Source: a virus
Lineage: Duplodnaviria > Heunggongvirae > Uroviricota > Caudoviricetes
DNA length: 25,360 bases
Direction: 5' to 3' (one strand)
IMG/VR virus record: IMGVR_UViG_2529292905_000020
Part shown: piece by piece, positions 1 through 25,360 of the stretch
Layout of the letters: every line of letters starts with the position of its first letter
How positions within the stretch are numbered: position 1 is the stretch's first letter
Made by a program: the position numbers and the translations under genes
Notes under the pieces: generated by a model
What the model was told of the DNA's origin: nothing
Database searches by the model: none
What the model saw: only the letters and a program-made list of their open reading frames with translations

Positions 1-1284
1 TCAGTGTGGTACATGGATATCGATACCACGGCTAAGTATAAATCTGGTGTTACTACCGTGAAAGACTCGGTACGACTGGATCCGTGGGTGTTTATGTTCT
101 CCGCAGGATATCGTTTTTAATTTTCTCTGCAAAACCTCTGCAAAACTGGTCATCAAATGACCAGTTTTTTTCCATTCCTTACCGCGTGCGTCGTTGTAAA
201 TATCGGTCATTTTTTGATTCGAATGGCCTAGCAAAATTTTGGTATCAACCCCCTGCTCTCTGAACAATCGCTCTGATAAAGATCTCTGCTCATGGAAAGA
301 GGGTGGGGTGCCATTAGCACGCCAGTTGTAATCCACAGAATCCCGGGCTTTTTTAAATGCAACGGTTAATGTTGCTGGCTTAACCATCCCGCCGCGCTTA
401 GCTGTCCCTTTCGCGTGATGGTGGTGCAATAGCCACGGACTAAGAACGCAATCGCGGCAGGATGACACCACATCATCTAGGGTGAGATTTAATTTATCGC
501 AACGCAGAGCCAGAGGGATGGCAATCCGGGTTCCTGTTTTTTGCTGTTCGACATGACGATAACCATCCCGGATATCCGAAAATTGCATTTTGCAAATATC
601 TGAAAGGCGCTGGCCTGTCATCAGTGCCAGCAGCATACCGCGCTGTAAAAAGTAACCATCCTTTTCCGCTGCGTTATAAATCATCATCCACTCATCAAAA
701 GTCAGTCGCTGTCTTGATATCCGCACCTGCGGTTTTTTTGCAGATTCTGCAGGGTTAAAGCCTGGCGGGACATCGCCCGTTTGCTGAGCTTCCCGGAAAA
801 CATCGATCAGTACTTTCCTGAAAATTTGTCCCATTCTGTTATGTCCTCTGGCCTTGTACTCTTCCAGTACTGATACCACATCTTTTACGGTTATGGCATC
901 TAACGGTCTGGTGCCAAAACGTTCATCAAATACCCTGAGAGGGGCCGCTTTCTGTTTCAGCGTGTTGAGTTTGATTTCGCCGTTTTCATATCTTTCCTGT
1001 TGAATTTTTCTGTAATTATTCAGAAAAATGGTAACGGTTGATGAACCGCCGGTATCACTAATAATTTTCTCCTGCAGACTGAGCATTTGTTCCATTTGCT
1101 GCCGGGCAAGACGGCTGTTCGCTTCTGCTGCAATAGTTTCTGCCAGTTTCTGGTCAATACTGCCGAGACCGTGATTTTTGCCTGTTATGGGATGCCTGTA
1201 ACGCCAGTAAACTTTGTTATTTCTTTTGTCAAAATACGGAGATAATCCCGGAACATCGGTTTTATATTTTCGCGGGCGCGCCAT
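1..1284 (-). CDS. int: Phage integrase, tyrosine recombinase (lambda Int family)
   Basis: 427-aa ORF. C-terminal region resembles the lambda Int catalytic segment (...FHEQRSLSERLF...LLGHSNQKMTDIYNDARGKEWKK). Start overlaps the xis ORF as in lambda. Stop codon lies at window positions 1-3. About 60 aa extend beyond the Int-like homology. Confidence 0.9.
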   Translation of the reverse strand: MARPRKYKTDVPGLSPYFDKRNNKVYWRYRHPITGKNHGLGSIDQKLAETIAAEANSRLARQQMEQMLSLQEKIISDTGGSSTVTIFLNNYRKIQQERYENGEIKLNTLKQKAAPLRVFDERFGTRPLDAITVKDVVSVLEEYKARGHNRMGQIFRKVLIDVFREAQQTGDVPPGFNPAESAKKPQVRISRQRLTFDEWMMIYNAAEKDGYFLQRGMLLALMTGQRLSDICKMQFSDIRDGYRHVEQQKTGTRIAIPLALRCDKLNLTLDDVVSSCRDCVLSPWLLHHHHAKGTAKRGGMVKPATLTVAFKKARDSVDYNWRANGTPPSFHEQRSLSERLFREQGVDTKILLGHSNQKMTDIYNDARGKEWKKTGHLMTSFAEVLQRKLKTISCGEHKHPRIQSYRVFHGSNTRFILSRGIDIHVPH

Positions 1285-1510
1285 CTTCCAGTATCCTCTT
1301 CAAAGCAGGGTGATCTGTGGCGATCACCTCCGGCTTGTTTACCATTCCGACAAAGCGAGCTTGCGGATCCACTCGCCAGCGTCTTCCAACTTTTTTGGGG
1401 AGAGGAAATATCATTCCGGCTTTAGCGTATTTACTTAACGTACTCGGAGTAGGGACCGGTTCACTGAATTCCTCTTTTGCCCACTCAGTGAGCAGAATAA
1501 GTCTTGCCAT
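1262..1510 (-). CDS. xis: Excisionase (lambda Xis-like)
   Basis: 82-aa ORF immediately upstream of and overlapping int. Pattern L.EW...(basic)...IFPLPKKVGRRWRV resembles lambda Xis (LQEW...IFPPPVKDGREY). Confidence 0.75.
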   Translation of the reverse strand: MARLILLTEWAKEEFSEPVPTPSTLSKYAKAGMIFPLPKKVGRRWRVDPQARFVGMVNKPEVIATDHPALKRILEDGAPAKI

Positions 1511-1574
1511 GAGCGTCGTTCGCTAATCATGGTCGCCGCCACTATAGCTGGTGGGCAACGACCGGGGTTGAACA

Positions 1575-4046
1575 TTAAAAATCAGCCTGATTCGGGAGCA
1601 GTTTTTGCCAGATAGTTGAAACGTATTTTGCCTGGTAACGGGCATCATCCAGCGCATTGTGGCGCTCACCTTCGAATGGGATAGCAGTTCTGGCATCGAA
1701 GTCTACGGCTTTCCCCAGCTCAACGATTGTGCGTACATCGCGATCGTTGCAGTAGCGCCACGGGCAGGGGATACCCTGTCGTTCGTATGAACGGCGCAAA
1801 ATAGTGTTGTCGAAGTTGGCCCCATTACCCCAGACCTGAACAAAAAACTCACCGGAGTTTTCGTCGATAAATTCCCGCAATTGCAGTAGTGCATCATCTA
1901 ACGGGATTTCATCGGTCATAATGGCAGACTGCGCTTCACGTGATTGCTTCAGCCACCATTTAATGACGTCACGATCAATGACTCCGCCAGCAGTATCCAG
2001 ATCGATGGTCTTGCTAAATTCTGGTCCCATATCTCCGGTTTGCGGATCGAAAAATATTGCGCCTATTGAGATAATCGGGGCATCGGGATTTTTTCCCATG
2101 GTTTCAAGGTCGATCATCAGATGAATCCCCGCTCTGCTGGTGGATGTGAGATTATGATGACTGTTCGCCTTAATTAAGGGATCTGACGCCTCGCCAGTTT
2201 CACTATCGCTGGCATGATGCTGATTGCCGCCAGTGTTCTCCTTGTGCTGATGTGCAGTACCTTCCATTTCCTCCGGATCATTTTCCTGAACTTCAGGCTG
2301 ATTCTCTTCATCGAATATTTCCTGGTATGTTGCGTCGCCCATCACCGCGCCACAATCAGGGCAGTTGCCGCCGCCGGTCTGACCGCAGGCGGTGCAGACT
2401 TTTTCCACTTCCTGTTGCGCCACTGGTTCAGGCTGTTTCGTTTCTGGCTCGTTTTGTAACGCATTTGGGCTGTTTTGTTCCGCTTTCTGGTCGTTCTGTT
2501 CCGTTTCTTGCTGGTTCTGGTTCACAGAATCGCGGGTTTCAATCCCCTTCACCCATTTCGGATCATTCGGGTCGCTAATCCCTGCAACAAATTCACCACG
2601 TGATGCGGCGAGCAACTGATTGGCGTCAGGCTGGCTGATATTGGCTGCCTGCATAATTTTCTTTACTTCGTCAGCGGTAACTTTTACCGGTTCTGGTTGT
2701 TCAGAATTTTGTGCGGTATTTGCATTTTGCGGTAAGCCTGTGTATGTGCCATTTTTTCGGGCAAAATATTCTTCTTTTGTGATTTCAGTAGCCCCGGCAG
2801 CCAGCGCCTTATCCAGACCAGAAAGTTTGTTTGCGCGACCGTATTTTTCGCAATCCTTGTCGGTGAAGAGGAAGTAGAACGGCCCCTCACGCTCTACAGA
2901 TGGTTCGACTTCCACTTTGCATTCGGTTTTTTCGTTGTCCGGAATTGCCGTTTCCACTGCATCAGTTTCTGGTACTGGCGACGAGAGAGTATCAGTTGCG
3001 CTCTGATTTCTTCCTTCATCTTCAAACACGCCCTTTGTAGTCAGGTATTCAGTAATGTATTTGTTCAGTGCCACAGGGTCTTTGTGAATGTCGATCGGAC
3101 GTTCACGGATAAGGCCAAAAATAGTCTGGCGGTCGTAGCGAAGGGCATCAGGCTGTTTGCGCATTGATGCCGAGATACGCTTCCAGTCTTCGCGGTCGTT
3201 GTCGATAACTTCATTTTTTGCCCAGCGATGGATGCTGCCGTCAATGTTTCCGGCATCCACATCACCAGGCCAGAGAGCGTAGGCCAGTTCGTCATCCAGT
3301 GTTTTCCATGTCTGCTTGTATTCGCGATGAATGGCAGCAATGACCGGGTTGATTTTTCCTGTTGAATTTTCAGTGTGCTGTTGATTGGCTCTGGCGCGGG
3401 CGAGATCAACAACAGACGTGTATTTTCCGGCTTCCTTGCGTTCACCTTCGCGACGTTTTTTCCAGATGCGCATCTCTGCCTGAATTTCGGGCCATTTGGC
3501 ACCAGGCTTACATTTATGCTTAACCCACCCGATGGCATGCAGCTTAAGCTCCGGATACATAGCGTTAACTTCTGGCATTTTCATCAACGCTTCAACGATA
3601 TGGCCGTCGAATGTTGCCATGTCTTCCTGCAACAATTCCTGTGCGCTAATCACCATATCAACAGTGATGTTTTCACATGTGTCGAACTTAACCATGACAG
3701 CGTTCTGTACTTCAGGGGCCAGCTTGTCAAAAGCGACGTTCATCGGATCTGATTCAGTCTCAACCGGGACAAAGGAAGCAGCCCCCTCATCCCAGCGGTT
3801 TTCCTGCATATATTCAGCATCCCAGGAATCGAGGGCAGGGCGGGGTATACCGGGTTTATCCTCGCAAACAAGAAATTTATAAGCGCAGTCCTGAGCAGCC
3901 GGATAATGCTCCAGGAATTGCCAGTGAAATTTTGCGCGGGCGCGACGTTCATCACCGGCTTCAATGGCAGTGGCTACAGCGACTGCACCTTCTTCCTTTA
4001 TTGCCTGTTCGTCCGGAATGGCGGCGCAAATAAAGACTTTACTCAT
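1575..4046 (-). CDS. Prophage exonuclease with C-terminal DnaQ-like (DEDDh) 3'-5' exonuclease domain
   Basis: 823-aa ORF. C-terminal ~180 aa carry Exo I/II/III-like motifs (MIDLETMG, WGNGANFD, HNALDDARY). Central CTACGQTGGGNCPDCG looks like a zinc ribbon, flanked by Q/E/N-rich linkers. N-terminal ~500 aa have no motif I recognise. Sits at the lambda exo position. Confidence 0.8.
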   Translation of the reverse strand: MSKVFICAAIPDEQAIKEEGAVAVATAIEAGDERRARAKFHWQFLEHYPAAQDCAYKFLVCEDKPGIPRPALDSWDAEYMQENRWDEGAASFVPVETESDPMNVAFDKLAPEVQNAVMVKFDTCENITVDMVISAQELLQEDMATFDGHIVEALMKMPEVNAMYPELKLHAIGWVKHKCKPGAKWPEIQAEMRIWKKRREGERKEAGKYTSVVDLARARANQQHTENSTGKINPVIAAIHREYKQTWKTLDDELAYALWPGDVDAGNIDGSIHRWAKNEVIDNDREDWKRISASMRKQPDALRYDRQTIFGLIRERPIDIHKDPVALNKYITEYLTTKGVFEDEGRNQSATDTLSSPVPETDAVETAIPDNEKTECKVEVEPSVEREGPFYFLFTDKDCEKYGRANKLSGLDKALAAGATEITKEEYFARKNGTYTGLPQNANTAQNSEQPEPVKVTADEVKKIMQAANISQPDANQLLAASRGEFVAGISDPNDPKWVKGIETRDSVNQNQQETEQNDQKAEQNSPNALQNEPETKQPEPVAQQEVEKVCTACGQTGGGNCPDCGAVMGDATYQEIFDEENQPEVQENDPEEMEGTAHQHKENTGGNQHHASDSETGEASDPLIKANSHHNLTSTSRAGIHLMIDLETMGKNPDAPIISIGAIFFDPQTGDMGPEFSKTIDLDTAGGVIDRDVIKWWLKQSREAQSAIMTDEIPLDDALLQLREFIDENSGEFFVQVWGNGANFDNTILRRSYERQGIPCPWRYCNDRDVRTIVELGKAVDFDARTAIPFEGERHNALDDARYQAKYVSTIWQKLLPNQADF

Positions 4047-4138
4047 TTTGTTTTACCTCATTACAGATTTAAGGGTGAACAAATCCCTGCCATTGCTGGC
4101 ATATAAGAATGAAATCGGATGTTTATTACGGAACTGTT

Positions 4139-4330
4139 TTAAAGACCTGCCGGGATTTCGTTATTATCCTGGTGAATAACTTTATCGACCGGGTAACAGT
4201 TACCGGGAATTTTCTGTTCGGTTGCTGCAGTCACACACTCCTGCATTGTCCTGTGAACACTGACTGCAATATCAACTGGCTCTCCGGAAACAAGAAAAAC
4301 TGTCAGAACAAGTGCAAATGCTGTATTCAT
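4139..4330 (-). CDS. ydfD: YdfD-like small protein (63 aa)
   Basis: Start chosen at internal ATG 4330 (MNTAFALVLTVFLVSG..., hydrophobic N-terminus), with AGGA 8 nt upstream. ATGA start/stop overlap with dicB. Sequence matches my recollection of Qin-prophage YdfD. Confidence 0.7.
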   Translation of the reverse strand: MNTAFALVLTVFLVSGEPVDIAVSVHRTMQECVTAATEQKIPGNCYPVDKVIHQDNNEIPAGL

Positions 4331-4515
4331 TGCCAGCATCCTTTTTGTATCGGACGTAAACGGGCCAGCATTGAAAGAATGCATATTTTATTTAATAACT
4401 CCCGTTCGTGTTTTCTCTTGTTAATGGCATCTTCAGTAAATACAGGGTTACTGATAGTGACACCAATTTCAAAACAACCTTCAGACGTATTAACGTTTGG
4501 TAATAACGTTTCCAT
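4327..4515 (-). CDS. dicB: DicB cell-division inhibitor (62 aa)
   Basis: METLLPNVNTSEGCFEIGVTISNPVFTEDAINKRKHERELLNKICILSMLARL... matches remembered DicB. GAGGA 7 nt upstream of ATG 4515. The ORF-track start at 4620 is probably an upstream extension. Confidence 0.85.
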   Translation of the reverse strand: METLLPNVNTSEGCFEIGVTISNPVFTEDAINKRKHERELLNKICILSMLARLRPIQKGCWQ

Positions 4516-4684
4516 TATCGCGTCCTCAACAATGAATTTTGTGATGCGGTGCCTGGTGCCTCCAGGTGACGTTAACCAGTTAACAATTAACGCCGGATAC
4601 AGTGAATCCCCCCATAACACTGTTTTTAGCTTTAACTGTTCCGCGTGCGCTTAGCCGCATTCACTGCATCACAAAATTCACTTT

Positions 4685-4740
4685 AAAAAGGGCGGACATC
4701 AGTTCATGGGCAAACAGATGCCGCCAAACGTCACCAGAAA
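4685..4740 (-). ncRNA. dicF: DicF-like small RNA
   Basis: Minus strand reads UUUCUGGUGACGUUUGGCGG (matches the DicF 5' region as I recall it), then a GGCGGCAUC...GAUGUCCGCC stem and CUUUUU. Lies just upstream of dicB as in Qin. Exact 5' and 3' ends are inferred. Confidence 0.75.
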
Positions 4741-5073
4741 ATTGATAACAGAGGGCGTTGCAGCGGGGTTGTCACTTAAGCGTATGGTCAACCTGACAAC
4801 CCGGTGTCCTCAACGGGGAAGGAATAACCCCGCCATACTTACCGCTGCGCCATTTCGCGGAGTGCCACAACCGGAAGCGCACGGTCGACGAAAATTTAAC
4901 GACAGGCTATCTATGAACCAGCAACCTCGCCGTGCGCTTTCGCGTTATGCTCTGACTTTTCAGAGAAATATCCTTTCAGTAAACTGTCAGTGCCGGATGT
5001 TCACCCGTGTCCGGCGCACGCACTCCACTTCACCCGTGGAGAACTCCTTAATTACCAACCCTCAGGAGGGTGA

Positions 5074-5307
5074 ATGTTAAAATCAACTCTTATTGCTAAA
5101 TGCCTTTATCAAAATCGCATGGTAAGCAGCATTTCAATAGGCGAGTCTGCAGTTAAAAGTATTTTCGAAGAGTACTTTCCCGGGCATGATTTTAATAAAT
5201 GGAATACCAAATTACCGCCAGCAGTTTCAACGCGTATTCTGAAAGCAACCGAAAGAGCAAGTACAATTCGCGTTAACTATTTCATTAAAGATTTGTGGGA
5301 TCTTTGA
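5074..5307 (+). CDS. Hypothetical protein (77 aa), antisense to the dicB operon
   Basis: ORF with AGGAGG 4 nt upstream of ATG 5074. AT-rich. 3' end overlaps the convergent 135-aa ORF by 23 nt. No recognised family. Confidence 0.3.
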   Translation: MLKSTLIAKCLYQNRMVSSISIGESAVKSIFEEYFPGHDFNKWNTKLPPAVSTRILKATERASTIRVNYFIKDLWDL

Positions 5308-5692
5308 TATCCACAGAGCCTAAAGTATGTGCATATGGATGTGCTATTATGCGCCCTCGCAGATTTGCATCATTTTCTAAATTCACTGAACGAAACAGGG
5401 CATCAACAAGGCTCTGTACAATGCAAAGGCAATCGAAGACTGTCGCCGTTTCTGTTTTGATTGATGAAAGAACATGGCCATTCACGCAAACAGAAATTAC
5501 CCGTTTATTAACATCGCTTTCCTGCTTTTGATTATCAGAACCATATAGCCCAGAAAAAGCATTGCGCACATTACGAACCATATTATCGATGGTTTCTTTT
5601 TCTGCGGTACTAAGGTCAAGAGTAGCCAGTTGTGAACGAACTATATTCGATGCCATTTCCTGTAATGGCGTTGGTAAATCTTTAAATTCCAT
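5285..5692 (-). CDS. Hypothetical protein (135 aa), AT-rich insert in the dicB operon
   Basis: ORF starts 20 nt downstream of ydfC with GAGG about 8 nt upstream of ATG 5692. AT-rich relative to neighbours. No recognised motif. Confidence 0.55.
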   Translation of the reverse strand: MEFKDLPTPLQEMASNIVRSQLATLDLSTAEKETIDNMVRNVRNAFSGLYGSDNQKQESDVNKRVISVCVNGHVLSSIKTETATVFDCLCIVQSLVDALFRSVNLENDANLRGRIIAHPYAHTLGSVDIKDPTNL

Positions 5693-5714
5693 TATTAGCC
5701 TCGTTGGTTAGCTA

Positions 5715-5933
5715 TTAACGTGGGTATGTAATCATTCTGGCAATGCTTAATGCCGCTGCTTTTTCCAGATTGGTGATATCCTGCTCCAGAGCGGACAGAT
5801 TTTCAGCCTGCTTAGCCCTGGCTTCATTGGCCCATTTCAGGTCCTGCACCGCCTTAATTTTCTGGTGCATCCACTCATAAAGTTCATCATCGGTATAGTC
5901 TGGCGCGATGATGACGGGGGCTCGTTTCTGCAT
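5715..5933 (-). CDS. ydfC: YdfC-like protein (72 aa)
   Basis: MQKRAPVIIAPDYTDDELYEWM...LSIARMITYPR matches my recollection of Qin YdfC. Same operon position. Confidence 0.7.
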   Translation of the reverse strand: MQKRAPVIIAPDYTDDELYEWMHQKIKAVQDLKWANEARAKQAENLSALEQDITNLEKAAALSIARMITYPR

Positions 5934-6005
5934 GTCGGCTCCTTGTGGTTAGCGTTGCCTGCTTTTTAACCACGTCAGGCGAGGTGGTATCCTCTGAGGG
6001 GTCTG

Positions 6006-6362
6006 TTACTCGAGAGGAAATTGGTTATGAATACAATCAAGTTTTCTTGCCCAGAATGTGGTGGCTAAGTCTTTGACACATCCTTTAAGCCGCAGGGCTC
6101 TGACAGTTTCGCGGGAGCCATCTGCAAAAATTGTGGTCACCTTGTAACTGAAGATGAGTCCTCGCAGTTCGATGACGAAATCGTTGACAATATCTTCGGT
6201 GCACTCACCAGAGACTTTCTGAAGTAAAGGCGCATACCGCTTAGTTACCGCTCTGATAACTCTTACCTGTCCGGCAATGGCGCTGATATCAATATAAAGC
6301 GCCATCGCTGTTTCTTTGCTGATCCCTGGACGCCTTCCATTCTGATGTTTGACTTCGCCCAC
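6006..6362 (-). CDS. Hypothetical protein (118 aa), first gene of the dicB-type operon
   Basis: GTG start at 6362 with GAGGA about 8 nt upstream. Possibly corresponds to the ydfA/ydfB region of K-12 Qin as a single ORF. Confidence 0.55.
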   Translation of the reverse strand: MGEVKHQNGRRPGISKETAMALYIDISAIAGQVRVIRAVTKRYAPLLQKVSGECTEDIVNDFVIELRGLIFSYKVTTIFADGSRETVRALRLKGCVKDLATTFWARKLDCIHNQFPLE

Positions 6363-6568
6363 TGAGAAATCCTCTGCTTCCCCTTAACGCCGGGTAGCGG
6401 AACTGTTTGCTGAGAACACCGTGCGGTGTCTTGATGAGTAGAATTTAGAATAGCCTAAGAGTTATGGTCGAGCTTTTGTGTAGAAAAACCTAAGCTTCTT
6501 GATGTAAAAAACACAAGTATTTGAAAGTTTGTGCTTTTTATTACAGAGAGTTGCGAAAAAAAGGGGGG

Positions 6569-6976
6569 TTATTTATTTGCGCTTCTTTTGCGAGCTTTGA
6601 GTAGTTCTTCAAAAAGTTTGTTGAAATTCTCAACTCGAGCACGCATCTCTGACAACAGAGCCTTTTGCTCTGACTCAGGCAGTGCGTCGAACAGTTGAAG
6701 CAACTCTTTTTGATCTTCTGTCAGATTGACTGGCTGATTATCTGGGATCGGTTCGCCTGGTTGCTTATCTTCATCTCCAAAAAGAAGCCAAGTCGGCGAG
6801 CACTGAAGCGCCTGGCTCAGTGCGAATAATCTCTTCCCCGCTGGCTGTGTTTCATCTCTTTCCCATTGAGAAATTGTTACGTGAGCCACTTTGACCAGCT
6901 TACCTAATGCGGCCTGAGACAGTTTTAATTTTTTTCGCCTGTATAAGAGGCGAGCACCGAAGGTTTCGTTTTTCAT
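6569..6976 (-). CDS. dicA: DicA repressor (HTH XRE family, cI-like)
   Basis: 135-aa ORF MKNETFGARLLYRRKKLKLSQAALGKLVKVAHVTISQWERDETQP... with a clear HTH motif. Divergent from dicC. Confidence 0.9.
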   Translation of the reverse strand: MKNETFGARLLYRRKKLKLSQAALGKLVKVAHVTISQWERDETQPAGKRLFALSQALQCSPTWLLFGDEDKQPGEPIPDNQPVNLTEDQKELLQLFDALPESEQKALLSEMRARVENFNKLFEELLKARKRSANK

Positions 6977-7052
6977 ATTAGGTAATTCTAATTTTTCTTG
7001 ACTTAGGTTTCTCTACGATCTAGTTTCCTTAGGAAAATCTAAGGGGTTCGAT
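6977..7052. promoter_or_regulatory. Divergent dicA/dicC promoter-operator region
   Basis: 76-bp intergenic region with three TTAGG-containing sites (6978-6991, 7013-7026, 7027-7044). The last is a perfect palindrome CCTTAG-GAAAAT-CTAAGG. TTGACT -35-like hexamer at 7006-7011. Confidence 0.5.
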
Positions 7053-7280
7053 ATGTTGAAAATTGATGCTATAGCGTTTTTTGGCAGCAAAACAAAGCTT
7101 GCCAATGTCGCAGGAGTTAGGCTGGCAAGCGTTGCTGCATGGGGGGAACTGGTTCCTGAAGGTCGCGCGATGCGCCTGCAAGAGGCATCCGGCGGGGAAC
7201 TTCAGTACGACCCCAAAGTTTATGACGAATATCGTAAGGCAAAGCGGGCGGGGCGGTTGAACAATGAAAATCACCACTGA
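7053..7280 (+). CDS. dicC: DicC (Cro-like regulator)
   Basis: 75-aa ORF MLKIDAIAFFGSKTKLANVAGV... divergent from dicA. AGGGG 6 nt upstream of ATG. Confidence 0.85.
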   Translation: MLKIDAIAFFGSKTKLANVAGVRLASVAAWGELVPEGRAMRLQEASGGELQYDPKVYDEYRKAKRAGRLNNENHH

Positions 7281-7815
7281 ACAGGTTTGTGAGGCTCTGG
7301 ATACCTGGGTATGCCGACCAGGAATGACACAGGAGCAGGCGACGATATTAATCACGGAAGCATTCTGGGCTCTGAAAGAACGCCCGAACATCGATGTTCA
7401 ACGCGTCACGTTTAATGATGGCGAGGTTGATCAACGGGCGCTGGGCGTTAACCGGGTGAAGATATTCGAACGCTGGAAAGCTATCGACACCAGAGATAAG
7501 CGTGACAAATTCACGGCGCTGATTCCGGCAATTATGGAGGCTATCCGGATCAGCGATTTCAGATTGTATTGTGAAATTACTGACGGAAAAAGCATTACGT
7601 ACATGATCGCCGGGTTAAACAAAGAATATGGCGATGTGGTGGAGTCCGGGCTGCTTTTTGCGGATCCAGTTGTTGTGGAACGTGAGACTGACGAGCTTAT
7701 AGAAAAAGCTATTGCTTTCAAGCACGCGTATCGTCAGCAATACCAATATTACTTTGCAGATAAACAAATGTCTGCCAGGGGTTCGTATGAGTATCGATGC
7801 ACTACGATGGGCTAA
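7264..7815 (+). CDS. YdaT-like protein (CII-position gene)
   Basis: 183-aa ORF right after the cro-like gene. Segment KFTALIPAIMEAIR resembles the YdaT family of Rac-type prophages; assignment is by recollection. Confidence 0.55.
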   Translation: MKITTEQVCEALDTWVCRPGMTQEQATILITEAFWALKERPNIDVQRVTFNDGEVDQRALGVNRVKIFERWKAIDTRDKRDKFTALIPAIMEAIRISDFRLYCEITDGKSITYMIAGLNKEYGDVVESGLLFADPVVVERETDELIEKAIAFKHAYRQQYQYYFADKQMSARGSYEYRCTTMG

Positions 7816-8827
7816 AAAGGTGAAAACCGGCAGTTCATCCAGTAAGTCAGTATTGACCTGGCTTGCTGATATGTGCGGTGCCGATTTGTGTGCATACCCG
7901 TCTGTATCTGCACTGGCAGAAGTAACGGAACTGAACAAAAAGACTGTGCAGGACAGCTTACGACACCTGATGGAGATTGGGTTAATTGTTGATACCGGTG
8001 AGAGAAAAGGCAGAACAAAGCAAATTGTGGTGTACCGACTTATCGGTGTAGAAGAAAGTGTTGCCGAGCCTGAATACACCCAAAAACGGGAGTCTTTAAA
8101 GGTGGGTAAAATTGGTGCTGTTAATAAAAACAGTACCGAAAATGGTTATGTTTCAGCACAAAACAGACCCAAAAACAGAACTCTTAGCTGCATGGAAAAT
8201 AACCAAAGACACCCAAATTTTCCATCAAAGACACCCAAAAACGGATCACGGAACCCAAAGGAACCCAAAGATCTAAACCCCACACATAACGCACGCGAGA
8301 GTGCTCCGACCAGTGAGCAGGAAGTTTTGTCGTTACAGGCAGCCCCCCCTGTATTCCTGTATGGCCTGAGCGAACCCATCGGAAAATTCCCGATGAGCGA
8401 TAGCTGGTATCCGTCACGGGATTTTCGACGACGGGCTGCGTTGTGGGGGATGGCTTTGCCGGAGACAGAATTTACACCTGCTGAACTTGCCGCCTTCCGG
8501 GACTACTGGGCAGCGGAGGGGAAAGTGTTTACGCAGATTCAGTGGGAGCAGAAATTCGCCCGTCACGTAAATCACGTCAGGGCGCAGGTTAAACCAGTCA
8601 GCAAAGGGGTAAACCATGCAGCAGCACCAGGTGGCACCGCATCACGGGCAGTTCAGGAAATTCGGGCAGCACGTGAGCAGTGGGAACGTGAAAACGGATT
8701 TATCAGCGACGGAAACGGCCTGGAAGCTGTGGGAACTCATGGGGGTGGTTTATTCGAACCGCTGGATCCAGAAGAACGGGGCCGCACCTTCGAAGCTCTG
8801 GATTGCACAGATTGGCGCGATGACTGA
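7787..8827 (+). CDS. Replication initiation protein (O-like: N-terminal HTH, C-terminal DnaT-like segment)
   Basis: Start at ATG 7787 (MSIDALRWAKKV...) with AGGGG upstream. C-terminal SDSWYPSRDFRRRAALWG...FRDYWAAEGKVFTQIQWEQKF resembles the DnaT-like domain of lambdoid initiators. Contains iteron-like repeats. 3' end overlaps the P-like ORF out of frame. Confidence 0.75.
   Translation: MSIDALRWAKKVKTGSSSSKSVLTWLADMCGADLCAYPSVSALAEVTELNKKTVQDSLRHLMEIGLIVDTGERKGRTKQIVVYRLIGVEESVAEPEYTQKRESLKVGKIGAVNKNSTENGYVSAQNRPKNRTLSCMENNQRHPNFPSKTPKNGSRNPKEPKDLNPTHNARESAPTSEQEVLSLQAAPPVFLYGLSEPIGKFPMSDSWYPSRDFRRRAALWGMALPETEFTPAELAAFRDYWAAEGKVFTQIQWEQKFARHVNHVRAQVKPVSKGVNHAAAPGGTASRAVQEIRAAREQWERENGFISDGNGLEAVGTHGGGLFEPLDPEERGRTFEALDCTDWRDD
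8201..8271. repeat. Iteron-like direct repeats inside the O-like gene (putative ori)
   Basis: ACACCCAAA at 8209-8217 and 8231-8239; AACCCAAAG at 8253-8261 and 8263-8271. Falls in a low-complexity linker of the protein, as lambda ori lies within O. Confidence 0.45.
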
Positions 8828-9281
8828 GCAGCAAATCCGGCAGGTCTGCCGCCAGTGCATGGACCGCTGCCGGGCGGGTGAAACATGGCCTCCGGACCTG
8901 GCTGAGTTTGTGGCACTGATTTCGAAAAGCGGAGCCAATCCATTCGGTCTGACGGTGGATGCTGTGATGGAGGAGTACCGCCGCTGGCGCAATGAGTCCT
9001 GGCGATACAACGGAAGTGATAAGTACCCGTGGTCTCAGCCTGTGCTGTATCACATTTGCCTCGAGATGCGTTCAAAGGGGATTGAGCGCCAGATGACCGA
9101 AGGGGAATTAAAACGGCTTGCAGAACGGCAACTGACGAAATGGGCAAAGCATGTTAGTAACGGCCTGAGCGTTCCGCCAGTCCGGCGACAACTGGCGGCC
9201 CCCAAACGCCCGTCGGGGCCAACGCCAATTGAGTTGCTGAAACAGGAATATGAACGCCGGAAAGCGGCTGGTTTTGTTTGA
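8616..9281 (+). CDS. Replication protein P-like (helicase loader)
   Basis: 221-aa ORF. C-terminal half resembles lambda P (SDKYPWSQPVLYHICLEMRSKG vs ESYPWKSNAHYWLVTNLYQN). AAAGGGG 7 nt upstream of ATG 8616. The start is uncertain because of a 212-nt overlap with the O-like ORF. Confidence 0.7.
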   Translation: MQQHQVAPHHGQFRKFGQHVSSGNVKTDLSATETAWKLWELMGVVYSNRWIQKNGAAPSKLWIAQIGAMTEQQIRQVCRQCMDRCRAGETWPPDLAEFVALISKSGANPFGLTVDAVMEEYRRWRNESWRYNGSDKYPWSQPVLYHICLEMRSKGIERQMTEGELKRLAERQLTKWAKHVSNGLSVPPVRRQLAAPKRPSGPTPIELLKQEYERRKAAGFV

Positions 9282-9314
9282 GTTGAGAAGTGATTTTTTA
9301 CCGGGAGGAAATTT

Positions 9315-10049
9315 ATGGAGACTGTTTTTGACGCACTGAAAGCGATGGGAAAAGCCACGTCGGTAGAGCTGGCTGCGCGACTTGATATCAGTCGTGAAGA
9401 AGTACTGAACGAGCTGTGGGAACTGAAAAAGGCTGGCTTCGTTGATAAAAGCGTATACACCTGGCGTGTGGCTGATAACAACGTTCAGCAGGAACAGCCA
9501 GCGCCAGAAGAAACCACCACGGCAACAGAAGCGAAAATCTCAGAGTGCGATTTAACCGCGACGATTGAACAACGCGGACCACAAACGGCGGATGAACTGG
9601 CTACGCTGTTCGGTACAACATCCCGCAAAGTTGCTTCAACGCTGGCAATGGCAATCAGCAAAGGTCGTCTGATTCGCGTAAACCAGAACGGTAAAATTCG
9701 TTACTGCATACCAGGTGATAATTTACCAGCAGAGCCGAAAGTTGAATCGGTAGCGGAAACCGATGGTAAAGCCTTTCCTCAGCCAGCCGGTGTTGCGTTA
9801 CCGGTACAGAAAGATGCAACACAGGAAGATATTAAAACAGAAACTGTGGCGGACATTGTGCAGTCGCTGCCATCGTTTACTGCAACGCGAGAAGATGATT
9901 TGATTTTGCCATCGCTGCATATGGCAAATCGCGAACTGCGTAGGGCGAAGAATCATGTCCAGAAGTGGGAGCGAGTCTGCGCCGCGCTGCGGGAGCTGAA
10001 CAAGCACCGGGATATGGTTGCCGGGATTTGTCGGAAGTCCGGGCAATGA
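9315..10049 (+). CDS. Hypothetical protein with two winged-helix-like N-terminal repeats
   Basis: 244-aa ORF with GGGAGG upstream. Two similar segments ([30 protein letters not shown] and [33 protein letters not shown]). Confidence 0.55.
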
Positions 10050-10178
10050 GCGGATGGTGCAGGCCTGAAATCATGATACTAACAATGAAGGTAAAATGCA
10101 TCGGCAGTCTGATTGGTCGTAGTGAGGCGGCGGTCAGGATGAAAGCCCAGGTTAAGGGAATAAGCCTGATTCTGCGGG

Positions 10179-10490
10179 GTGATTTTCACCAGTCAACAAA
10201 ATATCCGTAGCGCGATAACGGTCAAAAATTATGGTGCTGACACTTTTGTGCCACTGGAGATGACTGTACCTAAGTTCAGGGGAGAAGAACACGTCCGGTG
10301 GGATGGTCGGGCCAGATTTAAAGGGCAGGTCATGGCTCCAGCCTGTACGCTGGCAATGGAGGCTGCCTGGCGGGAAATTGATATGGGAACCACGCCACTC
10401 AGGGATTTACTGCCGGTCCAGAGAATAAATTCCTGTTACGGTTACACCACTGTGATCTTGCAAGTGCAGGAAAGTAGGTCTACACGGTAA
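10179..10490 (+). other. Possible gene remnant (fimbrial-subunit-like segment)
   Basis: 103-aa ORF with no signal peptide. Segment RFKGQVMAPACTLAMEAAW weakly resembles the N-terminal strand of mature type 1 fimbrial subunits (FKGEVVNAACAV). Could be a fragment or spurious. Confidence 0.2.
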
Positions 10491-10716
10491 CGCGAGTGCG
10501 TGTAACTTTTGATGTCATTCCCGTAGAAACACCGGACAAATTTTCGCTGACAGGTCATGCAGAAGGTATAAATCTGCAGATTATGGACAATTACGGATAT
10601 CCGGCAAGAGCCGGAAAAAGCATGCCGCCTCTAATTCTCAGTGGAAGATGGACTTGATTATACTCATTGCATTGTCAGAAATAGTTATCCATTAAAGGCT
10701 GGCTATTCCAAACAGG

Positions 10717-10744
10717 ATGTTGATTACAAAAATGTAATCAACAT
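10717..10744. promoter_or_regulatory. 12-bp perfect inverted repeat (candidate operator)
   Basis: ATGTTGATTACA-AAAA-TGTAATCAACAT, about 165 bp upstream of the binding-protein gene, in AT-rich DNA. Confidence 0.4.
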
Positions 10745-10908
10745 GTAAGGTTTATACTCTTCAATATGCGTATAATTTTCCTTATTTTGTTGACTTTAAA
10801 TAACAAGCTATGCACGAGGTAAAGTCGGATAAGTTTATCTGGATGTAATATATATTATTTGTAGTGTTTATAACTTTATTTCATGATAACCAATAAAAGG
10901 AGTTTTTT

Positions 10909-11667
10909 ATGAGGAACATAATGGCAGGTTTTTTAATATTCCTGTCTTCTGCTGCTTATGCTGATATCAATCTGTATGGTCCTGGTGGCCCGCATACAGC
11001 CTTGCTTGATGCAGCCAAACTTTATGCCGAAAAAACAGGTATTATAGTGAACGTTCATTACGGCCCACAGAACAAATGGAATGAAGATGCCAAAAAAAAT
11101 GCAGATATCTTGTTTGGCGCATCAGAACAATCTGCTCTGGCTATCATTCGGGACCATAAAGACAGCTTCAGTGAAAAAGATATTCAGCCTCTTTATCTGC
11201 GAAAAAGTATTTTACTGGTAAAGAAAGGTAATCCTAAAAATATCCGGAGTATTGACGACCTGACCAGACCTGGGATTGGCGTAATTGTTAATGATGGTGG
11301 TGGTACCAGTAATACATCAGGCACTGGCGTCTGGGAAGATATTGCCGGACGTAAAGGGAATATAGAAACTGTCGCCGCAATCCGAAAAAATATTATTTTA
11401 TATGCGCCCAATAGCGGAACTGCACGTAAGGCTCTTGAGAATCAGCCTGGAGCAGATGTCTGGATAACCTGGGCTGACTGGGCAGCCAGTAATCCAGAAA
11501 TTGGTGATGTCGTGGAAATAGCGCCAGACTACGTGATATGGCGTGATATGAACATTACAGTACGTCAGGATGCAAATGATGAAACCCGTCGATTTGCAGA
11601 ATGGCTACAAACCGATGAAGCGGCGCCTGCATTCAAAAAATATGGCTGGACCAGGAAAGGCACTTGA
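10909..11667 (+). CDS. Periplasmic substrate-binding protein, ModA/TupA-like type II fold, with Sec signal peptide
   Basis: 252-aa ORF, AAGGAG upstream. N-terminal signal peptide (MRNIMAGFLIFLSSAAYA then D). Colinear resemblance to E. coli ModA over the whole length (C-terminal FAEWLQTDEAAPAFKKYGW vs FYDYLKGPQAAEIFKRYGF). AT-rich codon usage. No adjacent ABC permease or ATPase gene. Confidence 0.8.
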   Translation: MRNIMAGFLIFLSSAAYADINLYGPGGPHTALLDAAKLYAEKTGIIVNVHYGPQNKWNEDAKKNADILFGASEQSALAIIRDHKDSFSEKDIQPLYLRKSILLVKKGNPKNIRSIDDLTRPGIGVIVNDGGGTSNTSGTGVWEDIAGRKGNIETVAAIRKNIILYAPNSGTARKALENQPGADVWITWADWAASNPEIGDVVEIAPDYVIWRDMNITVRQDANDETRRFAEWLQTDEAAPAFKKYGWTRKGT

Positions 11668-12002
11668 CATCCTCGTCCTTCAGGACGTGGATTCTTTTTC
11701 CGGATGCCGCGCCAGCGGCATGTAGGGGCAGCTCACAAAACGGAAAAAATTGTACGCTAAGCCTCGCCAGGTGAACTGAATTCATTCCGATATGGGAATT
11801 CCCATATCGGGCGAAAACGGTTTGCTGTAACGGCAGAGTTAAGTAGGATTGCTGCGGGTGCTTGAGGCTATCTGCCTCGGGCATGAACACCAACGGCAGA
11901 TAGATAAAAGCCCCACCCGACTATAAATCGAAGTGAGGCCCCTATATGCTCGTCACATATAGATTGCCTCTTACGGACCGAAAGGTCAAGGAGAAGCAGG
12001 CT

Positions 12003-12158
12003 ATGAAGCAGCAAAAGGCGATGTTAATCGCCCTGATCGTCATCTGTTTAACCGTCATAGTGACGGCACTGGTAACGAGGAAAGACCTCTGCGAGGTACG
12101 AATCCGAACCGGCCAGACGGAGGTCGCTGTCTTCACAGCTTACGAACCTGAGGAGTAA
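12003..12158 (+). CDS. hokD: Hok/Gef-family membrane toxin (51 aa)
   Basis: MKQQKAMLIALIVICLTVIVTALVTRKDLCEVRIRTGQTEVAVFTAYEPEE is a Hok-family sequence, matching my recollection of HokD/RelF. Structured leader and 3' fold-back complement present. Confidence 0.85.
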   Translation: MKQQKAMLIALIVICLTVIVTALVTRKDLCEVRIRTGQTEVAVFTAYEPEE

Positions 12159-12228
12159 GAGACCAGGCGGGGGAGAAATCCCTCGCCACCTCTGATGTGT
12201 CAGGCATCCTCAACGCACCCGCACTTAA

Positions 12229-12254
12229 CCCGCTTCGGCGGGTTTTTGTTTTTA
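12229..12254 (+). terminator. Intrinsic terminator after hokD
   Basis: CCCGC-TTCG-GCGGG stem-loop followed by TTTTTGTTTTT. Confidence 0.6.
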
Positions 12255-12386
12255 TTTTCAACGCGTTTGAAGTTCCGGACGGCGCCGGAATAGAATCAAA
12301 AATACTTAAGTAGCGCGCAGGGAGAAGAGGGATGGACCCCGAACTGAACCGCCCCGGTTTTCCTGGAGAGTGTTTTATCTGTGAAC

Positions 12387-13274
12387 TCAGGCTGCCAGAT
12401 CATCGTTTCTGATGGAAGCATAATAAGCTTTTTCTGCTTCTGCCGGAGGGATATGACCCAGCCTTCCCAGCAATCGTCGATTGTTATACCAGTCCACCCA
12501 CGTGAGTGTGGCCAGTTCCACTTCTGCACGGTTTTTCCAGCTCTTACGGTGTATTACCTCCGCTTTGTAAAGACCATTGATGCTCTCCGCCATCGCGTTG
12601 TCATACGAGTCACCTGTACTCCCTGTTGATGCCAGCAGTTTTGCTTCTTTTAGTCGCTCCGTATAGGCCAGTGATACATACTGAGAACCTTTATCACTGT
12701 GATGGACTGTGCCGGACGGCCGACGGGCCCACAACGCCTGCTCCAGTGCATCCAGCACGAATGTCGTTTCCATAGACGATGAGACTCGCCACCCCACGAT
12801 GCATCCGGCAAACACATCAATGATGAACGCCACATAGACGAAGCCCTGCCATGTGCTGACGTAAGTAAAATCAGCCACCCACAGCTGGTCAGGACGTTCT
12901 GCCACGAACTGACGGTTTACGCGGTCGCCTGCGGAAACGGCTTTCCGGCTGACGGTAGTACGGACCTTTTTACCCCGGAGAACACCGGCAAGTCCCATAA
13001 CCGCCATGAGGCGCGCCACTGTACATCTGGCCACCCTGATACCTTCGCGTAACAACTGGCGCCAGACTTTACGCACACCGTACACCTGATGATTTTCATC
13101 GTATACGCGCTGTATCTCTCTCTTCAGCCAGTCATCGCGCTGCGCACGGGCACTGCGTTTATCAGGATGATGTCGCTGTTGCTGACAGTGGTAATACGTT
13201 GACGGGGCAATATGCAGTTCACTGCATACCGGTCCGACCCCGTACTGCTCACGCAGCTTATCCAGCAGTGGCAT
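12387..13274 (-). CDS. IS629 transposase OrfB (DDE catalytic domain)
   Basis: 295-aa ORF with the IS3-family OrfB C-terminus (...LGHIPPAEAEKAYYASIRNDDLAA). Confidence 0.9.
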   Translation of the reverse strand: MPLLDKLREQYGVGPVCSELHIAPSTYYHCQQQRHHPDKRSARAQRDDWLKREIQRVYDENHQVYGVRKVWRQLLREGIRVARCTVARLMAVMGLAGVLRGKKVRTTVSRKAVSAGDRVNRQFVAERPDQLWVADFTYVSTWQGFVYVAFIIDVFAGCIVGWRVSSSMETTFVLDALEQALWARRPSGTVHHSDKGSQYVSLAYTERLKEAKLLASTGSTGDSYDNAMAESINGLYKAEVIHRKSWKNRAEVELATLTWVDWYNNRRLLGRLGHIPPAEAEKAYYASIRNDDLAA

Positions 13275-13600
13275 TATTTTTTCCAGAGGCGGTCGAACTC
13301 CGCCTTCGCAAAATAAGCGGAAGCCTGGCGAAGGATATCGTTACTGCGGCGCAGTTCACGATTTTCACGTTCCAGCTCTTTCAGACGCTGACGTTCAGCG
13401 GTGGTGAATCCACCATCACCACTCCCGGTATCCCGCTCATGCTGACGAACCCACACACGCAGAGTCTCTGGCGTACAGCCAATCTTTGGGGCAATGGAAC
13501 AAATTGCCGCCCATTGTGAGTCATATTCGCCCTGACTTTCCAGAACCATACGAACTGCCCGTTGACGGACCTCGGGGGAAAAACGTGTATTTTTAGTCAT
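13274..13600 (-). CDS. IS629 transposase OrfA (HTH)
   Basis: 108-aa [22 protein letters not shown]... matching remembered IS629 OrfA. Its stop overlaps the OrfB ATG (TAATG) beside an A6 run. Confidence 0.9.
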
Positions 13601-13692
13601 CCTGTTTACCTCTTTCTCAGGGAGTTTAGTCTCCAGGATTCCCGGGGCGGTTCAAACAGGGGGAGTGCTATTTATCTGGAAGGATTCTGTTG

Positions 13693-13950
13693 ATGAAAAT
13701 CGAAGAATTACGTGAAATTTTTAGTGAAGATGGCCTCTATACTGTGCGCGTTGAGAATGGCGCTATTGTCAGCCACTGCCGTATTAAATGTTTACAGTCT
13801 CTACATAGGAAGAGTGGAGCTGCGTTAATTTACTTTGTGGATGGGCTTGTGACGGATGGTTTTATTTTGCGTGCAAATGAATTTGTCACATCGTTGCCGT
13901 CTCTGAAAGAAGCTGGGATTAAGGCTGGTTTTTCTGCTTTTGAAGATTAG
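13693..13950 (+). CDS. Hypothetical protein (85 aa)
   Basis: ORF starting at ATG 13693 (the ORF-track position 13690 is TTG). GGAAGGA upstream. Directly downstream of the IS629 right end. No recognised family. Confidence 0.45.
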   Translation: MKIEELREIFSEDGLYTVRVENGAIVSHCRIKCLQSLHRKSGAALIYFVDGLVTDGFILRANEFVTSLPSLKEAGIKAGFSAFED

Positions 13951-14019
13951 TGAATTCATCTACAATTCAGCGCAGGGCTGAACCCCTGTTGAGTAACACT
14001 GTGCCACCGGAGAAAGCCG

Positions 14020-14298
14020 ATGGCGCAAAATTCCAGACTACACAATTCTGATAATTCAGCCGTCTTTGCCAGCAGGCACGGGCGGCGTTCTCATGCATTC
14101 AAATCTGACTGGTTCCGGCACGCCCCATGCACTGAAGAACAGGCCGAATGGCTGATTCAGAACTACCGCAGACGTGGGTATGAGTTTAGGAAAGCCCTCA
14201 GCCTCGATTATCGTCACTGGATAATCTACGTCAGGCTGCCGTACTCCGAGCGCCTACCGCGTCCGTCCCGCACATTCCAGCAACGCATCTGGAGGTAA
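14020..14298 (+). CDS. Hypothetical basic protein (92 aa)
   Basis: ORF with GGAG upstream. Its stop is immediately followed by the GGAGG site and GTG start of the next gene. Confidence 0.4.
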   Translation: MAQNSRLHNSDNSAVFASRHGRRSHAFKSDWFRHAPCTEEQAEWLIQNYRRRGYEFRKALSLDYRHWIIYVRLPYSERLPRPSRTFQQRIWR

Positions 14299-14299
14299 C

Positions 14300-15355
14300 G
14301 TGCGGGTATTACTTCGACCTGTTCCGGTACCGGAACTTGGGTTGGTGGTCCTTAAACCAGGCCGTGAATCCATGCAGGTATTCCATAACCCTCGAGTGCT
14401 TGTGGAGCCGGAACCGAAAAGCATGCGCGGTCTGCCGTCCGGCATCGTCCCTGCCGTTCGCCAGCCGCTGGCGGAGGATAAATCATTACTGCCGTTTTTC
14501 AGCAATGAGCGTGTGATTCGTGCTGTTGGTGGCGCTGGTGCACTGTCTGACTGGCTGTTGCGTCATGTCAAATCCTGCCAGTGGCCTCATGGTGACTATC
14601 ATCACAGTGAAACCGTTATTCACCGTTATGGTACCGGCGCAATGGTGTTGTGCTGGCACTGCGACAACCAGCTGCGTGACCAGACATCCGAATCACTCGA
14701 GCAACTTGCTCATCAAAACCTGTCAGCATGGATGATTGACGTCATCGGTCACGCAATAAGCGGTACGCAGGAGCGTGAATTATCTCTGGCTGAATTATCC
14801 TGGTGGGCGGTCCGCAATCAGGTGGCGGACGCGCTACCGGAAGCGGTATTACGTCGTTCGCTGGGGTTGCGTGCGGAAAAAATCCGCTCAATGTACCGTG
14901 AAAGCGACATCGTACCGGGAGAGCAGACCGCCACCATCATACTGAAGCAGCGCACAAAAAATCTTGCGCCGCTGCCTCACGCCCACCAGCAAAACCCGCC
15001 ACAGGAAAAGACGGTGGTCAGCATTGCCGTTGATCCGGAGTCACCGGCTCAGTATCTCCAGCGCCAGAAACCACAACGGGAAGAGATGCCTGTATACACG
15101 CGCTGGGTAAAAACGCAGAAATGCATGACGTGCGGTAATCAGGCAGATGATCCGCATCACATCATTGGTCATGGACTGGGAGGGATGGGAACAAAGGCTG
15201 ATGATTTGTTTGTTATTCCGCTGTGCCGTAAATGTCATAACGAACTGCACGCTGGGGTAAAAGATTTTGAAGAAAAACACGGCAGCCAGCTGTTGTTGCT
15301 GATTCGTTTTTTAATGCACGCGAGAAATTCGGGTGTCCTGAAGTGGAAAGCATGA
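14300..15355 (+). CDS. ydfU: YdfU-like DUF968 protein with C-terminal Cys/His HNH-like motif
   Basis: 351-aa ORF, GTG start with GGAGG upstream. C-terminus CMTCGNQADDPHHIIGHGLGG...PLCRKCHNELH is typical of the lambdoid nin-region DUF968 family. Confidence 0.75.
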   Translation: MRVLLRPVPVPELGLVVLKPGRESMQVFHNPRVLVEPEPKSMRGLPSGIVPAVRQPLAEDKSLLPFFSNERVIRAVGGAGALSDWLLRHVKSCQWPHGDYHHSETVIHRYGTGAMVLCWHCDNQLRDQTSESLEQLAHQNLSAWMIDVIGHAISGTQERELSLAELSWWAVRNQVADALPEAVLRRSLGLRAEKIRSMYRESDIVPGEQTATIILKQRTKNLAPLPHAHQQNPPQEKTVVSIAVDPESPAQYLQRQKPQREEMPVYTRWVKTQKCMTCGNQADDPHHIIGHGLGGMGTKADDLFVIPLCRKCHNELHAGVKDFEEKHGSQLLLLIRFLMHARNSGVLKWKA

Positions 15356-15721
15356 ATGACTGAACGGATAGAATTTGTTTTGCCTTACCCGCCGACGGTG
15401 AATACCTACTGGCGACGTCATGGCAATACGTATTTCATCTCGGAAGCCGGAAAGCGTTATCGCCGTGATGTGGCGCTAATTGTTCGCCAGCAGCGGCTGA
15501 AATTAAACCTGTCCGGAAGGCTGGTGATAAAGATTATTGCAGAGCCACCGGATAAGCGCCGTCGTGACCTGGACAATATCCTGAAAGCACCACTGGATGT
15601 GCTGACGCATGCCGGACTTCTCATAGACGACGAGCAGTTTGATGAAATCAATATTGTGCGCGGTCAGCTCGTTCCTGGTGGGCGGCTGGGGATAAAAATC
15701 ACAGAACTGGAGTGCGCATGA
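15356..15721 (+). CDS. rusA: RusA Holliday-junction resolvase
   Basis: 121-aa ORF with RusA hallmarks (YPPTVNTYWRRHGN..., RRRDLDNILKAPLDVLTHAGLLIDDEQ). Confidence 0.9.
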   Translation: MTERIEFVLPYPPTVNTYWRRHGNTYFISEAGKRYRRDVALIVRQQRLKLNLSGRLVIKIIAEPPDKRRRDLDNILKAPLDVLTHAGLLIDDEQFDEINIVRGQLVPGGRLGIKITELECA

Positions 15722-15876
15722 ATAACCACTATTTACAGTTTGTGCGTGAGCAGCTCATTATCGCCACCGCTGATTTGAGTGGGGCAACAAAAGGTCAGCT
15801 TGAAGCCTGGCAGGAGAATGCCATGTTCGATACAGGGCGTTACAGGCGAAAAAAATCCGGTACCGCGATGAAGTGA
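15718..15876 (+). CDS. Small hypothetical protein (52 aa)
   Basis: Below the ORF-track size cutoff. ATG overlaps the rusA stop (ATGA); its stop overlaps the GTG of the next gene. Position matches the small gene between rusA and Q in DLP12-type prophages. Confidence 0.3.
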   Translation: MNNHYLQFVREQLIIATADLSGATKGQLEAWQENAMFDTGRYRRKKSGTAMK

Positions 15877-16406
15877 CTGGAAAAATGATAACGCGGGATA
15901 ATCCACCAATCCCGGGAAAGCAATCGCTGGCGAAGGTGACGTCAATTCCTCTGGTCAGTCCGGTTGAGTTTTCGACATCATCGTGGCGGCGGGCTGTTCT
16001 GTCTCTTGAAGAACATCATAAAGCCTGGTTGTTGTGGTGTTACAGCGGGAGTATTTGTTGGGAATATCAGATCGCGATAACACAGTGGGCGTGGAATGAA
16101 TTTAATACTCAATCCGGTACCAGAAAAATTGCTGGGAAAACGCAGGAACGCCTGAAAAAATTAATCTGGCTGGCGGCGCAGGCAGTAAAAGCAGAACTTT
16201 TTGGTGGGGAAGGTTATGAATATCAGGAGCTGGCATTACTGGCGGGAGTGACAACTAAAAACTGGTCCAAAACATTTACTCGTCACTGGGTTGCAATGAA
16301 ACACATTTTTCACCGACTGGATAGTGAGGCTTTATTATTTGTAATGAGAACACGTTCAAAACAAAAGGCGGCATTTTCAAAGCAAAGTGTTGCAAAAGTA
16401 GATTGA
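15873..16406 (+). CDS. Putative late-gene antiterminator (Q-like)
   Basis: 177-aa ORF between rusA and the late promoter/tRNA cluster. Assignment is mainly positional; the family is not confidently recognised. Confidence 0.5.
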   Translation: MTGKMITRDNPPIPGKQSLAKVTSIPLVSPVEFSTSSWRRAVLSLEEHHKAWLLWCYSGSICWEYQIAITQWAWNEFNTQSGTRKIAGKTQERLKKLIWLAAQAVKAELFGGEGYEYQELALLAGVTTKNWSKTFTRHWVAMKHIFHRLDSEALLFVMRTRSKQKAAFSKQSVAKVD

Positions 16407-16473
16407 AAGGCATATATTTCATGCAAATCTGATATTTTGCCGATTTTGTACGTGATGGCAAAAGCAAACAAAA

Positions 16474-16497
16474 CCCGCCCACAAGCGGGTTTTGTTG
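16474..16497 (+). terminator. Intrinsic terminator downstream of the Q-like gene
   Basis: CCCGC-CCACAA-GCGGG stem-loop followed by TTTTGTTGTG. Confidence 0.55.
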
Positions 16498-16563
16498 TGC
16501 CACTTATCTCGGATAGACATGGTGAATGCGCTGGTGGAGGAGATAAGGGTGATTTTTGTATGC

Positions 16564-16592
16564 TTGCAACATTGATTTCGTAACGTTATTAT
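16564..16592 (+). promoter_or_regulatory. Sigma70-type promoter (candidate late promoter pR') upstream of the tRNA cluster
   Basis: TTGCAA, 17-nt spacer, TATTAT; the -10 ends about 9 nt before the first tRNA. Confidence 0.5.
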
Positions 16593-16601
16593 CCTGCGCC
16601 C

Positions 16602-16677
16602 GGCCCTTTAGCTCAGTGGTGAGAGCGAGCGACTCATAATCGCCAGGTCGCTGGTTCAAATCCAGCAAGGGCCACCA
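16602..16677 (+). tRNA. ileZ: tRNA-Ile2 (anticodon CAU, lysidine type)
   Basis: 76-nt cloverleaf. Acceptor GGCCCTT/AAGGGCC, anticodon loop CUCAUAA, T-loop TTCAAAT, encoded CCA. Closely resembles E. coli ileX. Confidence 0.9.
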
Positions 16678-16680
16678 ACC

Positions 16681-16754
16681 GCCACCAGCCATCAGGAAAG
16701 AGCGTCAACCCTTTAAGTTGAGTGTGCGAGGTTCGAGTCCCCGGTGGTGGTCCA
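16681..16754 (+). tRNA. Atypical tRNA-like sequence (degenerate argN-like?)
   Basis: Acceptor and T-arm can be drawn (T-loop TTCGAGT). Anticodon stem TCAAC/GTTGA with loop CCTTTAA (C at position 33, anticodon UUU by position). No canonical D-stem. Identity uncertain. Confidence 0.35.
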
Positions 16755-16767
16755 TTATCGGTATTCT

Positions 16768-16841
16768 GCGTTGTTAGCTCAGCAGGACAGAGCAATTGCC
16801 TTCTAAGCAATCGGTCACTGGTTCGACTCCAGTACAACGCG
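16768..16841 (+). tRNA. argO: tRNA-Arg (anticodon UCU)
   Basis: 74-nt cloverleaf. Acceptor GCGTTGT/ACAACGC, D-stem GCTC/GAGC, anticodon stem ATTGC/GCAAT with loop CTTCTAA, T-arm ACTGG-TTCGACT-CCAGT. 3' CCA not encoded. The argO name is positional (third tRNA of the Stx-phage-type trio). Confidence 0.85.
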
Positions 16842-17013
16842 CTACACTTATTTTCCCGGCTCGCTTTTGCGGGCCTTTTTTGTATCTGCGCCACGCCCGG
16901 CGCATACCAACCACAGAGCCTTTCGGGGGGGAGCTTACGGAGTGGTCAGTGTGACTTTCTCTGTGGGCAGATCGCTCCCGGGCGTTGGCTCACCCACCCA
17001 AAGGAACGTCACG

Positions 17014-17446
17014 ATGTTTGGTATTTTTGGTAAAAAAAGCCCGCAGAGCGGCAACGGAAATTAAAAAGTTTGAAAAACGCGATCTGGCACAGGTGGTGAT
17101 TAACGCCGCATACCTGGTGGCCTATGCAGATGGTGAATGTGAGGCTTCCTAGAAAGCGAAGATCGAACAGGTACTGCGTAATCAGCCTGCGCTGTCCGCG
17201 TTTACGTCAGAAATTAATGCGATTAGCGCAACCATTATCGGTCAGCTGGATACGAACTTTAAAACTGGTCGTCGTGCGGCGTTACGTGAGATCGAGGATG
17301 TGAAACACGATACGCGTGAAGCGGAAGATGTGCTGGATGTGGCGGTGGCCATTGCGGAGGCAGACGGCGAAATTGAGCCGGAAGAGCGCAAGGTGCTGGA
17401 AGAGATTGCCGGTGTTCTGGGTCTTCGTCTGGAGAATTACCTGTGA
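17014..17446 (+). pseudogene. TerB-like domain gene, disrupted (frameshift plus in-frame amber)
   Basis: ATG 17014 with AAAGGAA upstream encodes MFGIFGKKSPQSGNGN then stop. The +1 frame continues IKKFEKRDLAQVVINAAYLVAYADGECEAS, TAG at 17150-17152, then KAKIEQVL...AIAEADGEIEPEERKVLEEIAGVLGL ending at 17446. The ADG-containing repeats suggest a TerB-like fold. Confidence 0.5.
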
Positions 17447-17610
17447 CGGTAAAACTGCGCCTGACTGTGGCTGCACTCCTGCTGTTTCTGGTGGTGATGG
17501 TGGATTTCACCAGCAGAATCATGTCGGTGCTGGCGGATGGGGGGCTGGTCTGCGGCATTATGGTATTGCTGTGGCCGGTGATAAAAAGAAACAGCCTGCA
17601 TAATGCTTGA
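17443..17610 (+). CDS. Small hydrophobic protein (55 aa)
   Basis: GTG start overlapping the TerB-like stop (GTGA). MTVKLRLTVAALLLFLVVMVDFTSRIMSVLADGGLVCGIMVLLWPVIKRNSLHNA has two hydrophobic segments. Below the ORF-track cutoff. Confidence 0.3.
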   Translation: MTVKLRLTVAALLLFLVVMVDFTSRIMSVLADGGLVCGIMVLLWPVIKRNSLHNA

Positions 17611-17811
17611 TTTTTTTGTTTGCTGTTTATTAAAAACACTTCTGCATGGTGAATCCCCCTGTGCGGTGGGGCAATCAGCAAGAAGGAATATGGGGTAATC
17701 GCGGATTCAGGTGCTGATACTGAATTCACCGGGAGGCACCCGGCACCATGCTTTGCCACAAAAGTGTTATTTCTGTTTTTCTCAAACTATCATCGTTATC
17801 CCTTTATTTTC

Positions 17812-17838
17812 GGCTGCGCATGGCGCGGCCTTTTTTTT
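17812..17838 (+). terminator. Intrinsic terminator upstream of the esterase gene
   Basis: GGCTGCGC-ATG-GCGCGGCC stem (one G-U pair) followed by T8. Confidence 0.55.
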
Positions 17839-17924
17839 ACGACCAGCCACTGGCAGATGGTCATCCTGTGATTTGATTCCGCTTCCGGCTTTTTAACTCT
17901 GTTCCTCTACACGGGAGAAATTCG

Positions 17925-19775
17925 ATGTCGATTAAACATTACGATGTTATCAGGGCGGCGTCGCCGTCAGACCTTGCGGAAAAGCTGACACACAAACTGA
18001 AAGAGGGCTGGCAGCCATACGGCGGACCGGTTGCCATTACGCCGTACACACTGATGCAGGCGGTGGCTATTGAAGGAGAGCCACAGGTCGGCCCTTCATC
18101 TGAGCCGGATTGGTACTACGTCATCGTACTGGCCGGGCAGTCCAATGCAATGGCTTACGGTGAAGGGCTTCCGCTGCCGGATTCATACGATGCTCCGGAT
18201 CCGCGCATTAAACAGCTGGCGCGCCGCAGTACAGTGACGCCGGGTGGGGCTGCCTGCAGATATAACGATATTATTCCGGCTGACCACTGTCTGCATGATG
18301 TGCAGGATATGAGTACGCTGAATCATCCGAGGGCTGACCTGAGCAAAGGGCAGTACGGCTGTGTCGGTCAGGGTTTACATATTGCCAAAAAACTGCTCCC
18401 GTATATCCCGAATAACGCGGGGATCCTGCTGGTACCATGCTGTCGTGGTGGTTCGGCATTTACCCAGGGCGCGGAGGGGACATTCAGCGAGTCCACGGGG
18501 GCCAGTCAGGATTCGGCACGCTGGGGGGTGGGCAAGCCGTTATATCAGGATCTGATTTCCCGCACAAAAGCGGCATTGCAGAAAAATCCCAAAAACGTTC
18601 TGCTGGCCGTCTGCTGGATGCAGGGTGAGTTTGACATGAGCGCCGCCACCCACGCACAGCAACCTGCGCTGTTTACAGCCATGCTGACACAGTTTCGTGC
18701 TGACCTCTCCGTGTTTAACGCGCAGTGCCATGGTGGCAGTGCTGCAGATGTGCCGTGGGTTTGTGGTGACACGACGTATTACTGGAAAAATACATACGCT
18801 ACCCAGTACGACACCGTGTACGGCGGGTATAAAAACAGGGAGAGTGAGGGCGTTTATTTTGTGCCCTTCATGACAGATGGTAACGGCGTCAATACCGCCA
18901 CTAACGCGCCGGCAGAAGATCCGGATATTCCGGCATCAGGATATTACGGTGCGGCATCGAGAACGAATGGAAACCAGGTATCATCAAACCGCCCGACACA
19001 TTTCAGTTCATGGGCGCGCAGGAGCATTATTCCGGATCGTCTGGCAACCGCTATTCTGAACGCAGCCGGGCGCACCTCAGCCTTCATCAGTGGTAAGGCA
19101 CCGGAAATCAAACCCTCGCCCGGCGGCAACACGCCATCGGGTCCGTCTGCAGATACGTCCGTTCGCACAATCTCCCTGCTGCCGGCAGCCGGAGAGGCTG
19201 CTGCGCAGGGCTGGAGCATTAAGGATGGCGGAATTCAGTTGTCAGATGGTGTATTTAAGATCACCAAGCAGAGCAATAAAACCTGGTCCCTGACGCATCC
19301 GGTGGATGACGCAATTACCCTGCTGACACAGGGCGGCAGACTGACCTGTAAGTTCCGCCTGTCAGGCGCACTGACCAACAATCAGTTCGGGCTGGGGATT
19401 TATCTGTATACGGATGCTCCCGTTCCTGATGGTGTGGCGATGACGGGTACCGGTAATCCGTTCCTGATGTCGTACTTCACTCAGACCACTGACGGCAGAG
19501 TGAATCTGATGCATCACAGGAAAGCCGGAAACACGAAGCTGGGGGAGTTCGGCGATTACGGTAACGACTGGCAGACGCTGGAGCTGGTGTTCACCGCCGG
19601 CAGTGCCACGGTTACTCCGAAACTGAATGGAGTGGCTGGCCCGGCATTCCAGGTTATAAAAGACAGTCTGACACTGGGACTGAATGCGCTGACGCTGACG
19701 GATGTTACAAAAAATGCAGCGTATGGCGTTGAGATAGAAAGTCTGATGCTGGAGATAAATGCACCGGCAGCATAA
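17925..19775 (+). CDS. nanS: NanS-p-like sialate O-acetylesterase (N-terminal DUF1737-like segment plus SGNH/SASA esterase domain)
   Basis: 616-aa ORF with GGGAGAAA upstream. VIVLAGQSNAMAYGEG matches the GQSN block of sialate O-acetylesterases. Sits where Stx prophages carry nanS-p next to stx. Confidence 0.8.
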   Translation: MSIKHYDVIRAASPSDLAEKLTHKLKEGWQPYGGPVAITPYTLMQAVAIEGEPQVGPSSEPDWYYVIVLAGQSNAMAYGEGLPLPDSYDAPDPRIKQLARRSTVTPGGAACRYNDIIPADHCLHDVQDMSTLNHPRADLSKGQYGCVGQGLHIAKKLLPYIPNNAGILLVPCCRGGSAFTQGAEGTFSESTGASQDSARWGVGKPLYQDLISRTKAALQKNPKNVLLAVCWMQGEFDMSAATHAQQPALFTAMLTQFRADLSVFNAQCHGGSAADVPWVCGDTTYYWKNTYATQYDTVYGGYKNRESEGVYFVPFMTDGNGVNTATNAPAEDPDIPASGYYGAASRTNGNQVSSNRPTHFSSWARRSIIPDRLATAILNAAGRTSAFISGKAPEIKPSPGGNTPSGPSADTSVRTISLLPAAGEAAAQGWSIKDGGIQLSDGVFKITKQSNKTWSLTHPVDDAITLLTQGGRLTCKFRLSGALTNNQFGLGIYLYTDAPVPDGVAMTGTGNPFLMSYFTQTTDGRVNLMHHRKAGNTKLGEFGDYGNDWQTLELVFTAGSATVTPKLNGVAGPAFQVIKDSLTLGLNALTLTDVTKNAAYGVEIESLMLEINAPAA

Positions 19776-19776
19776 T

Positions 19777-20072
19777 AAAAAAAGCCAGCGACTGACCTGA
19801 AAAAGAAGACGCTGGCTAAAAGGCCTTATATGTTTGTAGAGACTTATTTTTCACAGACAGCAATGATGCCTGTCAATATATTATCAATATGCGGATTGTT
19901 TCAGTTACAGATGCCTTATTAAGGAAAAAAACAGCCAGCACTGACTTTCGGTGGAGAGGTGCTGGCTCAAAAGGATAGATGTACTTCACATGTTGCTTCT
20001 ATATGGCAGTACATTTTCTGACAGACAGTGACGGATGTTGTCAAGATATTGTGTCATTTATAACCTGAATCA
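19777..20072. repeat. Two diverged copies of a ~130-bp element, each starting with an A-run and a GCCAGC...GCTGGC hairpin
   Basis: Copy 1 19777-19905 (hairpin 19784-19816); copy 2 19925-20072 (hairpin 19934-19966). Shared blocks AAAAGG, TTTTC(A/T)CAGACAG, TGTCAA(T/G)ATATT. Read on the minus strand each hairpin is followed by a U-run. Confidence 0.5.
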
Positions 20073-20141
20073 GGGGAGGCCGGAATGTTATCTGGCATTT
20101 TTAGCAGAGCCTGAATGCCATAATCACGGCTCCCGGCGTTG

Positions 20142-20178
20142 GCCGTCAGTGGGTGACACTGGCGGCTTTTTTGTTTTT
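20142..20178 (+). terminator. Strong intrinsic terminator 45 nt upstream of the holin gene
   Basis: GCCGTCAGTG-GGTGA-CACTGGCGGC (10-bp stem, one G-U) followed by TTTTTTGTTTTT. Confidence 0.6.
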
Positions 20179-20222
20179 CTTTACTTTCATTTTCTGTCGG
20201 CGGTGACGGAGACATACATCAG

Positions 20223-20429
20223 ATGGAAAAAATCACAACAGGTGTGTCATACACCACGTCAGCGGTGGGGACGGGATACTGGTTACTGCAGCTGCTGGAC
20301 AAAGTCTCTCCGTCCCAGTGGGTGGCAATAGGTGTGCTGGGAAGTCTGCTGTTTGGCCTGCTGACGTATCTGACAAATCTTTATTTCAAGATTAAAGAAG
20401 ATAAGCGTAAGGCTGCGAGAGGTGAATAA
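20223..20429 (+). CDS. Holin (phage 21 S-type pinholin)
   Basis: 68-aa [71 protein letters not shown] closely resembles remembered S21. Confidence 0.9.
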
Positions 20430-20926
20430 TGTCGCCGTCATTACGCAAGGCTGTTGCAGCTGCTATTGGTGGTGGGGCTGTTGCCATAGCGTCTGTGCTC
20501 ATCACTGGTCCAGGTGGTAACGATGGTCTGGAAGGTGTCAGCTACATACCATACAAAGATATCGTTGGCGTATGGACTGTATGTCACGGACACACCGGAA
20601 AAGACATCATGCCCGGTAAAACGTATACCGAAGCAGAATGCAAAGCCCTCCTGAATAAAGACCTTGCCACGGTCGCCAGACAAATTAACCCGTACATCAA
20701 CGTCGATATACCGGAAACAACGCGCGGCGCTCTTTACTCGTTCGTTTACAACGTGGGCGCTGGCAATTTCAGAACATCGACGCTTCTTCGCAAAATAAAC
20801 CAGGGCGATATCAAAGGCGCATGTGATCAGCTACGGCGCTGGACATACGCTGGCGGTAAGCAATGGAAAGGGCTGATGACTCGCCGCGAGATTGAGCGTG
20901 AAGTCTGTTTGTGGGGGCAACAATGA
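20429..20926 (+). CDS. SAR endolysin (lysozyme, phage 21 R-type)
   Basis: 165-aa ORF. N-terminal Gly/Ala-rich signal-anchor segment ([20 protein letters not shown]) then a T4-lysozyme-like domain. TAATG overlap with the holin gene. Confidence 0.9.
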
Positions 20927-21390
20927 GCAGGGTAACCGTTATTATCTCCGCTCTGGTTATCTGCATTATCGCCTGCCTGTCATGGGCTGTTAATCATTAC
21001 CGCGATAACGCCATTACCTACAAAGCGCAACGCGATAAAAAAGCCAGTGAGCTGAAGCTGGCGAACGTGACAATTACTGATATGCAGGTACGCCAGCGTG
21101 ATGTCGCTGCACTTGATGCCAGATACTCGAGGGAATTAGCCGATGCGAGAGCTGAAAATGAAACTCTGCGTGCTGATGTTGCCGCTGGTCGTAAGCGCCT
21201 GCGCATCAACGCCAACTGTCCAGGCTCCTTGCGTAAAGCCCCCATCACCTCCGGCGTGGGTAATGCAACCGGTCCCCGACTGGCAGAAGCCGCTGAACGG
21301 GATTATTTCATCCTCAGAGAACGGCTGATGGCAATGCAGAAGCAACTGGAAGGAGCACAGGAATATATCCGTACCCAGTGTATACCGTGA
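20923..21390 (+). CDS. Rz (inner-membrane spanin)
   Basis: Start at ATG 20923 overlapping the endolysin stop (ATGA). N-terminal TM segment, coiled-coil-like body. Contains an embedded +1-frame lipoprotein ORF. Confidence 0.85.
21158..21328 (+). CDS. Rz1 (outer-membrane lipoprotein spanin), embedded in Rz
   Basis: [15 protein letters not shown]: lipobox VSAC followed by a Pro-rich mature region ([22 protein letters not shown]), entirely inside Rz in another frame. Confidence 0.7.
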
Positions 21391-21854
21391 TGTTTTGTTA
21401 TGAAGATGTTACTGGTAACATTAAGGTAATTTAACAAAGAGTCAGTTCCGGACTTTATAGTGTGCTCAGTTCATGGCCAAAAACGATTTCTGTGATAAAT
21501 ATTTTGAATATTATTTACAGGTAAATGGAGTGGGGCGCATGGATAGAAATATTACAATAGAGTATGAAGTATATGCCCGTATTGTATGGGCAGAGAAGGC
21601 AAAAACACGGTAAATCCGTGTGTTGCCATGATACCTGATTGGCAGAATAGTTGTTTGGTTTTGAGTATATAGTCAGCGTTTTTTGTTCAGTAATTGCCCC
21701 CTCAAAAAATAATAAAATAAGGTGATTATTTTTGTTTATTATTTAGTTTTTTTGTGTGTTATTTTATTGTTTTTGCGTGGTTTGTTTTTTATTGTTATTT
21801 CATTAAGGGAAGGTAAATTCAGGATGGCAGTCTGTAGATAATCGGAGGTCACTT

Positions 21855-22169
21855 ATGCTACATGATCACGTGGCAGAATGTCTAGAGAAAAAAGGACTGT
21901 ACCGGAGAGCAGCTGAACGATGGGCAAAAGTGATGGTACAGCTAAGTGATGACCAGAAAAGAAAAGTGGCGGCACAGAAACGAGCAGAGTGTTTGCGTAA
22001 GGCGCGCCGGACTCCGGTTTCACCGGTGAACCTGACCGAAATAAAACAAGCGGTCAACAGACTACATTCTGAGTTGGGAATGGGATTTGAAGAGCGGCGG
22101 GTATTCCGACGATATAAAGGGACAGGAGAACAGAATACGTCCGGAAACGCGCGGTCAAAAAAATGCTAA
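21855..22169 (+). CDS. PerC-family transcriptional regulator (Pch-like)
   Basis: 104-aa ORF with GGAGG upstream. N-terminal VAECLEKKGLYRRAAERWAKVM resembles the conserved PerC/Pch N-terminus. AT-rich, preceded by a T-rich tract. Confidence 0.55.
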   Translation: MLHDHVAECLEKKGLYRRAAERWAKVMVQLSDDQKRKVAAQKRAECLRKARRTPVSPVNLTEIKQAVNRLHSELGMGFEERRVFRRYKGTGEQNTSGNARSKKC

Positions 22170-22250
22170 AAAATATCTGAGAGAGTTATTGCCTGTTACC
22201 ATAAGAAAAAGCGACTTTAGTGGTCGCTTTTTGTGTCATATATAAGTCGT

Positions 22251-22475
22251 TTAAGTAAACCTGTCTGAACAGGTGCTCTGGTCGTGTTTGTCTTTGTTGG
22301 GTACAAATTGAGAATATTTTTCATTAATTAATCTTCTTCTGCAGGCTTCAATAACCCACGCTGAAAAATTACCTGAACCTTTCTGGTCAAGAGCGATGTT
22401 AATTTGTTCAATCATCTGGTTTGGAAATCGGATGTTGCGGGTTGTTGTTCTGCGGGTCCGGTTTTTCGGTGACAT
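22251..22475 (-). CDS. Putative ribbon-helix-helix DNA-binding protein
   Basis: 74-aa ORF with GAGGAAAG upstream. RNIRFPNQMIEQINIALDQKGSGNFSAWVIEACRRRL fits a beta-strand then helix-helix RHH pattern. Confidence 0.45.
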   Translation of the reverse strand: MSPKNRTRRTTTRNIRFPNQMIEQINIALDQKGSGNFSAWVIEACRRRLINEKYSQFVPNKDKHDQSTCSDRFT

Positions 22476-22516
22476 TTTCTTTCCTCTGGTAACAAGCTAT
22501 ATGGCGAGGATTTTAC

Positions 22517-22978
22517 ATGGCCGTGCTTCGTACGTTACCGGGCAGAATCAAAACTCTGAATACCCGGCGGGTGAATGTCCTGAAGGGTGAACAGCGTCGG
22601 GTCAGTGGCAGTGCCCGGGTTTCCCTCAAGCGTCGTATCTGGCTGAGGGATGCCGGACAGTGCTGTCTCTGTGGGCGTGTGGTTGACCTTTGTGACAGTG
22701 AACTCGATCACCGCATTGCACTTCAGTTCGGTGGTGGTAATGAGGAGACGAATCTCTGGACGCTCTGTACCGAATGCCATCGCCAGAAGTCAGTCAGTGA
22801 AACGGCGAGTGGTATGCCGGACCCGACGCTGCCGGAGGTCATGGCAGGGCAGACGATATCATCGGACTGTGACCCGCCCCGGGGGGGGATCATCCGGCGA
22901 AAAAAACGATCGTCCCGGACACCGCCCCCCGTCTCACGCAGAGAAAAAATTCCCGTTTCAGGGCTGTTAACATGTTAA
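22517..22978 (+). CDS. HNH endonuclease (terminase-associated)
   Basis: 153-aa ORF with GAGGA upstream. Motif CCLCGR...DHRIALQFGG...NLWTLCTECHRQK. Directly upstream of the terminase genes. The 3' end runs through homopolymer tracts, so its exact end is uncertain. Confidence 0.8.
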   Translation: MAVLRTLPGRIKTLNTRRVNVLKGEQRRVSGSARVSLKRRIWLRDAGQCCLCGRVVDLCDSELDHRIALQFGGGNEETNLWTLCTECHRQKSVSETASGMPDPTLPEVMAGQTISSDCDPPRGGIIRRKKRSSRTPPPVSRREKIPVSGLLTC

Positions 22979-23089
22979 CTGGCTGTCCGGGCATTTTTGC
23001 GGTTTTTATCTTTATTATTCAGTTTGTTGCGTGGAAAAAATGTTAACAGGCTTTTTCAGCAAATGTTAACCAGGCAGCAGTTAACATTT
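22965..23089. repeat. Cluster of five GTTAAC-containing motifs (candidate terminase-binding / cos-proximal sites)
   Basis: GTTAAC at 22966, 22974, 23042, 23065, 23080. Includes the palindrome GTTAACATGTTAAC (22966-22979) and inverted pair AAATGTTAAC / GTTAACATTT (23061-23070 / 23080-23089). Confidence 0.45.
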
Positions 23090-23161
23090 GCGGCATGAGA
23101 CGCCGGGAAAAATGGGCTGAACCATACCCGGCTGAGTGCGTTATGGACCCGGGAGGAGGCT

Positions 23162-23725
23162 GTGCTGACAACGCAAAAACGAAAATTTGCGCTGGCGCTC
23201 ATGTCCGGGAAAAACAAAACAGCGTCAGCCCTTGCCGCCGGTTATTCGGCGAAGACCGCCAGGGTTAAAGGCTCGCAGCTGGCAAAAGATCCGGAGGTGC
23301 TTGCGTTTATAGCCCGTAAACAGTGCGAAACGGTGGAGGTGGATGAGGTTCCTGTTTACCGGCAGAAAAAATCAGAGCAGGAGGATAAACCCCGTCGCCG
23401 TGAGGTGGCTGCAATACCACAGCCGGACGAAAAAAATCCGGAGATGCCTCCGCCCGCGGTGATATCTCATGGTATTGAATATATGGAGGATGGTCTTCCC
23501 GATCCGGTGAAAGCTATGGGGCAGATCCTGGTGGAAAACCTGATAATTGACCCGAAACTGGCACTGGATGCGGCCTGGCGACTGGCGCAGTTCACACACC
23601 ATAAAAAAGGCGATGCCGGTAAAAAATCGGCAAAAGGTGATGCCGCGAAAAAAGCGGCTAACCGTTTTTCGGTGCCACCATCTCCCCGACTGGTGGTGAA
23701 TAACCAGAATGAGGAAAGCGGATGA
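23162..23725 (+). CDS. Terminase small subunit
   Basis: 187-aa ORF, GTG start with GGAGGAGG upstream. N-terminal KRKFALALMSGKNKTASALAAGYSAKTARVKGSQLAKDPEV resembles small-terminase DNA-binding domains. ATGA overlap with the large subunit. Confidence 0.8.
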   Translation: MLTTQKRKFALALMSGKNKTASALAAGYSAKTARVKGSQLAKDPEVLAFIARKQCETVEVDEVPVYRQKKSEQEDKPRRREVAAIPQPDEKNPEMPPPAVISHGIEYMEDGLPDPVKAMGQILVENLIIDPKLALDAAWRLAQFTHHKKGDAGKKSAKGDAAKKAANRFSVPPSPRLVVNNQNEESG

Positions 23726-25176
23726 TACCTGTATGGAGCACGGCATGTCCGGACTGGGCAGAGCGCCTGAAAAAGGGACTGTCGATTATTCCGGCTCCGA
23801 TTTATCCGGACCAGGCTGCACATGCACTGGCGATTTTTAAACAACTGCGGATTGTGGATGCACCGGGTAGCCCGACGTTCGGGGAGTCCTGCGCACAGTG
23901 GGTGTTTGACCTGGTGGCGGCCCTGTTTGGCTCCTATGATGCGCAGACCGGTGTACGCCATATCAAGGAAGTTTTTATCCTTATCCCCAAGAAAAACAGT
24001 AAGTCCACGCTGGCCGCGGGGATCATGATGACGGCGCTGTTACTGAACTGGCGGCAGGCGGCGGGCTACACCATTCTGGCCCCGACCGTGGAGGTGGCGG
24101 CTAACGCCTTCAACCCTGCCAGGGATATGGTACGACGGGACGATGATCTGGATGACCTCTGTCAGGTGCAGACACATATCCGGACCATCACCCATCGGGT
24201 GACGGACACCACCCTGAAGGTGGTGGCAGCCGATCCGAATACGGTGTCCGGTATCAAGTCCGTGGGGACACTGATTGATGAACTGTGGCTGTTTGGCAAG
24301 CAGTACAAAGCGGAAGACATGCTACGTGAAGCCATCGGCGGGCTTGCCTCCCGTCCGGAAGGATTTGTGGTGTACACAACCACCCAGTCGAATGAACCGC
24401 CTGCCGGGGTGTTCAGACAGAAACTGCAGTACGCCCGGGATGTCCGTGACGGCAAAATTCATGATCCGCACTTTCTGCCGGTGATTTTTGAGCATCCTCC
24501 TGAAATGGTGGAAAGCGGGGCTCACCTGCTGATGGAAAACCTCGCCATGGTTAACCCGAATCTCGGTTATTCGGTGGATGAGGCTTTTCTGTACCGGGAG
24601 TACCGTAAAGCCCGGGAGGCTGGTGAGGAAGCATTTCGTGGCTTCATGTCAAAACACGCCAATGTGGAAATCGGTCTTGCCCTGCGTTCTGACCGCTGGG
24701 CGGGCGCGGATTTCTGGGAGCAGCAGGGCAGGCGCGTCAGCCTGGACGATATCCTGCAGCGCGCTGATGTGGTGACGGTGGGGATTGACGGCGGGGGCCT
24801 GGATGATCTGCTGGGAATGTACGTGATTGGCCGTGACAGGGAAACCCGCGAATGGCTGGGCTGGGGCCATGCCTGGGTGCATGAAACCGCGGTGGTCAGA
24901 CGGAAGAGTGAGGCATCCCGGTTTCAGGATTTTGTGGCCTGTGGAGACATGACGATTGTCCGTCGGGTCGGGGATGACACGGCGGAAGTGGCGGAGTATG
25001 TGCGTCGTATTCATGAGGCTGAGTTACTGGATCATATCGGTATTGACCCGTCAGGTGTGGGGCAGATTCTGGATTCACTGGCGGAAGCCGGGATCCCCGA
25101 TGAGAGTGTGGTGGGGATAAGCCAGGGCTGGAAGCTGGGCGGGGCCATCAAAAACCACCGAGCGCAAACTGGCTGA
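23722..25176 (+). CDS. Terminase large subunit, reading frame interrupted near its 3' end
   Basis: 484-aa ORF with P-loop-like LIPKKNSKST. Ends ...GGAIKNHRAQTG-stop; homology clearly continues in the +1 frame from about 25157. Apparent 1-bp insertion in the A5 run at 25150-25154. Confidence 0.85.
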   Translation: MIPVWSTACPDWAERLKKGLSIIPAPIYPDQAAHALAIFKQLRIVDAPGSPTFGESCAQWVFDLVAALFGSYDAQTGVRHIKEVFILIPKKNSKSTLAAGIMMTALLLNWRQAAGYTILAPTVEVAANAFNPARDMVRRDDDLDDLCQVQTHIRTITHRVTDTTLKVVAADPNTVSGIKSVGTLIDELWLFGKQYKAEDMLREAIGGLASRPEGFVVYTTTQSNEPPAGVFRQKLQYARDVRDGKIHDPHFLPVIFEHPPEMVESGAHLLMENLAMVNPNLGYSVDEAFLYREYRKAREAGEEAFRGFMSKHANVEIGLALRSDRWAGADFWEQQGRRVSLDDILQRADVVTVGIDGGGLDDLLGMYVIGRDRETREWLGWGHAWVHETAVVRRKSEASRFQDFVACGDMTIVRRVGDDTAEVAEYVRRIHEAELLDHIGIDPSGVGQILDSLAEAGIPDESVVGISQGWKLGGAIKNHRAQTG

Positions 25177-25360
25177 GGGAGTGCTGGTGCATGGTGGTCA
25201 GCCACTGATGGCCTGGTGCGTTGGCAATGCCCGGGTGGAGCCTAAAGGTAACGCCATTCTTATCACCAAACAGGCCAGCGGACGGGGAAAAATTGACCCG
25301 CTGATGGCGCTGTTCAATGCGGTCTCCCTGATGTCCCTTAACCCGGAACCGAAAAAGAAA
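25157..25360 (+). other. Out-of-frame continuation of the large terminase coding sequence (partial, runs off the window)
   Basis: +1 frame reads TERKLAEGVLVHGGQPLMAWCVGNARVEPKGNAILITKQASGRGKIDPLMALFNAVSLMS... with no stop to the window end. Confidence 0.6.

Follow-up and report, generated by a model that had tools for sequence, protein, structure and literature searches.

A RecE-related early protein of an Escherichia coli prophage with a predicted DEDDh exonuclease domain in place of the RecE nuclease

The locus and its reading frame

The window analyzed here is a stretch of 25,360 nucleotides from a virus of the class Caudoviricetes (IMG/VR record IMGVR_UViG_2529292905_000020). An open reading frame of 823 aa occupies positions 1575-4046 of its minus strand, exactly as the original prediction had listed it (Table 1). 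The gene is preceded by ydfD and dicB and followed by xis and int, and its assignment to the early-left operon was correct. The order dicB-ydfD-exonuclease matches dicB-ydfD-ydfE in the Qin prophage of K-12, and the slot between the kil/dicB genes and xis-int is that of recE in Rac and of exo in lambda.

Table 1. Features of the exonuclease gene and its neighbors in the window
Feature	Position	Strand	Basis or remark
Complete exonuclease ORF, 823 aa	1575..4046	minus	ORF list; stop codon 1575-1577, ATG start
Ribosome-binding site GAGG	4056..4059	minus	9 nt upstream of exonuclease ATG; sequence read
Chassis module A, residues 1-205	3432..4046	minus	Predicted alpha/beta subdomain 1-95 and helical subdomain 110-205; YdfE-type N-terminus
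Chassis module B, residues ~245-340	3027..3314	minus	Predicted helical; AF2 pLDDT ~84; BLASTP and NCBIfam alignments to RecE
Chassis module C, residues 388-432	2751..2885	minus	Predicted small beta-beta-alpha-beta-alpha unit; pLDDT ~84
RecE-derived linker, residues 474-625	2172..2627	minus	Rich in Q/N and acidic residues; ends at the nuclease-domain junction
Zinc ribbon CxxC-x7-CxxC, residues 551-565	2352..2396	minus	All four Cys also in RecE
DEDDh (Rv2179c/DexA/EcD-like) exonuclease domain, residues 642-813	1608..2123	minus	Pfam PF16473
ydfD (DUF1482 lysis protein)	4139..4330	minus	Upstream neighbor; Pfam match
dicB	4327..4515	minus	Upstream neighbor; Pfam match
xis	1262..1510	minus	Downstream neighbor
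int	1..1284	minus	Downstream neighbor
DicA/CI-like repressor gene	6569..6976	minus	Marks the immunity region; annotation

The 823-aa frame is real and intact, and the gene is under purifying selection. Its product is 100% identical to the RefSeq protein WP_174846743.1 of E. coli O55:H7 USDA5905, a PHROG 2082 match spans its full length, and a continuous frame of 823-826 aa recurs in the phages mEp460, Tritos, and Evi. Whole-gene dN/dS is 0.22-0.31; by part, it is 0.05-0.20 in modules A and C and the exonuclease domain, and 0.29-0.79 in the linkers. The recurrence of the frame and the whole-gene dN/dS show that it is neither a chance frame nor an artefactual fusion of two genes.

Of 5426 complete E. 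coli genomes, 3532 (65%) contain at least 80% of the gene. Genomes with any match have a median of two matching places, and this E. coli record has five. It is among the most widespread uncharacterized prophage genes of E. coli: a literature search found no functional study of YdfE and nothing on the Pfam families PF27430, PF27432, and PF16473, and the operon products listed as characterized in a 2023 paper are DicB, DicF, and YdfD alone (PMC10448788). The databases use three conflicting names, "exodeoxyribonuclease VIII", "3′-5′ exoribonuclease", and "exonuclease"; the last is the RefSeq/NCBI label of the window ORF and the second that of many orthologs. The domain map given below sorts out which parts of each name apply.

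Disrupted copies are frequent among the homologs. The K-12 gene ydfE is interrupted by IS2E, the O26 PPompW copy has a 4-bp deletion, the Shigella and 606R7 copies are split, and the copy of an Stx2a phage is truncated by an IS3-like element. Such copies would fit a functionless remnant riding in decaying prophages, an explanation that is barely credible in view of the low dN/dS of the folded modules, the retention of every catalytic residue, and the intact gene carried by isolated, plaque-forming temperate phages. The window prophage itself looks defective, with frameshifted portal and DnaT-like genes and an inserted IS110-family element, and the intact exonuclease gene within it could instead indicate selection at the level of the host.

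By analogy with the Qin prophage of K-12, a leftward promoter of the dicBp/pL type should lie between the repressor gene and the early-left genes. In K-12, ydfDE is part of the dicBp transcript under DicA repression (PMC10448788). By extrapolation from Qin, where the gene is truncated, we infer that the window gene is transcribed from pL/dicBp. Counts of promoter and terminator sites that might belong to the exonuclease gene alone were the same in this region as in shuffled sequence.

No gene is situated between the exonuclease gene and xis, the place of recT in Rac, and the listed neighbors include no RecT- or Bet-like gene toward either ydfD or xis. PGAP annotation gives no annealase anywhere in the prophage, and none of the hypothetical ORFs in the left operon exceeds 135 aa or has a Pfam match. 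RecT/Bet homologs are likewise absent from all seven loci with the DEDDh form of the gene (the window, L002, L036, L037, L040, L041, and L042). Because no annealase is adjacent, in the window operon or in the six other loci, the gene is not one half of an exo-bet pair; the original prediction was correct on this point.

A YdfE-type chassis and a RecE-derived linker

The protein, which belongs to lambdoid prophages, is almost certainly a mosaic of three parts, namely a YdfE chassis (residues 1-473), a RecE linker (474-625), and a DEDDh domain (642-813). Residues 1-256 are 96% identical to the product of the K-12 Qin pseudogene ydfE (b1577), and the window ORF is its intact homolog, with the same operon and gene order. 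In K-12, IS2E cuts the gene off behind codon 256, so that modules B and C, the RecE linker, and the exonuclease are missing from its product, whereas the window has the complete gene.

Relatives that are 87-96% identical over residues 1-473 are annotated with the Pfam families YdfE_N (PF27430) and YdfE_C (PF27432). The AF2 model of the protein has three confident modules, and the chassis is accordingly modeled as three folded units with disordered linkers between them. Module C includes columns that are invariant in the alignment, GPFY (388-391), RANK (404-407), and EI (421-422), and has a dN/dS of 0.05-0.16. The N-terminal ~500 aa had been described as carrying no recognized motif. The databases do know YdfE_N and YdfE_C, although both families are uncharacterized, and the searches led to named families of this kind only, not to a characterized domain with a known role. 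The description of this half as unrecognized does not hold in another respect, as it is homologous to the non-catalytic region of RecE.

The homology to RecE begins weakly in module B, which corresponds to the middle of RecE (K-12 RecE ~278-350). By BLASTP, residues 262-625 align to K-12 RecE 278-591, and the homology ends at K-12 residue 591, just short of the RecE nuclease domain (K-12 606-866). Similarly, residues 245-626 match positions 270-603 of 877 in the RecE equivalog profile NF007259, which is the non-catalytic part only, and the score of 267.9 bits is below the equivalog cutoff of 1269. The linker is the most similar part: residues 474-624 share 72% identity over 151 aa with residues 471-614 of the RecE of Rac-SA53, and nucleotide identity to RecE is ~83%, with a megablast match to Rac-SA53 recE at query nt 605-1020. 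The RecE-like linker and the profile match imply that the protein derives from RecE and that its nuclease has been exchanged.

The zinc ribbon within the linker reads CTACGQTGGGNCPDC and is present as predicted, although its spacer is seven residues and not nine. The acidic linkers were also correctly noted, as residues 474-550 contain 19% D/E and 25% Q/N, and residues 571-640 contain 23% D/E. What had been overlooked is that both the ribbon and these linkers are those of RecE, even though the nuclease fold is indeed not that of RecE.

RecE of Rac and the window protein thus share an operon slot between kil-type genes and xis-int, a homologous middle region, a near-identical zinc-ribbon/acidic linker, and a large non-catalytic N-terminal part, the function of which is unexplained in RecE (PMC11611040). 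In contrast to RecE, the window protein has a DEDDh domain in place of the PD-(D/E)xK 5′-3′ nuclease, its gene is not followed by recT, and its first ~200 residues are of the YdfE type and not of the Exonuc_VIII type (PF06630). PF06630 gave no Pfam match in the protein at E ≤ 1 and was detected in a relative (P0236). Sequence comparison thus reveals a RecE scaffold that bears a nuclease of predicted opposite polarity without an annealase partner. For the unexplained N-terminal part of RecE, which is relevant to linear-linear recombineering, it provides a set of natural domain swaps amenable to direct tests.

The DEDDh domain and its candidate substrates

The C-terminal quarter of the protein matches the Rv2179c-like family PF16473 over profile positions 2-177 of 177 (E = 2e-65, 220.3 bits against a cutoff of 27). 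The catalytic residues D646, E648, D746, H796, and D801 are all present (D-x-E, second D, H-x4-D) and align with D7, E9, D119, H186, and D191 of T4 DexA; dN/dS of the domain is 0.09-0.18. The nuclease domain of RecE gave no phmmer match in the protein. These results bear out the prediction of a DEDDh 3′-5′ exonuclease and not a lambda-Exo/RecE fold, and a polarity opposite to that of the RecE nuclease is expected.

T4 DexA (8KEL) is the sole PDB entry matched by sequence (E = 1.5e-6), and the entries of Rv2179c showed no match to the domain even at E ≤ 10. DexA (8KEL/8KEN; 227 aa) and the E. coli homolog EcD ("HREX"; 189 aa) belong to the same DEDDh subfamily with aligned catalytic residues, but they stand alone and are not joined to a larger protein. 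The domain is 37% identical to an EcD-like protein of 189 aa. The idea that EcD is merely the C-terminal domain of the 823-aa protein was rejected, as the primers in the supplement of the EcD paper match a distinct stand-alone gene of 189 aa.

The greater sequence similarity to DexA and EcD than to Rv2179c suggests DNA rather than RNA as the substrate. Rv2179c of Mycobacterium tuberculosis, the founder of PF16473, has the same DEDDh motif; it is small, stands alone, and has been described as an exoribonuclease. The family is named after it ("3′-5′ exoribonuclease Rv2179c-like"), many orthologs are called "3′-5′ exoribonuclease" in NCBI, and the neighboring operon in related phages yields the processed sRNA DicF. 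In the course of lytic development, an enzyme of this kind would shorten or break down RNAs of the host or the phage, or short oligoribonucleotides. However, the database name is a transfer by homology, similarity to solved structures reaches DexA only, DexA and EcD, which are the closer relatives with a characterized activity, have DNA as their substrate (PMC12153337), and the domain takes the place of a DNA exonuclease on the RecE scaffold, all of which makes an exoribonuclease distinctly unlikely.

A nuclease for defense or superinfection exclusion is a doubtful but somewhat better alternative. EcD was reported in 2025 to be a DNA exonuclease that breaks down 5hmC DNA and confers protection against T4 (PMC12153337). 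By analogy, the chassis would guide the DEDDh domain to linear DNA injected by a phage, which may be modified, and the domain would then digest this DNA from its 3′ ends. This explanation is consistent with the identity to the EcD-like protein, with the wide occurrence of the gene, with its preservation in an otherwise decayed prophage, and with the reported block of ManXYZ-dependent phages by its operon partner DicB (PMC10448788). On the other hand, the residues proposed to read 5hmC in DexA, W152 and D169, are C766 and K779 in the window protein (W132 and E145 in the EcD-like protein), and the DexA "tetramer" residue D90 is kept as D718, whereas the EcD-like protein has A78. The repressor-controlled operon and a promoter signal not above chance also argue against a defense gene, as do the result of PADLOC, which returned a generic DEDDh model only, and the recombination genes (RecT, Gam-like, Gp157) that adjoin the nearest architectural relatives. 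The comparison raises the question of whether many of the E. coli "DexA homologs" proposed as anti-T4 defense are mostly this phage early protein.

Exchange of C-terminal effectors and proposed function

Comparison of the relatives shows that chassis and C-terminal effector have been swapped independently of each other. Three effectors occur on the shared chassis: the DEDDh exonuclease, the nuclease of RecE, and a domain that is probably a Rad52-like annealase. The combination of a YdfE chassis with the RecE nuclease is present in IMG/VR contigs, and no full-length match to it was found in the phage collection. RecT directly follows the RecE nuclease in all three readable loci (L004, L060, and L061).

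These relatives, together with the five gene matches in a strain of a kind that holds several lambdoid prophages, would be in line with a classical two-component recombinase, of which the window protein is one half and an annealase, encoded elsewhere in the prophage or by another resident prophage, is the other. This is very improbable: in the known pairs of the Red/RecET type, the exonuclease digests dsDNA in the 5′-3′ direction and the annealase acts on the 3′ tail that remains, and the window nuclease, assigned to a 3′-5′ family, is expected to have the opposite polarity. The lack of RecT/Bet homologs at the DEDDh loci and of an annealase in the prophage annotation points the same way.

The main reading, about as likely to be right as wrong, is that the protein is a single-component exonuclease of the early-left operon that processes DNA 3′ ends. 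The assignment of DNA 3′ ends as its substrate and of a role in phage DNA metabolism or recombination could go either way. Derepression of the DicA/CI-like repressor would lead to synthesis of the protein along with DicB and YdfD. The chassis would then deliver the effector to whichever DNA ends or partner protein RecE and the annealase-bearing relatives also use, and the DEDDh domain would trim the 3′ ends of the DNA, be they single-stranded tails or ends of a duplex. The enzyme would work alone with host recombination functions, and not as half of an exonuclease/annealase pair. Several points weigh on this reading, among them the extrapolation of its transcription from Qin and the intact state of the gene in a prophage that looks defective. 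In addition, the family PF16473 is named after an exoribonuclease, and a 3′-5′ exonuclease removes the 3′ tails needed by RecA and annealases, so that its benefit for recombination is not obvious.

A broader proposal, which we consider unlikely, assigns the role of a general adaptor to the N-terminal region shared by YdfE and RecE: effectors for DNA ends would be interchangeable on it, and each would be loaded onto the same target. The target would be a host protein or a DNA structure, and the effectors a 5′-3′ nuclease, a 3′-5′ nuclease, or an annealase. In that case, the Escherichia-specific DEDDh version would be a one-protein system for the removal of 3′ tails, which could direct or obstruct the recombination of the host and of competitors, or clear DNA species that trigger defense. 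It would represent a mode of phage end processing without a described counterpart among the Red/RecET systems, and a function would be provided for the long-unexplained N-terminal 600 residues of RecE.

The third kind of relative (type 3) comprises the "exodeoxyribonuclease VIII" proteins of PHROG 2489 from Enterobacter, Klebsiella, Salmonella, Pantoea, and related genera. They share the YdfE_N/YdfE_C chassis (33-48% identity over residues 1-473), the invariant GPFY...RANK module, and the operon slot upstream of xis-int with the window protein. They differ in that a Gp157-like gene follows, that a Gam-like gene precedes in the sole locus with Pfam annotation of its neighbors (L034/L035), and that their C-terminus of ~285 aa has no nuclease signature. 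Foldseek gave no match to this C-terminal domain at E ≤ 0.001, and a PDB profile search gave nothing relevant. Sub-threshold Pfam matches to Rad52-type annealases occur in 13 of 18 members, and the match given by hhalign is colinear but weak (E = 0.021, probability 2.3%); as these are the matches behind it, the assignment as a Rad52-like annealase is put forward as a probable one and a working hypothesis. For the mining of recombineering tools, this means that many "exonuclease VIII" proteins of Enterobacterales would bear a probable annealase and not a nuclease.

A RecE-derived scaffold with an exchanged nuclease

From its sequence, the 823-aa protein encoded in the early left region appears to be a RecE-derived scaffold that carries an exchanged nuclease of opposite polarity and lacks an annealase, rather than a new kind of system. 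The original prediction of this frame was exact (823 codons, ATG start, GAGG 9 nt upstream), and its assignment of the C-terminus to the DEDDh exonucleases was borne out: residues 642-813 match Pfam PF16473 (Rv2179c-like) at 220 bits, where the threshold is 27, and the catalytic residues D646, E648, D746, H796 and D801 are kept. A CxxC zinc ribbon is present as described (residues 551-565), except for a spacer of 7 residues (CTACGQTGGGNCPDC) in place of nine; acidic, Q/N-rich linkers flank the ribbon. No annealase gene lies adjacent, as had been noted, and none is annotated in the whole window prophage either. A fusion artefact of two genes was ruled out; the continuous frame recurs in phages mEp460, Tritos and Evi. 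The gene is extremely common (3532 of 5426 complete E. coli genomes cover at least 80% of it), and purifying selection acts on its folded modules (pairwise dN/dS 0.05-0.20; whole gene 0.22-0.31; linkers 0.29-0.79).

The claim that the N-terminal half is unrecognised did not survive. This half (residues 1-473, here termed the chassis) is placed by identity to YdfE, homology to RecE and the Pfam domains PF27430 (YdfE_N) and PF27432 (YdfE_C), precomputed on relatives that share 87-96% identity with the N-terminal query; no functional description of either domain was found. The K-12 Qin pseudogene ydfE shares 96% identity with residues 1-256, lies in the same dicB-ydfD-ydfE order and is cut off by IS2E; the window gene is therefore the complete version of ydfE. 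The family is catalogued (PHROG 2082; YdfE_N, YdfE_C and PF16473) with inconsistent annotation, and no experimental work on it was found in the literature.

By BLASTP, K-12 RecE residues 278-591 align with residues 262-625 of the window protein, and residues 471-614 of RecE from the prophage Rac-SA53 are 72% identical to residues 474-624. The NCBIfam RecE equivalog matches residues 245-626 with only profile positions 270-603 of 877, and scores far under its cutoff. The Rac-SA53 recE gene has ~83% DNA identity to the segment coding residues ~484-622, which suggests a fairly recent exchange at the RecE-derived linker.

An AlphaFold2 model of the chassis (43-sequence alignment, mean pLDDT 74) contains three confident modules: an alpha/beta subdomain with a helical subdomain (residues 1-205, pLDDT ~90), a helical module (245-340, ~84) and a small beta-beta-alpha-beta-alpha unit (388-432, ~84). 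The last may serve to bind a partner or DNA. Its GPFY, RANK and EI are invariant in an alignment of relatives with the DEDDh domain or the type-3 domain described below; it is also matched in RecE-nuclease relatives with a YdfE-type N-terminus, and the match is absent from RecE-type N-termini such as those of Rac RecE and the related protein P0129.

Exchangeable C-terminal domains and their neighbouring genes

Only 253 relatives were retrieved at E<=0.001 with residues 1-640 from 1.84 billion representative proteins, and a scan of species-representative genomes gave 15 loci, Enterobacterales throughout. Long relatives, sorted by phmmer against each module, have two kinds of N-terminus, YdfE-type and RecE-type (PF06630), and modules have been exchanged among them, each kind pairing with more than one of four C-terminal types. 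In example relatives, the DEDDh domain follows a YdfE-type N-terminus in the window protein and P0026, and a RecE-type one in P0129 and phage 689R5 (L040). The RecE PD-(D/E)xK nuclease follows a YdfE-type N-terminus in P0132 and loci L059-L061, and a RecE-type one in Rac. A third type, with a domain of ~285 aa, occurs in Enterobacter, Klebsiella, Salmonella, Pantoea, Erwinia and Serratia, and a fourth in P0125 and P0257.

Neighbouring genes track the C-terminal type. A RecT/Bet homologue occurs in none of the seven DEDDh loci examined (window, L002, L036, L037, L040, L041, L042), where xis and int lie directly downstream wherever downstream genes were identified. At RecE-nuclease loci, recT is immediately downstream in all three with readable downstream sequence (L004, L060, L061). 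At type-3 loci an ORF of 166-197 aa comes next; in L034/L035, the one locus with Pfam-annotated neighbours, it is Gp157-like, and the gene ahead of the chassis gene is Gam-like.

The name 'exodeoxyribonuclease VIII' borne by type-3 proteins (~690-800 aa) is probably wrong: these proteins have the YdfE chassis, and their conserved C-terminus shows no nuclease signature or domain. Pfam Rad52_Rad22 gives sub-threshold matches in 13 of 18 members (best E=0.0024), and the invariant motif DGEAxKKSLTDAxKKALSxLGFSADVxLGLYD resembles a stretch of RAD52. In hhalign, human RAD52 1-210 (sequence checked against PDB) aligns colinearly with the domain across 111 columns with 27% identity, a statistically weak match (E=0.021, probability 2.3%). 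If the Rad52-like assignment is correct, one chassis is joined to a nuclease of either polarity (5'-3' or 3'-5') or to an annealase, and such interchangeable effectors would argue for a shared recombination-related function of the chassis.

Exonuclease domain and possible roles

T4 DexA (8KEL/8KEN) is the sole solved structure detectable from the exonuclease sequence (E=1.5e-6); Rv2179c structures gave no match at E<=10. DexA and its E. coli homologue EcD were reported in 2025 as DNA exonucleases (PMC12153337). Our preferred reading is that the substrate of the window protein would be DNA 3' ends, that the chassis would bring its effector to one common target, and that the protein would work in phage DNA metabolism without an annealase of its own. 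The main weakness of this reading is that a 3'-5' exonuclease strips the 3' tails on which recombination normally depends, which leaves the benefit to the phage puzzling. A role on RNA is a less likely alternative.

The strongest rival is a role in defence or exclusion. EcD is reported to cut 5hmC DNA only and to protect against T4, with HREX residue assignments that are partly simulation-based and need caution (PMC12153337). Among IMG/VR viral contigs, the published EcD primers pick out a stand-alone gene encoding 189 aa. This gene fits EcD: its A78 aligns with DexA D90, and the reverse primer equals its 3' end except for one base. Its location suggests that EcD is phage- or prophage-borne, not a core bacterial defence gene. 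At 37% identity to the 189-aa protein, the domain in the window is related but is not EcD. Since the proposed 5hmC-reading positions are C766 and K779 here, with the "tetramer" aspartate kept, the HREX mechanism cannot simply be transferred. Nothing in the evidence compels a surprising mechanism, and the protein bears on the unexplained RecE N-terminus. The EcD-like gene adjoins a 326-aa ORF whose N-terminus is Dam-methyltransferase-like by eye.

Prophage context and expression

The window (NZ_CP039837.1, 2982098-3007457, reverse complement) belongs to a lambdoid prophage of E. coli O55:H7 USDA5905 that is integrated beside ompW, and covers its left arm and early region. The prophage looks defective, with frameshifts in its portal and DnaT-like replication genes and an IS110-family insertion.

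The K-12 dicBF transcript begins at dicBp, a DicA-repressed pL analogue, and spans ydfABC, dicF, dicB and ydfDE; besides DicF and DicB, YdfD is the sole operon product called characterised (PMC10448788). By analogy, the window gene would be expressed together with DicB and YdfD once repression is relieved. Around it, promoter-like and terminator-like sites are no more numerous than in shuffled sequence. The 92-nt ydfD-exonuclease gap holds a weak terminator-like hairpin (TGCCAGCAATGGCA and a T-rich tail), in a region whose hairpin count does not exceed that of shuffled sequence. DicF sRNA was not found at the Rfam gathering threshold between dicB and ydfC (4516-5714), the position of dicF in K-12 Qin and phage Tritos.

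Features of the window and of related loci
Feature	Sequence	Position	Strand
int	window	1-1284	minus
xis	window	1262-1510	minus
823-aa ORF	window	1575-4046	minus
Module 388-432	window	2751-2885	
Terminator-like hairpin	window	4088-4101	minus
ydfD/DUF1482	window	4139-4330	minus
dicB	window	4327-4515	minus
Several small ORFs, then ydfC	window	between dicB and repressor	minus
77-aa ORF, no Pfam match (dicB-ydfC interval)	window	5074-5307	plus
135-aa ORF, no Pfam match (dicB-ydfC interval)	window	5285-5692	minus
DicA/CI-like repressor	window	6569-6976	minus
cro-like, ydaT-like, replication genes	window	beyond repressor	plus
Low-GC cargo segment, then hokD/sok pair	window	10888-11646, 11856-12137	
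sok RNA (Rfam)	window	11856-12005	
ALIL pseudoknot (Rfam)	window	13203-13319	minus
Two tRNA genes, STnc100 sRNA match	window	16602-16841, 17615-17787	
Type-3 chassis gene	L034 (also L046-L055, L062)	5001-7340	
EcD-like 189-aa gene	L028 (also L010, L015, L025, L026, L031)	5679-6248	minus
Disrupted gene copy	L038	1688-4155	
Disrupted gene copy	L039	5972-8041	
Disrupted gene copy	L045	6297-8245	
Disrupted gene copy	L005	5001-7444	

Both paa, an adhesin gene of the AcfC family, and a frameshifted fimbrial gene sit on the low-GC segment (GC 0.39-0.44) of the replication/nin region, and a hokD/sok toxin-antitoxin pair comes next. When its coordinates are mapped onto the RefSeq record, the full-length, high-scoring ALIL match (120.9 bits) falls inside a gene whose product is annotated as a DUF968 domain protein. 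The two tRNA genes and the STnc100 match are downstream of the Q antiterminator region, where the RefSeq annotation has tRNA-Ile and tRNA-Arg.

Many copies of the exonuclease gene are disrupted, in differing ways, and decay is recurrent despite purifying selection on intact ones: the O26 PPompW copy has a 4-bp deletion, a Stx2a phage copy an in-frame stop and an IS3-like truncation, the Shigella flexneri copy is broken into multiple fragments, and that of phage 606R7 forms two separate CDS.

Follow-up and report, generated by a model that had tools for sequence, protein, structure and literature searches.

In EHEC, DicF exists in several apparently redundant copies and is studied for its control of cell division, of sugar metabolism and, via pchA, of the LEE virulence island; reviews treat it there as one multi-copy sRNA with "four copies". 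The locus described here raises the question of whether such copies are in fact a single regulator. It lies on the minus strand of a 25,360-nt stretch of viral DNA (IMG/VR record IMGVR_UViG_2529292905_000020), the whole of which is referred to below as the window, and its RNA begins and ends as DicF of E. coli K-12 does, with a different sequence in between. We examined the identity of this RNA, the nature of the change it has undergone, and the consequences predicted for its pairing with known DicF targets.

Identity and fold of the variant RNA

Read 5' to 3' from position 4740 to 4685, the RNA is UUUCUGGUGACGUUUGGCGGCAUCUGUUUGCCCAUGAACUGAUGUCCGCCCUUUUU; RNA nucleotide n corresponds to window coordinate 4741-n, and the parts of the RNA are collected with their surroundings in Table 1. 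The original prediction, which raised the concern that the K-12 sequence might prove identical, described a DicF variant whose 5' seed is conserved and whose body has diverged. Comparison with the annotated K-12 ncRNA dicF (NC_000913.3 1649382-1649434) supports this description and identifies a homologue at the DicF locus. The first 20 nt, said to match DicF, do so without exception; the GGCGG/CCGCC stem and U-tract, said to be retained, are indeed kept, CCGCCC and the U-tract being identical to K-12; and the loop and internal sequence, said to differ, is distinct from the annotated K-12 body at 15 of the 27 columns in between (44.4% identity), the variant being 2 nt shorter. K-12 DicF carries an anti-Shine-Dalgarno motif, ACUCC, in its loop; the variant lacks it and has GCCCAUGAAC as its loop-specific stretch. 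The window contains a single copy of the 20-nt seed, and 0.01 matches would be expected by chance even with up to three mismatches allowed.

The two RNAs share one structural plan. In the variant, a 15-nt unpaired arm leads into a hairpin (folding energy -17.3 kcal/mol, z -2.8), with U5 at the 3' end; in K-12 DicF, the same succession of arm, hairpin and U-tract has a hairpin of -15.9 kcal/mol. The arm of the variant (nt 1-15, UUUCUGGUGACGUUU) is the K-12 dicF arm, is unpaired in both the MFE and the centroid structure, and constitutes a single-stranded seed for xylR-type targets. The hairpin is built on its GGCGG/CCGCC base, continued by CAUC/GAUG and GUU/AAC, and contains a bulged U and a U-U mismatch. 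A simple terminator scan did not flag it, because the bulge breaks the stem and loop rules of that scan; absence of a hairpin was rejected as the cause. The U-tract is likely to serve as the Hfq-binding 3' tail as well.

The Rfam DicF model (RF00039), to which the original prediction had looked for a check, bears out the homology in one respect and withholds formal membership in another: the match is significant and full-length (43.5 bits, local E 2.4e-8, 4690-4739 on the minus strand, model positions 1-52), but the score is below the gathering score of 48, the control K-12 DicF reaching 76.7 bits. A scan of the window at gathering thresholds reports ALIL, sok, STnc100 and two tRNAs and no DicF, the match surfacing under an E-value threshold only, and default Rfam-based annotation therefore misses the variant. 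An Rfam-based RNA-seq/RIBO-seq table for EDL933 (PMC5331693) lists four DicF loci, and the variant is not among them. The entry "DicF_3" of that table is a Rac-type hairpin between sieB and kilR (L162:18460-18515; EDL933 NZ_CP008957.1 ~2,168,460), which has an unrelated 5' arm and, at 39.1 bits, a lower score than the unlisted variant. A low score was rejected as the reason for the missing ncRNA annotation in RefSeq O55:H7 genomes, as PGAP omits K-12-type DicF too; since it annotates neither type, the missing annotation says nothing. Models of the prophage anti-sRNAs AgvB and AsxR (RF02702/RF02703) gave no match at the locus (4500-4950), even at E<=10.

Table 1. Coordinates of the variant RNA, its parts, neighbouring features and a tentative pairing site in the window
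Feature	Position	Strand	Basis
DicF-variant RNA gene, 56 nt including U5	4685..4740	-	Sequence, Rfam DicF match, fold
Nt 1-20, same as K-12 DicF	4721..4740	-	Alignment to annotated K-12 dicF
Terminator hairpin, nt 16-50	4691..4725	-	MFE -17.3 kcal/mol, z -2.8
Replaced patch, hairpin top, nt 21-45, CAUCUGUUUGCCCAUGAACUGAUGU	4696..4720	-	Alignment with K-12 and CP-933P
U-tract of intrinsic terminator, same in K-12	4685..4689	-	Sequence
Non-coding leader upstream of DicF, ~320 nt, conserved	4741..5060	-	~97% identical to K-12 Qin leader
DicF-dicB spacer, sub-threshold STnc100-like match	4537..4688	-	STnc100 (RF02076), 31.9 bits
dicB, cell-division inhibitor	4327..4515	-	RefSeq of identical O55:H7 stretch; tblastn 89% to K-12 DicB
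ydfD-like DUF1482 gene	4139..4330	-	Annotation; tblastn 94% to K-12 YdfD
ydfC, upstream operon gene	5715..5933	-	Annotation; tblastn 94%
DicA-like repressor gene, immunity region	6569..6976	-	ORF; HTH protein in RefSeq; 63% to K-12 DicA
Tentative site complementary to hairpin top, in NanS-p-type esterase ORF 17925-19775	18997..19022	+	Duplex and shuffles

Operon and prophage context

The window is an E. coli lambdoid prophage of the CP-933O-like kind, integrated next to ompW. Over its first 10.1 kb, identity is 99.5% with O55:H7 CB9615 and 97-99.8% with the CP-933O copy beside ompW in EDL933; the 801 nt surrounding the variant match O55:H7 genomes at 100% and those of O157:H7 and O121 at 99.8%. 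On the minus strand, the dicA-like repressor gene (called dicA in PPompW_132418, a collinear phage record) is followed by two small ORFs, ydfC, a 135-aa ORF, the leader of ~320 nt and the RNA, and then by a 175-nt spacer, dicB (starting 175 nt downstream of the hairpin), the ydfD-like gene, an exonuclease gene, xis and int. The variant accordingly sits between ydfC and dicB, the position of DicF in the Qin dicB operon. The last 60 or more nucleotides of the leader are the same as in K-12 and provide the processing-site context UCAAU/UUUCUGG (the slash marking the site); the leader is common to all Qin-type loci. The EDL933 CP-933O copy (L160) has an indel of ~70-82 nt in the leader, at -200 to -119 from DicF nt 1 (about 4860-4929 in the window), and this might affect precursor processing.

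Several further features of the prophage were observed. The STnc100-like match in the spacer is partial (model positions 14-157) and scores below the gathering score of 47. Similar elements also follow K-12 DicF (L002:4447-4587, 34.1 bits) and the Rac-type hairpin (L162:18517-18703, 35.5 bits), and the late region contains a complete STnc100 member (17615-17787, 100.8 bits) that has motifs such as CACCUGGAGGCACCAGGCAC in common with the spacer; one structured element seems to follow terminators in early-left and late operons alike. Two tRNA genes (16602-16674 and 16768-16841, plus strand), annotated as tRNA-Ile and tRNA-Arg by RefSeq at the matching place in EDL933, lie upstream of this STnc100 copy and of the esterase gene listed in Table 1, a layout usual for Stx-type lambdoid late regions, and no stx gene was seen in the window. 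An IS3-family element of ~1.3 kb (12345-13654), inserted relative to EDL933 CP-933O, carries ORFs at 12387-13274 and 13274-13600 on the minus strand with an ALIL frameshift pseudoknot at 13203-13319, and lies a few hundred bases downstream of a hok/sok module (sok 11856-12005). An ORF of 252 aa (10909-11667, plus strand) occupies the place at which paa, an AcfC-family adhesin gene, is annotated in EDL933 CP-933O, and on this basis the prophage carries a virulence-associated cargo gene.

A discrete patch in conserved surroundings

Alignment of ~520 nt around the window copy and the K-12 copy sets the divergence of the body against flanks that are 96.2% identical (18 differences in 469 columns; body versus flank, Fisher P 7e-13). 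A closer comparison is afforded by CP-933P of EDL933, which carries a K-12-type DicF, yet encodes DicB and DUF1482 proteins identical to those of the variant locus. These two prophages share ~99% identity over ~2.3 kb (-300 to +2000, counted from DicF nt 1), yet the RNAs have 15 differences, at nt 21, 25, 29-31, 34 and 38-45, being otherwise identical. The change reads in these alignments as a discrete replaced patch confined to the hairpin top. Gradual drift was rejected, the differences making a sharply bounded patch, and so was an assembly artefact, the same 56 nt being present in 289 complete E. coli genomes. No donor of the patch was identified among the viral-contig matches listed; the Rac-type hairpin, considered as one, has the same stem and an unrelated loop.

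Those 289 genomes, among the 5,426 complete E. coli genomes searched with the variant 56-mer, are mostly O157:H7 and O55:H7 and nearly always hold it as a single copy; 287 of the copies are >=99% identical. The variant is present in essentially the whole O157:H7/O55:H7 lineage sampled. K-12-type DicF has 6,400 occurrences, spread over 3,968 of these genomes. When viral contigs and species-representative genomes were scanned with the seed, the DicF arm was followed by one of just two distinct bodies, with nothing intermediate between them; the scan also placed the variant in E. albertii. Among 50,697 phage records the variant is absent and K-12-type DicF is present in 22; a 2016 study had obtained no DicF hits among about 2,000 phage genomes (PMC5069750). 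The "PPompW" prophages carry K-12-type DicF at the same position of a collinear genome, and phage and prophage records with this type include Stx2a-converting phages (H81-H90, e.g. LR597641.1, LC567822.1). In EDL933, K-12-type DicF occupies CP-933M, the second half of CP-933O and CP-933P, and the variant is additionally present next to ompW, in the CP-933O copy there (NZ_CP008957.1 ~1,847,266-1,847,317). Such co-residence with K-12-type copies, found in O157:H7 genomes, would allow divergence of one copy.

Predicted pairing with DicF targets

Different parts of DicF serve different targets: pairing with the ftsZ RBS involves the 3' part and pairing with xylR the 5' end, the 5' arm being sufficient for xylR repression (PMC5069750). 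DicF also pairs inside the pchA coding sequence (PMC13138055). We predicted targets from windowed duplexes and opening energies and compared site-restricted pairing with that of composition-matched shuffles, in energy terms that leave Hfq and kinetics out of account. As a positive control, K-12 DicF recovered the published ftsZ site (-28..+1 with nt 24-53), the manX site (+34..+53 with nt 35-54) and, through its 5' arm, the site on xylR; its pch site was found at +15..+38 with nt 26-52.

The variant keeps the xylR site (-1..+21 with nt 4-24, accessibility included), and the duplex of the arm with xylR has the same energy, -20.3 kcal/mol, in variant and K-12. On the remaining targets it has no favourable site once accessibility is included (ftsZ +3.5, manX +1.7, pykA +3.4 and pch +8.2 kcal/mol). 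Hybridisation of the body alone falls from -27.9 kcal/mol in K-12 to -17.0 in the variant for ftsZ, from -33.9 to -18.2 for manX, from -26.4 to -13.1 for pykA, and from -27.1 to -18.9 for pch. The variant body is matched or surpassed by 24-55% of shuffles, the K-12 body by <=1.7%. The antisense complementarity to the ftsZ RBS is missing from the variant in silico, its -17.0 kcal/mol standing beside a shuffle mean of -16.8; when ftsZ pairing is compared across the wider family of hairpins described below, the variant has a z of 0.0 and K-12-type bodies alone stand out. Compensation on the host side, in the ftsZ leader, was rejected, as the EDL933 leader is identical to that of K-12. The original prediction that target pairing by the 3' region may differ is thus given substance in silico: ftsZ, manX, pykA and pch fall to shuffle level, and the xylR site is retained.

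A paralogue with a probable division of functions

The best explanation of these findings, and one that we hold to be probable, is that the variant is a DicF paralogue in which the functions of the arm and the terminator role are kept and body pairing with ftsZ, manX, pykA and pchA is lost. It resembles K-12 Qin DicF (RF00039) in its dicB-operon locus, nt 1-20, stem base, U-tract, leader, spacer and fold, and differs from it at nt 21-45 (15 differences), in the anti-SD motif, in its Rfam score and in the absence of ftsZ, manX, pykA and pch complementarity in silico. If the variant is made as K-12 DicF is, transcription of the operon would end at the hairpin and U-tract of the RNA itself. Because the leader is conserved, cleavage at the K-12 site would generate the 5' end, to yield a product of about 51-56 nt; the hairpin would still work as a terminator or attenuator in front of dicB. 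With its single-stranded 5' arm unchanged, the RNA should retain its action on targets that depend on the arm, xylR among them. As nt 21-45, the region that K-12 DicF uses for the ftsZ RBS, the manX CDS, pykA and the pchA CDS, are replaced, these activities should be lost.

Computation establishes the homology, synteny, fold and distribution of the variant, the patch-like replacement and the loss of complementarity. We infer transcription, processing and Hfq binding from flanks identical with those of K-12, and regulation by the variant is a prediction. As to two further traits of DicF, its production by termination with RNase E/RNase III processing and its Hfq dependence, what the sequence shows is conservation of the processing context and of the U-tail. 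Expression of the variant was not found in the EDL933 RNA-seq/RIBO-seq table and its supplements (PMC5331693) or in the supplements of PMC4104026, DicF is not mentioned in the Hfq-CRAC and RNase E-CLASH papers and supplements examined, and the variant sequence string did not appear in the literature searched. Since the flanks are conserved to the same degree, recent common ancestry may be all that the conserved arm reflects.

A wider family of terminator hairpins

The setting of the variant became apparent when viral contigs were scanned for its stem with any loop (GGCGGCATCNG, 8-32 nt, CNGATGTCCGCC), which returned at least 120 loci. A common stem, GGCGGCAUC.G...C.GAUGUCCGCC, is followed by a U-tract and then by the conserved spacer, a pattern to which the variant conforms. 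Among the matches listed, this stem is combined with several loops and preceded by at least 22 distinct 15-nt sequences, roughly a dozen of them clearly unrelated. Where a listed locus extends far enough downstream, the hairpin is nearly always located 170-200 nt ahead of dicB or kilR. The pairing of arm, hairpin and kill gene varies from locus to locus (loci L168-L285, e.g. L173, L188, L190, L215 and L232): a Rac-type arm is associated with dicB in L190, a DicF arm with a kilR-like gene in L148, and in L188 the leader is kept with a different arm. In the alignment of Qin-type loci, the leader and about 60 nt downstream are almost perfectly alike, and it is the arm and the hairpin top that vary. 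The variant loop occurs, among the matches listed, only with the DicF arm or with a form of it that lacks a single G (UUUCUG-UGACG), the latter accompanying the variant body in L225 and L267; this deletion would be expected to alter the seed.

Two systems invite comparison. The Rac-type hairpin upstream of kilR has a near-identical stem (GGCGGCAUCAG...CUGAUGU-CCGCCC), a U-tract and an STnc100-like spacer, and is likewise located ~180 nt upstream of a division-inhibitor gene; it differs from the variant in its arm (GCUGUGUGUAGUCCU) and leader, which are unrelated, in a different and longer loop (39.1 bits with the DicF model), and in the replacement of dicB by kilR in most loci. The presence of dicF-like sequences in Rac was reportedly first described by Faubladier and Bouche in 1994. 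The hairpin family also resembles, in architecture only, the AgvB/AsxR anti-sRNAs (EcOnc01-03) of prophages, in which a conserved 3' terminator region of ~42 nt is joined to variable 5' regions of 14-18 nt (Tree et al. 2014, PMC4104026). In both cases a conserved terminator is combined with a variable 5' region; the two have no sequence relationship, and AgvB/AsxR belong to the late region, as opposed to the early-left operon of the variant.

This family lends some weight to a narrower role, the chief rival to the paralogue reading and one that we nevertheless consider unlikely, in which the locus would act as a terminator or attenuator gating dicB in the early-left operon, the released RNA having no function in trans and the arm being an ancestral leftover. 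That many prophages have the same stem behind unrelated arms, 170-200 nt ahead of dicB or kilR, is in keeping with such a role, as are an arm no better conserved than its flanks, the 1-nt arm deletion in L225 and L267, and the failure to find variant expression in the EDL933 table and supplements examined. Against it, exactly this architecture is found in K-12 DicF, whose Hfq-dependent regulation is proven and whose 5' arm suffices for repression of xylR (PMC5069750), and the arm, processing context and U-tail of the variant are unchanged from K-12.

A second alternative, which we regard as doubtful, is that the new hairpin top has acquired new targets. The sole candidate here is a site in the mRNAs of NanS-p-type esterases of the prophage late region (Table 1), the esterase ORF in the window (Pfam DUF1737+SASA+DUF6645) encoding a NanS-p-type sialate O-acetylesterase. 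The hairpin top and the sense strand of this ORF form a 21-bp duplex with 13 contiguous Watson-Crick pairs and -31.3 kcal/mol, an energy reached, within the window, by 0.75% of 400 shuffles, with the 13-nt exact complement reached by 0.7% of 3,000. The K-12 body has nothing comparable (P 0.065), the site is identical in five EDL933 paralogues, and its energy is close to that of the validated, body-mediated duplex of DicF with manX, which also lies inside a coding region. However, the comparison was made post hoc over 25 kb only, and a genome of 5.4 Mb should give about 1-2 chance matches as strong; within the coding sequence the site lies at about 1.07 kb, and a hairpin of -17 kcal/mol must open for pairing. 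The site is, moreover, coding-constrained and hence yields no covariation signal. The complementarity could represent a target, a trace of the origin of the patch, or chance.

Finally, it is most improbable that the variant is a fully redundant DicF copy still repressing ftsZ, manX and pchA through alternative pairing, as the treatment of EHEC copies in the literature and some long-range duplexes of the full-length variant with unrestricted loops might suggest: no favourable site exists on ftsZ, manX, pykA or pch with accessibility included, and the body has the energies of its shuffles and has lost the ACUCC motif.

Implications for prophage sRNA evolution

The probable paralogue described above, with its sharply bounded 25-nt replacement in flanks that are ~99% identical, together with related hairpins behind unrelated arms, suggests that the specificity of prophage sRNAs evolves by the swapping of small patches. 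A bolder extension, which we offer as speculative and improbable as it stands, would regard the arm and the hairpin top as exchangeable specificity cassettes in a conserved frame of leader, terminator and spacer ahead of prophage kill genes, and the O157/O55 variant as a reassortant whose body is retargeted from the host mRNAs ftsZ, manX and pchA to the conserved site in the multi-copy prophage nanS-p mRNAs. Were that so, pathogenic E. coli would carry functionally distinct DicF paralogues, and not four redundant copies. From the more immediate perspective of DicF function in EHEC, deletion and complementation experiments or copy counts that ignore the variant, or that equate the copies, could be misread. 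The variant itself is predicted to keep the functions of the 5' arm only, and would thus be a natural separation-of-function allele of DicF.

Follow-up and report, generated by a model that had tools for sequence, protein, structure and literature searches.

Two stem-loops that share a 10-nt sequence stand side by side next to the gene of the small RNA DicF in a lambdoid prophage, and the question they raise is whether they contribute to the production of DicF, act as a signal of their own, or have no function at all. The stretch of DNA analysed, referred to here as the window, comprises 25,360 nt, and the segment in question covers positions 4760-5060. The original prediction offered three readings of this segment, namely an RNase III/E processing platform for the DicF precursor, a separate structured RNA, and a protein-binding repeat; the first was supported for the interval as a whole and the other two were not. 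Its description of the segment was likewise upheld in part, since both hairpins and the exact 10-mer are present, while the coordinates, the division into loop and stem, the strand and the GC content were corrected.

Identity and orientation of the segment

Judged by its sequence, the window is an E. coli O157:H7 Qin-like (PPompW-type) lambdoid prophage. It was found to be 100% identical to O157:H7 chromosomes, in which dicB, ydfC and a dicA-like repressor are annotated on the minus strand, and the dicBF operon, the PL-equivalent of a lambdoid phage, has this orientation in the window. Both in the annotated O157 record that is identical to the window and in one derived from K-12, dicA, ydfC, DicF, dicB and the leader all lie on the same strand. 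Positions 4760-5060 form the untranslated ydfC-dicF spacer within the dicBF (early-left) operon, whose direction of reading is that of the minus strand. The spacer is positioned between ydfC (or the last upstream ORF) and DicF, and the K-12 ydfC-dicF spacer aligns with window positions 4650-5060, with approximately 96% identity over 5060-4712. The segment itself is therefore already known, as the well-studied untranslated region that gives rise to DicF. Taken jointly, the identity of the region and the DicF processing pathway leave very little room for doubt.

It was noted that the placement of the segment upstream of DicF is correct only when it is read on the minus strand, where DicF itself is encoded (4740..4688). 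Similarly, the segment is GC-rich relative to its flanks (0.51-0.54, approximately 0.53, compared to 0.37-0.47), but in absolute terms it is close to the E. coli average. The core at 4688-4949 was found at 7,984 places, in 4,082 of the 5,426 complete E. coli genomes (approximately 75%). Apart from one contig with the label Veillonella, every locus recovered in a DicB-anchored scan of genome contigs was from Escherichia or Shigella.

The RNase III helix and the DicF precursor

The part of the spacer nearest to DicF contains the following features.

4688 to 4740, minus strand: DicF sRNA, an allele with a variant terminator stem-loop (Rfam RF00039 and alignment to K-12 DicF)
4730 to 4749, minus strand: 7-bp hairpin GUUAUCA-AUUUUC-UGGUGAC, invariant, with an AU-rich loop
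4741 to 4877, minus strand: 5' extension (137 nt) present in the 190-nt pre-DicF, with almost no variation across all loci (alignment A2)
4866 to 4949, minus strand: RNase III processing hairpin with a 21-bp basal helix (5' arm 4949-4927, 3' arm 4888-4866) and an apex at 4926-4889

DicF matched Rfam RF00039 with 43.5 bits (E = 5.8e-08), short of the gathering score of 48, and it was called a DicF allele because of its synteny and the identity of its seed region UUCUGGUGACGUUUGGCGG to that of K-12, the difference being confined to the terminator loop. The same Rfam search, run at a relaxed threshold over 4400-5500, recorded a weak STnc100-like match downstream of DicF.

Prior work established that a 190-nt DicF species owes its 5' end to RNase III and that the 53-nt form is made by RNase E, that no internal promoter is found for DicF, and that the upstream ydfA transcript is no longer detected after deletion of rnc (PMC10448788). 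On these data, the approximately 210 nt proximal to DicF (4949-4741) would form a conserved processing platform. RNase III would cut the 21-bp helix at about 4877 to release the 190-nt pre-DicF, a published step for which the position, probably 4878/4877, was calculated from 190 - 53 = 137 nt 5' of DicF. RNase E would then cut at 4741/4740 to release mature DicF; the dependence on RNase E is published, and the cut appears to fall in the AU-rich loop of the 4730..4749 hairpin, a loop position that we read from the letters of the window. We found a double-stranded helix at the published RNase III site, approximately 137 nt 5' of DicF, and both the 190-nt species and the sequence in Fig. S1B of that work (PMC10448788) agree with a helix at 4949-4927 / 4888-4866.

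The helix coincides with inverted repeat I2 of the repeat finder and is paired in 98.8% of cells across 93 variants. All eight one-sided changes are wobble-compatible in the DicF sense only (for example UG:73 / CG:20), and the hairpin is 6 kcal/mol more stable in that sense (-34.9 kcal/mol compared to -28.8 in the opposite one). The apex is hypervariable, with at least eight unrelated versions. Downstream of the cut, the pre-DicF extension contains helices at 4834-4828 / 4818-4812 and 4802-4788 / 4779-4766 (inverted repeats I1 and I4), and the 4730..4749 hairpin is paired in 99.7% of cells, with six of its seven pairs never varying. Coding in the extension was ruled out by single-nucleotide indels (CCUU-CCCC compared to CCUUCCCCC). 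The proposal of a processing platform therefore holds for the interval as a whole, where it was already published (PMC10448788), and fails for the two motif hairpins, which are 5' of the cut and outside the 190-nt precursor, the RNase III site being 115-165 nt downstream of them. As for the ends of the RNA, transcriptome-wide RNase III papers mention dicF by citation only, and an E. coli small-RNA deep-sequencing survey and EHEC sRNA papers gave no 5' or 3' ends for the ydfC-dicF spacer.

The hairpin module and competing explanations

Upstream of the RNase III helix, the spacer and its surroundings contain these features.

4952 to 4990, minus strand: imperfect long hairpin CUGAC...GUCAG, the last structure before the RNase III helix
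4965 to 4950, minus strand: short hairpin C, CUCUGA-AAAG-UCAGAG, an alternative to the 4952..4990 hairpin
4992 to 5015, minus strand: hairpin B, in the DicF sense GCCGGA-CACGGGUGAACA-UCCGGC (direct reading and repeat finder)
5023 to 5041, minus strand: hairpin A, in the DicF sense CUCCAC-GGGUGAA-GUGGAG (direct reading and repeat finder)
5074 to 5307, plus strand: 77-aa ORF with a strong Shine-Dalgarno sequence, AGGAGG, at 5064-5069 (WP_000920491.1, hypothetical protein; phrog_10348, unknown function)
4706 to 5080, plus strand: 124-aa Arg-rich ORF, not a gene, its frame not being preserved

On the plus strand, hairpin B is formed by GCCGGA (4992-4997) and TCCGGC (5010-5015) around a loop of TG followed by TTCACCCGTG, and hairpin A by CTCCAC (5023-5028) and GTGGAG (5036-5041) around the loop TTCACCC. 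The exact 10-mer TTCACCCGTG, which reads CACGGGTGAA on the minus strand, occurs at 5000-5009 in hairpin B and at 5029-5038 in hairpin A and nowhere else in the 25-kb window. Two stem-loops sharing a 10-nt motif had been described correctly, with motif coordinates that were off by 1 nt and 3 nt; the motif does not, however, occupy both loops, since in hairpin A its GTG belongs to the stem. The repeat alone is weak evidence, because within the same 750 nt the repeat finder also reports two other exact 9-mer repeats, which are due to chance.

We assessed the conservation of the module, of which complete E. coli genomes contain approximately 4,400 copies, among 201 DicF loci. It is absent from about a quarter of them, where unrelated hairpins stand in its place; the commonest locus type is that of K-12 (81 of the 201), which retains both hairpins. 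Mosaic junctions are discrete (5074, 5060, 5038, 5020, 4963 and 4949), and one of them falls inside hairpin A (5038) and another just 3' of it (5020). The stem of hairpin B is paired in 99.3% of cells and never covaries, while for hairpin A the proportion of paired cells in alignment A1 is 88.9%, and 8-13 of the 50 variants break it. The 4952..4990 hairpin is paired in 96.5% of alignment cells, without covariation and with one conserved U.G pair that exists in the DicF sense only; the outer pairs of short hairpin C are mismatched in 31 of 50 variants.

The loops behave differently from the stems. Hairpin A reads GGGUGAG (the commonest variant), GGGUCAG, GGAUGAG, GGGUAAG or GGGUUAG, among others, the loop of hairpin B has at least nine versions, and loop columns vary about as often as unpaired neighbouring columns. 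Variable columns numbered three of 24 in stems A and B compared to 31 of 70 among their neighbours (Fisher p = 0.006), column counts that are not independent events because the sequences are closely related and share ancestry. Across 190 copies the trend was the same (5/24 stem columns and 10/19 loop columns). Stem constraint was significant in the cassette-type loci (p = 0.012) and not in the K-12-type loci alone (2/24 compared to 17/70 variable; p = 0.14). Since the stems vary less than their neighbours and the loops vary like unpaired columns, the hairpins appear to matter as structure and not as sequence. With loops that drift in these alignments, the 10-mer does not qualify as a conserved signal. 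Its presence in both hairpins is a coincidence between two drifting loops, specific to a lineage, and not a signal for recognition. Conservation of the hairpins and the motif was thus confirmed by half, for the stems where the module exists and not for the motif.

Covariation, which the original prediction named among its checks, on aligned homologous regions, was not detected for hairpin A or B in a sample without distant homologues (RNAalifold covariation term -0.02). No pair of hairpin B is changed on both sides, and both-side changes in hairpin A come only from non-homologous replacement sequence. RNA structure is therefore unproven on either strand.

On either strand, the complete 396-nt spacer forms a more stable fold than its dinucleotide shuffles do (z = -3.5 and -3.9). 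The 61-nt hairpin pair reaches -22.1 kcal/mol in the DicF sense (z = -0.75; 46 of 200 shuffles as good) and -24.5 kcal/mol in the opposite sense (z = -3.4; none of 200 shuffles as good), the stronger plus-sense score being partly a composition effect, as G-rich shuffles fold well. The stem of hairpin B gains 2-4 extra pairs in the plus sense, including tandem U.G/G.U (-16.5 to -20.4 kcal/mol compared to -12 to -14). A long-range pairing between the 3' arm of hairpin A and GCACUCCGC (4866-4858), suggested by the 396-nt MFE, was rejected, as K-12 and most alleles read GCAACCCGC or GCAAUCCGC there. Among stem substitutions, a G-to-A change (6 copies) is tolerated as a wobble in the plus sense only, a C-to-T change (1 copy) in the minus sense only, and three transversions (27 of 190 copies, K-12 included) break the pair in both senses. 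With 108 extra metagenome copies, two substitution events fit the plus sense, one fits the minus sense and three fit neither, so that the DicF sense is not favoured.

The explanation that we favour combines the conserved DicF processing core with an optional structural hairpin module, and as a whole it is probable. The motif hairpins (5041-5023 and 5015-4992) belong to a 5' module that is optional and recombines. Since this module precedes the RNase III cut, they would stay with the upstream mRNA fragment. As putative sequence-independent structural elements of the dicBF-sense RNA, they would hinder 3'-to-5' exonucleases near the new 3' end and so protect the upstream fragment, and/or insulate the folding of the RNase III helix from whichever gene lies upstream. 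This specific role we put forward tentatively, with somewhat less than even confidence. The stabiliser idea draws on the loss of the ydfA transcript after rnc deletion and on the ability of 3' stem-loops such as REP elements to impede PNPase and RNase II. That a hairpin is wanted here in the dicBF sense is suggested by three observations: each of the unrelated 5' modules supplies a strong hairpin of its own, 20-60 nt ahead of the RNase III helix; the replacement hairpin of four locus types (L018, L100, L151 and L182) has compensatory changes and G.U pairs that function in the DicF sense only; and the U.G pair at 4990-4952 likewise exists in that sense. The four-type hairpin reaches -10.4 to -13.0 kcal/mol in the DicF sense, whereas two of its four versions fall to -2.2 and -5.6 in the opposite sense. 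The hairpins are nonetheless dispensable for keeping DicF, as variants without both of them persist (type L170, with a 29-nt deletion mediated by the 10-mer repeat, and the approximately 25% of loci with other modules).

In the main rival the hairpin pair acts on the plus strand, where it would be the conserved 5' leader of a variable slot for small ORFs, possibly preceded closely by a weak promoter; the 5'-terminal stem-loop would stabilise the mRNA, and the transcript would be antisense to the dicBF spacer. The 77-aa ORF is one of at least eight unrelated small ORFs that fill the slot beside the hairpin module in different prophages, each with a strong Shine-Dalgarno sequence; in 54 of 154 loci such an ORF begins 78-108 nt, and mostly 82-87 nt, beyond hairpin B on the plus strand. 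These ORFs fall in recurrent PHROG families. Four unrelated ORFs have the identical Shine-Dalgarno sequence and spacer, which implies a recombination junction exactly at the ATG (5074). The genes to the left are all on the minus strand, so any promoter of the slot ORFs must fall in 4515-5074. The folding and substitution data also lean this way in part: the pair beats shuffles in the plus sense only, the G-to-A stem variant wobbles there only, hairpin B reaches 9-11 bp in the plus sense only with loop-edge bases that are the conserved part of the loop, and the significant stem constraint comes from cassette-type loci. However, the K-12 type retains both hairpins without a plus-strand ORF, ydfC there abutting the module, and 4760-5060 contains no consensus promoter on either strand, the best candidate by eye matching 8 of 12 positions. 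The replacement hairpins have G.U pairs functional in the dicBF sense only, the plus-sense z-score owes something to composition, and a published plus-strand transcript was not found here in a literature search. Sequestration of the 77-aa ORF's Shine-Dalgarno sequence by the leader CUCCU was rejected (pairing probability 0.49, below the 0.76 of shuffled controls) and holds only in the unrelated L004 and L012 modules. From this evidence, we regard the plus-strand leader as unlikely.

A combined form, also improbable, would make the module a bidirectional junction element, part of the dicBF transcript and at the same time the shared leader of the hypervariable plus-strand slot, antisense into the DicF precursor. 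It would contribute stabilising stem-loops at the 5' terminus, and a weak promoter might lie at about 4957-4985. If so, lambdoid prophages would swap unrelated small ORFs at this slot, which might be accessory or anti-defence genes, and antisense transcription into the DicF precursor could modulate DicF/DicB production. Transcription of the slot ORFs from within the leader could thereby shift the output of DicF and DicB, both of which influence cell division and, in EHEC, type III secretion.

Alternatively, the hairpins could be short palindromes without a function, retained through their linkage to the strongly conserved DicF leader and marking a junction at which phage modules recombine, the 10-mer being due to chance or a small local duplication. 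The lack of covariation, the two mosaic junctions at the hairpins, the absence of the module from about 25% of loci, the pair-breaking transversions in 27 of 190 copies, the L170 deletion, the chance 9-mer repeats nearby and a DicF-sense fold no better than shuffles all agree with this. We consider it rather improbable, since the stems vary 3-4 times less than the adjacent loops, linker and spacer (p = 0.006, with the same direction in 190 copies), and a strong hairpin occurs at the same place in unrelated modules independently, in one case with compensatory changes.

Another reading would have a protein of phage or host origin bind the two loops in the nascent RNA, in a nut/boxB- or put-like process of antitermination that carries RNA polymerase past the DicF terminator and into dicB. 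In its favour, the similar loops are on neighbouring stem-loops, expression of dicB depends on readthrough of a strong intrinsic terminator (DicF) downstream of them, and the operon is equivalent to that of PL. However, the loop sequence is not conserved, the module is missing from about 25% of DicF-dicB loci, and a covariance model of the pair found no second copy in the 25-kb window, the early-right operon included (best other match 8 bits, E = 0.35). At HK022 putL/putR and lambda nutL/nutR all matches of the model were at or below 9 bits. No boxA-like sequence adjoins the hairpins as read directly, the small ORFs between promoter and spacer have no curated Pfam match, N-like families included, and the element is several hundred nucleotides from the operon promoter (nearest possible site beyond the 118-aa ORF, at approximately 6400). 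The features that define a nut site (boxB with a conserved loop, boxA, copies in both operons, an N-like protein nearby) were not found here, nor was the two-stem-loop RNA just downstream of PL and PR that defines put, and nothing was recorded at the HK022 cI-nun or cro-cII intervals. The absence of a second copy and the drift of the loops already largely refute this reading, which was rejected and to which we assign very little probability. The protein-binding repeat of the original prediction fails on similar grounds, as the loop sequence drifts, the hairpins are missing or replaced in about a quarter of loci, and the prophage has no second copy.

Neither an independent RNA nor a coding sequence was recovered from the segment. 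A separate structured RNA was not borne out: at the relaxed threshold Rfam returned nothing in 4760-5060 on either strand, a promoter/terminator consensus scan of that interval predicted none on either strand, and the proposed helices have no compensatory changes of the kind expected of a structured cis-regulatory or independent noncoding RNA. The 124-aa ORF had been judged unlikely to be coding, correctly: of 201 homologous loci, only 11 keep it intact (at least 110 aa), and in 186 it falls below 60 aa. It is also without a Pfam match, and it was rejected as a gene. Least credible of all is the translation of a minus-strand 10-codon mini-ORF in which the motif copies supply start and stop (Shine-Dalgarno UAAGGAG at 5052-5046, GUG at 5035, UGA at 5005, peptide M(K/R)WSACAGHG), which has a strong Shine-Dalgarno-like sequence 10 nt ahead of the GUG and is found in 88 of 120 loci with this context (95 counting the extended K-12 form), but which loses its start codon (to GUC, GUA or GUU) in 24 of the 120, loses its stop in K-12-type copies so that the frame runs to 20 codons, has an in-frame UAG in the L005 and L023 types, both also without the Shine-Dalgarno sequence, shows a long 10-nt spacing to the start, and accumulates substitutions in the pattern of loops and unlike codons. 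With the start or stop gone in many homologues, the mini-ORF was rejected, and like the 124-aa ORF it does not preserve its reading frame.

Significance and relation to known systems

As it stands, the segment matters little in itself, the DicF processing region being well-studied. The RNase III/RNase E pathway was reportedly defined by Faubladier in 1990, and it was re-confirmed in 2023. For work on DicF in EHEC, the favoured explanation offers several practical points. Every DicF locus examined shares the RNase III substrate, a 21-bp helix capped by a hypervariable apex, and the leader divides into a core (4949-4688) that is universal and a 5' module that can be exchanged. Naturally occurring alleles without the RNase III helix (deleted in the L010 and L050 types) or without both hairpins are possible ready-made mutants, and O157-type prophages have an opposite-strand slot for unrelated small ORFs abutting the leader.

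Compared with lambda nut and HK022 put, the locus is similar in having one or two stem-loops in the nascent RNA of a lambdoid early operon, upstream of terminators. It differs in that it has no match in sequence or structure and no right-operon copy, its loops are unconserved, it is far from the promoter, and it is optional among DicF loci.

The REP and other 3' stabilisers are closer in kind, and the stem-loop work on the malE-malF REP stabiliser is said to be that of Newbury et al. in 1987. Both consist of short stem-loops, rich in G+C and lacking a U-tract, in intercistronic RNA that is not translated, with conserved structure and free loops; a further likely similarity is that, once the endonuclease has cut, the hairpins would be close to the 3' end of the upstream fragment. 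We observed constrained stems, and replacement hairpins in other modules, with a pair that does not exceed shuffles in the DicF sense. Resemblance in sequence is limited to the GCCGGAU...AUCCGGC stem base, compared by eye. In contrast to REP, the hairpin module is confined to prophage dicF loci and not dispersed in the chromosome, and its stabilising role is putative.

DicF has been called the first example of the 3'-UTR-derived or intra-operonic sRNAs that arise by RNase III or RNase E processing (PMC9438474). The core of the present locus is no different from this class, with an sRNA excised from a polycistronic mRNA, a duplex for RNase III and an AU-rich single-stranded site for RNase E, while the motif hairpins are outside any described processing step.

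In contrast to the K-12 Qin prophage, the window has ydfC separated from the spacer by a module of approximately 650 bp, which holds a 135-aa ORF (minus strand) and the 77-aa ORF (plus strand), and its DicF allele has a different terminator loop. The K-12 loops read GGGUGAG and CACGGGUGCGCA, so that the exact 10-mer repeat is lacking there, and the closing pair of hairpin B is broken. In other respects the K-12 ydfC-dicF spacer is the same element, being 96% identical over 5060-4712, in the same position, and with the same RNase III helix, pre-DicF extension and both hairpins.

The dicBF operon and its DicF allele

E. coli O157:H7 chromosomes were 100% identical to the window (query 4650-5320), and the phage-collection matches were 'PPompW'-type prophages and phage Evi. 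From the annotation of the identical RefSeq record, it was noted that the minus strand carries all genes around the hairpins, with approximately 540 nt free of any minus-strand gene between the 135-aa ORF and dicB. Together, these genes make up the dicBF (early-left, PL-like) operon of a lambdoid prophage of the Qin type.

Genes around the hairpins, from the identical RefSeq record
6976..6569, minus strand: DicA-like repressor
between the DicA-like repressor and ydfC, minus strand: 99/118-aa ORF
5933..5715, minus strand: ydfC
5692..5285, minus strand: 135-aa ORF
4515..4327, minus strand: dicB
beyond dicB, minus strand: DUF1482/ydfD homologue, then exonuclease, xis and int

In a K-12-derived genome, the intergenic spacer between ydfC and dicF aligned with window 4650-5060, with 96% identity over 5060-4712. 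DicF itself was not called at the Rfam gathering threshold and was detected at 4739..4690 (minus strand) at a relaxed threshold (43.5 bits vs a gathering score of 48; E = 5.8e-08). Because DicF lies on the minus strand, the interval 4760-5060 is 5' of it in the operon sense; the original prediction of a segment upstream of DicF holds in this sense, with its landmark 77-aa ORF (5074-5307) on the opposite strand. The seed region was the same as in K-12 DicF and the terminator loop was the sole difference. This allele (4688-4740, minus strand), with a differing terminator stem-loop that is 2 nt shorter than that of K-12, was carried by only 2 of the 93 distinct leaders.

Several other RNA features were recorded. 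The dicF-dicB spacer (4496-4701, minus strand) bears a weak likeness to Rfam STnc100 (32 bits vs a gathering score of 47). On the opposite strand, at a distance of 13 kb, a copy with a full score (17615-17787, plus strand; 100.8 bits) follows two tRNA genes (16602-16674 and 16768-16841, both plus), and an RNA element may be common to both regions. Besides these tRNA genes, further Rfam matches were the ALIL frameshift pseudoknot of an IS3-family element (13203-13319, minus) and the sok antitoxin RNA of a hok/sok locus (11856-12005, plus). A 22.9-kb contig in a MAG labelled Veillonella parvula (L007, JAGZPX010000007.1) contained a dicB/DicF locus with 85% protein identity; this contig almost certainly comes from an Escherichia prophage and was mis-binned.

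A conserved processing core

DicF is processed from a polycistronic transcript that starts at dicBp, with the 5' end of a 190-nt species generated by RNase III and that of a 53-nt species by RNase E, and no internal promoter was found (Ragunathan et al. 2023, PMC10448788, re-confirming Faubladier et al. 1990). We collected 201 DicF loci from viral contigs and genomes; their 473-nt leaders comprised 129 distinct sequences, and only 4949..4688 was universal. Among 5,426 complete E. coli genomes, 4,082 carried this core, with 7,984 occurrences in all.

Features of the core leader
4949-4927 with 4888-4866, minus strand: 21-bp RNase III helix; 98.8% of cells paired in the core-leader alignment (A2)
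4889-4926, minus strand: apex of the RNase III hairpin; at least eight unrelated sequence versions of differing lengths, basal helix kept
core, 5' of DicF, minus strand: 137-nt extension with almost no variation and two additional helices (A2)
4749-4743 / 4736-4730, minus strand: invariant 7-bp hairpin whose AUUUUC loop contains the DicF 5' end

All eight one-sided changes in the RNase III helix were wobble-compatible in the DicF sense (e.g. U.G in 73 sequences and C-G in 20), and the hairpin was 6 kcal/mol more stable in this sense than in the opposite one. A conserved duplex with a variable apex is the pattern that would be expected if RNase III required nothing of its substrate but the duplex. 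The RNase III cut probably falls near 4878/4877, as calculated from 190 - 53 = 137 nt, in the middle of the 3' arm of the helix. The published coordinate 813/814 fits this placement if position 1 is a dicBp start site between dicA and ydfA, a match that is our own arithmetic on K-12-derived genome coordinates and not a published statement. The published sequence containing the RNase III site (Fig. S1B of PMC10448788) starts within the apex of the hairpin as defined here. The RNase E cut for the DicF 5' end (4741/4740) lies in the AUUUUC loop of the 4730-4749 hairpin, in which 6 of 7 pairs were without variation among 93 distinct leaders. Single-nucleotide indels in the 137-nt extension exclude coding.

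Natural deletions through short direct repeats were also observed (L010 and L050 types, with L040 and L085 among the deletion loci). The L010/L050 types lacked the entire RNase III helix, with 85 nt gone between CGCGAAA..GCG repeats (repeat family D1, 4843-4859 / 4928-4944). DicF and dicB were retained both here and in a second deletion type, L170.

Two motif hairpins in a mosaic 5' module

Both predicted stem-loops were present, hairpin B pairing GCCGGA (4992-4997) with TCCGGC (5010-5015) and hairpin A pairing CTCCAC (5023-5028) with GTGGAG (5036-5041). The 10-mer TTCACCCGTG was repeated exactly at 5000-5009 and 5029-5038, 1 and 3 nt from where it had first been placed, and it was found nowhere else in the window. 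It had been assigned to both loops, but in hairpin A its GTG belongs to the stem. The hairpins and repeat are therefore genuine, and the errors in their coordinates were small. By itself the repeat is weak as evidence, since two unrelated exact 9-mer repeats occurred by chance within the same 750 nt. The description of the segment as GC-rich applies only relative to AT-rich phage DNA (GC 0.51-0.54 vs 0.37-0.47 in the flanks).

Hairpins A and B lie 5' of the RNase III helix within a mosaic 5' module, which was found at 4,414 places in 2,802 genomes. Homology to the window started at discrete junctions; both hairpins were missing in 47 of 201 loci, and hairpin B alone was kept in 32.

Junctions at which homology to the window starts among the 201 DicF loci
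5160: 18 loci
5074: 25 loci
5060 (K-12 type): 81 loci
5038, inside hairpin A: 19 loci
5020, between hairpins A and B: 16 loci
4963: 6 loci
4949: 36 loci

The shared 10-mer was not conserved among homologues. The common form was CACGGGTGAG in both loops, and the exact 10-mer pair was specific to the window type; K-12 carries GAG and GCG, and further loop alleles included GGGTCAG, GGATGAG, GGGTAAG, CACGGATAAGAA, CACGGGGGAACA and more. Across 50 variants of the module (alignment A1), 99.3% of cells in the hairpin B stem were paired without any covarying pair, hairpin A was broken in 8-13 variants, and the outer pairs of the short hairpin C (4965-4950, minus strand) were mismatched in 31; the RNAalifold covariation term was -0.02. 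Stem columns varied less often than neighboring columns (3/24 vs 31/70; Fisher p = 0.006), with the same direction in K-12-type loci (2/24 vs 17/70; p = 0.14) and cassette-type loci (1/24 vs 20/70; p = 0.012). With 108 additional metagenome copies, 5/24 stem and 10/19 loop columns were variable. Loop variation was about as frequent as in unpaired neighbors. As the sequences are related to one another, none of these counts represents independent events. These column counts therefore suggest that the stems are mildly constrained and the shared motif is not. The 10-mer is not a signal and is, if anything, a liability, because the L170 type has lost the 29 nt between two CACGGGTGAG copies (5009-5038), destroying both hairpins.

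Strand of action and proposed role

Evidence on the strand that the hairpins serve points both ways. Action in the DicF sense is favored by unrelated 5' modules, which have a strong hairpin of their own 20-60 nt ahead of the RNase III helix, and by one hairpin version (L018/L100/L151/L182) with compensatory changes whose G.U pairs function in the DicF sense only (-10.4 to -13.0 kcal/mol; in the opposite sense, two of the four gave -2.2 and -5.6). The adjoining imperfect hairpin (4990-4952) retains a DicF-sense-specific U.G pair, and K-12, the commonest module type, has no gene on the other strand. On either strand, the 396-nt spacer gave a better fold than its dinucleotide-shuffled controls (z = -3.5 and -3.9). 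Taken separately, the 61-nt hairpin pair was unusually stable in the opposite, plus-strand sense only (-24.5 kcal/mol, z = -3.4, vs -22.1 kcal/mol, z = -0.75, no better than shuffles, in the DicF sense). In that opposite sense hairpin B gains 2-4 pairs (tandem U.G/G.U plus C-G) involving the conserved loop-edge bases, and G-to-A, the transition seen most often in the stems (6 copies), gives a wobble only there. The plus strand also has small ORFs with strong SDs, at least eight and unrelated to one another, that start 78-108 nt (mostly 82-87) past hairpin B. However, no promoter was predicted in this sense, SD sequestration was unsupported for the window's module, and no report of a plus-strand transcript here was found.

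These ORFs (61-106 aa; 54 of 154 loci) occupy a variable-gene slot opposite to dicBF that adjoins the 5' module (5074-5307, plus strand, and L017, L021, L011, L111, L122, L184, L185, L004 and L012). Their PHROG families are separate and of unknown function, and no convincing promoter was found for them. Four unrelated slot ORFs have an identical SD and spacer, which places the recombination junction exactly at the ATG. In the L004 and L012 modules, unrelated to that of the window, the SD of the slot ORF forms part of the 3' arm of a hairpin of 8-11 bp (pairing probability 0.97-1.0 vs 0.53 for shuffled upstream sequence), which looks like translational control by SD sequestration.

Four other readings (ALTERNATIVES) were tested and rejected. 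For a nut- or put-type antiterminator, the hairpin-pair covariance model matched only itself in the window (94 bits; next 8 bits, E = 0.35), with no match at HK022 putL/putR or lambda nutL/nutR. Only 11 of 201 loci had an intact 124-aa ORF, already judged unlikely to be coding in the original prediction; a 10-codon mini-ORF bounded by the two copies of the motif lacked the start codon in 24 of 120 loci and, in K-12, the stop codon; and long-range pairing in the 396-nt MFE was not conserved.

The suggested processing platform was borne out for the interval as a whole, where it was already published, and not for the two motif hairpins. In K-12, transcription from dicBp passes through the spacer, RNase III cuts the 21-bp helix and RNase E then trims the product to DicF, published steps whose structural basis was verified here. 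Hairpins A and B, with the 4990-4952 hairpin, would stay on the upstream fragment, approximately 50-100 nt from its new 3' end. As stem-loops of a generic kind, they may slow 3' exonucleases, insulate the folding of the RNase III helix from the variable genes upstream, or both. Such a role would fit their recurrent replacement by other hairpins and the rnc mutant, in which the upstream ydfA transcript was no longer detected (PMC10448788). The feature belongs to the dicBF operon as an ordinary component that was already known; the only mildly new points are the leader's modular anatomy and the neighboring small-ORF slot on the opposite strand.

Follow-up and report, generated by a model that had tools for sequence, protein, structure and literature searches.

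Which function might be served by two small, AT-rich, convergent genes that lie between ydfC and DicF in the dicB operon of a tailed-phage sequence (Caudoviricetes; IMG/VR record IMGVR_UViG_2529292905_000020)? We addressed this question in the window, by which we mean the whole stretch of 25,360 nucleotides that was analysed (Table 1). An earlier note, made from the sequence alone, had assigned the pair to no family and considered another exclusion or toxin-like function plausible. Our tentative answer is that ORF77 (gene A) pairs with the C-terminal half of ORF135 (B domain, or B) in a single mobile cassette found in lambdoid prophages, in which an effector expressed in the lysogen might be combined with a cognate early-lytic antagonist.

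On recheck, the coordinates, strands, AGGAGG motif, convergence and 23-nt overlap described in the earlier note all held. The dicB operon is encoded on the minus strand, so that ORF135 is the sense gene and ORF77 the antisense gene. ORF135 starts 22 nt after the ydfC stop with a GAGG ribosome-binding site 7 nt upstream, and both ORFs are annotated in RefSeq and fall in PHROG families. GC content over positions 5000-5700 was 0.385-0.43, compared with 0.49-0.54 at 4700-5000 and 0.47-0.53 at 5700-6000, in agreement with the described contrast between an AT-rich pair and GC-richer neighbours. DicF was matched with 43.5 bits and E = 9.5e-8, which is under the Rfam gathering score of 48. A 124-aa ORF on the plus strand (4706-5080), with its end at the start codon of ORF77, was rejected as a gene because 1-nt indels between variants break its frame. 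The promoter of ORF77 must lie within the DicF leader on the opposite strand, which makes the leader a candidate region only; a plus-strand sigma-70 consensus of at least 9/12 was not found upstream of ORF77 in the window. We also rejected the idea that the convergent 3' ends form a bidirectional terminator, as folding z-scores of the 23-nt overlap were ~0 on both strands and no terminator-like hairpin was found there.

Table 1. Features of the cassette and its surroundings in the window.
Feature	Position	Strand	Basis or remark
ORF77 (gene A; ECs1762; WP_000920491.1; phrog_10348)	ATG 5074 to stop 5307	+	ORF, ribosome-binding site, homologues
ORF135 (ECs1763; WP_000394552.1; phrog_1363)	ATG 5692 to stop 5285	-	fusion of N-module and B domain
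N-module, ORF135 residues 1-55 (MEFKDLP...GLY)	5528..5692	-	PHROG and profile matches, alignment A4
B domain, ORF135 residues 62-135 plus stop	5285..5509	-	phrog_23433, profile matches, alignment A3
Tail-to-tail coding overlap, 23 nt	5285..5307		A ends IKDLWDL-stop, B ends IKDPTNL-stop
AGGAGG ribosome-binding site of ORF77	5064..5069	+	4 nt before ORF77 ATG
Cassette extent relative to K-12 Qin, ~634 bp	~5063..5696		alignment A4 and K-12 annotation
Variable core of cassette	~5074-5540		alignment A4
DicF leader, ~320 nt, common to K-12, between cassette and DicF	4740..5062	-	
DicF sRNA variant	4690..4739	-	Rfam RF00039
ydfC (ECs1764), directly upstream of ORF135 in operon	5715..5933	-	
dicB (62 aa, ECs1761)	4327..4515	-	Pfam PF05358, E = 6e-37
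DicA-like repressor controlling dicB operon	6569..6976	-	Pfam HTH_3 / P22_Cro matches, annotation
Cro-like gene	7053-7280	+	Pfam HTH_3 / P22_Cro matches, annotation

The earlier note had stated that K-12 Qin has only a short ydfC-dicF spacer, had proposed to align this interval among relatives, and had taken the pair for a strain-specific insert. In the alignment (A4, comprising the window, K-12 and four other cassette types) the K-12 spacer of 340 nt contained no gene and matched the window on either side of the cassette, which is missing from K-12 Qin, in line with that statement. Strain specificity was contradicted by the distribution of the cassette. Its core was present in 649 of 5426 complete E. 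coli genomes (~12%) and was at least 99% identical in 588 of these 649; it was 100% identical in O157, O26, O103 and O145 STEC, and the pair of the window is that of ECs1762/ECs1763 on Sakai prophage Sp9, with ORF77 100% identical to ECs1762. A plasmid or addiction-type distribution was rejected with a single plasmid match only. The proposed classification as a moron is supported by the absence from K-12 Qin, a GC content of ~0.39-0.43 versus ~0.5, the own ribosome-binding site on the opposite strand, and the presence of the protein in uninduced Sakai (PMC7618764). In the literature, the Sakai locus tags led to typing papers and the TRAPP paper, and nothing was found under the accessions, PHROG ids or EDL933 tags. 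The gene ecs1763 already serves as a PCR marker for EHEC without any known function (PMC4060028, PMC5702452).

Homologues of ORF77 occurred in prophages across Enterobacterales. We found 33 of them in at least 10 genera, with 55-72% identity, a constant length of ~77 aa and 20 invariant residues, and a dN/dS of 0.13 for A (18 distinct pairs) indicated purifying selection across genera. AF2 predicted a compact, all-helical protein of five helices (pLDDT 96.7), for which a fold search gave no match; together with a GRAVY of -0.13 this model suggests that ORF77 is soluble. A known RNA-binding domain or fold (Hfq, ProQ/FinO, CsrA, KH, S1, Rop and others) was not recognisable in ORF77. As reported in PMC7618764 (2025), mass spectrometry of EHEC revealed the protein ECs1762; it was enriched among RNA-associated proteins (TRAPP) of uninduced Sakai EHEC, cultures of which could include a spontaneously induced subpopulation, and was labelled in a PNK crosslinking assay, which means that it crosslinks to RNA. 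For this assay ECs1762 was made in Sakai by arabinose induction, and that section of the paper reports no toxicity (PMC7618764). The isoelectric point of A was 9.5 in E. coli and 4.9-9.0 elsewhere. Conserved positive charge was therefore rejected as the cause of RNA binding; with a net charge that varies among the homologues of A, binding to RNA may be a property of the E. coli allele alone, or non-specific. Upstream of the coding region, the ORF77 5' UTR was complementary to the conserved DicF leader, and a hairpin just 5' of A was conserved in many loci. Many loci in other genera also carried a promoter-like TTCACC-N16-TGgTATCTT motif, which is not kept in E. coli.

The sense protein ORF135 is, judged from its sequence matches, a fusion of two modules, the N-module and the B domain. 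Matches to phrog_6937, phrog_2151 and phrog_9419 were found only within residues 1-63, the match to phrog_33007 reached residue 72, and that to phrog_23433 spanned residues 55-128; in a profile search, N-module matches covered positions 1 to ~60 and B matches positions 58-134. The N-module is a predicted helical hairpin, almost exclusive to Escherichia and common to proteins with at least five unrelated C-terminal domains. The B domain is homologous to stand-alone proteins of 77-80 aa that face gene A in other genera (32-41% identity, alignment A3). A word-index search with the B domain alone gave E. coli proteins only, and an exhaustive profile search was needed for the stand-alone proteins. 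B was also under purifying selection across genera, with a dN/dS of 0.25 (18 distinct pairs). Structure prediction for ORF135, with an alignment limited to close relatives, gave a model with a pLDDT of 44, too poor for a fold search, and an interaction between A and B thus gets no structural support from this model.

The profile and structure searches that the earlier note had proposed bore out its statement that the pair has no recognisable family. Sequence and profile searches of Pfam, NCBIfam, PADLOC and PDB, in which all members of alignments A1 and A3 were scanned, gave no match for ORF77, ORF135 or the other cassettes described below. PADLOC-DB v2 defence models matched neither ORF77 nor ORF135, ydfC or a 118-aa ORF. 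Homology to a toxin or antitoxin family was found for neither partner, and homology of ORF77 to SieB was not found by Pfam, NCBIfam or PADLOC, its sole PHROG being phrog_10348, a family with no assigned function.

We then compared A and B across loci outside E. coli. Among 104 fetched loci, A with a readable 3' flank faced a B-domain ORF in all cases except one, a distant non-prophage homologue of A. The overlap between the two genes was 23 nt in nearly all A-containing loci and 26 nt in two. The paired loci cover Escherichia, Klebsiella, Serratia, Dickeya, Proteus and Photorhabdus as well as IMG/VR contigs, and the pair persisted across genera with different neighbours at identities of 55-60% (A) and 32-41% (B). 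Inter-locus distances of A and B correlated with r = 0.85, a value that would arise from co-inheritance alone. The A-B pair is an ancient convergent unit that is conserved across Enterobacterales. In a Klebsiella prophage locus, B was the first gene behind the CI-controlled, repressed pL promoter. Locus L002 carried CI-type operators ACAGnnnAAACTGT at oR and again between cI and B, along with a cI terminator and a TTGACC-N18-TATTAT promoter directed into B. An ancestral link between A-B and DicF was rejected: a DicF-like terminator hairpin in Klebsiella was suggestive, but Rfam found no DicF at E <= 0.01 in six non-E. coli A-B loci. As the pair occurs outside E. coli without detectable DicF, a DicF-specific role cannot be ancestral. 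B was also found without A in a 201-aa variant (8 genomes, many contigs), in which B is followed by another domain and then by a different antisense gene, and B therefore does not strictly need A.

This variant belongs to a set of at least five convergent pairs that replace one another at the ydfC-dicF site of E. coli. Among the 5426 genomes, the 135/77 pair of the window was counted in 649, the 201/63 pair in 8, the 133/93 pair in 125-169, the 124/73 pair in 84-108 and the 208/69 pair in 594-600. Each cassette consisted of a variable C-terminal domain and its own small antisense gene. The 5' end of the N-module and the ribosome-binding site and 5' UTR of the antisense gene were common to the window, 201/63, 133/93 and 124/73 cassettes; the 208/69 cassette had the same layout, with the N-module kept and a diverged version of the ribosome-binding site at the same position. 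In some loci of decaying prophages the antisense genes were frameshifted. With a conserved N-terminal region, variable C-terminal domains and an own small gene in each of the five cassettes, the site has the layout of polymorphic toxin/immunity loci. A recognised toxin domain or a delivery domain was not found in the sense proteins of the five cassettes (124-208 aa). We speculate that the slot might diversify by recombination between the common N-module and the common antisense 5' UTR.

The cassette probably carries a lysogen-expressed RNA-binding protein together with an early-lytic partner, and the two genes would then be wired for expression in opposite states of the prophage. In the lysogen, A would be expressed from its own promoter and B would be silent. 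Upon induction or infection, early transcription would yield B and would also run head-on through A; without a terminator between B and A, this should shut down the expression of A. In the window, the location of B within the DicA-controlled dicB operon is consistent with such opposite regulation. A and B might be a cognate protein pair. More speculatively, A could be an effector that acts on RNA and hinders incoming or competing phages or the untimely expression of the early operon, and B could be made early to counteract A and so release the lytic cycle of the phage itself, which would amount to self-immunity. Defence genes with self-immunity are known to cluster in the cI-N interval (PMC8585504), which also speaks for this reading. 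Against it count the missing PADLOC match, the occurrence of B without A, the variable charge of A, the missing sigma-70 consensus and the poor model of ORF135.

Alternatively, the roles might be reversed in a manner resembling colicins or toxin-antitoxin systems, which we consider unlikely. Here the early sense B, or the variable C-terminal domain, would be a host-damaging effector and the constitutive antisense gene its immunity gene or antitoxin. Neutralisation of B by A would take place either at the protein level, through direct binding, or at the mRNA level, through binding and destabilisation (type V-like), and the RNA binding of A (PMC7618764) would suit this role. Toxicity is also known for the neighbouring early products DicF, DicB and YdfD (PMC5069750). 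The architecture of a constant N-terminal part and a variable C-terminal domain with its cognate small gene matches polymorphic toxin/immunity cassettes, the colicin layout with its antisense immunity gene behind an SOS-induced toxin gene is a precedent, and the frameshifted antisense genes of decaying prophages also fit. However, the 201-aa variant, in which B lacks A, would be hard to tolerate if immunity were required. A is moreover the better conserved and compact partner and B the faster-evolving and poorly predicted one, which is the opposite of the usual toxin/antitoxin pattern, and neither resembles any known toxin or antitoxin family.

Less probable still is a role of ORF77 as a post-transcriptional regulator of the early-left operon, for example in DicF precursor processing or stability or in early-gene translation, where it would provide a second layer of lysogenic silencing and B would be an unrelated, travelling early gene. 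Crosslinking of ECs1762 to RNA in spite of lacking a known RNA-binding domain (crosslinking, PMC7618764), the position of ORF77 next to the conserved DicF leader, the complementarity of its 5' UTR to that leader and the conserved hairpin just upstream of A would all agree with such a regulator. It would leave unexplained why the antisense gene and the sense C-terminal domain are swapped jointly in the alternative cassettes, and it is at odds with the occurrence of the pair without detectable DicF outside E. coli and with the variable charge of A.

We give a similarly small probability to the absence of any functional coupling, in which case A and B would be independent accessory genes, kept adjacent by overlapping coding regions and block inheritance, and the slot would reflect ordinary lambdoid mosaicism. 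Lambdoid early regions are mosaic hotspots (PMC8585504), the distance correlation and the constant overlap are both expected from linkage alone, and B exists without A. Yet A was seen without B just once, in the distant non-prophage homologue, the pair persisted through divergence among different neighbours, and the same sense/antisense design recurred in five different cassettes at one site. That ORF77 is a spurious antisense ORF beside ORF135 as the sole gene, for which its short length, its orientation antisense to the operon and the lack of a strong predicted promoter might speak, is hardly conceivable and was rejected given 33 homologues that keep the same length and 20 invariant residues in different genera, a dN/dS of 0.13, a fold predicted at pLDDT 96.7, a strong ribosome-binding site and the mass-spectrometric detection of the protein in EHEC (PMC7618764).

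If the combination of a lysogen-expressed RNA-binding protein of new fold and an early-lytic partner is true, the pair would extend the known prophage modules for self-immunity or exclusion by a new kind. A wider proposition, which we regard as possible though doubtful, is that the ydfC-dicF slot holds an undescribed class of polymorphic "state-switch" cassettes. In these, a small protein expressed in the lysogen would be encoded tail-to-tail with a cognate, repressor-controlled early domain, early transcription would supply the antagonist and silence the effector, and cassettes would be swapped through recombination in the N-module and 5' UTR. If so, state-switch cassettes would be a general design of self-immunity for prophage-encoded phage exclusion, or of prophage-state sensing, and the A-B pair would be their ancestral form, spread across Enterobacterales. 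The polymorphic slot provides ready natural cassette swaps for testing cognate specificity. The cassette, found in ~12% of complete E. coli genomes and nearly identical across major STEC serogroups, also sits in the operon that makes DicF and DicB. Melson and Kendall reportedly described in 2019 that DicF affects EHEC virulence. DicB affects phage resistance (PMC6832061).

Several known systems share features with the cassette. Type II and type V toxin-antitoxin pairs such as GhoT/GhoS likewise consist of two small proteins on a mobile element, one well folded and the other poorly ordered, and one of them RNA-binding. The A-B genes differ in being convergent with overlapping 3' ends and not co-transcribed, and in matching no toxin-antitoxin family. 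Colicin and polymorphic toxin cassettes also combine a conserved N-terminal part with a variable C-terminal domain and a small gene that is swapped along with it, and in both, the small gene is encoded antisense and has a promoter of its own (putative for ORF77), and an inducible, SOS-linked repressor controls the large gene. In pore-forming colicin operons the immunity gene reportedly lies antisense behind the SOS-induced toxin gene, as Cascales et al. are said to have reviewed in 2007 (Colicin biology). In contrast to colicins, the cassette has no toxin, translocation or receptor domains and no lysis gene, its proteins are tiny, and B can occur without A. HK022 Nun resembles ORF77 as a small RNA-binding protein that is expressed in the lysogen from the early-left region, and it is a precedent for the exclusion of a competing phage by a protein of this type through action on the phage transcripts. 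Nun lies in sense orientation at the N position and carries an arginine-rich motif, whereas ORF77 is antisense, lacks such a motif and does not conserve its charge.

The BstA/aba system (Owen et al. 2021, PMC8585504) is, like the cassette, an accessory locus that adjoins the repressor gene of lambdoid prophages, which in this case reside in Salmonella, Klebsiella and Escherichia. Lysogens express BstA, and the locus includes a cognate element by which the lytic cycle of the prophage itself is spared (PMC8585504). It differs in that BstA is large and encoded in the direction of cI, and in that the antidote is not a protein but aba, a DNA element of 63 bp (PMC8585504). The two systems show no homology. 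The sieB gene of Rac, lambda and P22 shares with ORF77 its position antisense within a repressor-controlled early-left operon, where it converges on a small early gene. SieB is an inner-membrane protein, and Ranade and Poteete are said to have reported in 1993 that sieB is expressed from the prophage, with an escape function provided by its phage. SieB and ORF77 have no sequence similarity; SieB of Rac in K-12 is annotated with 162 aa, whereas ORF77 is a helical, probably soluble, RNA-binding protein of 77 aa. The self-antidote of SieB in P22, Esc, is an in-frame product of sieB, whereas B is a separate convergent gene. The 3' overlap of sieB in Rac is 4 nt compared with 23 nt here, and in both operons the antisense gene is directly followed, in the downstream direction, by an sRNA (KilS or DicF) and a division inhibitor (kilR or dicB). 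The gene order in Rac, with the repressor, ydaG, ydaF, antisense sieB with its 3' overlap, the sRNA KilS and the FtsZ inhibitor kilR, mirrors the order dicA, ydfC, ORF135, ORF77, DicF and dicB. ORF77 is thus found exactly at the position of sieB in Rac, and by this analogy an exclusion-type role, as already suspected in the earlier note, is plausible.

The window carried a lambdoid prophage with a dicB-type early operon on the minus strand. Within this operon ORF135 is the sense gene and ORF77 is antisense, which clarifies the earlier note. Its sequence statements (the two ORFs, the AGGAGG, the overlap of the 3' ends and the low GC) all proved correct on re-checking, with a GC content of 0.385-0.43 across the AT-rich pair vs about 0.5 on either flank. 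The DicF copy, with a terminator-hairpin loop unlike that of K-12, scored for this reason below the Rfam gathering score and was therefore missed by a default Rfam scan. Besides a full match to the STnc100 sRNA, a weaker STnc100-like match spanned the DicF-dicB spacer, in part over the DicF terminator.

Features in the window
Feature	Position	Strand	Remark
Cro-like gene	7053-7280	+	
DicA-like repressor	6569-6976	-	opposite the Cro-like gene
99/118-aa ORF (phrog_21318, ECs_5719)	6006-6362	-	where ydfA/ydfB would be, between repressor and ydfC; family searches without match
ydfC	5715-5933	-	
ORF135	5285-5692	-	
ORF77	5074-5307	+	AGGAGG 4 nt 5' of ATG
ORF77/ORF135 3' overlap	5285-5307		23 nt
DicF	4690-4739	-	Rfam 43.5 bits, gathering score 48
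STnc100-like match	4496-4701	-	32.1 bits, gathering score 47
dicB	4327-4515	-	
DUF1482 (ydfD-like) gene			after dicB in operon order
823-aa exonuclease gene			after DUF1482 gene in operon order
sok antitoxin RNA (hok/sok-type module)	11856-12005	+	
IS3-family frameshift pseudoknot (ALIL)	13203-13319	-	
Two tRNA genes	16602-16841	+	Sakai Sp9 counterparts annotated ileZ3, argO3
STnc100 sRNA, full match	17615-17787	+	100.8 bits

The short ydfC-dicF spacer ascribed to K-12 Qin in the earlier note was borne out, being 340 nt long, gene-free and without the cassette formed by ORF77 and ORF135. A five-way alignment showed that K-12 and the window agree on either side, around the ydfC stop and along the ~320-nt leader before DicF, and that K-12 lacks ~634 bp (window 5063-5696). 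The description of the pair as a strain-specific insert did not hold, since of 5426 complete E. coli genomes 649 contained the cassette core (5074-5540), 588 of them with ≥99% identity. A 751-bp query across it (5000-5750) was 100% identical in O157:H7, O26, O103 and O145 STEC. PPompW prophages, phage Evi and prophage Sp9 of O157:H7 Sakai matched the window; in Sp9, ORF77 and ORF135 are ECs1762 and ECs1763 (100% protein identity each), and RefSeq annotates both as hypothetical proteins.

ORF77 homologues (n=33; together with ORF77 termed A) showed 55-72% identity, 20 invariant columns and almost always a length of 77 aa. They were found in Klebsiella, Raoultella, Dickeya, Xenorhabdus, Salmonella, Morganella, Yersinia and Serratia, and locus scans added Proteus and Photorhabdus. 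Over 18 distinct loci ORF77 had a median dN/dS of 0.13 and its partner domain (residues 62-135 of ORF135, termed B) one of 0.25, and the AlphaFold2 model of ORF77 consisted of five helices (pLDDT 96.7). Both ORF77 and ORF135 are genes. Net charge was not conserved, with a pI of 9.5 for ORF77 in the window and 4.9-9.0 elsewhere in the family. A lone distant homologue (43% identity) was located on the chromosome of the marine gammaproteobacterium Psychrosphaera (L104 3989-4228), between a chemotaxis-receptor-like and a glycosidase-like gene; it had neither a B partner nor prophage surroundings.

Several searches showed that ORF135 is composed of two fused modules. PHROG matches divided it into residues 1-63, common to several other PHROGs, and residues 55-128, which correspond to phrog_23433. 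Its E. coli relatives (124, 126, 129, 133/137, 135, 201 and 208/212 aa) had ~50 N-terminal residues in common (MEFKDLP...GLY), followed by unrelated C-termini. When 1.84 billion representatives were searched exhaustively with a profile, only 49 matches emerged, in two classes: the N-module (residues 1-55), and positions 58-134 as stand-alone 78-90-aa proteins or fused to other N-termini. Just such a stand-alone gene, of 77-79 aa and with 32-41% identity to residues 62-135, was opposite the ORF77 homologue in prophages of Klebsiella, Serratia and Dickeya. When the six-frame ORFs from each of the 104 loci fetched were scanned with HMMs for A, B and the N-module, each A with a readable 3' flank was opposite a B ORF, with the Psychrosphaera homologue as sole exception, and the overlap was 23 nt (26 nt in two loci). 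The analysis shows that A and B form a genuine and conserved cassette of two genes, restricted to prophages. B was also found on its own, in the E. coli variant of 201 aa, where it precedes an additional domain and an antisense gene other than A.

The site itself was shown to be polymorphic, with at least five cassettes between the DicF leader and ydfC, or whichever gene stands in for ydfC upstream. The N-module was the start of all five sense genes. In four of five cassettes the antisense gene began at a common ribosome-binding site, CCTCAGGAGGGTGAA, adjoining the shared leader, and in the 208/69 cassette its starting position was unchanged and the ribosome-binding site had diverged. The exchanged unit is therefore the C-terminal domain together with its antisense gene. 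The N-module was also mosaic: the window type 'TPLQEMASNIVRSQLATLDLS' (5528-5692) was shared with the 133, 208 and 124 cassettes, and many other 135-aa and 201-aa alleles had type 'KEIQTIAATTLGDSLVKIDP' (L011 4001-4165). B-domain DNA was near-identical under both types, so a recombination point lies within the N-module. Pfam gave no match for any protein of the five cassettes. The 5' single-stranded region of DicF was 9-10 nt shorter in variants 201 and 208.

Cassettes at the ydfC-DicF site, named by sense/antisense length (aa), with counts out of 5426 complete E. coli genomes
Cassette	Antisense family	3' ends	Genomes
135/77 (window)	phrog_10348	overlap 23 nt	649
208/69	phrog_4274	abutting	594-600
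133/~93	phrog_18692	overlap 41 nt as called in L016, antisense frameshifted there	125-169
124/73		overlap 11 nt	84-108
201/63	phrog_2605	overlap 23 nt	8

Frameshifted antisense genes in a 133-aa cassette (L016 3362-3641; 27 + 76 vs ~93 aa) and a 124-aa cassette (L107 2927-3085; 52 vs 73 aa) suggest that the antisense partner is decaying in some cryptic prophages. Some relatives carried a PaaA2/ParE or HigB-type toxin-antitoxin pair between the repressor and a ydfA-like gene (L012 2694-3172, L108 1007-1671), and the repressor-adjoining interval therefore gathers TA-type modules too.

One cassette gene was shown to be under the prophage repressor, with the other antisense. The Klebsiella prophage L002 encoded the operator-like repeat ACAGnnnAAACTGT at oR (cI/cro gap) and a second set between cI and B, immediately preceded by the cI terminator and overlapped by a TTGACC-N18-TATTAT promoter directed into B, which therefore is the first gene of a CI-repressed pL operon there. 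Within the window, B is inside the DicA-controlled operon, 22 nt past ydfC. Being antisense to these operons, A requires its own promoter. A promoter-like TTCACC-N16-TGgTATCTT with a hairpin was present 30-70 nt 5' of A in many non-E. coli loci and is not kept in E. coli; a simple scan upstream of ORF77 in the window gave no plus-strand site of ≥9/12. The 3' overlap formed no stable hairpin (folding z ~0 on both strands), so that the A and B transcripts should each enter the other gene. Further along pL past A and B, L002 also carried (4869-4910, -, and 4780-4868) a 28-nt-arm hairpin followed by a GC-rich stem-loop with T-run, DicF-terminator-like in form; Rfam found no DicF at this site at E ≤ 0.01.

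Both genes already had an annotation, and for one a biochemical property has been published. In a study of EHEC Sakai, ECs1762 was one of the proteins with significant enrichment in the RNA-associated proteome (TRAPP), radiolabelling of the tagged protein exceeded background in a PNK assay with UV crosslinking, and the authors described ECs1762 as without detectable RNA-binding domain (PMC7618764, Nucleic Acids Res 2025). These data show that ECs1762 is expressed, in cultures that had received no deliberate induction, and that it contacts and binds RNA. Since the net charge of the A family is not conserved, RNA binding may not be its ancestral or specific activity. The literature on ecs1763 yielded only its use as an EHEC PCR typing marker, as a hypothetical protein, and we found no published description of the conserved A-B pairing, of ECs1763 as a fusion, of the multi-cassette slot or of a sieB-like placement. 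A 2016 survey of the dicBF locus drew non-conserved genes as unlabelled boxes (PMC5069750).

We infer that A and B are reciprocally expressed in lysogeny vs lytic growth and that they act on each other. Our tentative reading is that A is a lysogen-expressed effector, probably in exclusion or phage-RNA control, and B its early-lytic antagonist. The reverse polarity, in which the sense domain is harmful and the antisense gene provides immunity, appears rather unlikely. It is quite improbable that A is purely a regulator of early-operon or DicF RNA, and equally so that the recurrent pair reflects simple linkage with no functional coupling. The existence of B without A and the variable charge of A leave the effector/antagonist reading and all of its rivals open.

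The exchange of a C-terminal domain together with a small gene is the pattern of polymorphic toxin C-terminal domain/immunity loci, and the same pattern is seen in pore-forming colicin operons, whose immunity gene is antisense. K-12 Rac has the order racR, ydaG, ydaF, [sieB on the opposite strand], sRNA KilS and FtsZ inhibitor kilR, and the window has dicA, ydfC, ORF135, [ORF77], sRNA DicF and division inhibitor dicB, which places ORF77 in the sieB position. In Rac, sieB (+) and ydaF (-) were also convergent with a 4-nt overlap (L110 6672-7312), just upstream of KilS and kilR. By analogy, this suggests that early operons of this class have a general antisense slot. The repressor-adjoining region of lambdoid prophages is a recognised hotspot of defence genes that are expressed in the lysogen and accompanied by self-immunity (BstA/aba; PMC8585504), and we rate the cassette as a prophage accessory or self-immunity-type element in such an immunity-proximal hotspot.

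Follow-up and report, generated by a model that had tools for sequence, protein, structure and literature searches.

The paralogous OmpR-family response regulators CusR and HprR (YedW) of Escherichia coli K-12 are classed as single-target regulators and are held to control essentially only one or two promoters. The HprR/CusR promoters used for comparison here, hiuH-msrPQ and cusCFBA in K-12 and silE, silCFBA, and pcoA on plasmids, have been shown experimentally and drive genes for copper/silver efflux or for the repair of periplasmic oxidative damage; the published HprR/CusR box is CATTACAAAATTGTAATG. Deletion of hprR from O157:H7 reduced adherence to HeLa cells, pedestal formation, and gut colonization, and the role of HprR in adherence and colonization was ascribed to ler and hiuH. 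The O157:H7 HprR study (PMC13064566) reports 41 ChIP-seq peaks, a 27-fold enrichment of hiuH, and 371 differentially expressed genes, and nowhere in its main text is paa, the gene treated below, mentioned. Our literature search returned no paper tying Paa to CusR or HprR.

Descriptions of Paa, also called AdfO, as a factor in adherence and A/E lesions go back to 1999-2003. Mutants of adfO adhere poorly to HeLa cells, paa transcripts have been reported in gut contents, and the gene is listed as a virulence marker for EHEC, EPEC, and ETEC; in O157:H7 it is Z2053 of island OI-57, where it adjoins ckf (Z2054). The described relatives of the protein are PEB3 of Campylobacter jejuni (PDB 2hxw, 3fir, 3fj7, 3fjg, and 3fjm), which is homologous over its full length and belongs to the same fold family of class-II binding proteins, and the periplasmic colonization factor AcfC of Vibrio cholerae (PDB 4jb7). 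Anionic ligands are described for both: phosphometabolites for PEB3 and sulfated glycans for AcfC, which bound these and mucin in ELISA. Unlike Paa, PEB3 is an N-glycoprotein of an epsilonproteobacterium, and its gene is repressed by the BumR response regulator. The acfC gene belongs to the ToxT regulon, with the chemoreceptor gene acfB upstream of it, and has an effect on chemotaxis rather than adhesion, whereas paa is a stand-alone gene with a predicted promoter of its own. A further point of comparison is provided by phage morons, which are independently transcribed cargo genes in lambdoid prophages.

We analyzed a stretch of 25,360 nucleotides (the window) from a Caudoviricetes record (IMGVR_UViG_2529292905_000020), in which a sequence-only reading had drawn attention to an orphan binding-protein gene preceded by a perfect inverted repeat. 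The protein is not an uncharacterized one: the gene is paa/adfO (Z2053 of OI-57), and its 252-residue product is the adherence factor described above. Many EHEC chromosomes carry, within a lambdoid prophage at ompW, DNA that is 100% identical to the window locus and is annotated "paa: AcfC family adhesin Paa," PPompW phage records annotated Paa/AdfO are 99.9% identical to it, and the published adfO (Z2053) primers (PMC4763077) match the window sequence. The gene itself is already known, and there is nothing new in the protein. The new element is a possible regulatory link, namely a near-consensus hiuH-type promoter predicted ahead of an adherence gene, which provides a concrete hypothesis.

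The protein had been described from the letters as a secreted substrate-binding protein with a signal peptidase I site and no lipobox, and this description was borne out. By eye, the N-terminus (MRNIMAGFLIFLSSAAYA followed by DINLYG) shows a charged n-region and a hydrophobic core, with A-x-A at positions -3/-1, no Cys, and no lipobox. Mature PEB3 crystal chains (3fj7_A and 2hxw_A) begin at the residue that aligns with Paa residue 19, and we infer cleavage of Paa after Ala18, in agreement with these mature starts. Pfam family PF13531 (SBP_bac_11) matched residues 20-247 with 118.3 bits (cut-off of 25), and weak matches to sulfate- and molybdate-binding proteins were also obtained. A phmmer search of the PDB returned PEB3 (E 1.2e-81, Paa residues 11-248) and AcfC (E 3.5e-81; 50% identity over 242 residues by BLASTP). 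Judged from these matches, Paa is a Sec-exported class-II solute-binding protein of the PEB3/AcfC/Paa family (NCBI "AcfC family adhesin"); its PHROG family, 11834, has no function assigned there. As to the family trait of binding an anionic ligand in the cleft between the domains, the sequence of Paa shows conservation of the SNTSGTGVWED loop, a motif kept between PEB3 and Paa.

The absence of a transporter partner, also remarked upon earlier, extends well beyond this copy. No ORF with Walker A plus LSGGQ motifs occurs in the 25-kb window, and no transporter gene is present in the 28.6-kb annotated region of the identical prophage. An ORF with both motifs was absent within 4 kb at 30 of 34 homolog loci, and the annotated surroundings of paa loci contain no adjacent permease or ATPase gene. 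The lack of a transporter partner characterizes the PEB3/AcfC/Paa family and is not peculiar to the prophage copy.

Within the window, paa forms a ∼1-kb AT-rich cassette in an ompW-integrated lambdoid prophage and, together with a dead fimbrial fragment, fills a variable slot between the DUF1627 gene and hokD. The block is positioned between the phage replication genes and the hok/nin region, and its GC content (0.358 for 10501-11000 and 0.430 for 11001-11500, versus 0.51-0.58 in the flanks) agrees with the AT-rich block noted in the sequence-only reading. Homology with copies on IncF plasmids starts at 10705-10723 and ends near 11734; the plasmid copies have four different left-hand contexts and, where the window has its terminator-like hairpin, a longer terminator stem. 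Coding dS among the paa copies compared was 0.31-0.44, with dN/dS of 0.07-0.13. The fimbrial remnant (a pseudogene at 10215-10748 according to PGAP) is 85% identical to an intact 195-aa gene flanked by genes for a major subunit and an usher; the intact protein ends in GYPLKAGDYYAALRFKLDYE, and the window matches it up to GYPLKAG and diverges thereafter. The related prophage in GB089 has genes for a DNA-binding protein and a methyltransferase, among others, in the DUF1627-hok slot, and a reference locus (L001) is without the IS3-family element that the window prophage carries downstream of hokD. The proposal that paa is a moron stands as far as the variable slot between conserved phage modules, the terminator, and the deviant base composition are concerned; its own promoter, made up of an invariant TATAAT and an activator-type box, is a prediction for both elements. 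Unlike a typical moron, the paa cargo is composite, including the dead fimbrial gene fragment, and is common to IncF plasmids.

Table 1. Features of the paa locus, in window coordinates, and the evidence for each
Feature	Position	Strand	Evidence or remark
PapH-like minor fimbrial subunit gene remnant	10243-10707	+	Frameshifted, internal stops, 3'-truncated
paa cassette (box, promoter, 5' UTR, gene, terminator)	10703-11734	+	Stretch common to IncF plasmid copies
Perfect inverted repeat ATGTTGATTACA / TGTAATCAACAT	10717-10728 and 10733-10744	.	12 nt, 100% complementary, 4-nt spacer
Predicted CusR/HprR-type "copper box," ATTACA-N4-TGTAAT-N5-TGTAAG	10723-10749	+	Conservation, identity to hiuH half-sites
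Half-site 1, ATTACA	10723-10728	+	Predicted box
Half-site 2, TGTAAT	10733-10738	+	Predicted box
Half-site 3, TGTAAG	10744-10749	+	Predicted box
Predicted -10 hexamer, TATAAT	10771-10776	+	Invariant in 7 E. coli copies
Shine-Dalgarno sequence, AAGGAG	10897-10902	+	Ahead of ATG; in invariant run AATAAAAGGA (10892-10901)
paa/adfO coding sequence	10909-11667	+	DNA identity to annotated loci, primer match, PDB and Pfam matches
Signal peptide coding part	10909-10962	+	Read from sequence
Terminator-like intrinsic hairpin, CGTCC-TTCA-GGACG, then T run	11674-11700	+	Hairpin and T run in sequence

The 12-bp perfect inverted repeat, described earlier as lying about 165 bp upstream of the gene, is indeed present and ends 164 nt before the paa ATG. 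The window holds five perfect 12-nt inverted repeats; length alone does not make this one unique. Comparison of the copies revealed that the outer 6 bp of each arm vary without compensation (type B and C plasmids, L150, L149, and Providencia) and that a stable hairpin is formed only in the prophage (-14.6 kcal/mol, z = -4.4 in the window) and type-A plasmid copies, with no significant hairpin in type B and C plasmids or Providencia (z about -0.5). Among seven diverged E. coli copies, 19 nt (10723-10741) make up the longest stretch of the 5' region without any variation, and the rest of this region is 71-81% identical among these copies. The box layout is kept in L150, L149, and the Providencia locus L011; the three half-sites precede paa homologs of 86%, 68%, and 67% protein identity whose 5' regions are otherwise unalignable. 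This three-half-site pattern occurs once in the window, compared to 0.0005 expected per shuffled window. In these alignments the conserved unit is the predicted three-half-site box, not the 12-bp perfect palindrome, which is the box plus six extra, nonconserved base pairs per side; the repeat as a 12-bp unit, as first read, is lost from other copies. The palindrome region is very probably regulatory, and to that extent the suggestion of an operator was sound, but the element resembles the activator-type box of a response regulator (HprR/CusR) rather than a classical repressor operator.

Homologs of paa in E. albertii, Salmonella, Yersinia, Citrobacter, and Edwardsiella have different 5' regions and no box, and control through this element would therefore be lineage-specific. 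There is no -35-like hexamer 16-18 bp upstream of the TATAAT, and a generic promoter scan of 10700-10908 yielded no sigma-70 match because the -35 element is missing. Examination of the 5' UTR with Rfam identified no known RNA element; the only matches were sok (11856-12005) and a sub-threshold match to isrK.

The K-12 hiuH promoter (CATTACAAAATTGTAATGCTGCTGTAAGGTT...TATCCT) and that of paa are exactly alike in ATTACA, TGTAAT, and TGTAAGGTT. Overall, 24 of 32 positions agree between hiuH and the window, with no difference in the half-sites or in the GTT after the third, and the boxes differ by one spacer base (AAAA in paa versus AAAT). When tested against CATTACAAAATTGTAATG / ATGACAAnnTTGTCAT, the window sequence GATTACAAAAATGTAATC matched at 15 of 18 positions and the type B plasmid sequence CATTACAAAAATGTAATC at 16 of 18, both half-sites being exact in each. 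The arrangement of half-sites 1, 2, and 3 separated by N4 and N5, with a TAnnnT hexamer, is common to hiuH, cusC, silE, and silC, and the -10 element starts 39 nt from half-site 2 in the window (39-40 nt in the paa copies) versus 40 nt in those four promoters, where the third half-site and the distance to the -10 are our own reading of known promoters and not the published definition. Set against these experimentally established promoters, the paa box is a prediction, and the gene behind it is a cargo adherence factor. A second copy of the box is present on pSTEC299_1, with TAAAAT at the same distance, ahead of a gene pair encoding DUF305 and YncE-family proteins; the remainder of its 5' region is unrelated to that of paa. 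DUF305 is a domain of the copper-binding protein CopM.

The near-perfect CusR/HprR site within the palindrome suggests how paa may be switched on, as a pointer rather than proof. In our preferred reading, which we hold to be somewhat favored by the evidence, the paa cassette is a self-contained piece of cargo whose transcription depends on a CusR/HprR promoter responding to copper and HOCl/H2O2. The cassette would bring its own promoter, with the three half-sites at the -35 position and just upstream, 21 bp before a perfect TATAAT, as a predicted site for HprR (HOCl/H2O2) and CusR (Cu/Ag); PcoR or SilR might use the predicted box on pig and cattle plasmids. The phosphorylated regulator would recruit RNA polymerase to the -35-less promoter, as at hiuH, cusC, and silE, and paa would be switched on in the gut by copper or host-derived oxidants. 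The poor HeLa adherence of both the adfO mutants and the O157:H7 hprR deletion fits this reading. The Paa protein is exported to the periplasm or the cell surface, lacks a cognate ABC transporter, and promotes adherence. We put at about even the chance that the HprSR and/or CusSR two-component systems act directly on paa, a target not reported for them so far. If so, a horizontally acquired adherence factor (carried by a prophage in EHEC and by IncF plasmids in strains from pigs and cattle) would answer to sensors of copper and neutrophil-type oxidants that are encoded in the core genome, and part of the adherence defect of the hprR mutant would be accounted for. Paa-type orphan binding proteins would also be suggested to take part in the periplasmic copper/oxidant response and not to be only adhesins; the predicted promoter may thus redirect views on their role. 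Copper is fed to pigs as an additive and is also a weapon of innate immunity; the proposed control would connect paa, as a prophage or plasmid cargo gene, with the sensing of copper and HOCl/H2O2 by the host.

A classical operator, on which a dimeric host or phage repressor bound to the 12-bp inverted repeat would block paa transcription, is an unlikely explanation, although it would account for the perfect 12+12 symmetry and for the location of the repeat upstream of the only invariant -10 hexamer. The uncompensated changes affect the outer 6 bp, whereas the inner 5-6 bp and the non-symmetric third half-site are kept, and the element sits ahead of the -35 position rather than on the core promoter. 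Moreover, no related sequence is found elsewhere in the window, the immunity region included, and phage regulators are missing from the plasmid and Providencia copies.

The loss of the hairpin from type B and C plasmids and Providencia despite an invariant core sequence also argues against a DNA or RNA structure that would act on upstream transcription as a terminator or insulator, or would be a recombination hot spot at the left end of the mobile cassette. Such a structure would fit the stability of the hairpin in the window, and plasmid homology does begin within about 15 nt of the repeat in four different contexts; however, the stem has no following T run, the cassette edge falls outside the core, 10-20 nt to its left, and the box also precedes the unrelated gene pair of pSTEC299_1. 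We consider this explanation very improbable.

The direct repeat TGTAAT-N5-TGTAAG might alternatively be a Pho box, placing paa in the PhoB phosphate-starvation regulon, which would suit the binding of phosphometabolites by PEB3. According to the published 12-site matrix, the Providencia site scores 16 bits and the window site 9.8 bits (rank 12 of 50,686 positions), but the latter value becomes 7.5 bits with the local AT-rich background, a score reached by 21% of shuffles, and other homologs exhibit no enrichment. The EDL933 low-phosphate/phoB microarray study does not include paa, adfO, acfC, Z2053, or Z2054 in its main text or supplementary tables. In addition, the distance of the element from the -10 exceeds that of a canonical Pho box by one helical turn, and the element resembles the HprR/CusR box far more closely; membership in the PhoB regulon has a lower probability still.

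Least credible is a functionless block, consisting of the last codons of the former fimbrial gene (...DVDYKNVINM and a stop) or a chance resemblance: the block continues the reading frame of the fimbrial pseudogene, and plasmid copies keep the stop codon at its end, but the intact fimbrial homolog ends otherwise (DYYAALRFKLDYE) with homology to the window stopping at 10707, the Providencia block does not coincide with the end of any ORF, a 15-mer survives at a divergence that saturates neutral DNA, and the pattern has the very low chance expectation given above.

By comparison with their consensus sequences, FNR, CRP, EvgA, CpxR, OmpR, ArcA, and KdpE do not fit in spacing or half-sites. A Fur or Zur box was rejected for its poor resemblance, and published qRT-PCR of O157 showed that Paa (Z2053) is not Fur-regulated. 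The exclusion role once considered for the protein found no support, with no match to the PADLOC anti-phage families. The exact 18-mer was found in 54 viral contigs, comprising 44 paa prophages and 10 unrelated sequences, with at least some of the latter carrying it inside an ORF.

DNA at 10100-12300 had 100% identity to many EHEC/STEC chromosomes, in which the PGAP annotation of the ORF is 'paa: AcfC family adhesin Paa', and was 99.9% identical to 'PPompW' phage records, where it is called 'porcine attaching-effacing associated protein Paa/adherence factor AdfO'. At least 80% of this interval was present in 573 of 5426 complete E. coli genomes. The window contains the published primer sequences for adfO (PMC4763077) and for Z2054. 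The adfO gene is Z2053 of island OI-57 in EDL933; it is always accompanied by ckf (Z2054), and mutation of adfO impairs adherence to HeLa cells. The ORF is the known virulence-associated gene paa/adfO, a rediscovery and ordinary on that count. At the identical annotated locus the prophage adjoins ompW, and the order is integrase ... replication genes, DUF1627, fimbrial pseudogene, paa, hokD, DUF968, rusA, and Q. Immediately before the cargo lies the DUF1627 gene (9315-10049), which has an intact reading frame in the window but a frameshift in the reference strain E2865; the N-terminus of its product gave weak winged-helix matches (HTH_20/MarR-like).

The Paa N-terminus, MRNIMAGFLIFLSSAAYA followed across the predicted cut by DINLYG, resembles a Sec signal peptide with A-x-A before the cut, and this region lacks cysteine and hence a lipobox. 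Mature PEB3 chains in crystals start at the residue aligned with the predicted cleavage site, in keeping with the secreted, SPase I-processed protein of the sequence-only reading. Full-length matches to solved structures included C. jejuni PEB3 (E = 1.2e-81) and V. cholerae AcfC (3.5e-81), sulfate-binding protein structures matched weakly, and Pfam assigned SBP_bac_11 (118 bits). The 'ModA-fold' label given from sequence can therefore stand if taken broadly to mean a class-II anion-binding protein, the NCBIfam matches to sulfate, thiosulfate, and molybdate binders all being sub-threshold. AcfC, 50% identical to Paa, is a periplasmic protein that binds sulfated glycans and mucin, and in V. cholerae it acts on chemotaxis, not adhesion. 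Among 278 relatives found at E <= 1e-60 in a large protein collection were homologues of 68-87% identity with the labels E. albertii, Salmonella, Yersinia, Raoultella, Citrobacter, Enterobacter, and Edwardsiella. No ABC-type ATPase ORF was found anywhere in the 25-kb window, which bears out the claim that paa has no ATPase gene beside it. In a search within 4 kb of 34 homologue loci from different species, an ABC-ATPase-like ORF (554-560 residues, ~2 kb from the paa homologue) was near only four, all from Vibrio, and gene neighbours varied between lineages. The orphan state is a trait of the PEB3/AcfC/Paa family; the prophage did not strip off a partner.

The GC content was 0.36-0.43 across 10501-11500 versus 0.51-0.58 in both flanks, so the AT-rich block is genuine. 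The IncF plasmids that carry paa-like genes come from pig, cattle, and human isolates, and their copies are 93% identical to the prophage copy in protein and about 87-91% in DNA. The plasmid copies of the cassette have four different left-hand contexts, a terminator-like hairpin closes the 1-kb unit, and other genes fill the DUF1627-hok interval in a paa-less related prophage; together these features make paa a self-contained cassette, in phage terms the 'moron' that had been suggested. The fimbrial remnant shares 85% identity with an intact gene (195 aa) sited between major subunit and usher genes, whose protein ends in ...GYPLKAGDYYAALRFKLDYE; the window follows it only as far as GYPLKAG. 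The paa gene came into the prophage along with this scrap of a fimbrial operon.

Features of the paa cassette and its 5' region (invariant runs are from the seven-copy alignment)
Feature	Position	Size	Remarks
PapH-like minor fimbrial subunit remnant	about 10243-10707		dead, 3'-truncated, just upstream of paa
paa cassette	about 10703 to about 11734		homology to paa-like genes on IncF plasmids
Inverted repeat	10717-10744	12-bp arms	perfect
Invariant run ATTACAAAAATGTAATCAA	10723-10741	19 nt	longest of the 5' region
Predicted three-half-site box	10723-10749
Invariant run GTAAGGT	10745-10751	7 nt
Invariant run TATAAT	10771-10776	6 nt
Invariant run AATAAAAGGA	10892-10901	10 nt	ribosome-binding site
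Shine-Dalgarno AAGGAG	10897-10902		ahead of paa ORF
paa/adfO ORF	10909-11667	252 codons	+ strand

Other elements lie downstream of the cassette. Between its end (about 11734) and the point where hok/sok homology sets in (about 11814) is a ~80-bp junction with a perfect 24-bp palindrome, CCGATATGGGAATTCCCATATCGG (11787-11810), found in 36 of 38 viral-contig paa loci and absent upstream of hok in a paa-less relative. The adjoining hok/sok-type toxin-antitoxin module (11856-12158) comprises sok (Rfam, 11856-12005, 104 bits) and a mok/hokD ORF (11946-12158) that matches Pfam HOK_GEF and is ckf (Z2054), the constant companion of adfO in the literature. Downstream of hokD is an IS3-family element (12345-13654, minus strand; ORFs of 108 and 295 aa; terminal repeats TGAACCGCCCCGG(T/G)) that is missing from the otherwise identical reference locus. 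In record IMGVR_UViG_2698536348_000010 (about 7555-7640), sequence starting with the same IS end, TGAACCGCCCCGGG, follows ...TTCAATATG, and the join falls between the box and TATAAT of the paa promoter; on its sequence, this would be a natural uncoupling of box from promoter.

The perfect inverted repeat ATGTTGATTACA-AAAA-TGTAATCAACAT, put forward earlier as a candidate operator, is present. We aligned the 5' regions of seven E. coli copies, six of them from plasmids and one from the prophage; for five of the plasmid genes compared with the prophage gene, coding dS was 0.31-0.44 and dN/dS 0.07-0.13. Outside the invariant runs the 5' regions were 71-81% identical. The outer six bp of the 12-bp arms vary without compensation, and only the prophage copy gave a significant hairpin (z = -4.4, versus about -0.5 in other copies). 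The box pattern was kept in three more distant lineages with otherwise unalignable 5' regions: an E. coli-type gene (L150), a metagenomic gene (L149), and a Providencia alcalifaciens gene (L011), at 86, 68, and 67% protein identity, respectively. The consensus is TTACAA-n-A-n-TGTAAT-N5-TGTAA(G/T), with a TAnnnT hexamer starting 39-40 nt after TGTAAT. The box was absent from the differing 5' regions of the E. albertii, Salmonella, Yersinia, Citrobacter, and Edwardsiella homologues. A different conserved upstream block, TTTTCGTGATAAC or a close variant, is shared by the homologues of Citrobacter, Edwardsiella, an STb-enterotoxin plasmid, and an unassigned Logan metagenomic contig (L156), and a third type is common to the E. 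albertii, Salmonella, and Yersinia homologues. These several unlike types indicate that the paa family exchanged regulatory regions several times. Two more perfect 12-bp inverted repeats occur in the window, AAAACTGGTCAT/ATGACCAGTTTT (142-168), overlapping the 3' end of the integrase gene, and GCAAATGTTAAC/GTTAACATTTGC (23059-23091), ahead of the terminase region.

HprR and CusR recognise one and the same sequence, and by sequence comparison the box matches their experimentally defined promoters. The K-12 hiuH promoter reads CATTACAAAATTGTAATGCTGCTGTAAGGTT-(19 nt)-TATCCT, that of K-12 cusC AATGACAATTTTGTCATTTTTCTGTCAC-(22 nt)-TAAAGT, and the predicted paa promoter GATTACAAAAATGTAATCAACATGTAAGGTT-(18 nt)-TATAAT. 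The hiuH and paa sequences agree at 24 of 32 positions, with the three half-sites and the following GTT identical and the differences confined to flanking bases, N4 (one base), and N5. The silE and silC promoters of a Klebsiella plasmid share the paa layout, and pcoA has a box of the TTACA type. Relative to half-site 2, the TAnnnT hexamer has an index of 40 in hiuH, cusC, silE, and silC, and of 39 or 40 in the paa copies. The window contains a single instance of the three-half-site pattern, versus 0.0005 per shuffled window. No good -35 hexamer was found ahead of TATAAT, as would be expected if the promoter relies on an OmpR-family activator. The proposed operator is thus a real element, but one better described as a predicted copper/oxidant response-regulator box.

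Plasmid pSTEC299_1 has a second copy, AATGACAAAAATGTAATCATTATGTAAGGT, some 230 nt ahead of a DUF305 gene, with TAAAAT at the same distance as in paa. The rest of that 5' region is unrelated to the paa 5' region, which indicates that the element is portable. The periplasmic resistance protein CopM, which binds copper, has a DUF305 domain, and this copy of the box is tied to copper. The DUF305 (CopM-like) gene and a following YncE-family beta-propeller gene (1117-2768) immediately precede the paa-like gene of this plasmid.

We propose that phosphorylated HprR (HOCl/H2O2) and/or CusR (Cu/Ag), or instead PcoR/SilR where present, may bind the box and activate transcription from TATAAT to yield a paa mRNA whose leader would be about 125 nt long; Paa would then be exported and act in the periplasm or at the surface without a transporter partner. 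Such control fits the phenotype of an O157:H7 hprR deletion, which lowers HeLa adherence, pedestals, and colonisation (PMC13064566). Counting against it, the main text of that study, with 41 ChIP-seq peaks and 371 regulated genes, does not name paa, and our literature search found no paper linking Paa to CusR or HprR. Elsewhere paa (there named acfC) was induced in bovine rumen and rectum contents, with the responsible regulator not indicated. What is new in the response-regulator box is a testable prediction about regulation; the system itself is of a known kind.

The prophage also carries, beyond the Q antiterminator gene on its downstream side, genes that ARAGORN called tRNA-Met (CAT, 16602-16677) and tRNA-Arg (TCT, 16768-16842); the counterpart of the CAT-anticodon gene is annotated tRNA-Ile in the reference locus and tRNA-Met in a phage record (L002).

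Follow-up and report, generated by a model that had tools for sequence, protein, structure and literature searches.

Does a hok gene that lies in a prophage away from relBE still belong to a complete RNA-controlled toxin-antitoxin cassette, and how does such a locus relate to the hokD of E. coli K-12? We address this question for a 25,360-nucleotide stretch of viral DNA (IMG/VR record IMGVR_UViG_2529292905_000020), hereafter called the window, with all coordinates counted from its first letter. We conclude that positions 11822-12254 very probably form a complete hok/mok/sok type I toxin-antitoxin cassette of the hokD allele, which most likely works like the parB system of plasmid R1. The feature is thus an ordinary hok/sok RNA-controlled cassette of a kind already known, and it is the intact form of the hokD that in K-12 persists only as a stump behind relBE.

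Identity and prophage setting of the hokD locus

The protein encoded at 12003-12158 (Table 1) matches the Pfam family HOK_GEF (PF01848) with 82.9 bits against a cutoff of 22 (E = 1.2e-23) and is identical to K-12 HokD (WP_000813254), and the gene is annotated as hokD in identical loci. The leader matches the Rfam family RF01794 over the full length of the model (103.9 bits versus a gathering score of 59; 11856-12005), so that the original prediction of a hok locus is confirmed at both the protein and the RNA level. The RF01794 model spans the mRNA from its 5′ end to the hok AUG, and the antisense strand of the window scores just 15 bits. Since this "sok antitoxin" family therefore matches the hok-sense strand, the strand of the hit should not be read as that of the antitoxin, Sok. 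In the RefSeq/PGAP records of identical loci, the hokD CDS is the sole annotation, and every record listed has none under the leader (11840-12002), with no mok or Sok feature. A literature search for "sokD" gave nothing relevant.

The window is a lambdoid prophage integrated beside ompW in an EHEC/EPEC-type E. coli, and the segment 11700-12300 is shared at 100% identity with strain E2865 and with O157:H7 and O111 genomes. The prophage genes are ordered int, xis, exo, dicB, repressor/cro-like, replication genes, a fimbrial pseudogene, paa, hokD, DUF968, rusA, Q, tRNAs and lysis genes. The hokD cassette lies in the nin region, between the paa adhesin gene and DUF968/rusA/Q. With the fimbrial pseudogene and paa upstream of hok, virulence cargo and a toxin-antitoxin cassette lie side by side in this region.

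Table 1. Positions of the cassette elements and of neighbouring features in the window
Feature	Position	Strand	Details
Fimbrial-protein pseudogene	10179-10657		Frameshifted; upstream of hok
paa	10909-11667		AcfC-family adhesin; Pfam SBP_bac_11, 118 bits
hok promoter, putative	11822-11849	+	-35 TTGCTG 11822-11827, 16-nt spacer, -10 TAGGAT 11844-11849
hok mRNA, predicted full length ~395 nt	11856-12250	+	Extent of homology with other hok loci; fold z = -7.6; RF01794 over 11856-12005
tac element	11856-11867	+	GGGUGCUUGAGG; 5′ partner of fbi
Metastable 5′ hairpin of the nascent transcript, predicted	11856-11884	+	tac paired with GCCUCGGGCA; fold prediction
Stem (second hairpin of the original prediction)	11868-11903	+	GGCUAUCUGCC / GGCAGAUAG; folding, alignment A1
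Sok RNA, predicted ~55 nt	~11954 to 11900	-	5′ end G11954; terminator hairpin 11939 to 11910; U-run 11909 to 11906
ucb / anti-SD box	11908-11914	+	AAGCCCC; predicted to pair with tac after 3′ end removal
mok Shine-Dalgarno (SD)	11935-11938	+	GAGG, 7 nt before ATG; sequestered in full-length fold
mok frame, 70 codons	11946-12158	+	In frame with hok (57 nt); 70-aa ORF includes Hok
Sok promoter, putative	11961-11989	-	-35 TTGACC 11989 to 11984, 17-nt spacer, -10 CAATCT 11966 to 11961
dcb box	11967-11970	+	CCUC; pairs with mok SD in truncated mRNA (folds of 11856-12196 and 11856-12200)
hok ORF, 51 aa HokD	12003-12158	+	SD AAGGAG 11988-11993
3′ stem-loop	12166-12187	+	GGCGGGGGA...UCCCUCGCC; would cap processed mRNA
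fbi element	12208-12220	+	CCUCAA-C-GCACCC; just before terminator; folding and conservation
Intrinsic terminator of hok mRNA	12227-12254	+	AACCCGC-UUCG-GCGGGUU and U-run
IS3-family element, 1310 bp, IS629-sized	12345-13654	ORFs on -	ORFs of 108 and 295 aa; 3-bp target duplication
ALIL frameshift pseudoknot	13203-13319		Inside the IS3-family element

Conserved pairing between the two ends of the hok mRNA

The original prediction had proposed a long-range pairing between a 5′ segment, CTGCGGGTGCTTGAGG (11852-11867), and a 3′ segment, CCTCAACGCACCCGCAC (12208-12224). Within these segments, tac and fbi pair over 9 + 6 bp, interrupted by a single bulged base, C12214. The MFE fold of 11856-12250 has an energy of -166.3 kcal/mol, compared with -121.4 +/- 5.9 kcal/mol for dinucleotide shuffles (z = -7.6; 0/100 shuffles as good), and it pairs 11856-11867 with 12220-12208, so that the predicted transcript does fold back on itself.

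Conservation of this pairing was assessed among loci from a Hok peptide scan, which yielded 53 loci with one genome per species. The 37 loci with both ends constitute alignment A1 and come from Escherichia spp., Shigella, Kluyvera, Citrobacter, Pseudocitrobacter, further Enterobacteriaceae, Photorhabdus and Erwinia. By blastn, the similarity of other hok loci to the window typically extends from ~11848-11854 to ~12193-12220 and so is bounded by the two pairing partners. In the great majority of the aligned loci (35/37), no part of the mRNA forms a better duplex with the 5′ 13 nt than the 22 nt that directly precede the terminator (-17 to -26 kcal/mol), and 10-12 of the first 12 nt are paired with the fbi window in the MFE fold; the two exceptions (L005 and L047) are visibly decayed copies. 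The changes within the duplex are compensatory: pair 4 covaries (U-A, n = 24; C-G, n = 10), and GAGG/CCUC becomes GAGA/UCUC in Photorhabdus and Kluyvera, a G-C to A-U exchange. When pairs were counted in fixed columns, many cells in the outer half of the duplex seemed unpaired, which arises because the position of the bulge varies between clades and was resolved by the per-sequence duplex and MFE analysis.

These data also bear on whether the hairpins and the 5′/3′ complementarity could be a product of chance in a GC-rich intergenic region. Short inverted repeats are common, and a repeat search returns 21 pairs in 671 nt. Yet the fold lies far outside the shuffled distribution, the same partner windows pair with covariation in 35 of the 37 divergent loci, and sliding the 3′ partners by 1-3 columns lowers the fraction of tac/fbi cells that pair in fixed columns from 88.9% to 33-55%. 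A chance origin is refuted by the shuffle z-score, the slid-column control and the per-locus folds, and we assign it next to no probability. On covariation and predicted folding, the 5′/3′ complementarity is instead the tac/fbi interaction of hok mRNAs, conserved across six or more genera.

Predicted folding states and promoter of the hok mRNA

According to the R1 model, the full-length mRNA is locked by tac/fbi pairing, and a metastable 5′ hairpin exists transiently while the mRNA is being transcribed (PMC9841398). The in-silico folds of the window locus reproduce each state of this model. The first 40-50 nt (11856-11895/11905) fold into a 13-bp hairpin of -19.0 kcal/mol, while folds of transcripts truncated at the 3′ end (11856-12192 to 11856-12205) all switch tac onto 11908-11914 with one internal mismatch. 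The tac/ucb columns can pair in 98% of cells across A1, and the one position of tac that fails to pair with ucb coincides with the position at which tac and fbi covary. Two further structures are maintained in the alignment. The stem at 11868-11903, for which the arms CTATCTGCC (11869-11877) and GGCAGATAG (11895-11903) had been quoted, is paired in 94.6% of cells over the 37 loci, with changes on both sides at 2 pairs, and the 3′ stem-loop at 12166-12187 is paired in 97.7% of cells, with both-side changes at 3 pairs. Two other RNA families gave sub-threshold matches in this region and were rejected: isrK (24.9 bits against a gathering score of 50, E = 0.0008 in a 181-nt search, 12167-12248), which is probably a generic two-hairpin-plus-terminator resemblance, and rsmX, with 20.5 bits in the hok 3′ UTR, which we judged to be of the same generic kind.

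A consensus promoter scan with a threshold of 4/6 matches per hexamer detected neither a hok nor a Sok promoter at the cassette, and both were therefore placed by alignment. For hok, positions T5, A6 and T10 of alignment A1, which belong to the -10 element, are invariant or nearly so among the 37 loci, and the element is followed 7 nt later by the conserved 5′ G of tac. The hok promoter of R1 is weak, and a sub-threshold promoter at 11822-11849 fits with this.

Alternatively, hok might conceivably be expressed as the tail of an upstream operon, through paa or early-right read-through, with the leader elements as relics, in the way that the relBE promoter drives K-12 hokD. The gene is co-oriented with paa and with the phage replication and Q genes, K-12 hokD is without its own promoter and starts 72 nt after relE, and the HokW protein of a related prophage locus appears after mitomycin C in a RecA-dependent manner (PMC8621323). 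Against this arrangement, paa is followed by a terminator-like hairpin and T-run (11669-11700), and loci that are preceded by unrelated genes also conserve the -10 box and the 5′ G of tac. Moreover, the metastable hairpin and the tac/fbi and tac/ucb pairings make sense only for a transcript that starts at ~11856, and read-through upon induction may add to the regulation of the cassette itself rather than replace it. We therefore regard expression solely as an operon tail as quite improbable, and we favor transcription of hok from its own weak promoter.

The mok frame and the hok coding region

The suggestion in the original prediction that ATG 11946 may open a mok-like frame is borne out by the alignment: this ATG is invariant in 37/37 loci, where it lies 56-58 nt upstream of the hok ATG, and in the window it is in frame with hok, as in K-12 mokC. 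Relative to hok, mok is in phase (frame 0) in 26 loci, shifted by +1 in 7, which is the R1 arrangement, and by +2 in 4. From this comparison, the conserved property is an upstream, putatively translated frame that reads across the hok start, and an in-frame mok is not unusual, since K-12 mokC is annotated likewise. The arms CTATATG and CATATAG, also quoted as a hairpin, were located at 11942-11948 and 11956-11962.

Within the hok coding sequence, the motif UUACGAA (12140-12146), which resembles the tRNA-Arg anticodon loop, spans the Tyr47 codon TAC (12141-12143), and TACGAA is invariant in 37/37 loci. [quoted passage not shown] A second UACGAA is found at 12097-12102, where editing would be synonymous (Val32).

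A predicted Sok RNA on the minus strand

The original prediction had not been able to place a Sok-like antisense RNA. Homology to sokC and the strand preference of a hairpin now assign a predicted Sok to the minus strand at ~11954 to 11900. The annotated K-12 sokC (16952-17010) has a promoter of the form TTGACC-17-CACTCT and a transcription start 7 nt after the -10 element, at mok +9, and it ends in ...GGGGCUUUUCUCUAU; past the corresponding -10 element of the window, the minus strand continues as GACGAGCAUAUAGGGGCCUCACUUCGAUUUAUAGUCGGGUGGGGCUUUUAUCUAU. Transferring the sokC geometry to the window yields an RNA that would cover the mok SD and start codon. The terminator hairpin of this predicted RNA (GCCCC to GAGGC) has the lower folding energy on the minus strand in 22/22 distinct variants, with a mean difference of -7.8 kcal/mol: 1-4 G.U pairs on the minus strand correspond to C.A mismatches in the hok sense, and the U-run follows the hairpin on the minus strand only.

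The putative Sok -10 element aligns with the TAACCT that is altered in the promoter-less sokW construct (primers YO-421/422), which Takada et al. mutated to silence sokW (PMC8621323). Compared with TATAAT, the window's CAATCT matches only at A2 and T6 and is weak by consensus. With a promoter that is weak and was missed by the scan, Sok expression is something that we infer.

A possible exchange of the Sok segment

The similarity of the window to a hokW-like type of locus (L007, 515-962) is uneven along the cassette. The hok CDS is 99% identical, the 3′ UTR 97% and the region from tac to ucb 85%, whereas the Sok body and target (11915-11954) are just 35% identical, and the Sok hairpin is short in the window but long in L007. 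The 5′ tail of the window's Sok instead resembles the core-genome SokC of K-12, with which it shares AGCAUAUAGG. It is possible, though we hold it to be rather doubtful, that prophage hok loci which are nearly the same elsewhere have exchanged the Sok/target segment at ~11915-11954 as a cassette. If such a swap did occur, co-resident prophage hok/sok copies could change their antitoxin specificity to stay orthogonal; similar hok loci occupy up to 10 places in a genome. A converse possibility is that the prophage toxin of the window is cross-regulated by chromosomal SokC. This mosaic segment is the only, and only mildly, unexpected point of the locus, and it offers a modest lead on antitoxin specificity among multiple prophage copies.

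Features flanking the cassette

All of the upstream hairpin sequences quoted in the original prediction are present, but the one with the central AATT lies one base away from the predicted 11788-11811 and falls outside the hok cassette. It is a perfect 24-nt palindrome, CCGATATGGGAATTCCCATATCGG, at 11787-11810, upstream of the hok promoter, and it occurs once in the window. We rejected it as a hok element, as it lies outside the block shared with other hok loci, which begins at ~11827-11848, and accompanies the paa-hok spacer in 579 genomes. A copy with one mismatch is found in strain STEC299 at the same prophage position, before other cargo (IbrB-like / PAPS reductase genes), and the palindrome may be a module-boundary hairpin.

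On the other side, the IS3-family element was considered as a disruptor of the cassette and dismissed: it lies ~90 nt beyond the hok terminator and leaves the cassette untouched. Neither E2865 nor O157:H7 strain PV15-279 has this insertion. Immediately past the hok terminator, a sigma-70-like site, TTGAAG-18-TAGAAT (12267-12296, plus strand), may, from its sequence, be the promoter of the next phage gene, now separated from it by the IS insertion.

Relationship to K-12 hokD and relBE

K-12 relBE has no similarity anywhere in the window, where paa lies upstream of hok instead, in agreement with the earlier observation that no relB or relE precedes the gene. The similarity to K-12 (98-99%) begins only at 11989, 14 nt before the hok ATG, and runs through the 3′ UTR and terminator. 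K-12 hokD, with relE ending 72 nt upstream, is thus without the hok promoter, tac, ucb, mok and Sok, and the linkage to relBE is confined to Qin prophages of the K-12 type. In other E. coli, a Qin-like prophage has the whole leader without relBE. Among 5,426 complete E. coli genomes, 573 contain the leader with at least 99% identity, which argues for maintenance rather than decay, and in 3,376 of the 5,426 a match of 80% identity or better covers no less than the first 76 nt of the leader.

With the full leader in many genomes and Qin-like prophages without relBE, the linkage to relBE is the exception. Judging from this distribution of homology, the presence of relBE in K-12 is a derived state, brought about by a K-12-type rearrangement. 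Pedersen and Gerdes are said to have described K-12 hokD as truncated in 1999, and the distribution agrees. The K-12 stump would thus derive from a full hok/mok/sok cassette that is common in EHEC/EPEC lambdoid prophages, a point of small relevance beyond annotation.

Proposed mechanism

The elements of the sequence, how they pair and how far they are conserved are shown directly, and homology and in-silico folding suggest how the cassette would operate; the ends of the transcripts, trimming at the 3′ end, Sok expression and the biological role are inferred. The weak promoter would give rise to a stable hok mRNA of ~395 nt, the 5′ end of which would be held in the metastable hairpin during synthesis. 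In the complete mRNA, tac would pair with fbi, yielding a locked form that is neither translated nor bound by Sok. Slow 3′ trimming to the stem-loop at 12166-12187 would then take away fbi, whereupon tac would move onto ucb (11908-11914) and the mok ribosome-binding site would be freed. Ribosomes starting at mok 11946 would read through the hok start, and, being in frame, would make a 70-aa extended Hok product; mok translation would at the same time open the hok start site, such that the membrane toxin is made. Normally, the short-lived Sok would cover the mok SD and start and trigger decay of the mRNA. Toxin would accumulate only once Sok synthesis stops, either upon loss of the prophage or upon induction, with rightward phage transcription running against the Sok promoter. 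As hok is co-oriented with early-right transcription, induction could, speculatively, override Sok.

For R1, exonucleolytic trimming from the 3′ end, cleavage of the Sok-hok duplex by RNase III and killing upon Sok decay have been shown (PMC9841398), as they have in part for hokW-sokW (PMC8621323). By analogy with hokW-sokW, candidate roles of the window cassette would be prophage maintenance and/or faster lysis on induction.

An intact appearance is not proof of activity, however. In a preprint's citation of Pedersen & Gerdes 1999, the chromosomal hokA, hokB and hokC are reported to be unable to mediate post-segregational killing (10.1101/2025.08.07.668861), and the window cassette could similarly be an intact but physiologically silent passenger that neither kills nor stabilizes. 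Promoters of hok and Sok that are weak by consensus and fall under the scan threshold would suit such a passenger, but several observations point the other way: all of the regulatory pairings are kept across genera with compensatory changes, the mok ATG and hok ORF are intact, the two decayed loci in the alignment look clearly different, and the prophage paralogue hokW-sokW is active (PMC8621323). We consider silence unlikely, while granting it real weight, and we favor a cassette that functions in the manner of R1.

Comparison with known systems

When compared to the archetype, R1 hok/mok/sok (parB), the window shows the same elements in an unchanged order: tac, the predicted metastable hairpin, ucb, the predicted Sok terminator, mok SD/ATG, dcb, the putative Sok promoter, hok SD/ORF, 3′ stem-loop, fbi and terminator. 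The R1 5′ end, GGCGCUUGAGG, aligns with GGGUGCUUGAGG of the window, and the single internal mismatch of tac/ucb falls at the same place in both (model of PMC9841398). The two loci differ in that nucleotide identity is ~55% overall and Hok is ~44% identical, a figure that refers to HokW versus R1 (PMC8621323). In addition, mok is in frame in the window but out of frame in R1, the window's fbi has a one-base bulge, its Sok hairpin is shorter, and it resides on a prophage rather than a plasmid.

The prophage location is shared with K-12 Qin hokD (relF, the third gene of relBEF), the Hok protein of which is identical and the DNA of which is 98-99% identical from 11989 onward, with the same phage genes downstream. 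That locus, however, keeps only 14 nt upstream of the hok ATG and has relBE directly upstream, whereas the window has the full leader and paa.

The nearest studied relatives are K-12 hokC/mokC/sokC (gef) and hokW-sokW of Sakai prophage 5 (Sp5) of O157:H7. The K-12 hokC locus resembles the window in its 19-codon in-frame mok extension, which reads MLVTYRLPLTDRKVKEKQA in the window versus MQNTCRVPLTDRKVKEKRA or MLNTRRVPLTDRKVKEKRA in the hokC-type loci L019 and L021, and in the layout of its Sok promoter, putative in the window (TTGACC-17-CAnTCT, with the transcription start at mok +9). It differs in that HokC has 50 aa and the window's HokD 51 aa, IS186 in the hokC 3′ region removes fbi, and hokC lies on the core chromosome while the window's hokD lies on a prophage. 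The hokW-sokW locus, which likewise lies in a lambdoid prophage, has the same first 50 leader nucleotides as the window: its knock-out primer arm is identical to 11854-11903, and there are exact matches to primer sites at 11861, 12003 and 12192. The two Hok proteins diverge at the C-terminus (..VFVDYESEK versus ..VFTAYEPEE), as does the Sok region, which in sokW is of the long-hairpin type with a -10 of TAACCT, and the prophage is a different one. Since the primers for the hokW Sok region and C-terminus do not match the window, the window locus is a paralogue rather than hokW itself, and it is for hokW-sokW in Sp5, by experiment a type I toxin-antitoxin system, that toxicity, Sok antitoxin activity, RNase III/Hfq dependence and faster/earlier phage release have been shown (PMC8621323).

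Follow-up and report, generated by a model that had tools for sequence, protein, structure and literature searches.

Organization of the late region

The DNA analysed here (the window) is a stretch of 25,360 nucleotides from the viral record IMGVR_UViG_2529292905_000020. The following features, all of them on the plus strand, were located in its late region:

15718-16406 (+): Q antiterminator gene of the phage-82 type (PF06323), frameshifted, from alignment with the DEC5A gene
16390-16418 (+): putative pR'-like late promoter (TTGCAA-17-TATATT), from a promoter scan
16467-16503 (+): tR'-like intrinsic terminator (hairpin 16467-16496), from a terminator scan
16564-16592 (+): pT, predicted tRNA promoter (TTGCAA-17-TATTAT), from a scan; aligns with the 933W feature 'pT; putative tRNA promoter'
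16602-16677 (+): tRNA-Ile2, anticodon CAU (ileZ type), called by ARAGORN; Rfam tRNA, 72.5 bits
16679-16754 (+): degenerate argN-derived tRNA-like element, from alignments
16768-16842 (+): tRNA-Arg, anticodon UCU (argO type), called by ARAGORN; Rfam, 68.1 bits; aligns with 933W argO
16858-16883 (+): intrinsic terminator after the tRNAs, from a scan
17014/17018-17446 (+): TerB/TciA-like pseudogene, with TAG at 17150-17152 in place of the GAG of intact homologues
17443-17610 (+): intact DUF3927/TciB-like hydrophobic ORF of 55 aa (Pfam PF13064, 6.2e-16; phrog_1470)
17615-17787 (+): STnc100-family sRNA (Rfam RF02076, 100.8 bits; gathering threshold, 47)
17812-17838 (+): intrinsic terminator after STnc100, from a scan
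17925-19775 (+): intact NanS-p sialate O-acetylesterase gene, 616 aa (Pfam DUF1737 PF08410, SASA PF03629 and DUF6645 PF20350)
19776-20222 (+): esterase-holin spacer with a terminator at 20141-20175, from a scan; 96% identical to the YYZ-2008 spacer
20223-21390 (+): lysis cassette, from Pfam and the PGAP annotation of DEC5A
20223-20429 (+): P21-type class II holin gene (Pfam PF04971)
20429-20926 (+): lysozyme gene (Pfam PF00959)
20923-21390 (+): Rz spanin gene (Pfam PF03245)

All the parts named in the preliminary description (Q, promoter, terminator, tRNAs, TerB-like gene, hydrophobic ORF, NanS-p and lysis genes) were found, with some corrections: the argN-derived element between the two tRNAs and the STnc100 sRNA had been missed, and the region had been delimited from position 16564, the -35 hexamer of pT, with the Q gene lying upstream of that point.

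Promoter, terminator and antitermination activities are predicted here from consensus matches and homology. The signals follow the order Q, pR', tR', a second promoter pT and the tRNAs. The pR'-like promoter overlaps the Q stop codon and occupies the position of the Q-proximal late promoter annotated in 933W, the function of which it may share. The tR'-like terminator would end a leader RNA of about 80 nt starting near 16425 (the 16425-16506 segment folds at -29.6 kcal/mol, z = -4.4), and a terminator is annotated at the equivalent place in both 933W and phage 434. The Q product of the intact DEC5A allele is 76% identical in amino acids to that of phage 82 and 73% to that of phage 434, and it matches PF06323 at 9.7e-91. 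In the window, the A-run at 15849-15855 has seven residues instead of the eight present in the otherwise identical gene of the O55:H7 strain DEC5A, so that the ATG frame stops at 15876. The exact 61-mer with the A7 run was found in only 15 of 912 matching records, and this one-nucleotide homopolymer change could be a sequencing error.

The tRNA block

The pT promoter is directly followed by a G+C-rich stretch, CCTGCGCCC. When compared with the 933W-type cluster (Ile-CAU, Arg-UCG and Arg-UCU behind pT), ileZ and argO are present and the argN position is degenerate. The tRNA-Ile2 gene, labelled Met by ARAGORN and tRNA-Ile by PGAP in DEC5A, is identical to 933W ileZ. The codons decoded by the two tRNAs, AUA and AGA/AGG, are used at 10.4, 8.7 and 5.2 per 1000 in the genes of the window, about 2-4 times the E. 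coli average.

The argN-derived element, which was called by neither ARAGORN nor Rfam in the window, has the anticodon loop CCUUUAA and, in the acceptor stem, a G3:U70 pair; its D-stem has lost 1 nt, and position 8 is a C. With respect to 933W argN, it carries double changes that preserve pairing at 27:43 and 30:40 in the anticodon stem and at 7:66 in the acceptor stem. Relatives that differ from it by 1 nt are called tRNA-Lys(UUU) by ARAGORN, and U8 is kept in H19 and PPompW_EH2246. It seems very improbable that this remodelling of argN (Arg-UCG) to a UUU anticodon has produced a phage-borne recoded or mischarging tRNA, and not a dead gene, if expressed in the U8 relatives, and the same low probability is given to the separate idea that the A6/A7 run at the start of TerB switches initiation between ATG and TTG.

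On its left side, the cargo slot is bordered by the terminator that closes the tRNA block. The window is homologous to 933W up to 16892 and to Sp9 up to 16879, and its homology to PPyecE_EH1910 begins at 16858. The equivalent hairpin of 933W is annotated as 'terminator upstream of the stx genes'.

The TerB/TciB cassette

The intact homologue of the TerB-like gene matches Pfam TerB (PF05099, 2.9e-16) over residues 26-138 and belongs to phrog_632, in the category 'moron'. The copy of the window is interrupted by the TAG codon, so it is not an intact ORF of the TerB/TciA family, and an identical gene is flagged by PGAP as a pseudogene with an 'internal stop'. With an A7 run at 17032-17038, it is TTG 17018 and not ATG 17014 that lies in frame. 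This run was considered as a second inactivating frameshift and was not retained as a definite lesion, since A7 is likewise present in the intact O157 allele, which PGAP reads from the TTG.

Of 5426 complete E. coli genomes, 806 carry the cassette, and the median number of copies in these is 5. In a set of 50,697 phage records, TciA matches at least 95% identical were limited to three non-Stx phages, JLK-2012 (two accessions), Evi and PPyecE_EH1910, and no copy of the cassette this close was found in any Stx-phage record. JLK-2012 (from O55:H7 DEC5E), PPyecE_EH1910 and a prophage of O157:H7 strain TW14359 carry the same cassette (88-99% nucleotide identity) directly upstream of the STnc100-esterase block, with tciA/tciB upstream of yjhS/nanS-p. 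They differ from the window in that TerB is intact, in answer to a check proposed in the preliminary description, and in the left neighbours, which are tRNA Asn/Thr/Gly genes in JLK-2012, a regulator gene without tRNAs in PPyecE_EH1910 and three intact tRNAs in the TW14359 prophage. In JLK-2012, an A6 run places the ATG in frame.

A cassette that is still functional, whether by read-through of the TAG, from the gene segment downstream of it or through TciB alone, would amount to working lysogenic conversion. The DUF3927 ORF is intact, and the exact 61-mer containing the TAG was found in 185 records from several serotypes (O55:H7, O26, O111:H8), which indicates that the allele persists and spreads. 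However, this persistence is equally explained by prophage hitch-hiking, the stop severs the first 45 codons from the TerB domain, and the gene is a pseudogene according to PGAP. There is also no suppressor tRNA: the argN-derived element, considered as an amber suppressor that could rescue the TAG, has been ruled out because its anticodon is UUU and not CUA. A functional cassette is thus considered extremely unlikely. A search of the PADLOC defence models with TciA, TciB and the esterase gave no meaningful match.

The STnc100 sRNA, the esterase and the lysis genes

The STnc100-family sRNA and its terminator (17615-17838) delimit the cargo slot on the right. The 3' part of the STnc100 model is poorly matched in the window, and no convergent AsxR or AgvB anti-sRNA (RF02703/RF02702) was detected 3' of it at E <= 10 in the 17590-17940 interval. 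The models used detect STnc100 and AsxR in 933W and STnc100 and AgvB in Sp9. A weak minus-strand 'asX2' match was discarded as the terminator hairpin, which lacks a U-tail on that strand.

The esterase gene has the domains and the position of a NanS-p, with DUF1737, SASA and a C-terminal domain, in agreement with the published domain description (PMC10462455), and it is prophage-borne and located upstream of the lysis genes. Its nucleotide identity is 99.7% to phage 434, 96-97% to Stx1a phages and only about 71-80% to the 933W allele. Activity on Neu5,9Ac2 is documented for the alleles of EDL933 and O104:H4 (PMC8065619), and the protein of the window is a putative Neu5,9Ac2 esterase.

The spacer between the esterase and holin genes probably carries a putative PasA/PasC-type sRNA, PasA having been placed in the YYZ-2008 spacer in a preprint (10.64898/2026.05.13.724894). 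Comparison of the spacer with Rfam families gave only chance-level matches, and no repeats were found in it by a repeat search at seed 9. Two similar segments are visible in this spacer by eye.

Comparison with Stx-converting and non-Stx phages

The absence of AB5 toxin genes noted in the preliminary description was borne out. The best tblastn match of the A and B subunits of Stx1 and Stx2 in the window had E = 0.2, without any remnant, and blastn of both stx operons against the window recovered only a shared 43-nt sRNA segment. The stxA and stxB genes that define a Stx-converting phage are therefore not present in the window.

The order of elements is that of the Stx2a phage 933W (Q-pR'-tR'-pT-ileZ-argN-argO-terminator-stx2AB-STnc100/AsxR-NanS-p-S-R-Rz). 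Positions 16564-16892 are 87% identical to the 933W segment from pT to the post-tRNA terminator, with ileZ, argN and argO between them. This homology ends 43 bp short of stxA2; it starts again in the STnc100 sRNA, 87 bp beyond stxB2, and continues with the esterase gene. The P21-type holin is 88% identical. The alignment also agrees with the earlier statement that the stx position is filled by a disrupted TerB-like gene and a small hydrophobic ORF: the place of stx2AB is taken by the TerB/DUF3927 segment (16893-17614), and window positions 16893-17625 and the stx2AB region of 933W (L004:4421-5789) are mutually non-homologous. Unlike 933W, the window has the decayed TerB gene and TciB instead of stx, a PF06323 Q in place of the 933W/H-19B type (PF06530, also found in the Stx1 phage YYZ-2008), a degenerate argN, no AsxR, another lysozyme and a lysis cassette without the Ant insertion.

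Phage 434, a classical non-Stx lambdoid phage from Paris sewage of the 1950s, shares with the window the 82-type Q and a TciB-esterase-holin-endolysin-spanin block that is 95-99.7% identical, with 99.7% for the esterase-lysis block. It differs in having no tRNAs and in carrying a 247-aa membrane protein in the place of TerB. Many non-Stx prophages are also known to carry NanS-p (PMC8065619, PMC10462455).

The scaffold of Stx-converting phages attributed to the region in the preliminary description is thus real in its collinearity with these phages, since the order Q, pR'/tR', (tRNAs), cargo, NanS-p and lysis genes is present, but this order also occurs in non-Stx phages and does not discriminate between them. 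In the same way, tRNAs and nanS are largely found to be common without stx, as would be expected of an unrelated lambdoid lineage, but the modules are true homologues of those of Stx phages and not the product of such a lineage.

The prophage backbone

Positions 1-12344 of the window are 97-99.8% identical to Sakai Sp9, which adjoins ompW. The window begins inside the integrase gene, and ompW itself lies outside it; the integrase gene directly adjoins ompW in DEC5A (99.8%), which has the same prophage at this site, and in Sakai Sp9 (97.4%). The integrase, exonuclease, immunity and replication genes and paa are conserved at this level, as in the PPompW/Sp9 family, with which the defective character is also shared. 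The Q gene is 100% identical to that of the O145:H28 PPompW records (LC567822-LC567841), in which the esterase-lysis block has been lost through an IS-mediated deletion. Phage records labelled 'Stx2a-converting' that have this Q were only composite records including a PPompW prophage. Sakai Sp9, in the Hayashi genome annotation, differs in its DUF1133/PF06530-type Q and methylase, in an empty cargo slot with STnc100 and an AgvB-type sRNA, and in its lysis cassette. Among 767 complete genomes, 44% were reported to have PPompW; its late regions varied, and every copy was defective (Nakamura et al. 2021, PMC8112680).

The region very probably belongs to a lambda-like prophage of the PPompW/Sakai Sp9 family, in the chromosome of an O55:H7-like E. 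coli, and comprises its late-operon leader and its slot for accessory ('moron') genes. The copy looks defective or decayed, with the Q frameshift, the TerB nonsense codon, the degenerate third tRNA and an IS insertion upstream.

Proposed expression and origin of the cargo slot

On the model of lambda, phage 82 and 933W, RNA polymerase would start at pR' and, without Q, would halt at tR' (about 16500) and release a short leader RNA. With a phage-82-type Q, it would read through tR' and the terminators at 16858-16883, 17812-17838 and 20141-20175, giving transcripts of the cargo genes, the NanS-p esterase gene and the holin-lysozyme-Rz lysis genes, and the tRNA genes would be served by their own promoter, pT. 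In the decayed copy, the transcripts still made are probably only the pT-driven tRNAs, the sRNA and promoter-proximal ones.

Lying between the terminator of the tRNA block and STnc100, the slot is exchangeable. It is filled by stx2AB in 933W, by a membrane protein and TciB in phage 434 and by TerB(TciA) and TciB in the window; in YYZ-2008, stx1AB lies upstream of the esterase gene, and in Sakai Sp9 the slot is empty. The window would thus carry alternative cargo on this module set, and would not be a Stx phage minus its toxin. The set is probably shared through homologous recombination among EHEC/EPEC prophages, and the high homology to Stx-phage modules (87-97%) shows that there has been exchange of DNA between the late region and Stx phages or relatives of them.

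The preliminary description had also offered a phage that lost stx. In such a former Stx-converting phage, the stx operon would have been replaced by TerB/TciB through recombination at the tRNA terminator on the left and STnc100 on the right; on both flanks, homology to 933W reaches the edges of the stx2 operon, and the block from esterase to holin is 96-97% identical to many Stx1a phages. Against this origin, which is regarded as unlikely, Q, backbone and integration site are those of PPompW/Sp9 and not of a reference Stx phage, no stx remnant is left, the cassette occurs in several unrelated left contexts and in the 806 genomes, and phage 434 has the same right-hand module at 99.7%. A past stx-to-TerB swap at shared flanks would leave no trace, so it is not provable that the ancestors of the late module never had stx. 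Alternative cargo in a PPompW/Sp9-family prophage is the reading preferred here.

Significance of the layout

The prophage is of a common, defective, ompW-integrated E. coli type, and its layout is real, already described and widespread. The slot itself has been published: for Sp3, 4, 5, 9, 10, 11, 15 and 17, Tree et al. 2014 (PMC4104026) described a 'moron insertion site' on the 3' side of pR', the sRNAs lying between the CDS of the moron and the conserved ORF. The region is ordinary and already known. The analysis opens no new question and is of use mainly for annotation and surveillance: a stx-free Q-tRNA-nanS-lysis scaffold should not be counted as a 'lost toxin' signal. Without stx, the scaffold is the default layout of many lambdoid prophages in EHEC/EPEC, and the stx slot represents one among several cargo states that can replace one another. 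The common flanks, with the tRNA terminator on the left and STnc100 and the esterase gene on the right, are plausible recombination substrates that could shift stx or other cargo between co-resident prophages, a theme already recognised in the O157/O55 literature.

Identity of the prophage

The window is a lambda-like prophage of an E. coli O55:H7-like chromosome. Between 15800 and 20500 its identity to the O55:H7 strains DEC5A, CB9615, RM12579 and others is 99.9-100%, and the full window is 99.7-99.8% identical to the same strains, except for about 1.3 kb absent from them. In DEC5A the prophage directly adjoins ompW, and positions 1-12344 share 97.4-99.8% identity with prophage Sp9 of O157:H7 Sakai, which likewise lies beside ompW. 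The intact form of the Q protein of the window is 100% identical to the Q of deposited phage records of PPompW, the family of ompW-integrated E. coli prophages to which Sp9 belongs. Nakamura et al. (PMC8112680) surveyed 767 complete E. coli genomes and recorded PPompW in 44% of them; its early regions were conserved, its late regions highly variable and every copy apparently defective.

Other elements were observed outside the late region proper. A 1310-bp IS3-family insertion (12345-13654, - strand) with an ALIL frameshift pseudoknot at 13203-13319 is located just downstream of hokD/sok, and it is missing in the O55:H7 reference strains and in Sakai Sp9. The sok antitoxin RNA (11856-12005, 103.9 bits) is part of the prophage hokD type I toxin-antitoxin locus. 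Virulence-associated cargo includes a Paa (AcfC-family) adhesin gene in the early-right region (10909-11667) and a PerC-family transcriptional activator right after the lysis cassette (21855-22169).

Organization of the late region

Features of the late region, in order along the + strand
15718-16406, + strand, Q antiterminator gene (PF06323)
16390-16418, + strand, predicted pR'-like late promoter TTGCAA-17-TATATT, overlapping the Q stop codon
16467-16503, + strand, predicted strong hairpin terminator tR', after pR'
16564-16592, + strand, predicted second promoter pT, TTGCAA-17-TATTAT, immediately before tRNA-Ile
16602-16677, + strand, tRNA-Ile(CAU)
16679-16754, + strand, degenerate argN-derived tRNA-like element
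16768-16842, + strand, tRNA-Arg(UCU)
16858-16883, + strand, predicted terminator after the tRNAs
17014/17018-17446, + strand, disrupted TerB-like gene, TAG at 17150-17152 (GAG in intact homologues)
17443-17610, + strand, intact DUF3927/TciB ORF, 55 aa
17615-17787, + strand, STnc100-family sRNA (100.8 bits against a gathering score of 47)
17812-17838, + strand, predicted terminator after STnc100
17925-19775, + strand, intact NanS-p esterase gene (DUF1737-SASA-DUF6645)
19776-20222, + strand, esterase-holin spacer, 447 bp, with a predicted terminator at 20141-20175
After the spacer, + strand, P21-type holin, then lysozyme, then Rz

The Q-like gene, terminator, promoter, tRNAs, NanS-p gene and lysis cassette named in the preliminary description are all present. 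Its layout was correct in the parts, but the region had been started at 16564, downstream of Q and its terminator, and the first promoter precedes that terminator.

At the protein level Q shares 76% identity with its phage 82 counterpart and 73% with the '82-like' Q of phage 434. The gene has an A7 run at 15849-15855 in place of A8, which shifts the frame past codon 44. This exact A7 form was present in 15 of the 912 complete-genome records with a matching segment, scattered across unrelated strains, and is either a mutation (private, or recurrent through slippage) or a sequencing artefact at the homopolymer. The leader at 16425-16506 folds with -29.6 kcal/mol (z = -4.4). Two hairpins were observed in 16425-16503, with weak, sub-threshold Rfam matches to isrK (19.4 bits) and OrzO-P (27.4 bits); because the Q of the window is 66% identical to Gifsy-1 Q, this leader may correspond distantly to Gifsy-1 IsrK or to the StxS-type short pR' RNA of Stx phages.

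The codons read by the two tRNAs, ATA, AGA and AGG, reach 10.4, 8.7 and 5.2 per 1000 in the genes of the window, about 2-4 times typical E. coli values. The element at 16679-16754 has the anticodon loop CCUUUAA (UUU, with C33), a G3:U70 acceptor pair and a 1-nt D-stem deletion, and differs from 933W argN by pairing-preserving double changes at 27:43, 30:40 and 7:66. Neither Rfam nor PGAP called it; its counterparts in H19 and PPompW_EH2246, the sole difference being T at 16686 (U8), were called tRNA-Lys by ARAGORN, and the Sakai Sp9 counterpart has the anticodon arm deleted.

Equivalence with the stx position of 933W

In the Stx2a phage 933W the annotated order is Q, pR', qut, terminators, 'pT putative tRNA promoter', ileZ, argN and argO, followed by the 'terminator upstream of the stx genes', stxA2, stxB2, esterase, S and R. 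Window positions 16564-16892 are 87% identical to 933W from pT through the stx-upstream terminator, with ileZ identical. The preliminary placement of a disrupted TerB-like gene and a small ORF in the stx position was borne out, as this alignment ends 43 bp ahead of the stxA2 start and homology restarts at 17626, 87 bp past the stxB2 stop, inside the STnc100 sRNA and on into the esterase. The intervening non-homologous segment comprises 733 bp in the window (disrupted TerB and TciB) versus 1369 bp in 933W (stx2AB), and no stx trace was detectable anywhere in the window, as had been proposed. The same tRNAs and esterase recur in Sakai Sp9, where the slot contains no CDS. In earlier work (Tree et al. 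2014, PMC4104026) this locus is termed the 'moron insertion site' and placed 3' of pR'; the late-region feature is ordinary and already described.

While the slot equivalence stood, the reading of the region as a Stx-phage scaffold that may have lost stx did not, given the PPompW backbone, a different Q family, a 434-like module and a mobile cassette. Arguing against a Stx phage minus its toxin are the PPompW/Sp9 backbone, the integrase and the integration site, and also Q, which is PF06323 versus PF06530 in 933W and in the Stx1 phage YYZ-2008. In a search of 50,697 phage records, every 'Stx2a-converting' entry with the Q of the window was a composite containing a PPompW prophage. The right-hand module, which spans TciB, the esterase and the lysis genes, shares 99.7% identity with the non-Stx phage 434, an isolate of the 1950s, and 96-97% with many Stx1a phages; this module circulates with or without stx. 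That an ancestor of the late module once carried stx is improbable; replacement of stx by recombination at the shared flanks would leave no scar.

According to reviews (PMC8065619, PMC10462455), Stx prophages and non-Stx prophages alike carry nanS-p, and EDL933 has seven to ten alleles. The spacer between esterase and holin shares 96% identity with its counterpart in YYZ-2008, where the PasA sRNA has been placed (2026 preprint, 10.64898/2026.05.13.724894); according to the same preprint, PasA or PasC is located between esterase and holin, their common neighbours are TerB, RusA and DUF1627 genes, and PasD is related to STnc100. By eye, the spacer shows a pair of similar stretches, each about 50 nt long, near 19777 and 19927, which were not detected in a computed repeat search.

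The TerB/TciB cassette

The nonsense codon of TerB, a TciA-like gene, was matched exactly in 185 records of several serotypes, and it is therefore a real inherited allele. At the TerB start there is a homopolymer polymorphism (17014-17040): with A7, as in the window and in the intact O157 TW14359 allele, the ATG at 17014 is out of frame and would give a 16-aa peptide, the TTG at 17018 being in frame, whereas with A6, as in JLK-2012, the ATG is in frame. In JLK-2012 and PPyecE_EH1910 the cassette is accompanied by its G+C-rich leader of 130 nt (16883-17013), which extends from the tRNA terminator to TerB. Since no sigma-70-like promoter was found in 16883-17013, the cassette probably depends on read-through. 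PHROGs assigns both genes to the category 'moron', and neither matched the PADLOC defence models.

The cassette behaves as a discrete mobile unit. It is preceded by tRNA Asn/Thr/Gly in JLK-2012 (a phage from O55:H7 DEC5E), by a regulator gene and no tRNAs in PPyecE_EH1910, whose homology begins at the terminator (16858), and by three intact tRNAs in an O157:H7 TW14359 prophage. TerB is intact in this last prophage, and the site does hold an intact TerB elsewhere. It was present in 806 of 5426 complete E. coli genomes, at a median of 5 places per genome. Matches to TciA at least 95% identical among phage records were three non-Stx phages, JLK-2012 (two accessions), Evi and PPyecE_EH1910; because all of them are non-Stx, cassette and toxin look like alternative occupants of one slot.

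Proposed expression and state of this copy

By homology with related phages, transcription from pR' without Q would stop at tR', resulting in a short leader RNA, and Q-modified polymerase would pass tR' and the three later terminators, so that the cargo, esterase and lysis genes would be expressed by read-through upon induction, the tRNAs being presumably transcribed from their own promoter. This system appears decayed in the present copy, with the TerB nonsense codon, the Q frameshift, the degenerate argN and the IS3-family element at 12345-13654, in agreement with the published view of PPompW as a defective prophage.

Follow-up and report, generated by a model that had tools for sequence, protein, structure and literature searches.

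Introduction

In Escherichia coli, the chromosomal sialic-acid operon nanCMS encodes NanS (YjhS), a Neu5,9Ac2 enzyme with a single domain and a length of about 326 amino acids that the cell exports to its periplasm. Lambdoid prophages carry larger relatives of this esterase, the NanS-p proteins, the first of which to be characterized biochemically was 933Wp42 (z1466) from the Stx2a phage 933W. Every NanS-p allele from EDL933 and O104:H4 that has been tested is an active Neu5,9Ac2 esterase and supports growth on both Neu5,9Ac2 and mucin, and the presence of several nanS-p copies translates into a gene-dose growth benefit (PMC8065619). A cryo-EM and proteomics preprint further reports that the NanS-p homologue of phage phi24B, gp84 (vb_24B_21), decorates the capsid, to which it is attached via its DUF1737 domain (10.64898/2026.04.10.717836), and the order PasD, esterase, PasA/PasC, holin and lysozyme, where PasD and PasA are small RNAs (sRNAs), is common (10.64898/2026.05.13.724894).

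Here we analyze such a locus in a 25,360-nucleotide stretch of prophage DNA, referred to below as the window. An earlier note had read the open reading frame (ORF) at 17925..19775 (+ strand) as a prophage-borne, NanS-p-like sialate O-acetylesterase, a known accessory function of EHEC prophages, placed under late-promoter/Q control between two intrinsic terminators and expressed in dependence on antitermination and induction. We find it very probable that the ORF encodes a prophage-borne, three-domain and cytoplasmically made NanS-p sialate O-acetylesterase in a lambdoid late region, with a catalytic mechanism extrapolated from its family and a mode of transcription inferred from the surrounding elements.

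An intact copy of a widespread prophage gene

The nanS-p coding sequence is by far the longest ORF of the region and runs uninterrupted from ATG to TAA (616 amino acids), preceded by a Shine-Dalgarno motif, GGGAG (17913..17917), which we read 7 nt before the start codon and at the same place as the ribosome-binding site annotated in phage 434. The deduced protein exceeds the Pfam gathering scores for three domains, DUF1737 (residues 4-49), SASA (PF03629, residues 66-262, 48.6 bits, cut-off 24.8) and DUF6645 (residues 467-577), and matches phrog_143 over its full length with 1158 bits; an NCBIfam search of the protein returned no match, and in RefSeq the protein of identical sequence, WP_000023143.1, carries the name 'SASA family carbohydrate esterase'. 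Together with the PDB matches described below, these data confirm the ORF as a genuine gene, and its assignment as NanS-p, a known accessory function of phages, is secured by the domain architecture, the catalytic motifs, a position after Q and ahead of the lysis cassette, and near-identical genes annotated as nanS-p/yjhS in Stx1 phages. A 98-residue ORF at 20035-20331 and a small - strand 'hypothetical protein' pseudogene, which RefSeq places over the nanS-p start, were judged to be annotation or ORF noise.

The gene is 100% identical at the nucleotide level in O55:H7-type genomes, and nanS-p is found in 1614 of 5426 complete E. coli genomes, at a median of 2 and up to 14 places per genome. 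The copy in the window is an ordinary one of an already known gene. As for the proposed EHEC setting, it holds for the accessory function itself but not for this particular element, which lacks stx, has O55:H7-type strains as its nearest hosts and is not a classical Stx-converting EHEC phage. The prophage adjoins ompW, includes integrase, excisionase and terminase genes within the window, and carries a structural module resembling that of Stx1 phages.

The closest protein relatives are gp42 of the Stx1 phage YYZ-2008, E2348C_0688 of E2348/69 prophage PP2 and gp71 of phage 434 (96.1%, 99.2% and 99.8% identity, respectively), all of which are likewise 616 residues long, share the three domains and are encoded ahead of a P21-type holin. 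They differ from the window protein by a handful of substitutions, which in the case of YYZ-2008 fall mostly within residues 47-59, and the spacer 3' of nanS-p, including the PasA gene, is 99.3-100% identical in all three. YYZ-2008 features stx1AB where the window prophage carries tRNA genes, a terB-family pseudogene and a DUF3927 gene.

The esterase core and its catalytic motifs

Residues 60-379 (18102..19061) form a NanS-like SGNH/SASA esterase core that aligns with the E. coli NanS structure (PDB 3PT5) with an E-value of 1.3e-122 and 57.5% identity over residues 61-378. The earlier note had made its proposal contingent on the SGNH catalytic residues, and these are present at the level of the individual codons. 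Block I (GQSN) contributes Ser73 (codon 18141-18143), block II (RGG) spans residues 174-176, block III (QGE) residues 233-235, and block V (RPTH) contributes His359 (codon 18999-19001); in 3PT5 and 933Wp42, each of them has its counterpart at the aligned position. Across 21 homologues of 58-93% identity, G71-Q72-S73-N74, R174-G175, W231-M232-Q233-G234-E235, R356 and H359 are invariant. The RPTH version of block V departs from the RSSH or RASH found in most NanS-p proteins and has been described among Stx2a phages for phage 86 only (Pascal et al., PMC10462455).

By analogy with the family, catalysis would proceed via Ser73 of the GQSN block and His359 of the RPTH block, with Gly175 (RGG) and Gln233 (QGE) probably representing the two other conserved SGNH blocks. 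The enzyme would remove the 9-O-acetyl group from Neu5,9Ac2 and from O-acetylated mucin glycans, rendering the sialic acid usable by the NanA pathway. An AlphaFold2 model of the core is poor, with pLDDT values below 50 over residues 29-202 and 317-367 (21 close homologues, a shallow alignment), and we therefore rely for the Ser-His pair on the sequence matches to 3PT5 and, for the C-terminal domain, to 6YP6 rather than on an independent three-dimensional check.

Comparison with the characterized proteins places the window copy as a divergent sibling of 933Wp42 and phi24B gp84, with which it shares the DUF1737-SASA-lectin architecture, the SGNH blocks and a gene location between Q/stx and S. 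Identity to 933Wp42 reaches 70.8% in the esterase core and 53% overall, block V reads RPTH instead of RASH, and the window protein is 29 residues shorter owing to shorter interdomain linkers. The catalytic domain is also homologous to that of chromosomal NanS, with identical block motifs; in contrast to NanS, however, the window protein has additional N- and C-terminal domains, is prophage-borne among phage genes rather than next to nanC and nanM, and lacks a signal peptide. Indeed, no N-terminal hydrophobic segment is found in the window protein (maximum Kyte-Doolittle value of 1.27 over 15 residues), so that access of the enzyme to its substrate would require phage-mediated lysis or presence on virions.

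The N-terminal DUF1737 and a possible place on the virion

The N-terminal DUF1737 (residues 4-49, 17934..18071) is a bona fide member of its family (PF08410, E = 2.2e-15), of a subtype that the alignment distinguishes as 'PVAITPYTLMQA'. In the phi24B homologue this module attaches the protein to capsid hexons, which raises the question of whether NanS-p is primarily a virion component, with DUF1737 anchoring a hexamer on the capsid hexons and with the esterase and lectin-like domains serving the phage, through mucus adherence or penetration or through O-acetyl removal from host surface glycans, rather than the nutrition of the lysogen. We hold this as a tentative minority view. It is consistent with the phi24B precedent, with the presence of a true DUF1737 in the window protein, with the lack of a signal peptide and the location of the gene in the late transcription unit for virion and lysis functions, and with a possible role in phage adsorption raised in a review (PMC8065619).

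The details of the module argue the other way. The subtype is only 57% identical, with a loop shorter by 3 residues; Tyr42, the anchor-loop 'tooth', and S55-P59 of 933Wp42 align to gaps, and in this alignment both Tyr42 and a SISSP-type processing site after Gly54 are absent from the window protein, which instead has Y41 and GPSSEP. The particles themselves are also expected to differ, as the prophage family encodes a protease-major capsid protein fusion of the HK97 type together with long-tail genes, pointing, from gene content, to a siphovirus-like head as opposed to the T=9 podovirus capsid of phi24B. Furthermore, a protein differing by one residue occurs in phage 434 (Alegriavirus), whereas the related Stx1 phage is YYZ-2008 (Pankowvirus), which hints against tight co-adaptation to a single capsid. 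Virion and enzymatic roles of NanS-p are not mutually exclusive.

The late transcription unit

The gene order around nanS-p is RusA, Q, tRNAs, (terB pseudogene), DUF3927, nanS-p, holin, lysozyme and Rz, which places nanS-p in the late unit. On this point the earlier reading stands: a Q gene, a candidate late promoter and terminator, tRNA genes, nanS-p and a lysis cassette of P21-type class II holin (20223-20429, PF04971), lysozyme (20429-20926, PF00959) and Rz (20911-21390, PF03245) follow one another on the + strand. Control by Q in cis is less certain. The antiterminator gene (15718..16406, +), which belongs to the Q82 family (PF06323, E = 9.7e-91 for an intact relative), is frameshifted relative to a related prophage copy, L001, by one missing A in a run of eight (A7 rather than A8, at 15849); translation from the ATG at 15718 would yield a 52-residue N-terminal fragment that ends at the stop codon 15874-15876. 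Q is intact (WP_001059384.1) in the three relatives inspected, and none of the best 40 matches listed in a search of complete E. coli genomes carries the same frameshift. Dependence on Q in cis is thus not to be assumed, and antitermination from within this prophage is doubtful.

The candidate pR' promoter (TTGCAA-17-TATATT, 16390..16418, +) overlaps the end of Q and was proposed from a promoter scan on the basis of consensus and conservation; its hexamers are kept in phage 434 and in E2348/69 PP2 despite Q proteins of only 73% identity, the value found against the 'Q82-like' Q of phage 434. The first terminator after pR' is a candidate tR' hairpin at 16467..16496 (+, -23.7 kcal/mol, z = -4.6), whose homologue is annotated as a terminator in phage 434, and post-Q promoter and terminator elements are conserved in three Q82-family phages. 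There follows a tRNA cassette (16564..16875, +) delineated by ARAGORN, Rfam and motif scans and 87% identical to the pT-ileZ-arg region of 933W. It consists of a candidate promoter pT (16564-16592), tRNA-Ile2/Met(CAU) (16602-16677, called as Ile by PGAP), tRNA-Arg(UCU) (16768-16842) and a closing terminator (16858-16875). Downstream, the segment 17015..17610 (+) holds the terB-family pseudogene, with an in-frame TAG at 17150-17152 and the RefSeq label 'internal stop' in all relatives, and then a gene for a DUF3927/TciB-like small membrane protein (17443-17610, PF13064).

Two + strand terminators bracket nanS-p, as had been claimed. One lies upstream at 17812-17830 (8 bp of which 7 are GC, followed by U8; -15.4 kcal/mol, z = -4.0) and the other 56 nt before the holin start at 20141..20167 (11 bp with a U-rich tail; -21.6 kcal/mol, z = -3.4), both at positions homologous to terminators annotated in the phage 434 record. 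The unit contains more than these two, however, with at least three hairpin terminators between the candidate pR' and nanS-p and a fourth before the holin.

Two sRNA genes beside nanS-p

An sRNA gene of the STnc100/PasD family (17615..17838, +) has the upstream terminator at its 3' end. It matches Rfam RF02076 at 17615-17787 with 100.8 bits (gathering score 47), and 87 nt separate its end from the ATG of the esterase gene, the same distance as in E2348/69. It shares its 5' end and terminator with PasD2 of E2348/69, the shared hairpin at 17812-17830 taking the place of the STnc100 model's own terminator stem, and the two are identical at 133 of 206 positions (65%). Overall, the window sRNA resembles the Rfam STnc100 model more than it does PasD2 and lacks the PasD seed UGUGAG.

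On the other side, the gene for PasA (19774..20009, -) converges with nanS-p, giving a major 85-nt form (20009 to 19925) and a minor 236-nt form (20009 to 19774) that ends inside the nanS-p stop codon. Both forms of the PasA described by Pearl Mizrahi in 2021 are 100% identical in the window (85/85 and 236/236 positions of the Northern-validated E2348/69 PasA, Table S6 coordinates, PMC8550237), and the published Northern probe matches exactly at 19934-19958. Folding places both 3' ends at - strand intrinsic terminators, and terminators are annotated at the homologous sites of phage 434. PasA would accordingly be transcribed convergently into the 3' end of nanS-p and be fully complementary to nanS-p or late transcripts that extend toward the holin. 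The alternative of a + strand PasA ending at 20141-20167, drawn from the synteny in the Pas preprint, was ruled out by Table S6 (PMC8550237) and by alignment.

The window thereby reproduces the order PasD, esterase, PasA, holin and lysozyme published in the preprint by Zhu, Shabalina and Storz. Rfam returned no AgvB-, AsxR- or StxS-type match around nanS-p, and the only other signals, isrK and OrzO-P at 19-27 bits (E = 0.2-0.5), fell below the threshold on the pR'-tR' leader and are treated as chance.

How nanS-p may be expressed

A promoter scan found no sigma-70-like site between 17839 and 17924. In the model that we favor, nanS-p would lack a recognizable promoter of its own and depend on elements further upstream, namely Q, the candidate pR'/tR', the tRNA cassette and the STnc100/PasD-type sRNA gene, and its mRNA would come from polymerase that reads through several intrinsic terminators. 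This polymerase could be Q-modified after induction or could leak from the tRNA and sRNA promoters; given the frameshifted Q in cis, Q for the window copy would come from another prophage. Homologous genes respond to induction, with nanS-p mRNA rising by 1-2.4 log upon mitomycin C treatment (PMC10462455) and z1466 ranking among the genes most induced by norfloxacin (PMC8065619). The earlier claim of dependence on antitermination and induction is thus borne out for the response of homologous mRNAs and weakened by the detectable expression in uninduced cultures and by the broken Q.

Alternatively, nanS-p could be expressed for the most part without Q or induction, with basal mRNA originating from readthrough at 17812-17838 or from the tRNA promoter and with nanS-p acting as a lysogenic-conversion function. 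We regard this as possible, if on balance doubtful. In its favor are the detectable uninduced mRNA (PMC10462455), the abundance in uninduced EPEC of PasD-type sRNAs encoded immediately upstream and in the same orientation (pasD2 base mean about 11,000; PMC8550237) and several defective EDL933 prophages that still aid growth on Neu5,9Ac2 (PMC8065619). Against it stand the strength of the GC-rich terminator at 17812-17830, the 10- to 250-fold increase of mRNA on induction in homologues (PMC10462455) and the need of a cytoplasmic enzyme without signal peptide for lysis or export to meet its mucin-bound substrate.

The condition of the prophage bears on the same point. In addition to Q, terL carries a one-base frameshift at 25150 that, relative to all close relatives, is private to the window, and an IS629-like element is inserted in the early region (12345-13654). 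Both frameshifts, in Q and in terL, fall within homopolymer stretches, where a sequencing error may be the cause. Given these frameshifts and the insertion, the prophage could probably not be induced to lysis on its own, and for this copy that undermines release of the enzyme by lysis.

Taken further, nanS-p could be an intact and effectively silent passenger of a dead prophage unless other prophages rescue it, a scenario that we consider improbable. The private single-nucleotide indels, the IS629-like insertion and the terB pseudogene speak for decay, as does the related copy L001, which likewise has a frameshifted portal gene and IS elements in its tail region. The 616-codon ORF, on the other hand, is fully intact and 100% identical to its relatives, the two frameshifts may not be real, and the several lambdoid prophages per genome implied by the copy numbers of nanS-p could supply Q in trans.

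The C-terminal lectin-like domain

The C-terminal region (residues 421-613, 19185..19763) is a lectin-like beta-sandwich (DUF6645) that matches the crystallized C-terminal domain of phi24B NanS-p (6YP6, E = 1.1e-29) and PF20350 (E = 4.5e-18), and it is the sole confident part of the AlphaFold2 model, all-beta with a pLDDT of about 90. It represents a divergent variant of the crystallized domain, 33.5% identical to the corresponding part of 933Wp42, and in the alignment F488, Y493, F518 and L584 stand where the four aromatics proposed to bind are expected, so that the Y/Y/Y/F set of 933Wp42 and phi24B gp84 becomes F/Y/F/L with one position occupied by leucine. The jelly-roll fold probably binds carbohydrate. 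That the natural substrate would be a polysaccharide of the bacterial surface bearing O-acetyl groups (O-antigen or K1-type polysialic acid), making the enzyme a receptor-access tool of the phage, has been discussed (PMC8065619) and would suit an allele-variable C-terminus reminiscent of host-range modules, but is very unlikely given that recombinant NanS-p proteins de-O-acetylate Neu5,9Ac2 and bovine mucin glycans (PMC8065619), that the core is closely related to the Neu5,9Ac2 enzyme NanS and that nanS-p lies outside the tail-fiber module.

Implications

NanS-p esterases enable pathogenic E. coli to use the O-acetylated sialic acids of gut mucus, a picture that one more identical nanS-p copy leaves unchanged. 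What is useful here is a corrected local map, in which two Hfq-dependent prophage sRNAs flank nanS-p, PasA overlaps its stop codon and the antiterminator gene is broken. That the spacers beside nanS-p are sRNA genes is relevant to how its expression is read and to the design of deletions or qPCR amplicons. By analogy with phi24B, we can also envisage, as a speculation that we rate rather unlikely, that DUF1737 of the widespread 'PVAITPYTLMQA' subtype may anchor the esterase on the heads of both long-tailed HK97-type (Stx1-phage-like) and lambda-like (434) virions and that PasA could set the amount of esterase made. If such anchoring were true, NanS-p would serve lambdoid phages in general, displayed on their capsids to modify mucus, instead of acting as a nutrition factor of the lysogen.

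A phage-borne NanS-type esterase gene with conserved catalytic motifs

The nanS-p gene, coding for a sialate O-acetylesterase of the NanS-p type, runs without interruption on the plus strand from an ATG at 17925 to a TAA ending at 19775 (616 aa), exactly where the earlier note had placed it, with a GGGAG ribosome-binding site 7 nt 5′ of the start codon. Its product scores above the Pfam gathering thresholds for DUF1737 (residues 4–49), the sialic-acid-specific acetylesterase domain SASA (66–262) and DUF6645 (467–577), and matches phrog_143 end to end (1158 bits); no NCBIfam model matched it. [quoted passage not shown] An AlphaFold2 model derived from 21 sequences was confident for the C-terminal beta-sandwich only, and no signal-peptide-like hydrophobic segment was found at the N-terminus.

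Aligning the protein with 3PT5 and with 933Wp42, the NanS-p of Stx2a phage 933W, recovers all SGNH blocks (G71-Q72-S73-N74, R174-G175-G176, Q233-G234-E235 and R356-x-x-H359), and G71, Q72, S73, N74, R174, G175, W231, M232, Q233, G234, E235, R356 and H359 are invariant in 21 homologues of 58–93% identity. The loss of catalytic residues that would speak against an esterase is therefore not seen, and the prophage NanS-type identity proposed from sequence inspection is borne out by these residues together with the Pfam domains and the structural matches. Block V reads RPTH, a variant found among Stx2a phages in phage 86 alone (Pascal et al., PMC10462455). The esterase core is 57.5% identical to chromosomal NanS and 70.8% identical to 933Wp42, whereas the C-terminal domain has diverged from that of 933Wp42 (33.5% identity). 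The four aromatics proposed for carbohydrate binding in the phi24B homologue vb_24B_21, namely Y510, Y515, Y540 and F611 (PMC10462455), align here with F488, Y493, F518 and L584.

A possible capsid role for DUF1737

This same phi24B protein, gp84, has been described as capsid-decorating in a 2026 cryo-EM and proteomics preprint: in this T=9 podovirus, its DUF1737 binds the central capsid hexons as a hexamer, anchored by Tyr42, and the protein is then processed after residue ~54–57 and at a second site separating the esterase from the lectin domain (10.64898/2026.04.10.717836). As the window protein also carries a DUF1737, capsid binding is a possible rival or additional function; however, its domain is of another, apparently more widespread subtype (GGPVAITPYTLMQA), with a loop shorter by 3 aa and without the SISSP motif, and the head type of the prophage differs from that of phi24B.

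Distribution and prophage context

nanS-p itself is already known, and its family is well studied. The 1851-nt sequence recurs at 100% identity in E. coli 2013C-4465, FDAARGOS_946 and O55:H7 DEC5A, and 1614 of 5426 complete E. coli genomes contain matches, at a median of 2 and a maximum of 14 places per genome. Among phages, 434 has a copy of 99.8% identity, and many Stx1a-converting phages carry one of ~96% identity, annotated ‘yjhS: 9-O-acetyl-N-acetylneuraminic acid deacetylase’; RefSeq names the product ‘SASA family carbohydrate esterase’. A protein search returned 1603 relatives, nearly all from Escherichia, which have the three-domain architecture in common.

The host prophage is lambdoid, carries no stx, and adjoins ompW at its integration site in the closest complete genome. 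Integrase, excisionase, exonuclease, repressor/cro and replication genes and paa are followed by hokD/sok, DUF968, RusA and the antiterminator gene Q; two tRNAs, a terB pseudogene, a DUF3927 gene and nanS-p come next, ahead of a P21-type holin, lysozyme, Rz, a PerC homologue and terminase. Structural genes of the full prophage (a 645-aa protease-capsid fusion, portal and long-tail genes) are organized as in Stx1 phage YYZ-2008.

Several accessory elements were also observed. The paa gene (AcfC-family adhesin, 10909–11667) is identical to the annotated copy of the relative L001, and the hokD/sok toxin-antitoxin pair (11856–12158; sok RF01794, 103.9 bits) precedes an IS3-family, IS629-like insertion (12345–13654) that the closest complete genome lacks. 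This element has inverted repeats TGAACCGCCCCGG, orfA/orfB on the minus strand and an ALIL frameshifting pseudoknot (RF01497, 13203–13319, 120.9 bits). A 104-aa PerC-family (Pch-like) transcriptional activator is encoded at 21855–22169, 3′ of the lysis cassette.

Position of nanS-p in the late transcription unit

Q belongs to PF06323, and the ‘Q82-like’ protein of phage 434 is 73% identical to the window type. Immediately after Q lies a plus-strand promoter-like site (TTGCAA-17-TATATT, 16390–16418), followed by a strong hairpin (16467–16496, −23.7 kcal/mol); phage 434 and prophage PP2 of EPEC E2348/69 share both elements, and in 434 the hairpin is an annotated terminator. From sequence, we infer that these are the late promoter pR′ and its first terminator tR′. 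The predicted ~75-nt leader (16423–16500, plus strand), which gave sub-threshold Rfam matches only (isrK, 19.4 bits; OrzO-P, 27.4 bits), would correspond to lambda 6S RNA or to late transcripts of the StxS type that terminate early.

Beyond the candidate tR′, a block made up of a promoter-like site for tRNAs, the two tRNA genes and their terminator is 87% identical to the pT-ileZ-arg region of 933W. The tRNA at 16602–16677 is called Met by ARAGORN (anticodon CAT) and tRNA-Ile by RefSeq; given the latter and the identity to 933W ileZ-arg, it is probably a lysidine-dependent tRNA-Ile2. Next come the TerB-family gene (17015–17446), with an in-frame TAG at 17150–17152 and annotated as a pseudogene in all relatives examined, so that its inactivation is old and shared, and then the DUF3927 gene, a hairpin at 17812–17830, nanS-p, a strong plus-strand terminator at 20141–20167 and, 56 nt further, the holin. 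A promoter scan found no sigma-70-like site at 17839–17924, which places nanS-p as part of the late unit. Homologues respond to mitomycin C, which raises expression by 1–2.4 log over a detectable basal level (PMC10462455), and to norfloxacin (PMC8065619).

The late position claimed in the earlier note thus holds, but the gene is flanked by several terminators rather than just two, and Q is not intact in cis. One A is lost at 15849 (A7 instead of A8, 15842–15849), creating a premature stop at 15874–15876 and a product of 52 residues from ATG 15718, or 54 from the upstream GTG 15712. Q is intact (WP_001059384.1) in all three relatives whose annotation was inspected (L001, 2014C-3061 and MBT-5), and the 40 top matches listed in a complete-genome search all lack a Q stretch identical to the window's. 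The large terminase is likewise frameshifted relative to L001 (A5 vs A4, 25146–25150), ending at 25176 rather than continuing. Because both changes fall in homopolymers, they may reflect either real decay or sequencing error.

Small RNA genes on either side of nanS-p

Upstream, STnc100 (RF02076) matches at 17615–17787 on the plus strand (100.8 bits; gathering threshold 47), and 17644–17838 aligns with PasD2 of E2348/69, with the 5′ end and terminator in common; 87 nt separate the PasD-family terminator from the esterase start in both. Judged by these alignments, the terminator upstream of nanS-p is that of an STnc100/PasD-family sRNA gene, although the PasD seed UGUGAG is absent from 17615–17838.

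Downstream, the 447-nt spacer encodes PasA on the minus strand, convergent with nanS-p. In E2348/69 PasA is a validated Hfq-dependent sRNA (PMC8550237), extending on the minus strand from 743499 to 743415 (major form) or 743264 (minor form) (Table S6, PMC8550237). The major form is identical over 85/85 nt (window 20009→19925) and the minor over 236/236 (20009→19774), its 3′ end falling within the nanS-p stop codon; the published Northern probe matches exactly at 19934–19958. Published RIL-seq targets of PasA include the esterase-gene 3′ end, with the motif CUGAUGCUGGA (PMC8550237), present here at 19743–19753. The EPEC RIL-seq tables also list a plus-strand intergenic RNA, ‘pasA.E2348C_0689.IGR’, equivalent to window 20004–20022 (PMC8550237), which may be an unnamed RNA or the nanS-p mRNA 3′ end. 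The order PasD, esterase, PasA/PasC, holin, lysozyme has been described as common (Zhu/Shabalina/Storz preprint, 10.64898/2026.05.13.724894).

What is added for this well-studied family is the verification of the catalytic residues and a revised map of its regulation: nanS-p is flanked by sRNA genes, one of them convergent, there are several terminators instead of two, and Q is broken in this copy. If the frameshifts are true, this copy of nanS-p would depend on the Q of another prophage or on terminator leakage.

Follow-up and report, generated by a model that had tools for sequence, protein, structure and literature searches.

The pasA locus of a lambdoid prophage pairs a published Hfq-binding small RNA gene with a diverged neighbouring copy

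Tandemly duplicated small RNA (sRNA) pairs are known from Escherichia coli (OmrA/OmrB) and Pseudomonas (PrrF1/PrrF2), and a U-rich stretch followed by a terminator hairpin and a U7 tail is the classic Hfq-binding 3' module. The late operons of lambdoid phages contain terminators that are passed by Q, as in lambda tR' and the Q systems of phages 82 and H-19B, and inserted genes are, in the moron model of Juhala and Hendrix, reportedly flanked by a promoter and a terminator.

The described system closest to the locus analysed here is PasA of EPEC E2348/69, which is Hfq-dependent on Northern blot and takes part in 41 RIL-seq interactions (Pearl Mizrahi et al. 2021, PMC8550237). Its major form of 85 nt runs from 743499 to 743415 and its minor form of 236 nt from 743499 to 743264, both on the minus strand of NC_011601 (PMC8550237, Table S6), and the 5' arm of the PasA terminator, GCCAGCACCU, has been proposed as its seed (PMC8550237, Fig. 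S5). EcOnc51 (Sp12) and EcOnc52 (Sp4) were reported from EHEC Sakai as orphan Hfq-CRAC sites with Rho-independent terminators flagged (Tree et al. 2014, PMC4104026, Table S2) and later listed as EHEC homologues of PasA (PMC8550237); as published they are predicted sRNAs without Northern blot, treated as PasA homologues and not as two units of one tandem locus. A recent preprint places pasA in the order esterase, pasA, holin, lysozyme, uses phage YYZ-2008 (NC_011356) as its representative PasA phage, and reports a distance of 22 kb between the closest pasA genes, with tandem duplication excluded as their origin (Zhu, Shabalina & Storz 2026, bioRxiv 10.64898/2026.05.13.724894). AgvB and AsxR (Rfam RF02702 and RF02703) resemble the Pas units in being short Hfq-bound prophage sRNAs from the moron region between Q and S, antisense to the late operon, with 5' ends that vary and a 3' terminator module that is conserved.

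We analysed a window of 25,360 nucleotides (IMG/VR record IMGVR_UViG_2529292905_000020) comprising a lambdoid prophage integrated beside ompW, with the gene order integrase, Q, tRNA genes, SASA/NanS-p esterase, class II pinholin, SAR lysozyme (RrrD), Rz and terminase. The Pas region fills the 447 bp that separate the esterase stop codon (19775) from the holin ATG (20223). A first-pass annotation made from the letters alone had described diverged tandem elements of ~130 bp with terminator-like hairpins on the minus strand, followed by a strong plus-strand terminator. The features are listed below in window positions, with the esterase-proximal element called repeat 1 and the holin-proximal element repeat 2.

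17925-19775, plus strand: SASA/NanS-p family sialate esterase gene (open reading frame; annotation of identical and near-identical records)
19774-19842, minus strand: repeat 1 RNA, an EcOnc52-type paralogue of ~69 nt (EcOnc52 match; also the 3' part of the 236-nt PasA form); its repeat 1-specific sequence is UCUCUACAAACAUAUAAGGCC
19776-19817, minus strand: intrinsic terminator of repeat 1 (stem 19783-19817, then U7, the plus-strand A-run 19777-83)
19847-19882, minus strand: promoter-like core of repeat 1 (-35 TTGACA at 19876-19871, then CTGTCTGTGAAAAAT)
20009 to 19925, minus strand: PasA sRNA (repeat 2), 85-nt major form (identity with E2348/69 NC_011601; published ends)
19925-19967, minus strand: intrinsic terminator of PasA (stem 19933-19967, then G and U7, 19925-19931)
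20010-20050, minus strand: promoter-like core upstream of PasA (-35 TTGACA at 20044-20039, then CTGTCTGTCAGAAAAT; -10 poor or unclear)
20051-20140, plus strand: structured spacer (weak hairpin then T-run, 20079-20096; G-tract 20071-20085)
20141-20179, plus strand: strong intrinsic terminator (11-bp stem 20141-20167, then TTTTTTGTTTTT; phage 434, OL657226, 45673-45709)
20223-20429, plus strand: class II (S21-type) pinholin gene, first in the lysis cassette (open reading frame; annotation of related records)

The segment 19740-20240 is identical to the region between E2348C_0688 and E2348C_0689 in prophage PP2 of EPEC E2348/69. The published PasA ends 743499, 743415 and 743264 map to 20009, 19925 and 19774, respectively, and the published Northern probe, GCCAGCACTGACTTTCGGTGGAGAG, has an exact plus-strand match at 19934-19958. 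Given the identical intergenic region and the mapping of both the probe and the RNA ends, we identify repeat 2 as PasA and the 236-nt form as read-through stopped at the terminator of repeat 1. Repeat 2 equals the E2348/69 RNA in every respect compared (100% identity, flanks, 3' stem-loop with poly-U, and seed), lying on the opposite strand between the SASA esterase gene and the class II holin and lysozyme genes. The PasA target motif CUGAUGCUGGA, reported in the esterase 3' end (PMC8550237), sits at 19743-19753 in the esterase gene of the window. The region is also shared with known phages: 600 bp around the feature are 100% identical in phage 434, whose GenBank record (OL657226) already has all three terminators annotated here, two on the minus strand and one on the plus strand, and phage YYZ-2008 and many Stx1a phages are 99.3% identical to it.

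The tandem elements are therefore the published Hfq-binding sRNA gene pasA and a diverged neighbouring copy, a real and already described feature that needs no new mechanism because the window holds the exact pasA locus. The first-pass annotation had allowed that the repeats might be sRNA genes or duplicated remnants, and the Northern, Hfq and RIL-seq data on PasA (PMC8550237) together with the EcOnc51 and EcOnc52 peaks (PMC4104026) bear this out. We consider it highly probable (roughly 0.85) that the feature is best explained as the pasA locus of a lambdoid prophage, a compact cassette inserted after the esterase gene of the late operon and ahead of the lysis genes. Its minus strand has two homologous sRNA units arranged head to tail, and in each a promoter-like core with TTGACA leads into a short 5' body that varies, then a U-rich run, and finally a GCCAGC...GCUGGC hairpin and its U7 tail. 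The holin-proximal unit gives rise to PasA (85 nt), an Hfq-dependent base-pairing sRNA with its seed in the 5' arm of the terminator, and polymerase moving past this terminator halts at that of repeat 1, producing the 236-nt minor form. The esterase-proximal unit is a diverged EcOnc52-type paralogue, found on Hfq with a 3' end of its own. Through Hfq, sRNAs of the PasA family link EPEC, EHEC and STEC prophages to the regulation of host and virulence genes.

Aligned over 133 positions with several indels, the two direct repeats agree at 99 (74%), which gives z ~10 against 500 shuffles. The diverged tandem arrangement noted at first thus stands, whereas the length of ~130 bp gives way to a period of 150 bp from terminator to terminator (19777 vs 19927) and of 168 bp between promoter cores. 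Common to both repeats is a 30-nt core, ACAGACAG-N10-TGTCAA-N-ATATT, at 19853-19882 and 20021-20050; it occurs nowhere else in the window and had 0 matches in shuffled sequences even at 2 mismatches. An nhmmer profile built only from sequences of the repeat 2 class recovered 19777-19866 (repeat 1) with E=8e-4, and the reverse search from a repeat 1 profile recovered repeat 2 with E=3.4e-3, the other unit being the top non-self match each way and the next matches having E>0.2. Run on the 25 kb, a covariance model detected two copies and no more, at 124.6 and 87 bits; with filters off it revealed no third copy or further family member in the window, where the next best match (13.8 bits) is the palindromic hairpin itself.

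Repeat 1 has the same TTGACA promoter core as PasA and PasC and a 10-bp terminator helix in the same alignment columns with GC/AU exchange. It differs from PasA, PasA-2 and PasC in having a shorter 5' body (by ~18 nt relative to PasA) and another terminator loop, and BLAST does not detect the relationship. As judged from these alignments, repeat 1 is a homologue of PasA and PasC, with a weak but significant similarity below the reach of BLAST. Neither RNA matched an Rfam family at the gathering threshold or at E<=10, AgvB/AsxR (RF02702/RF02703) included; weak Rfam matches to U12 and a snoRNA were attributed to chance. Like OmrA/OmrB and PrrF1/PrrF2, the Pas pair consists of adjacent homologous units on the same strand, each with its own terminator and the first one read through. 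Its divergence is far greater than theirs, what its units share being limited to the promoter core and terminator frame, and the promoter of its second unit is putative. The Pas units also differ from AgvB and AsxR, which are shorter (51-60 nt) and form a convergent pair in the interval from the moron CDS to the esterase gene, whereas the Pas locus is downstream of the esterase gene. In the window, the site between moron CDS and esterase gene is held by an STnc100/PasD-type RNA.

G+C-rich hairpins followed by a U-tract, the signature of intrinsic terminators, were found at 19776-19817 and 19925-19967 on the minus strand and at 20141-20179 on the plus strand, and the published RNA 3' ends 743264 and 743415 fall in the U-tracts of the two minus-strand sites (PMC8550237). 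The pair of GCCAGC...GCTGGC hairpins reported earlier was confirmed, each being followed by U7, with fold energies of -16.5 kcal/mol (z -5.0) for repeat 1 and -16.3 kcal/mol (z -3.3) for repeat 2. The U-tract of the repeat 1 terminator abuts the TAATAA stop codons of the esterase gene. What lies behind the hairpins on the plus strand is TAAAAGG or TCAAAAGG, and since neither is a T-run, they can terminate on the minus strand only; the esterase/late transcript must consequently be antisense to the two sRNAs. In 24 distinct unit sequences, 93% of the cells of the terminator helix are paired, vs 22-54% when the 3' partner is slid. The helix is kept by compensatory changes at pair 85-111, where 14 sequences have GC and 10 have AU, and at pair 84-112, which is CG, UA or UG, a covariation that rests on few allele classes because sequence diversity is low, reflecting horizontal spread.

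The first-pass annotation had interpreted the hairpins as devices that stop antisense transcription from entering the late operon. Non-genic insulators acting against transcription from the lysis and holin side would be consistent with hairpins that terminate on the minus strand only, the second of them adjoining the esterase stop codon, and two terminators in series would block read-through efficiently, the 236-nt form indicating that the first one is leaky. However, transcription of the RNAs that end there begins within the intergenic region, and these RNAs are abundant, bind Hfq and have trans targets (PMC8550237, PMC4104026). Moreover, both hairpins follow a conserved body and a conserved promoter-like core, neither of which a bare terminator needs, and no strong minus-strand promoter is predicted downstream in the holin region. 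We therefore regard insulation as a very improbable explanation of the repeats. Termination on the minus strand stands, but what is stopped is the sRNAs' own transcription, and protection of the late operon is a secondary purpose at best. Under the pasA reading, both minus-strand terminators would also keep sRNA transcription from entering the esterase gene antisense.

A good sigma-70 -10 hexamer was not found 16-18 bp past either TTGACA, and a promoter scan called neither unit. The 5' end of PasA may derive from processing of a longer transcript (Zhu et al., bioRxiv 10.64898/2026.05.13.724894). Among PasA, PasA-2 and PasC variants the promoter core does not vary, an invariance that is partly by construction because the pattern used to collect the loci fixes 19 of the core bases. 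Three independent rearrangements deleted repeat 2 yet kept the repeat 1 core, with breakpoints 21-25 bp upstream of TTGACA.

The EcOnc52 peak (Sakai Sp4, 1181998-1182075, minus strand) matches repeat 1, its core mapping to 19805-19842, and EcOnc51 is the 3' half of a repeat 2 of PasA-2 type. EcOnc52 differs from repeat 1 of the window only by a loop 2 nt shorter and one extra C before the U-tract. The peak begins a few nucleotides past the promoter-like core, ends in the U-tract and does not reach the spacer; in Sakai Sp4, IS629 has replaced repeat 2. The repeat 1 copies of Sp4 and Sp12 are identical, so the EcOnc52 reads are not uniquely assignable and are no proof of expression from Sp4 only. 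RIL-seq lists the region of repeat 1 separately, as pasA.E2348C_0688.IGR, with five interactions in which it is always RNA2 (PMC8550237). One such partner is escD, chimeric with the RNA2 fragment 743267-743294 (PMC8550237), which maps to 19777-19804 of the window. According to these published data, repeat 1 RNA is on Hfq with its own 3' end, and we infer that it may also be transcribed from its own promoter. This suggests that the EcOnc52-type RNA, as an Hfq-bound prophage sRNA, deserves a name and a target search.

A contrasting possibility, which we do not favour but take seriously, is that repeat 1 is a decayed duplicate that does no more than back up the PasA terminator and extend the 3' end of read-through RNA, without being an sRNA gene itself. 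The authors who mapped PasA list repeat 1 only as part of the 236-nt minor form, which they interpret as read-through (PMC8550237), its body is shorter and its -10 region poor, and no separate peak was called over repeat 1 in the tandem locus of Sp12. Against decay, the core and the U-rich/terminator module of repeat 1 are kept as well as those of PasA while its 5' body varies, as in PasA, PasA-2 and PasC. The EcOnc52 peak starts just after the core and stays out of the spacer, repeat 1 occurs without an intact repeat 2 in ~7 of 121 loci, three independent rearrangements took away repeat 2 and left repeat 1, and repeat 1 has RIL-seq partners as RNA2.

The first-pass annotation had also proposed a search of other prophages for the element. 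Scanning IMG/VR with a pattern of the shared core recovered 120 loci, or 121 with the window, and the tandem architecture is present in 74 of the 121: in 62 it is intact, with PasA followed by repeat 1 (33 loci) or PasA-2 followed by repeat 1 (29). Single units of PasC type, fused directly to the esterase junction, account for 23 of the 121 loci, and a single variant with a GCCAGUAC...GUACUGGC stem for 9, the same variant occurring in tandem in 2 loci. Repeat 1 is found alone in 6 of the 121, and beside no intact repeat 2 in ~7. Essentially every PasA or PasA-2 gene of the 121-locus set has a repeat 1 partner, and both classes of unit evolve alike in that the promoter core is near-invariant, the 5' body variable, and the U-rich stretch and terminator conserved. 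The preprint missed the diverged partner because repeat 1 is too diverged for its BLAST survey.

Several alleles bridge the two classes. The PasC-type terminator is also found as the repeat 1 allele of one tandem locus, there are chimeras of a PasA body with a PasC terminator, and PasC loci have the same esterase junction as repeat 1. We infer from these three observations that PasC and the single-unit alleles would be products of deletion or recombination between repeated terminator modules. Tentatively, and at something short of even odds, we propose that the pasA locus consists of tandem diverged paralogous sRNA genes, PasA or PasA-2 together with an EcOnc52-type gene that has its own promoter, 5' seed and targets. 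Under this proposal, unequal recombination between "CC-UUUU-AGCCAGC...GCUGGCU-U7" modules would have made PasC, the single-unit GTAC allele and the chimeras, and both RNAs would be antisense to the transcript that reaches the lysis genes. If true, tandem duplication and module shuffling drive the diversification of the PasA family, contrary to the 2026 preprint. The diverged tandem partner of PasA matters for how accessory sRNA repertoires evolve. The novelty here is modest, comprising the constant pairing and homology of PasA with an EcOnc52-type tandem partner and a putative recombination origin of PasC.

Among species-representative genomes the tandem occurs in E. albertii only, in a copy nearly identical to that of the window, and for that reason the locus gives no phylogenetic footprint. 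As a comparison of sequences, this near-identity fits horizontal spread within Escherichia. Eight other pattern matches in these genomes are single and in unrelated taxa, with ~4 expected by chance (19 fixed bases, 596 Gb), and were set aside. Plasmid matches with repeat 1 only were rejected as an independent context, being prophage remnants beside IS elements.

On the plus strand, a strong terminator 45 nt before the holin gene was confirmed as first described (20178 to the ATG at 20223), its 11-bp stem folding with -21.6 kcal/mol (z -3.4). Between the PasA core and the holin ATG the sequence is nearly invariant in 112 related loci apart from the G-tract 20071-20085, which varies in length and sequence. 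In the phage collection, this segment, with its spacer and terminator, occurs only in the 28 records with Pas units, and because of this confinement we assign it to the Pas cassette. No promoter is predicted between 20179 and the holin ATG. Terminator-like sites on the plus strand between Q and S, as consensus matches only, lie at 16858-75, 17812-30, 20079-96 and 20141-67, and there is a bidirectional hairpin at 16467-96; one terminator-like site before S is the terminator of the STnc100/PasD-type sRNA just upstream of the esterase gene.

The plus-strand terminator resembles the terminators of the Q systems in being strong, intrinsic and inside the late unit, here just before S with Q encoded upstream. 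It differs from tR' in not being promoter-proximal, in being the last of several, and in belonging to the Pas cassette rather than the phage backbone. By analogy with lambdoid phages, a need of the lysis genes for Q-type read-through would fit this layout, and the terminator may insulate them as the last barrier to leaky plus-strand transcription in lysogens. We predict that it would end unmodified transcription arriving from the STnc100/PasD-type gene, the esterase gene or read-through, and that the pinholin and SAR-endolysin genes would thereby be silent in the lysogen, since, as lambdoid biology suggests, passage would be restricted to RNA polymerase that started at PR' and was modified by Q. 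Placed immediately ahead of the pinholin gene, the terminator could plausibly guard lysogens against accidental lysis; the literature search found nothing specific on terminators upstream of S in Stx phages. The Q homologue (15717-16406), upstream on the strand of the lysis genes, carries a frameshift caused by a 1-bp deletion in an A8 run (A7 within 15843-15860), so that Q-dependent lysis may be defunct in this prophage. The prophage may thus be defective in its own late expression, or the frameshift may be a homopolymer base-call error.

A functional product might instead lie on the plus strand, either as an sRNA of ~105 nt transcribed from the palindromic TTGTCAA (TTGTCA-15 nt-TATAAC) or as one derived from the 3'UTR of the esterase/late transcript. 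The segment 20071-20180 folds strongly (-45.7 kcal/mol, z -3.2), is highly conserved and linked to the cassette, and intergenic plus-strand RNA appears in RIL-seq chimeras with PasB (PMC8550237). This RNA is nevertheless RNA1 in ~97% of its chimeras, which is the behaviour of a target and not of an sRNA (PMC8550237). Its chimeric fragment (window 20004-20022) maps before the putative start site, and in Sakai Sp12 the region has no Hfq-CRAC peak. The two hexamers of the candidate promoter are 15 bp apart, and the -10 hexamer is without its conserved final T. A plus-strand product as the functional RNA of the locus thus seems to us hardly probable, and an sRNA in 20071-20179 was judged unlikely on its RNA1 behaviour and the lack of a peak in Sp12. 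The ~105-nt candidate would be divergent to the minus-strand units and end at the 20141-20179 terminator.

Finally, the antisense arrangement raises the question of whether the main job of the sRNAs is to pair in cis with the esterase/late transcript, which would be fully complementary to PasA and the repeat 1 RNA, tuning esterase or lysis expression through RNase III cleavage or interference. The hairpins have no T-runs on the plus strand, where the first strong stop is at 20141-20179, and esterase 3' ends (E2348C_0688 and E2348C_1246) are among the RIL-seq partners of PasA (PMC8550237). Most PasA partners, however, are trans-encoded core or LEE genes, and the reported esterase site (19743-19753) falls outside the overlap with the 85-nt PasA, making a primary role in cis unlikely. 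At the site of the cassette, Stx2a phages have DUF826 and DUF1378 ORFs instead.

The PasA sRNA gene of this prophage (repeat 2; 19925-20009, minus strand) and its diverged EcOnc52-type paralogue (repeat 1; 19774-19842, minus strand) lie downstream of a SASA/NanS-p esterase gene (17925-19775, plus strand), with which two further features are associated.

Features associated with the esterase gene
17615-17838, plus strand: STnc100-family sRNA (Rfam RF02076, 100.8 bits)
19743-19753: PasA target motif CUGAUGCUGGA, as published (PMC8550237)

The target motif lies within the final esterase codons at a distance of 20 nt from the repeat 1 terminator, which it precedes, and the PasA locus therefore adjoins one of its own reported targets. 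On its upstream side the esterase gene is adjoined by the STnc100-family sRNA, which has its own terminator (17812-17830) and aligns only loosely with PasD2 of EPEC E2348/69. The resulting order of STnc100/PasD-type sRNA, esterase and PasA is the arrangement described in a 2026 preprint (Zhu, Shabalina and Storz, bioRxiv 10.64898/2026.05.13.724894).

Among the surveyed IMG/VR loci, repeat 2 has been lost through three independent rearrangements (L040/L127, L032 and L044), comprising an IS629 insertion, a deletion that fuses the locus to sequence on the downstream side of the lysis genes, and one further junction. The three breakpoints (window 19895-19900) are at most ~4 bp apart and lie 21-25 bp upstream of the promoter-like TTGACA core of repeat 1, which is intact in all three. 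This clustering beside repeat 1 could reflect either a target hotspot or selection, although three events are anecdotal. Variation is concentrated in a G-rich tract, CAGGGG[AGG]CCGG (20071-20085), which lies within a plus-strand hairpin, on the upstream side of the PasA -35 element at a distance of 25-40 bp. Both its length and its sequence vary among otherwise almost identical loci (alleles GGGGAGG, GGGGTTGG, G8-9AG, G6-7 and others), with no compensatory change in the partner strand among the loci compared.

The Q antiterminator gene (15717-16406) is broken into ORFs of 54 and 177 aa because an A-run (within 15843-15860) is A7 in the window instead of the A8 found in strain 13E0780, which carries a near-identical prophage. 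The prophage may be incapable of antiterminating its own late operon, or else the A7 is a sequencing error in the homopolymer. Two tRNA genes (16602-16674 and 16768-16841; Ile and Arg according to the annotation of a near-identical genome) are located between Q and the esterase gene, as they are in Stx phages; the window has no stx genes. Next come a TerB pseudogene and a DUF3927 ORF.

Further upstream are a type I toxin-antitoxin RNA of the sok/hok (hokD) kind (11856-12005) and an element of the IS3 family (minus strand, 13203-13319; ALIL frameshift pseudoknot), the latter absent at the corresponding position from the closest complete genomes. In the 13E0780 prophage, the annotation places paa, a gene for an AcfC-family adhesin, at the corresponding upstream position. 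Just downstream of the lysis cassette is a gene for a PerC-family transcriptional regulator (21855-22169). PerC-like proteins activate the LEE in EPEC and EHEC, and this gene neighbours an sRNA locus with LEE partners such as escD.
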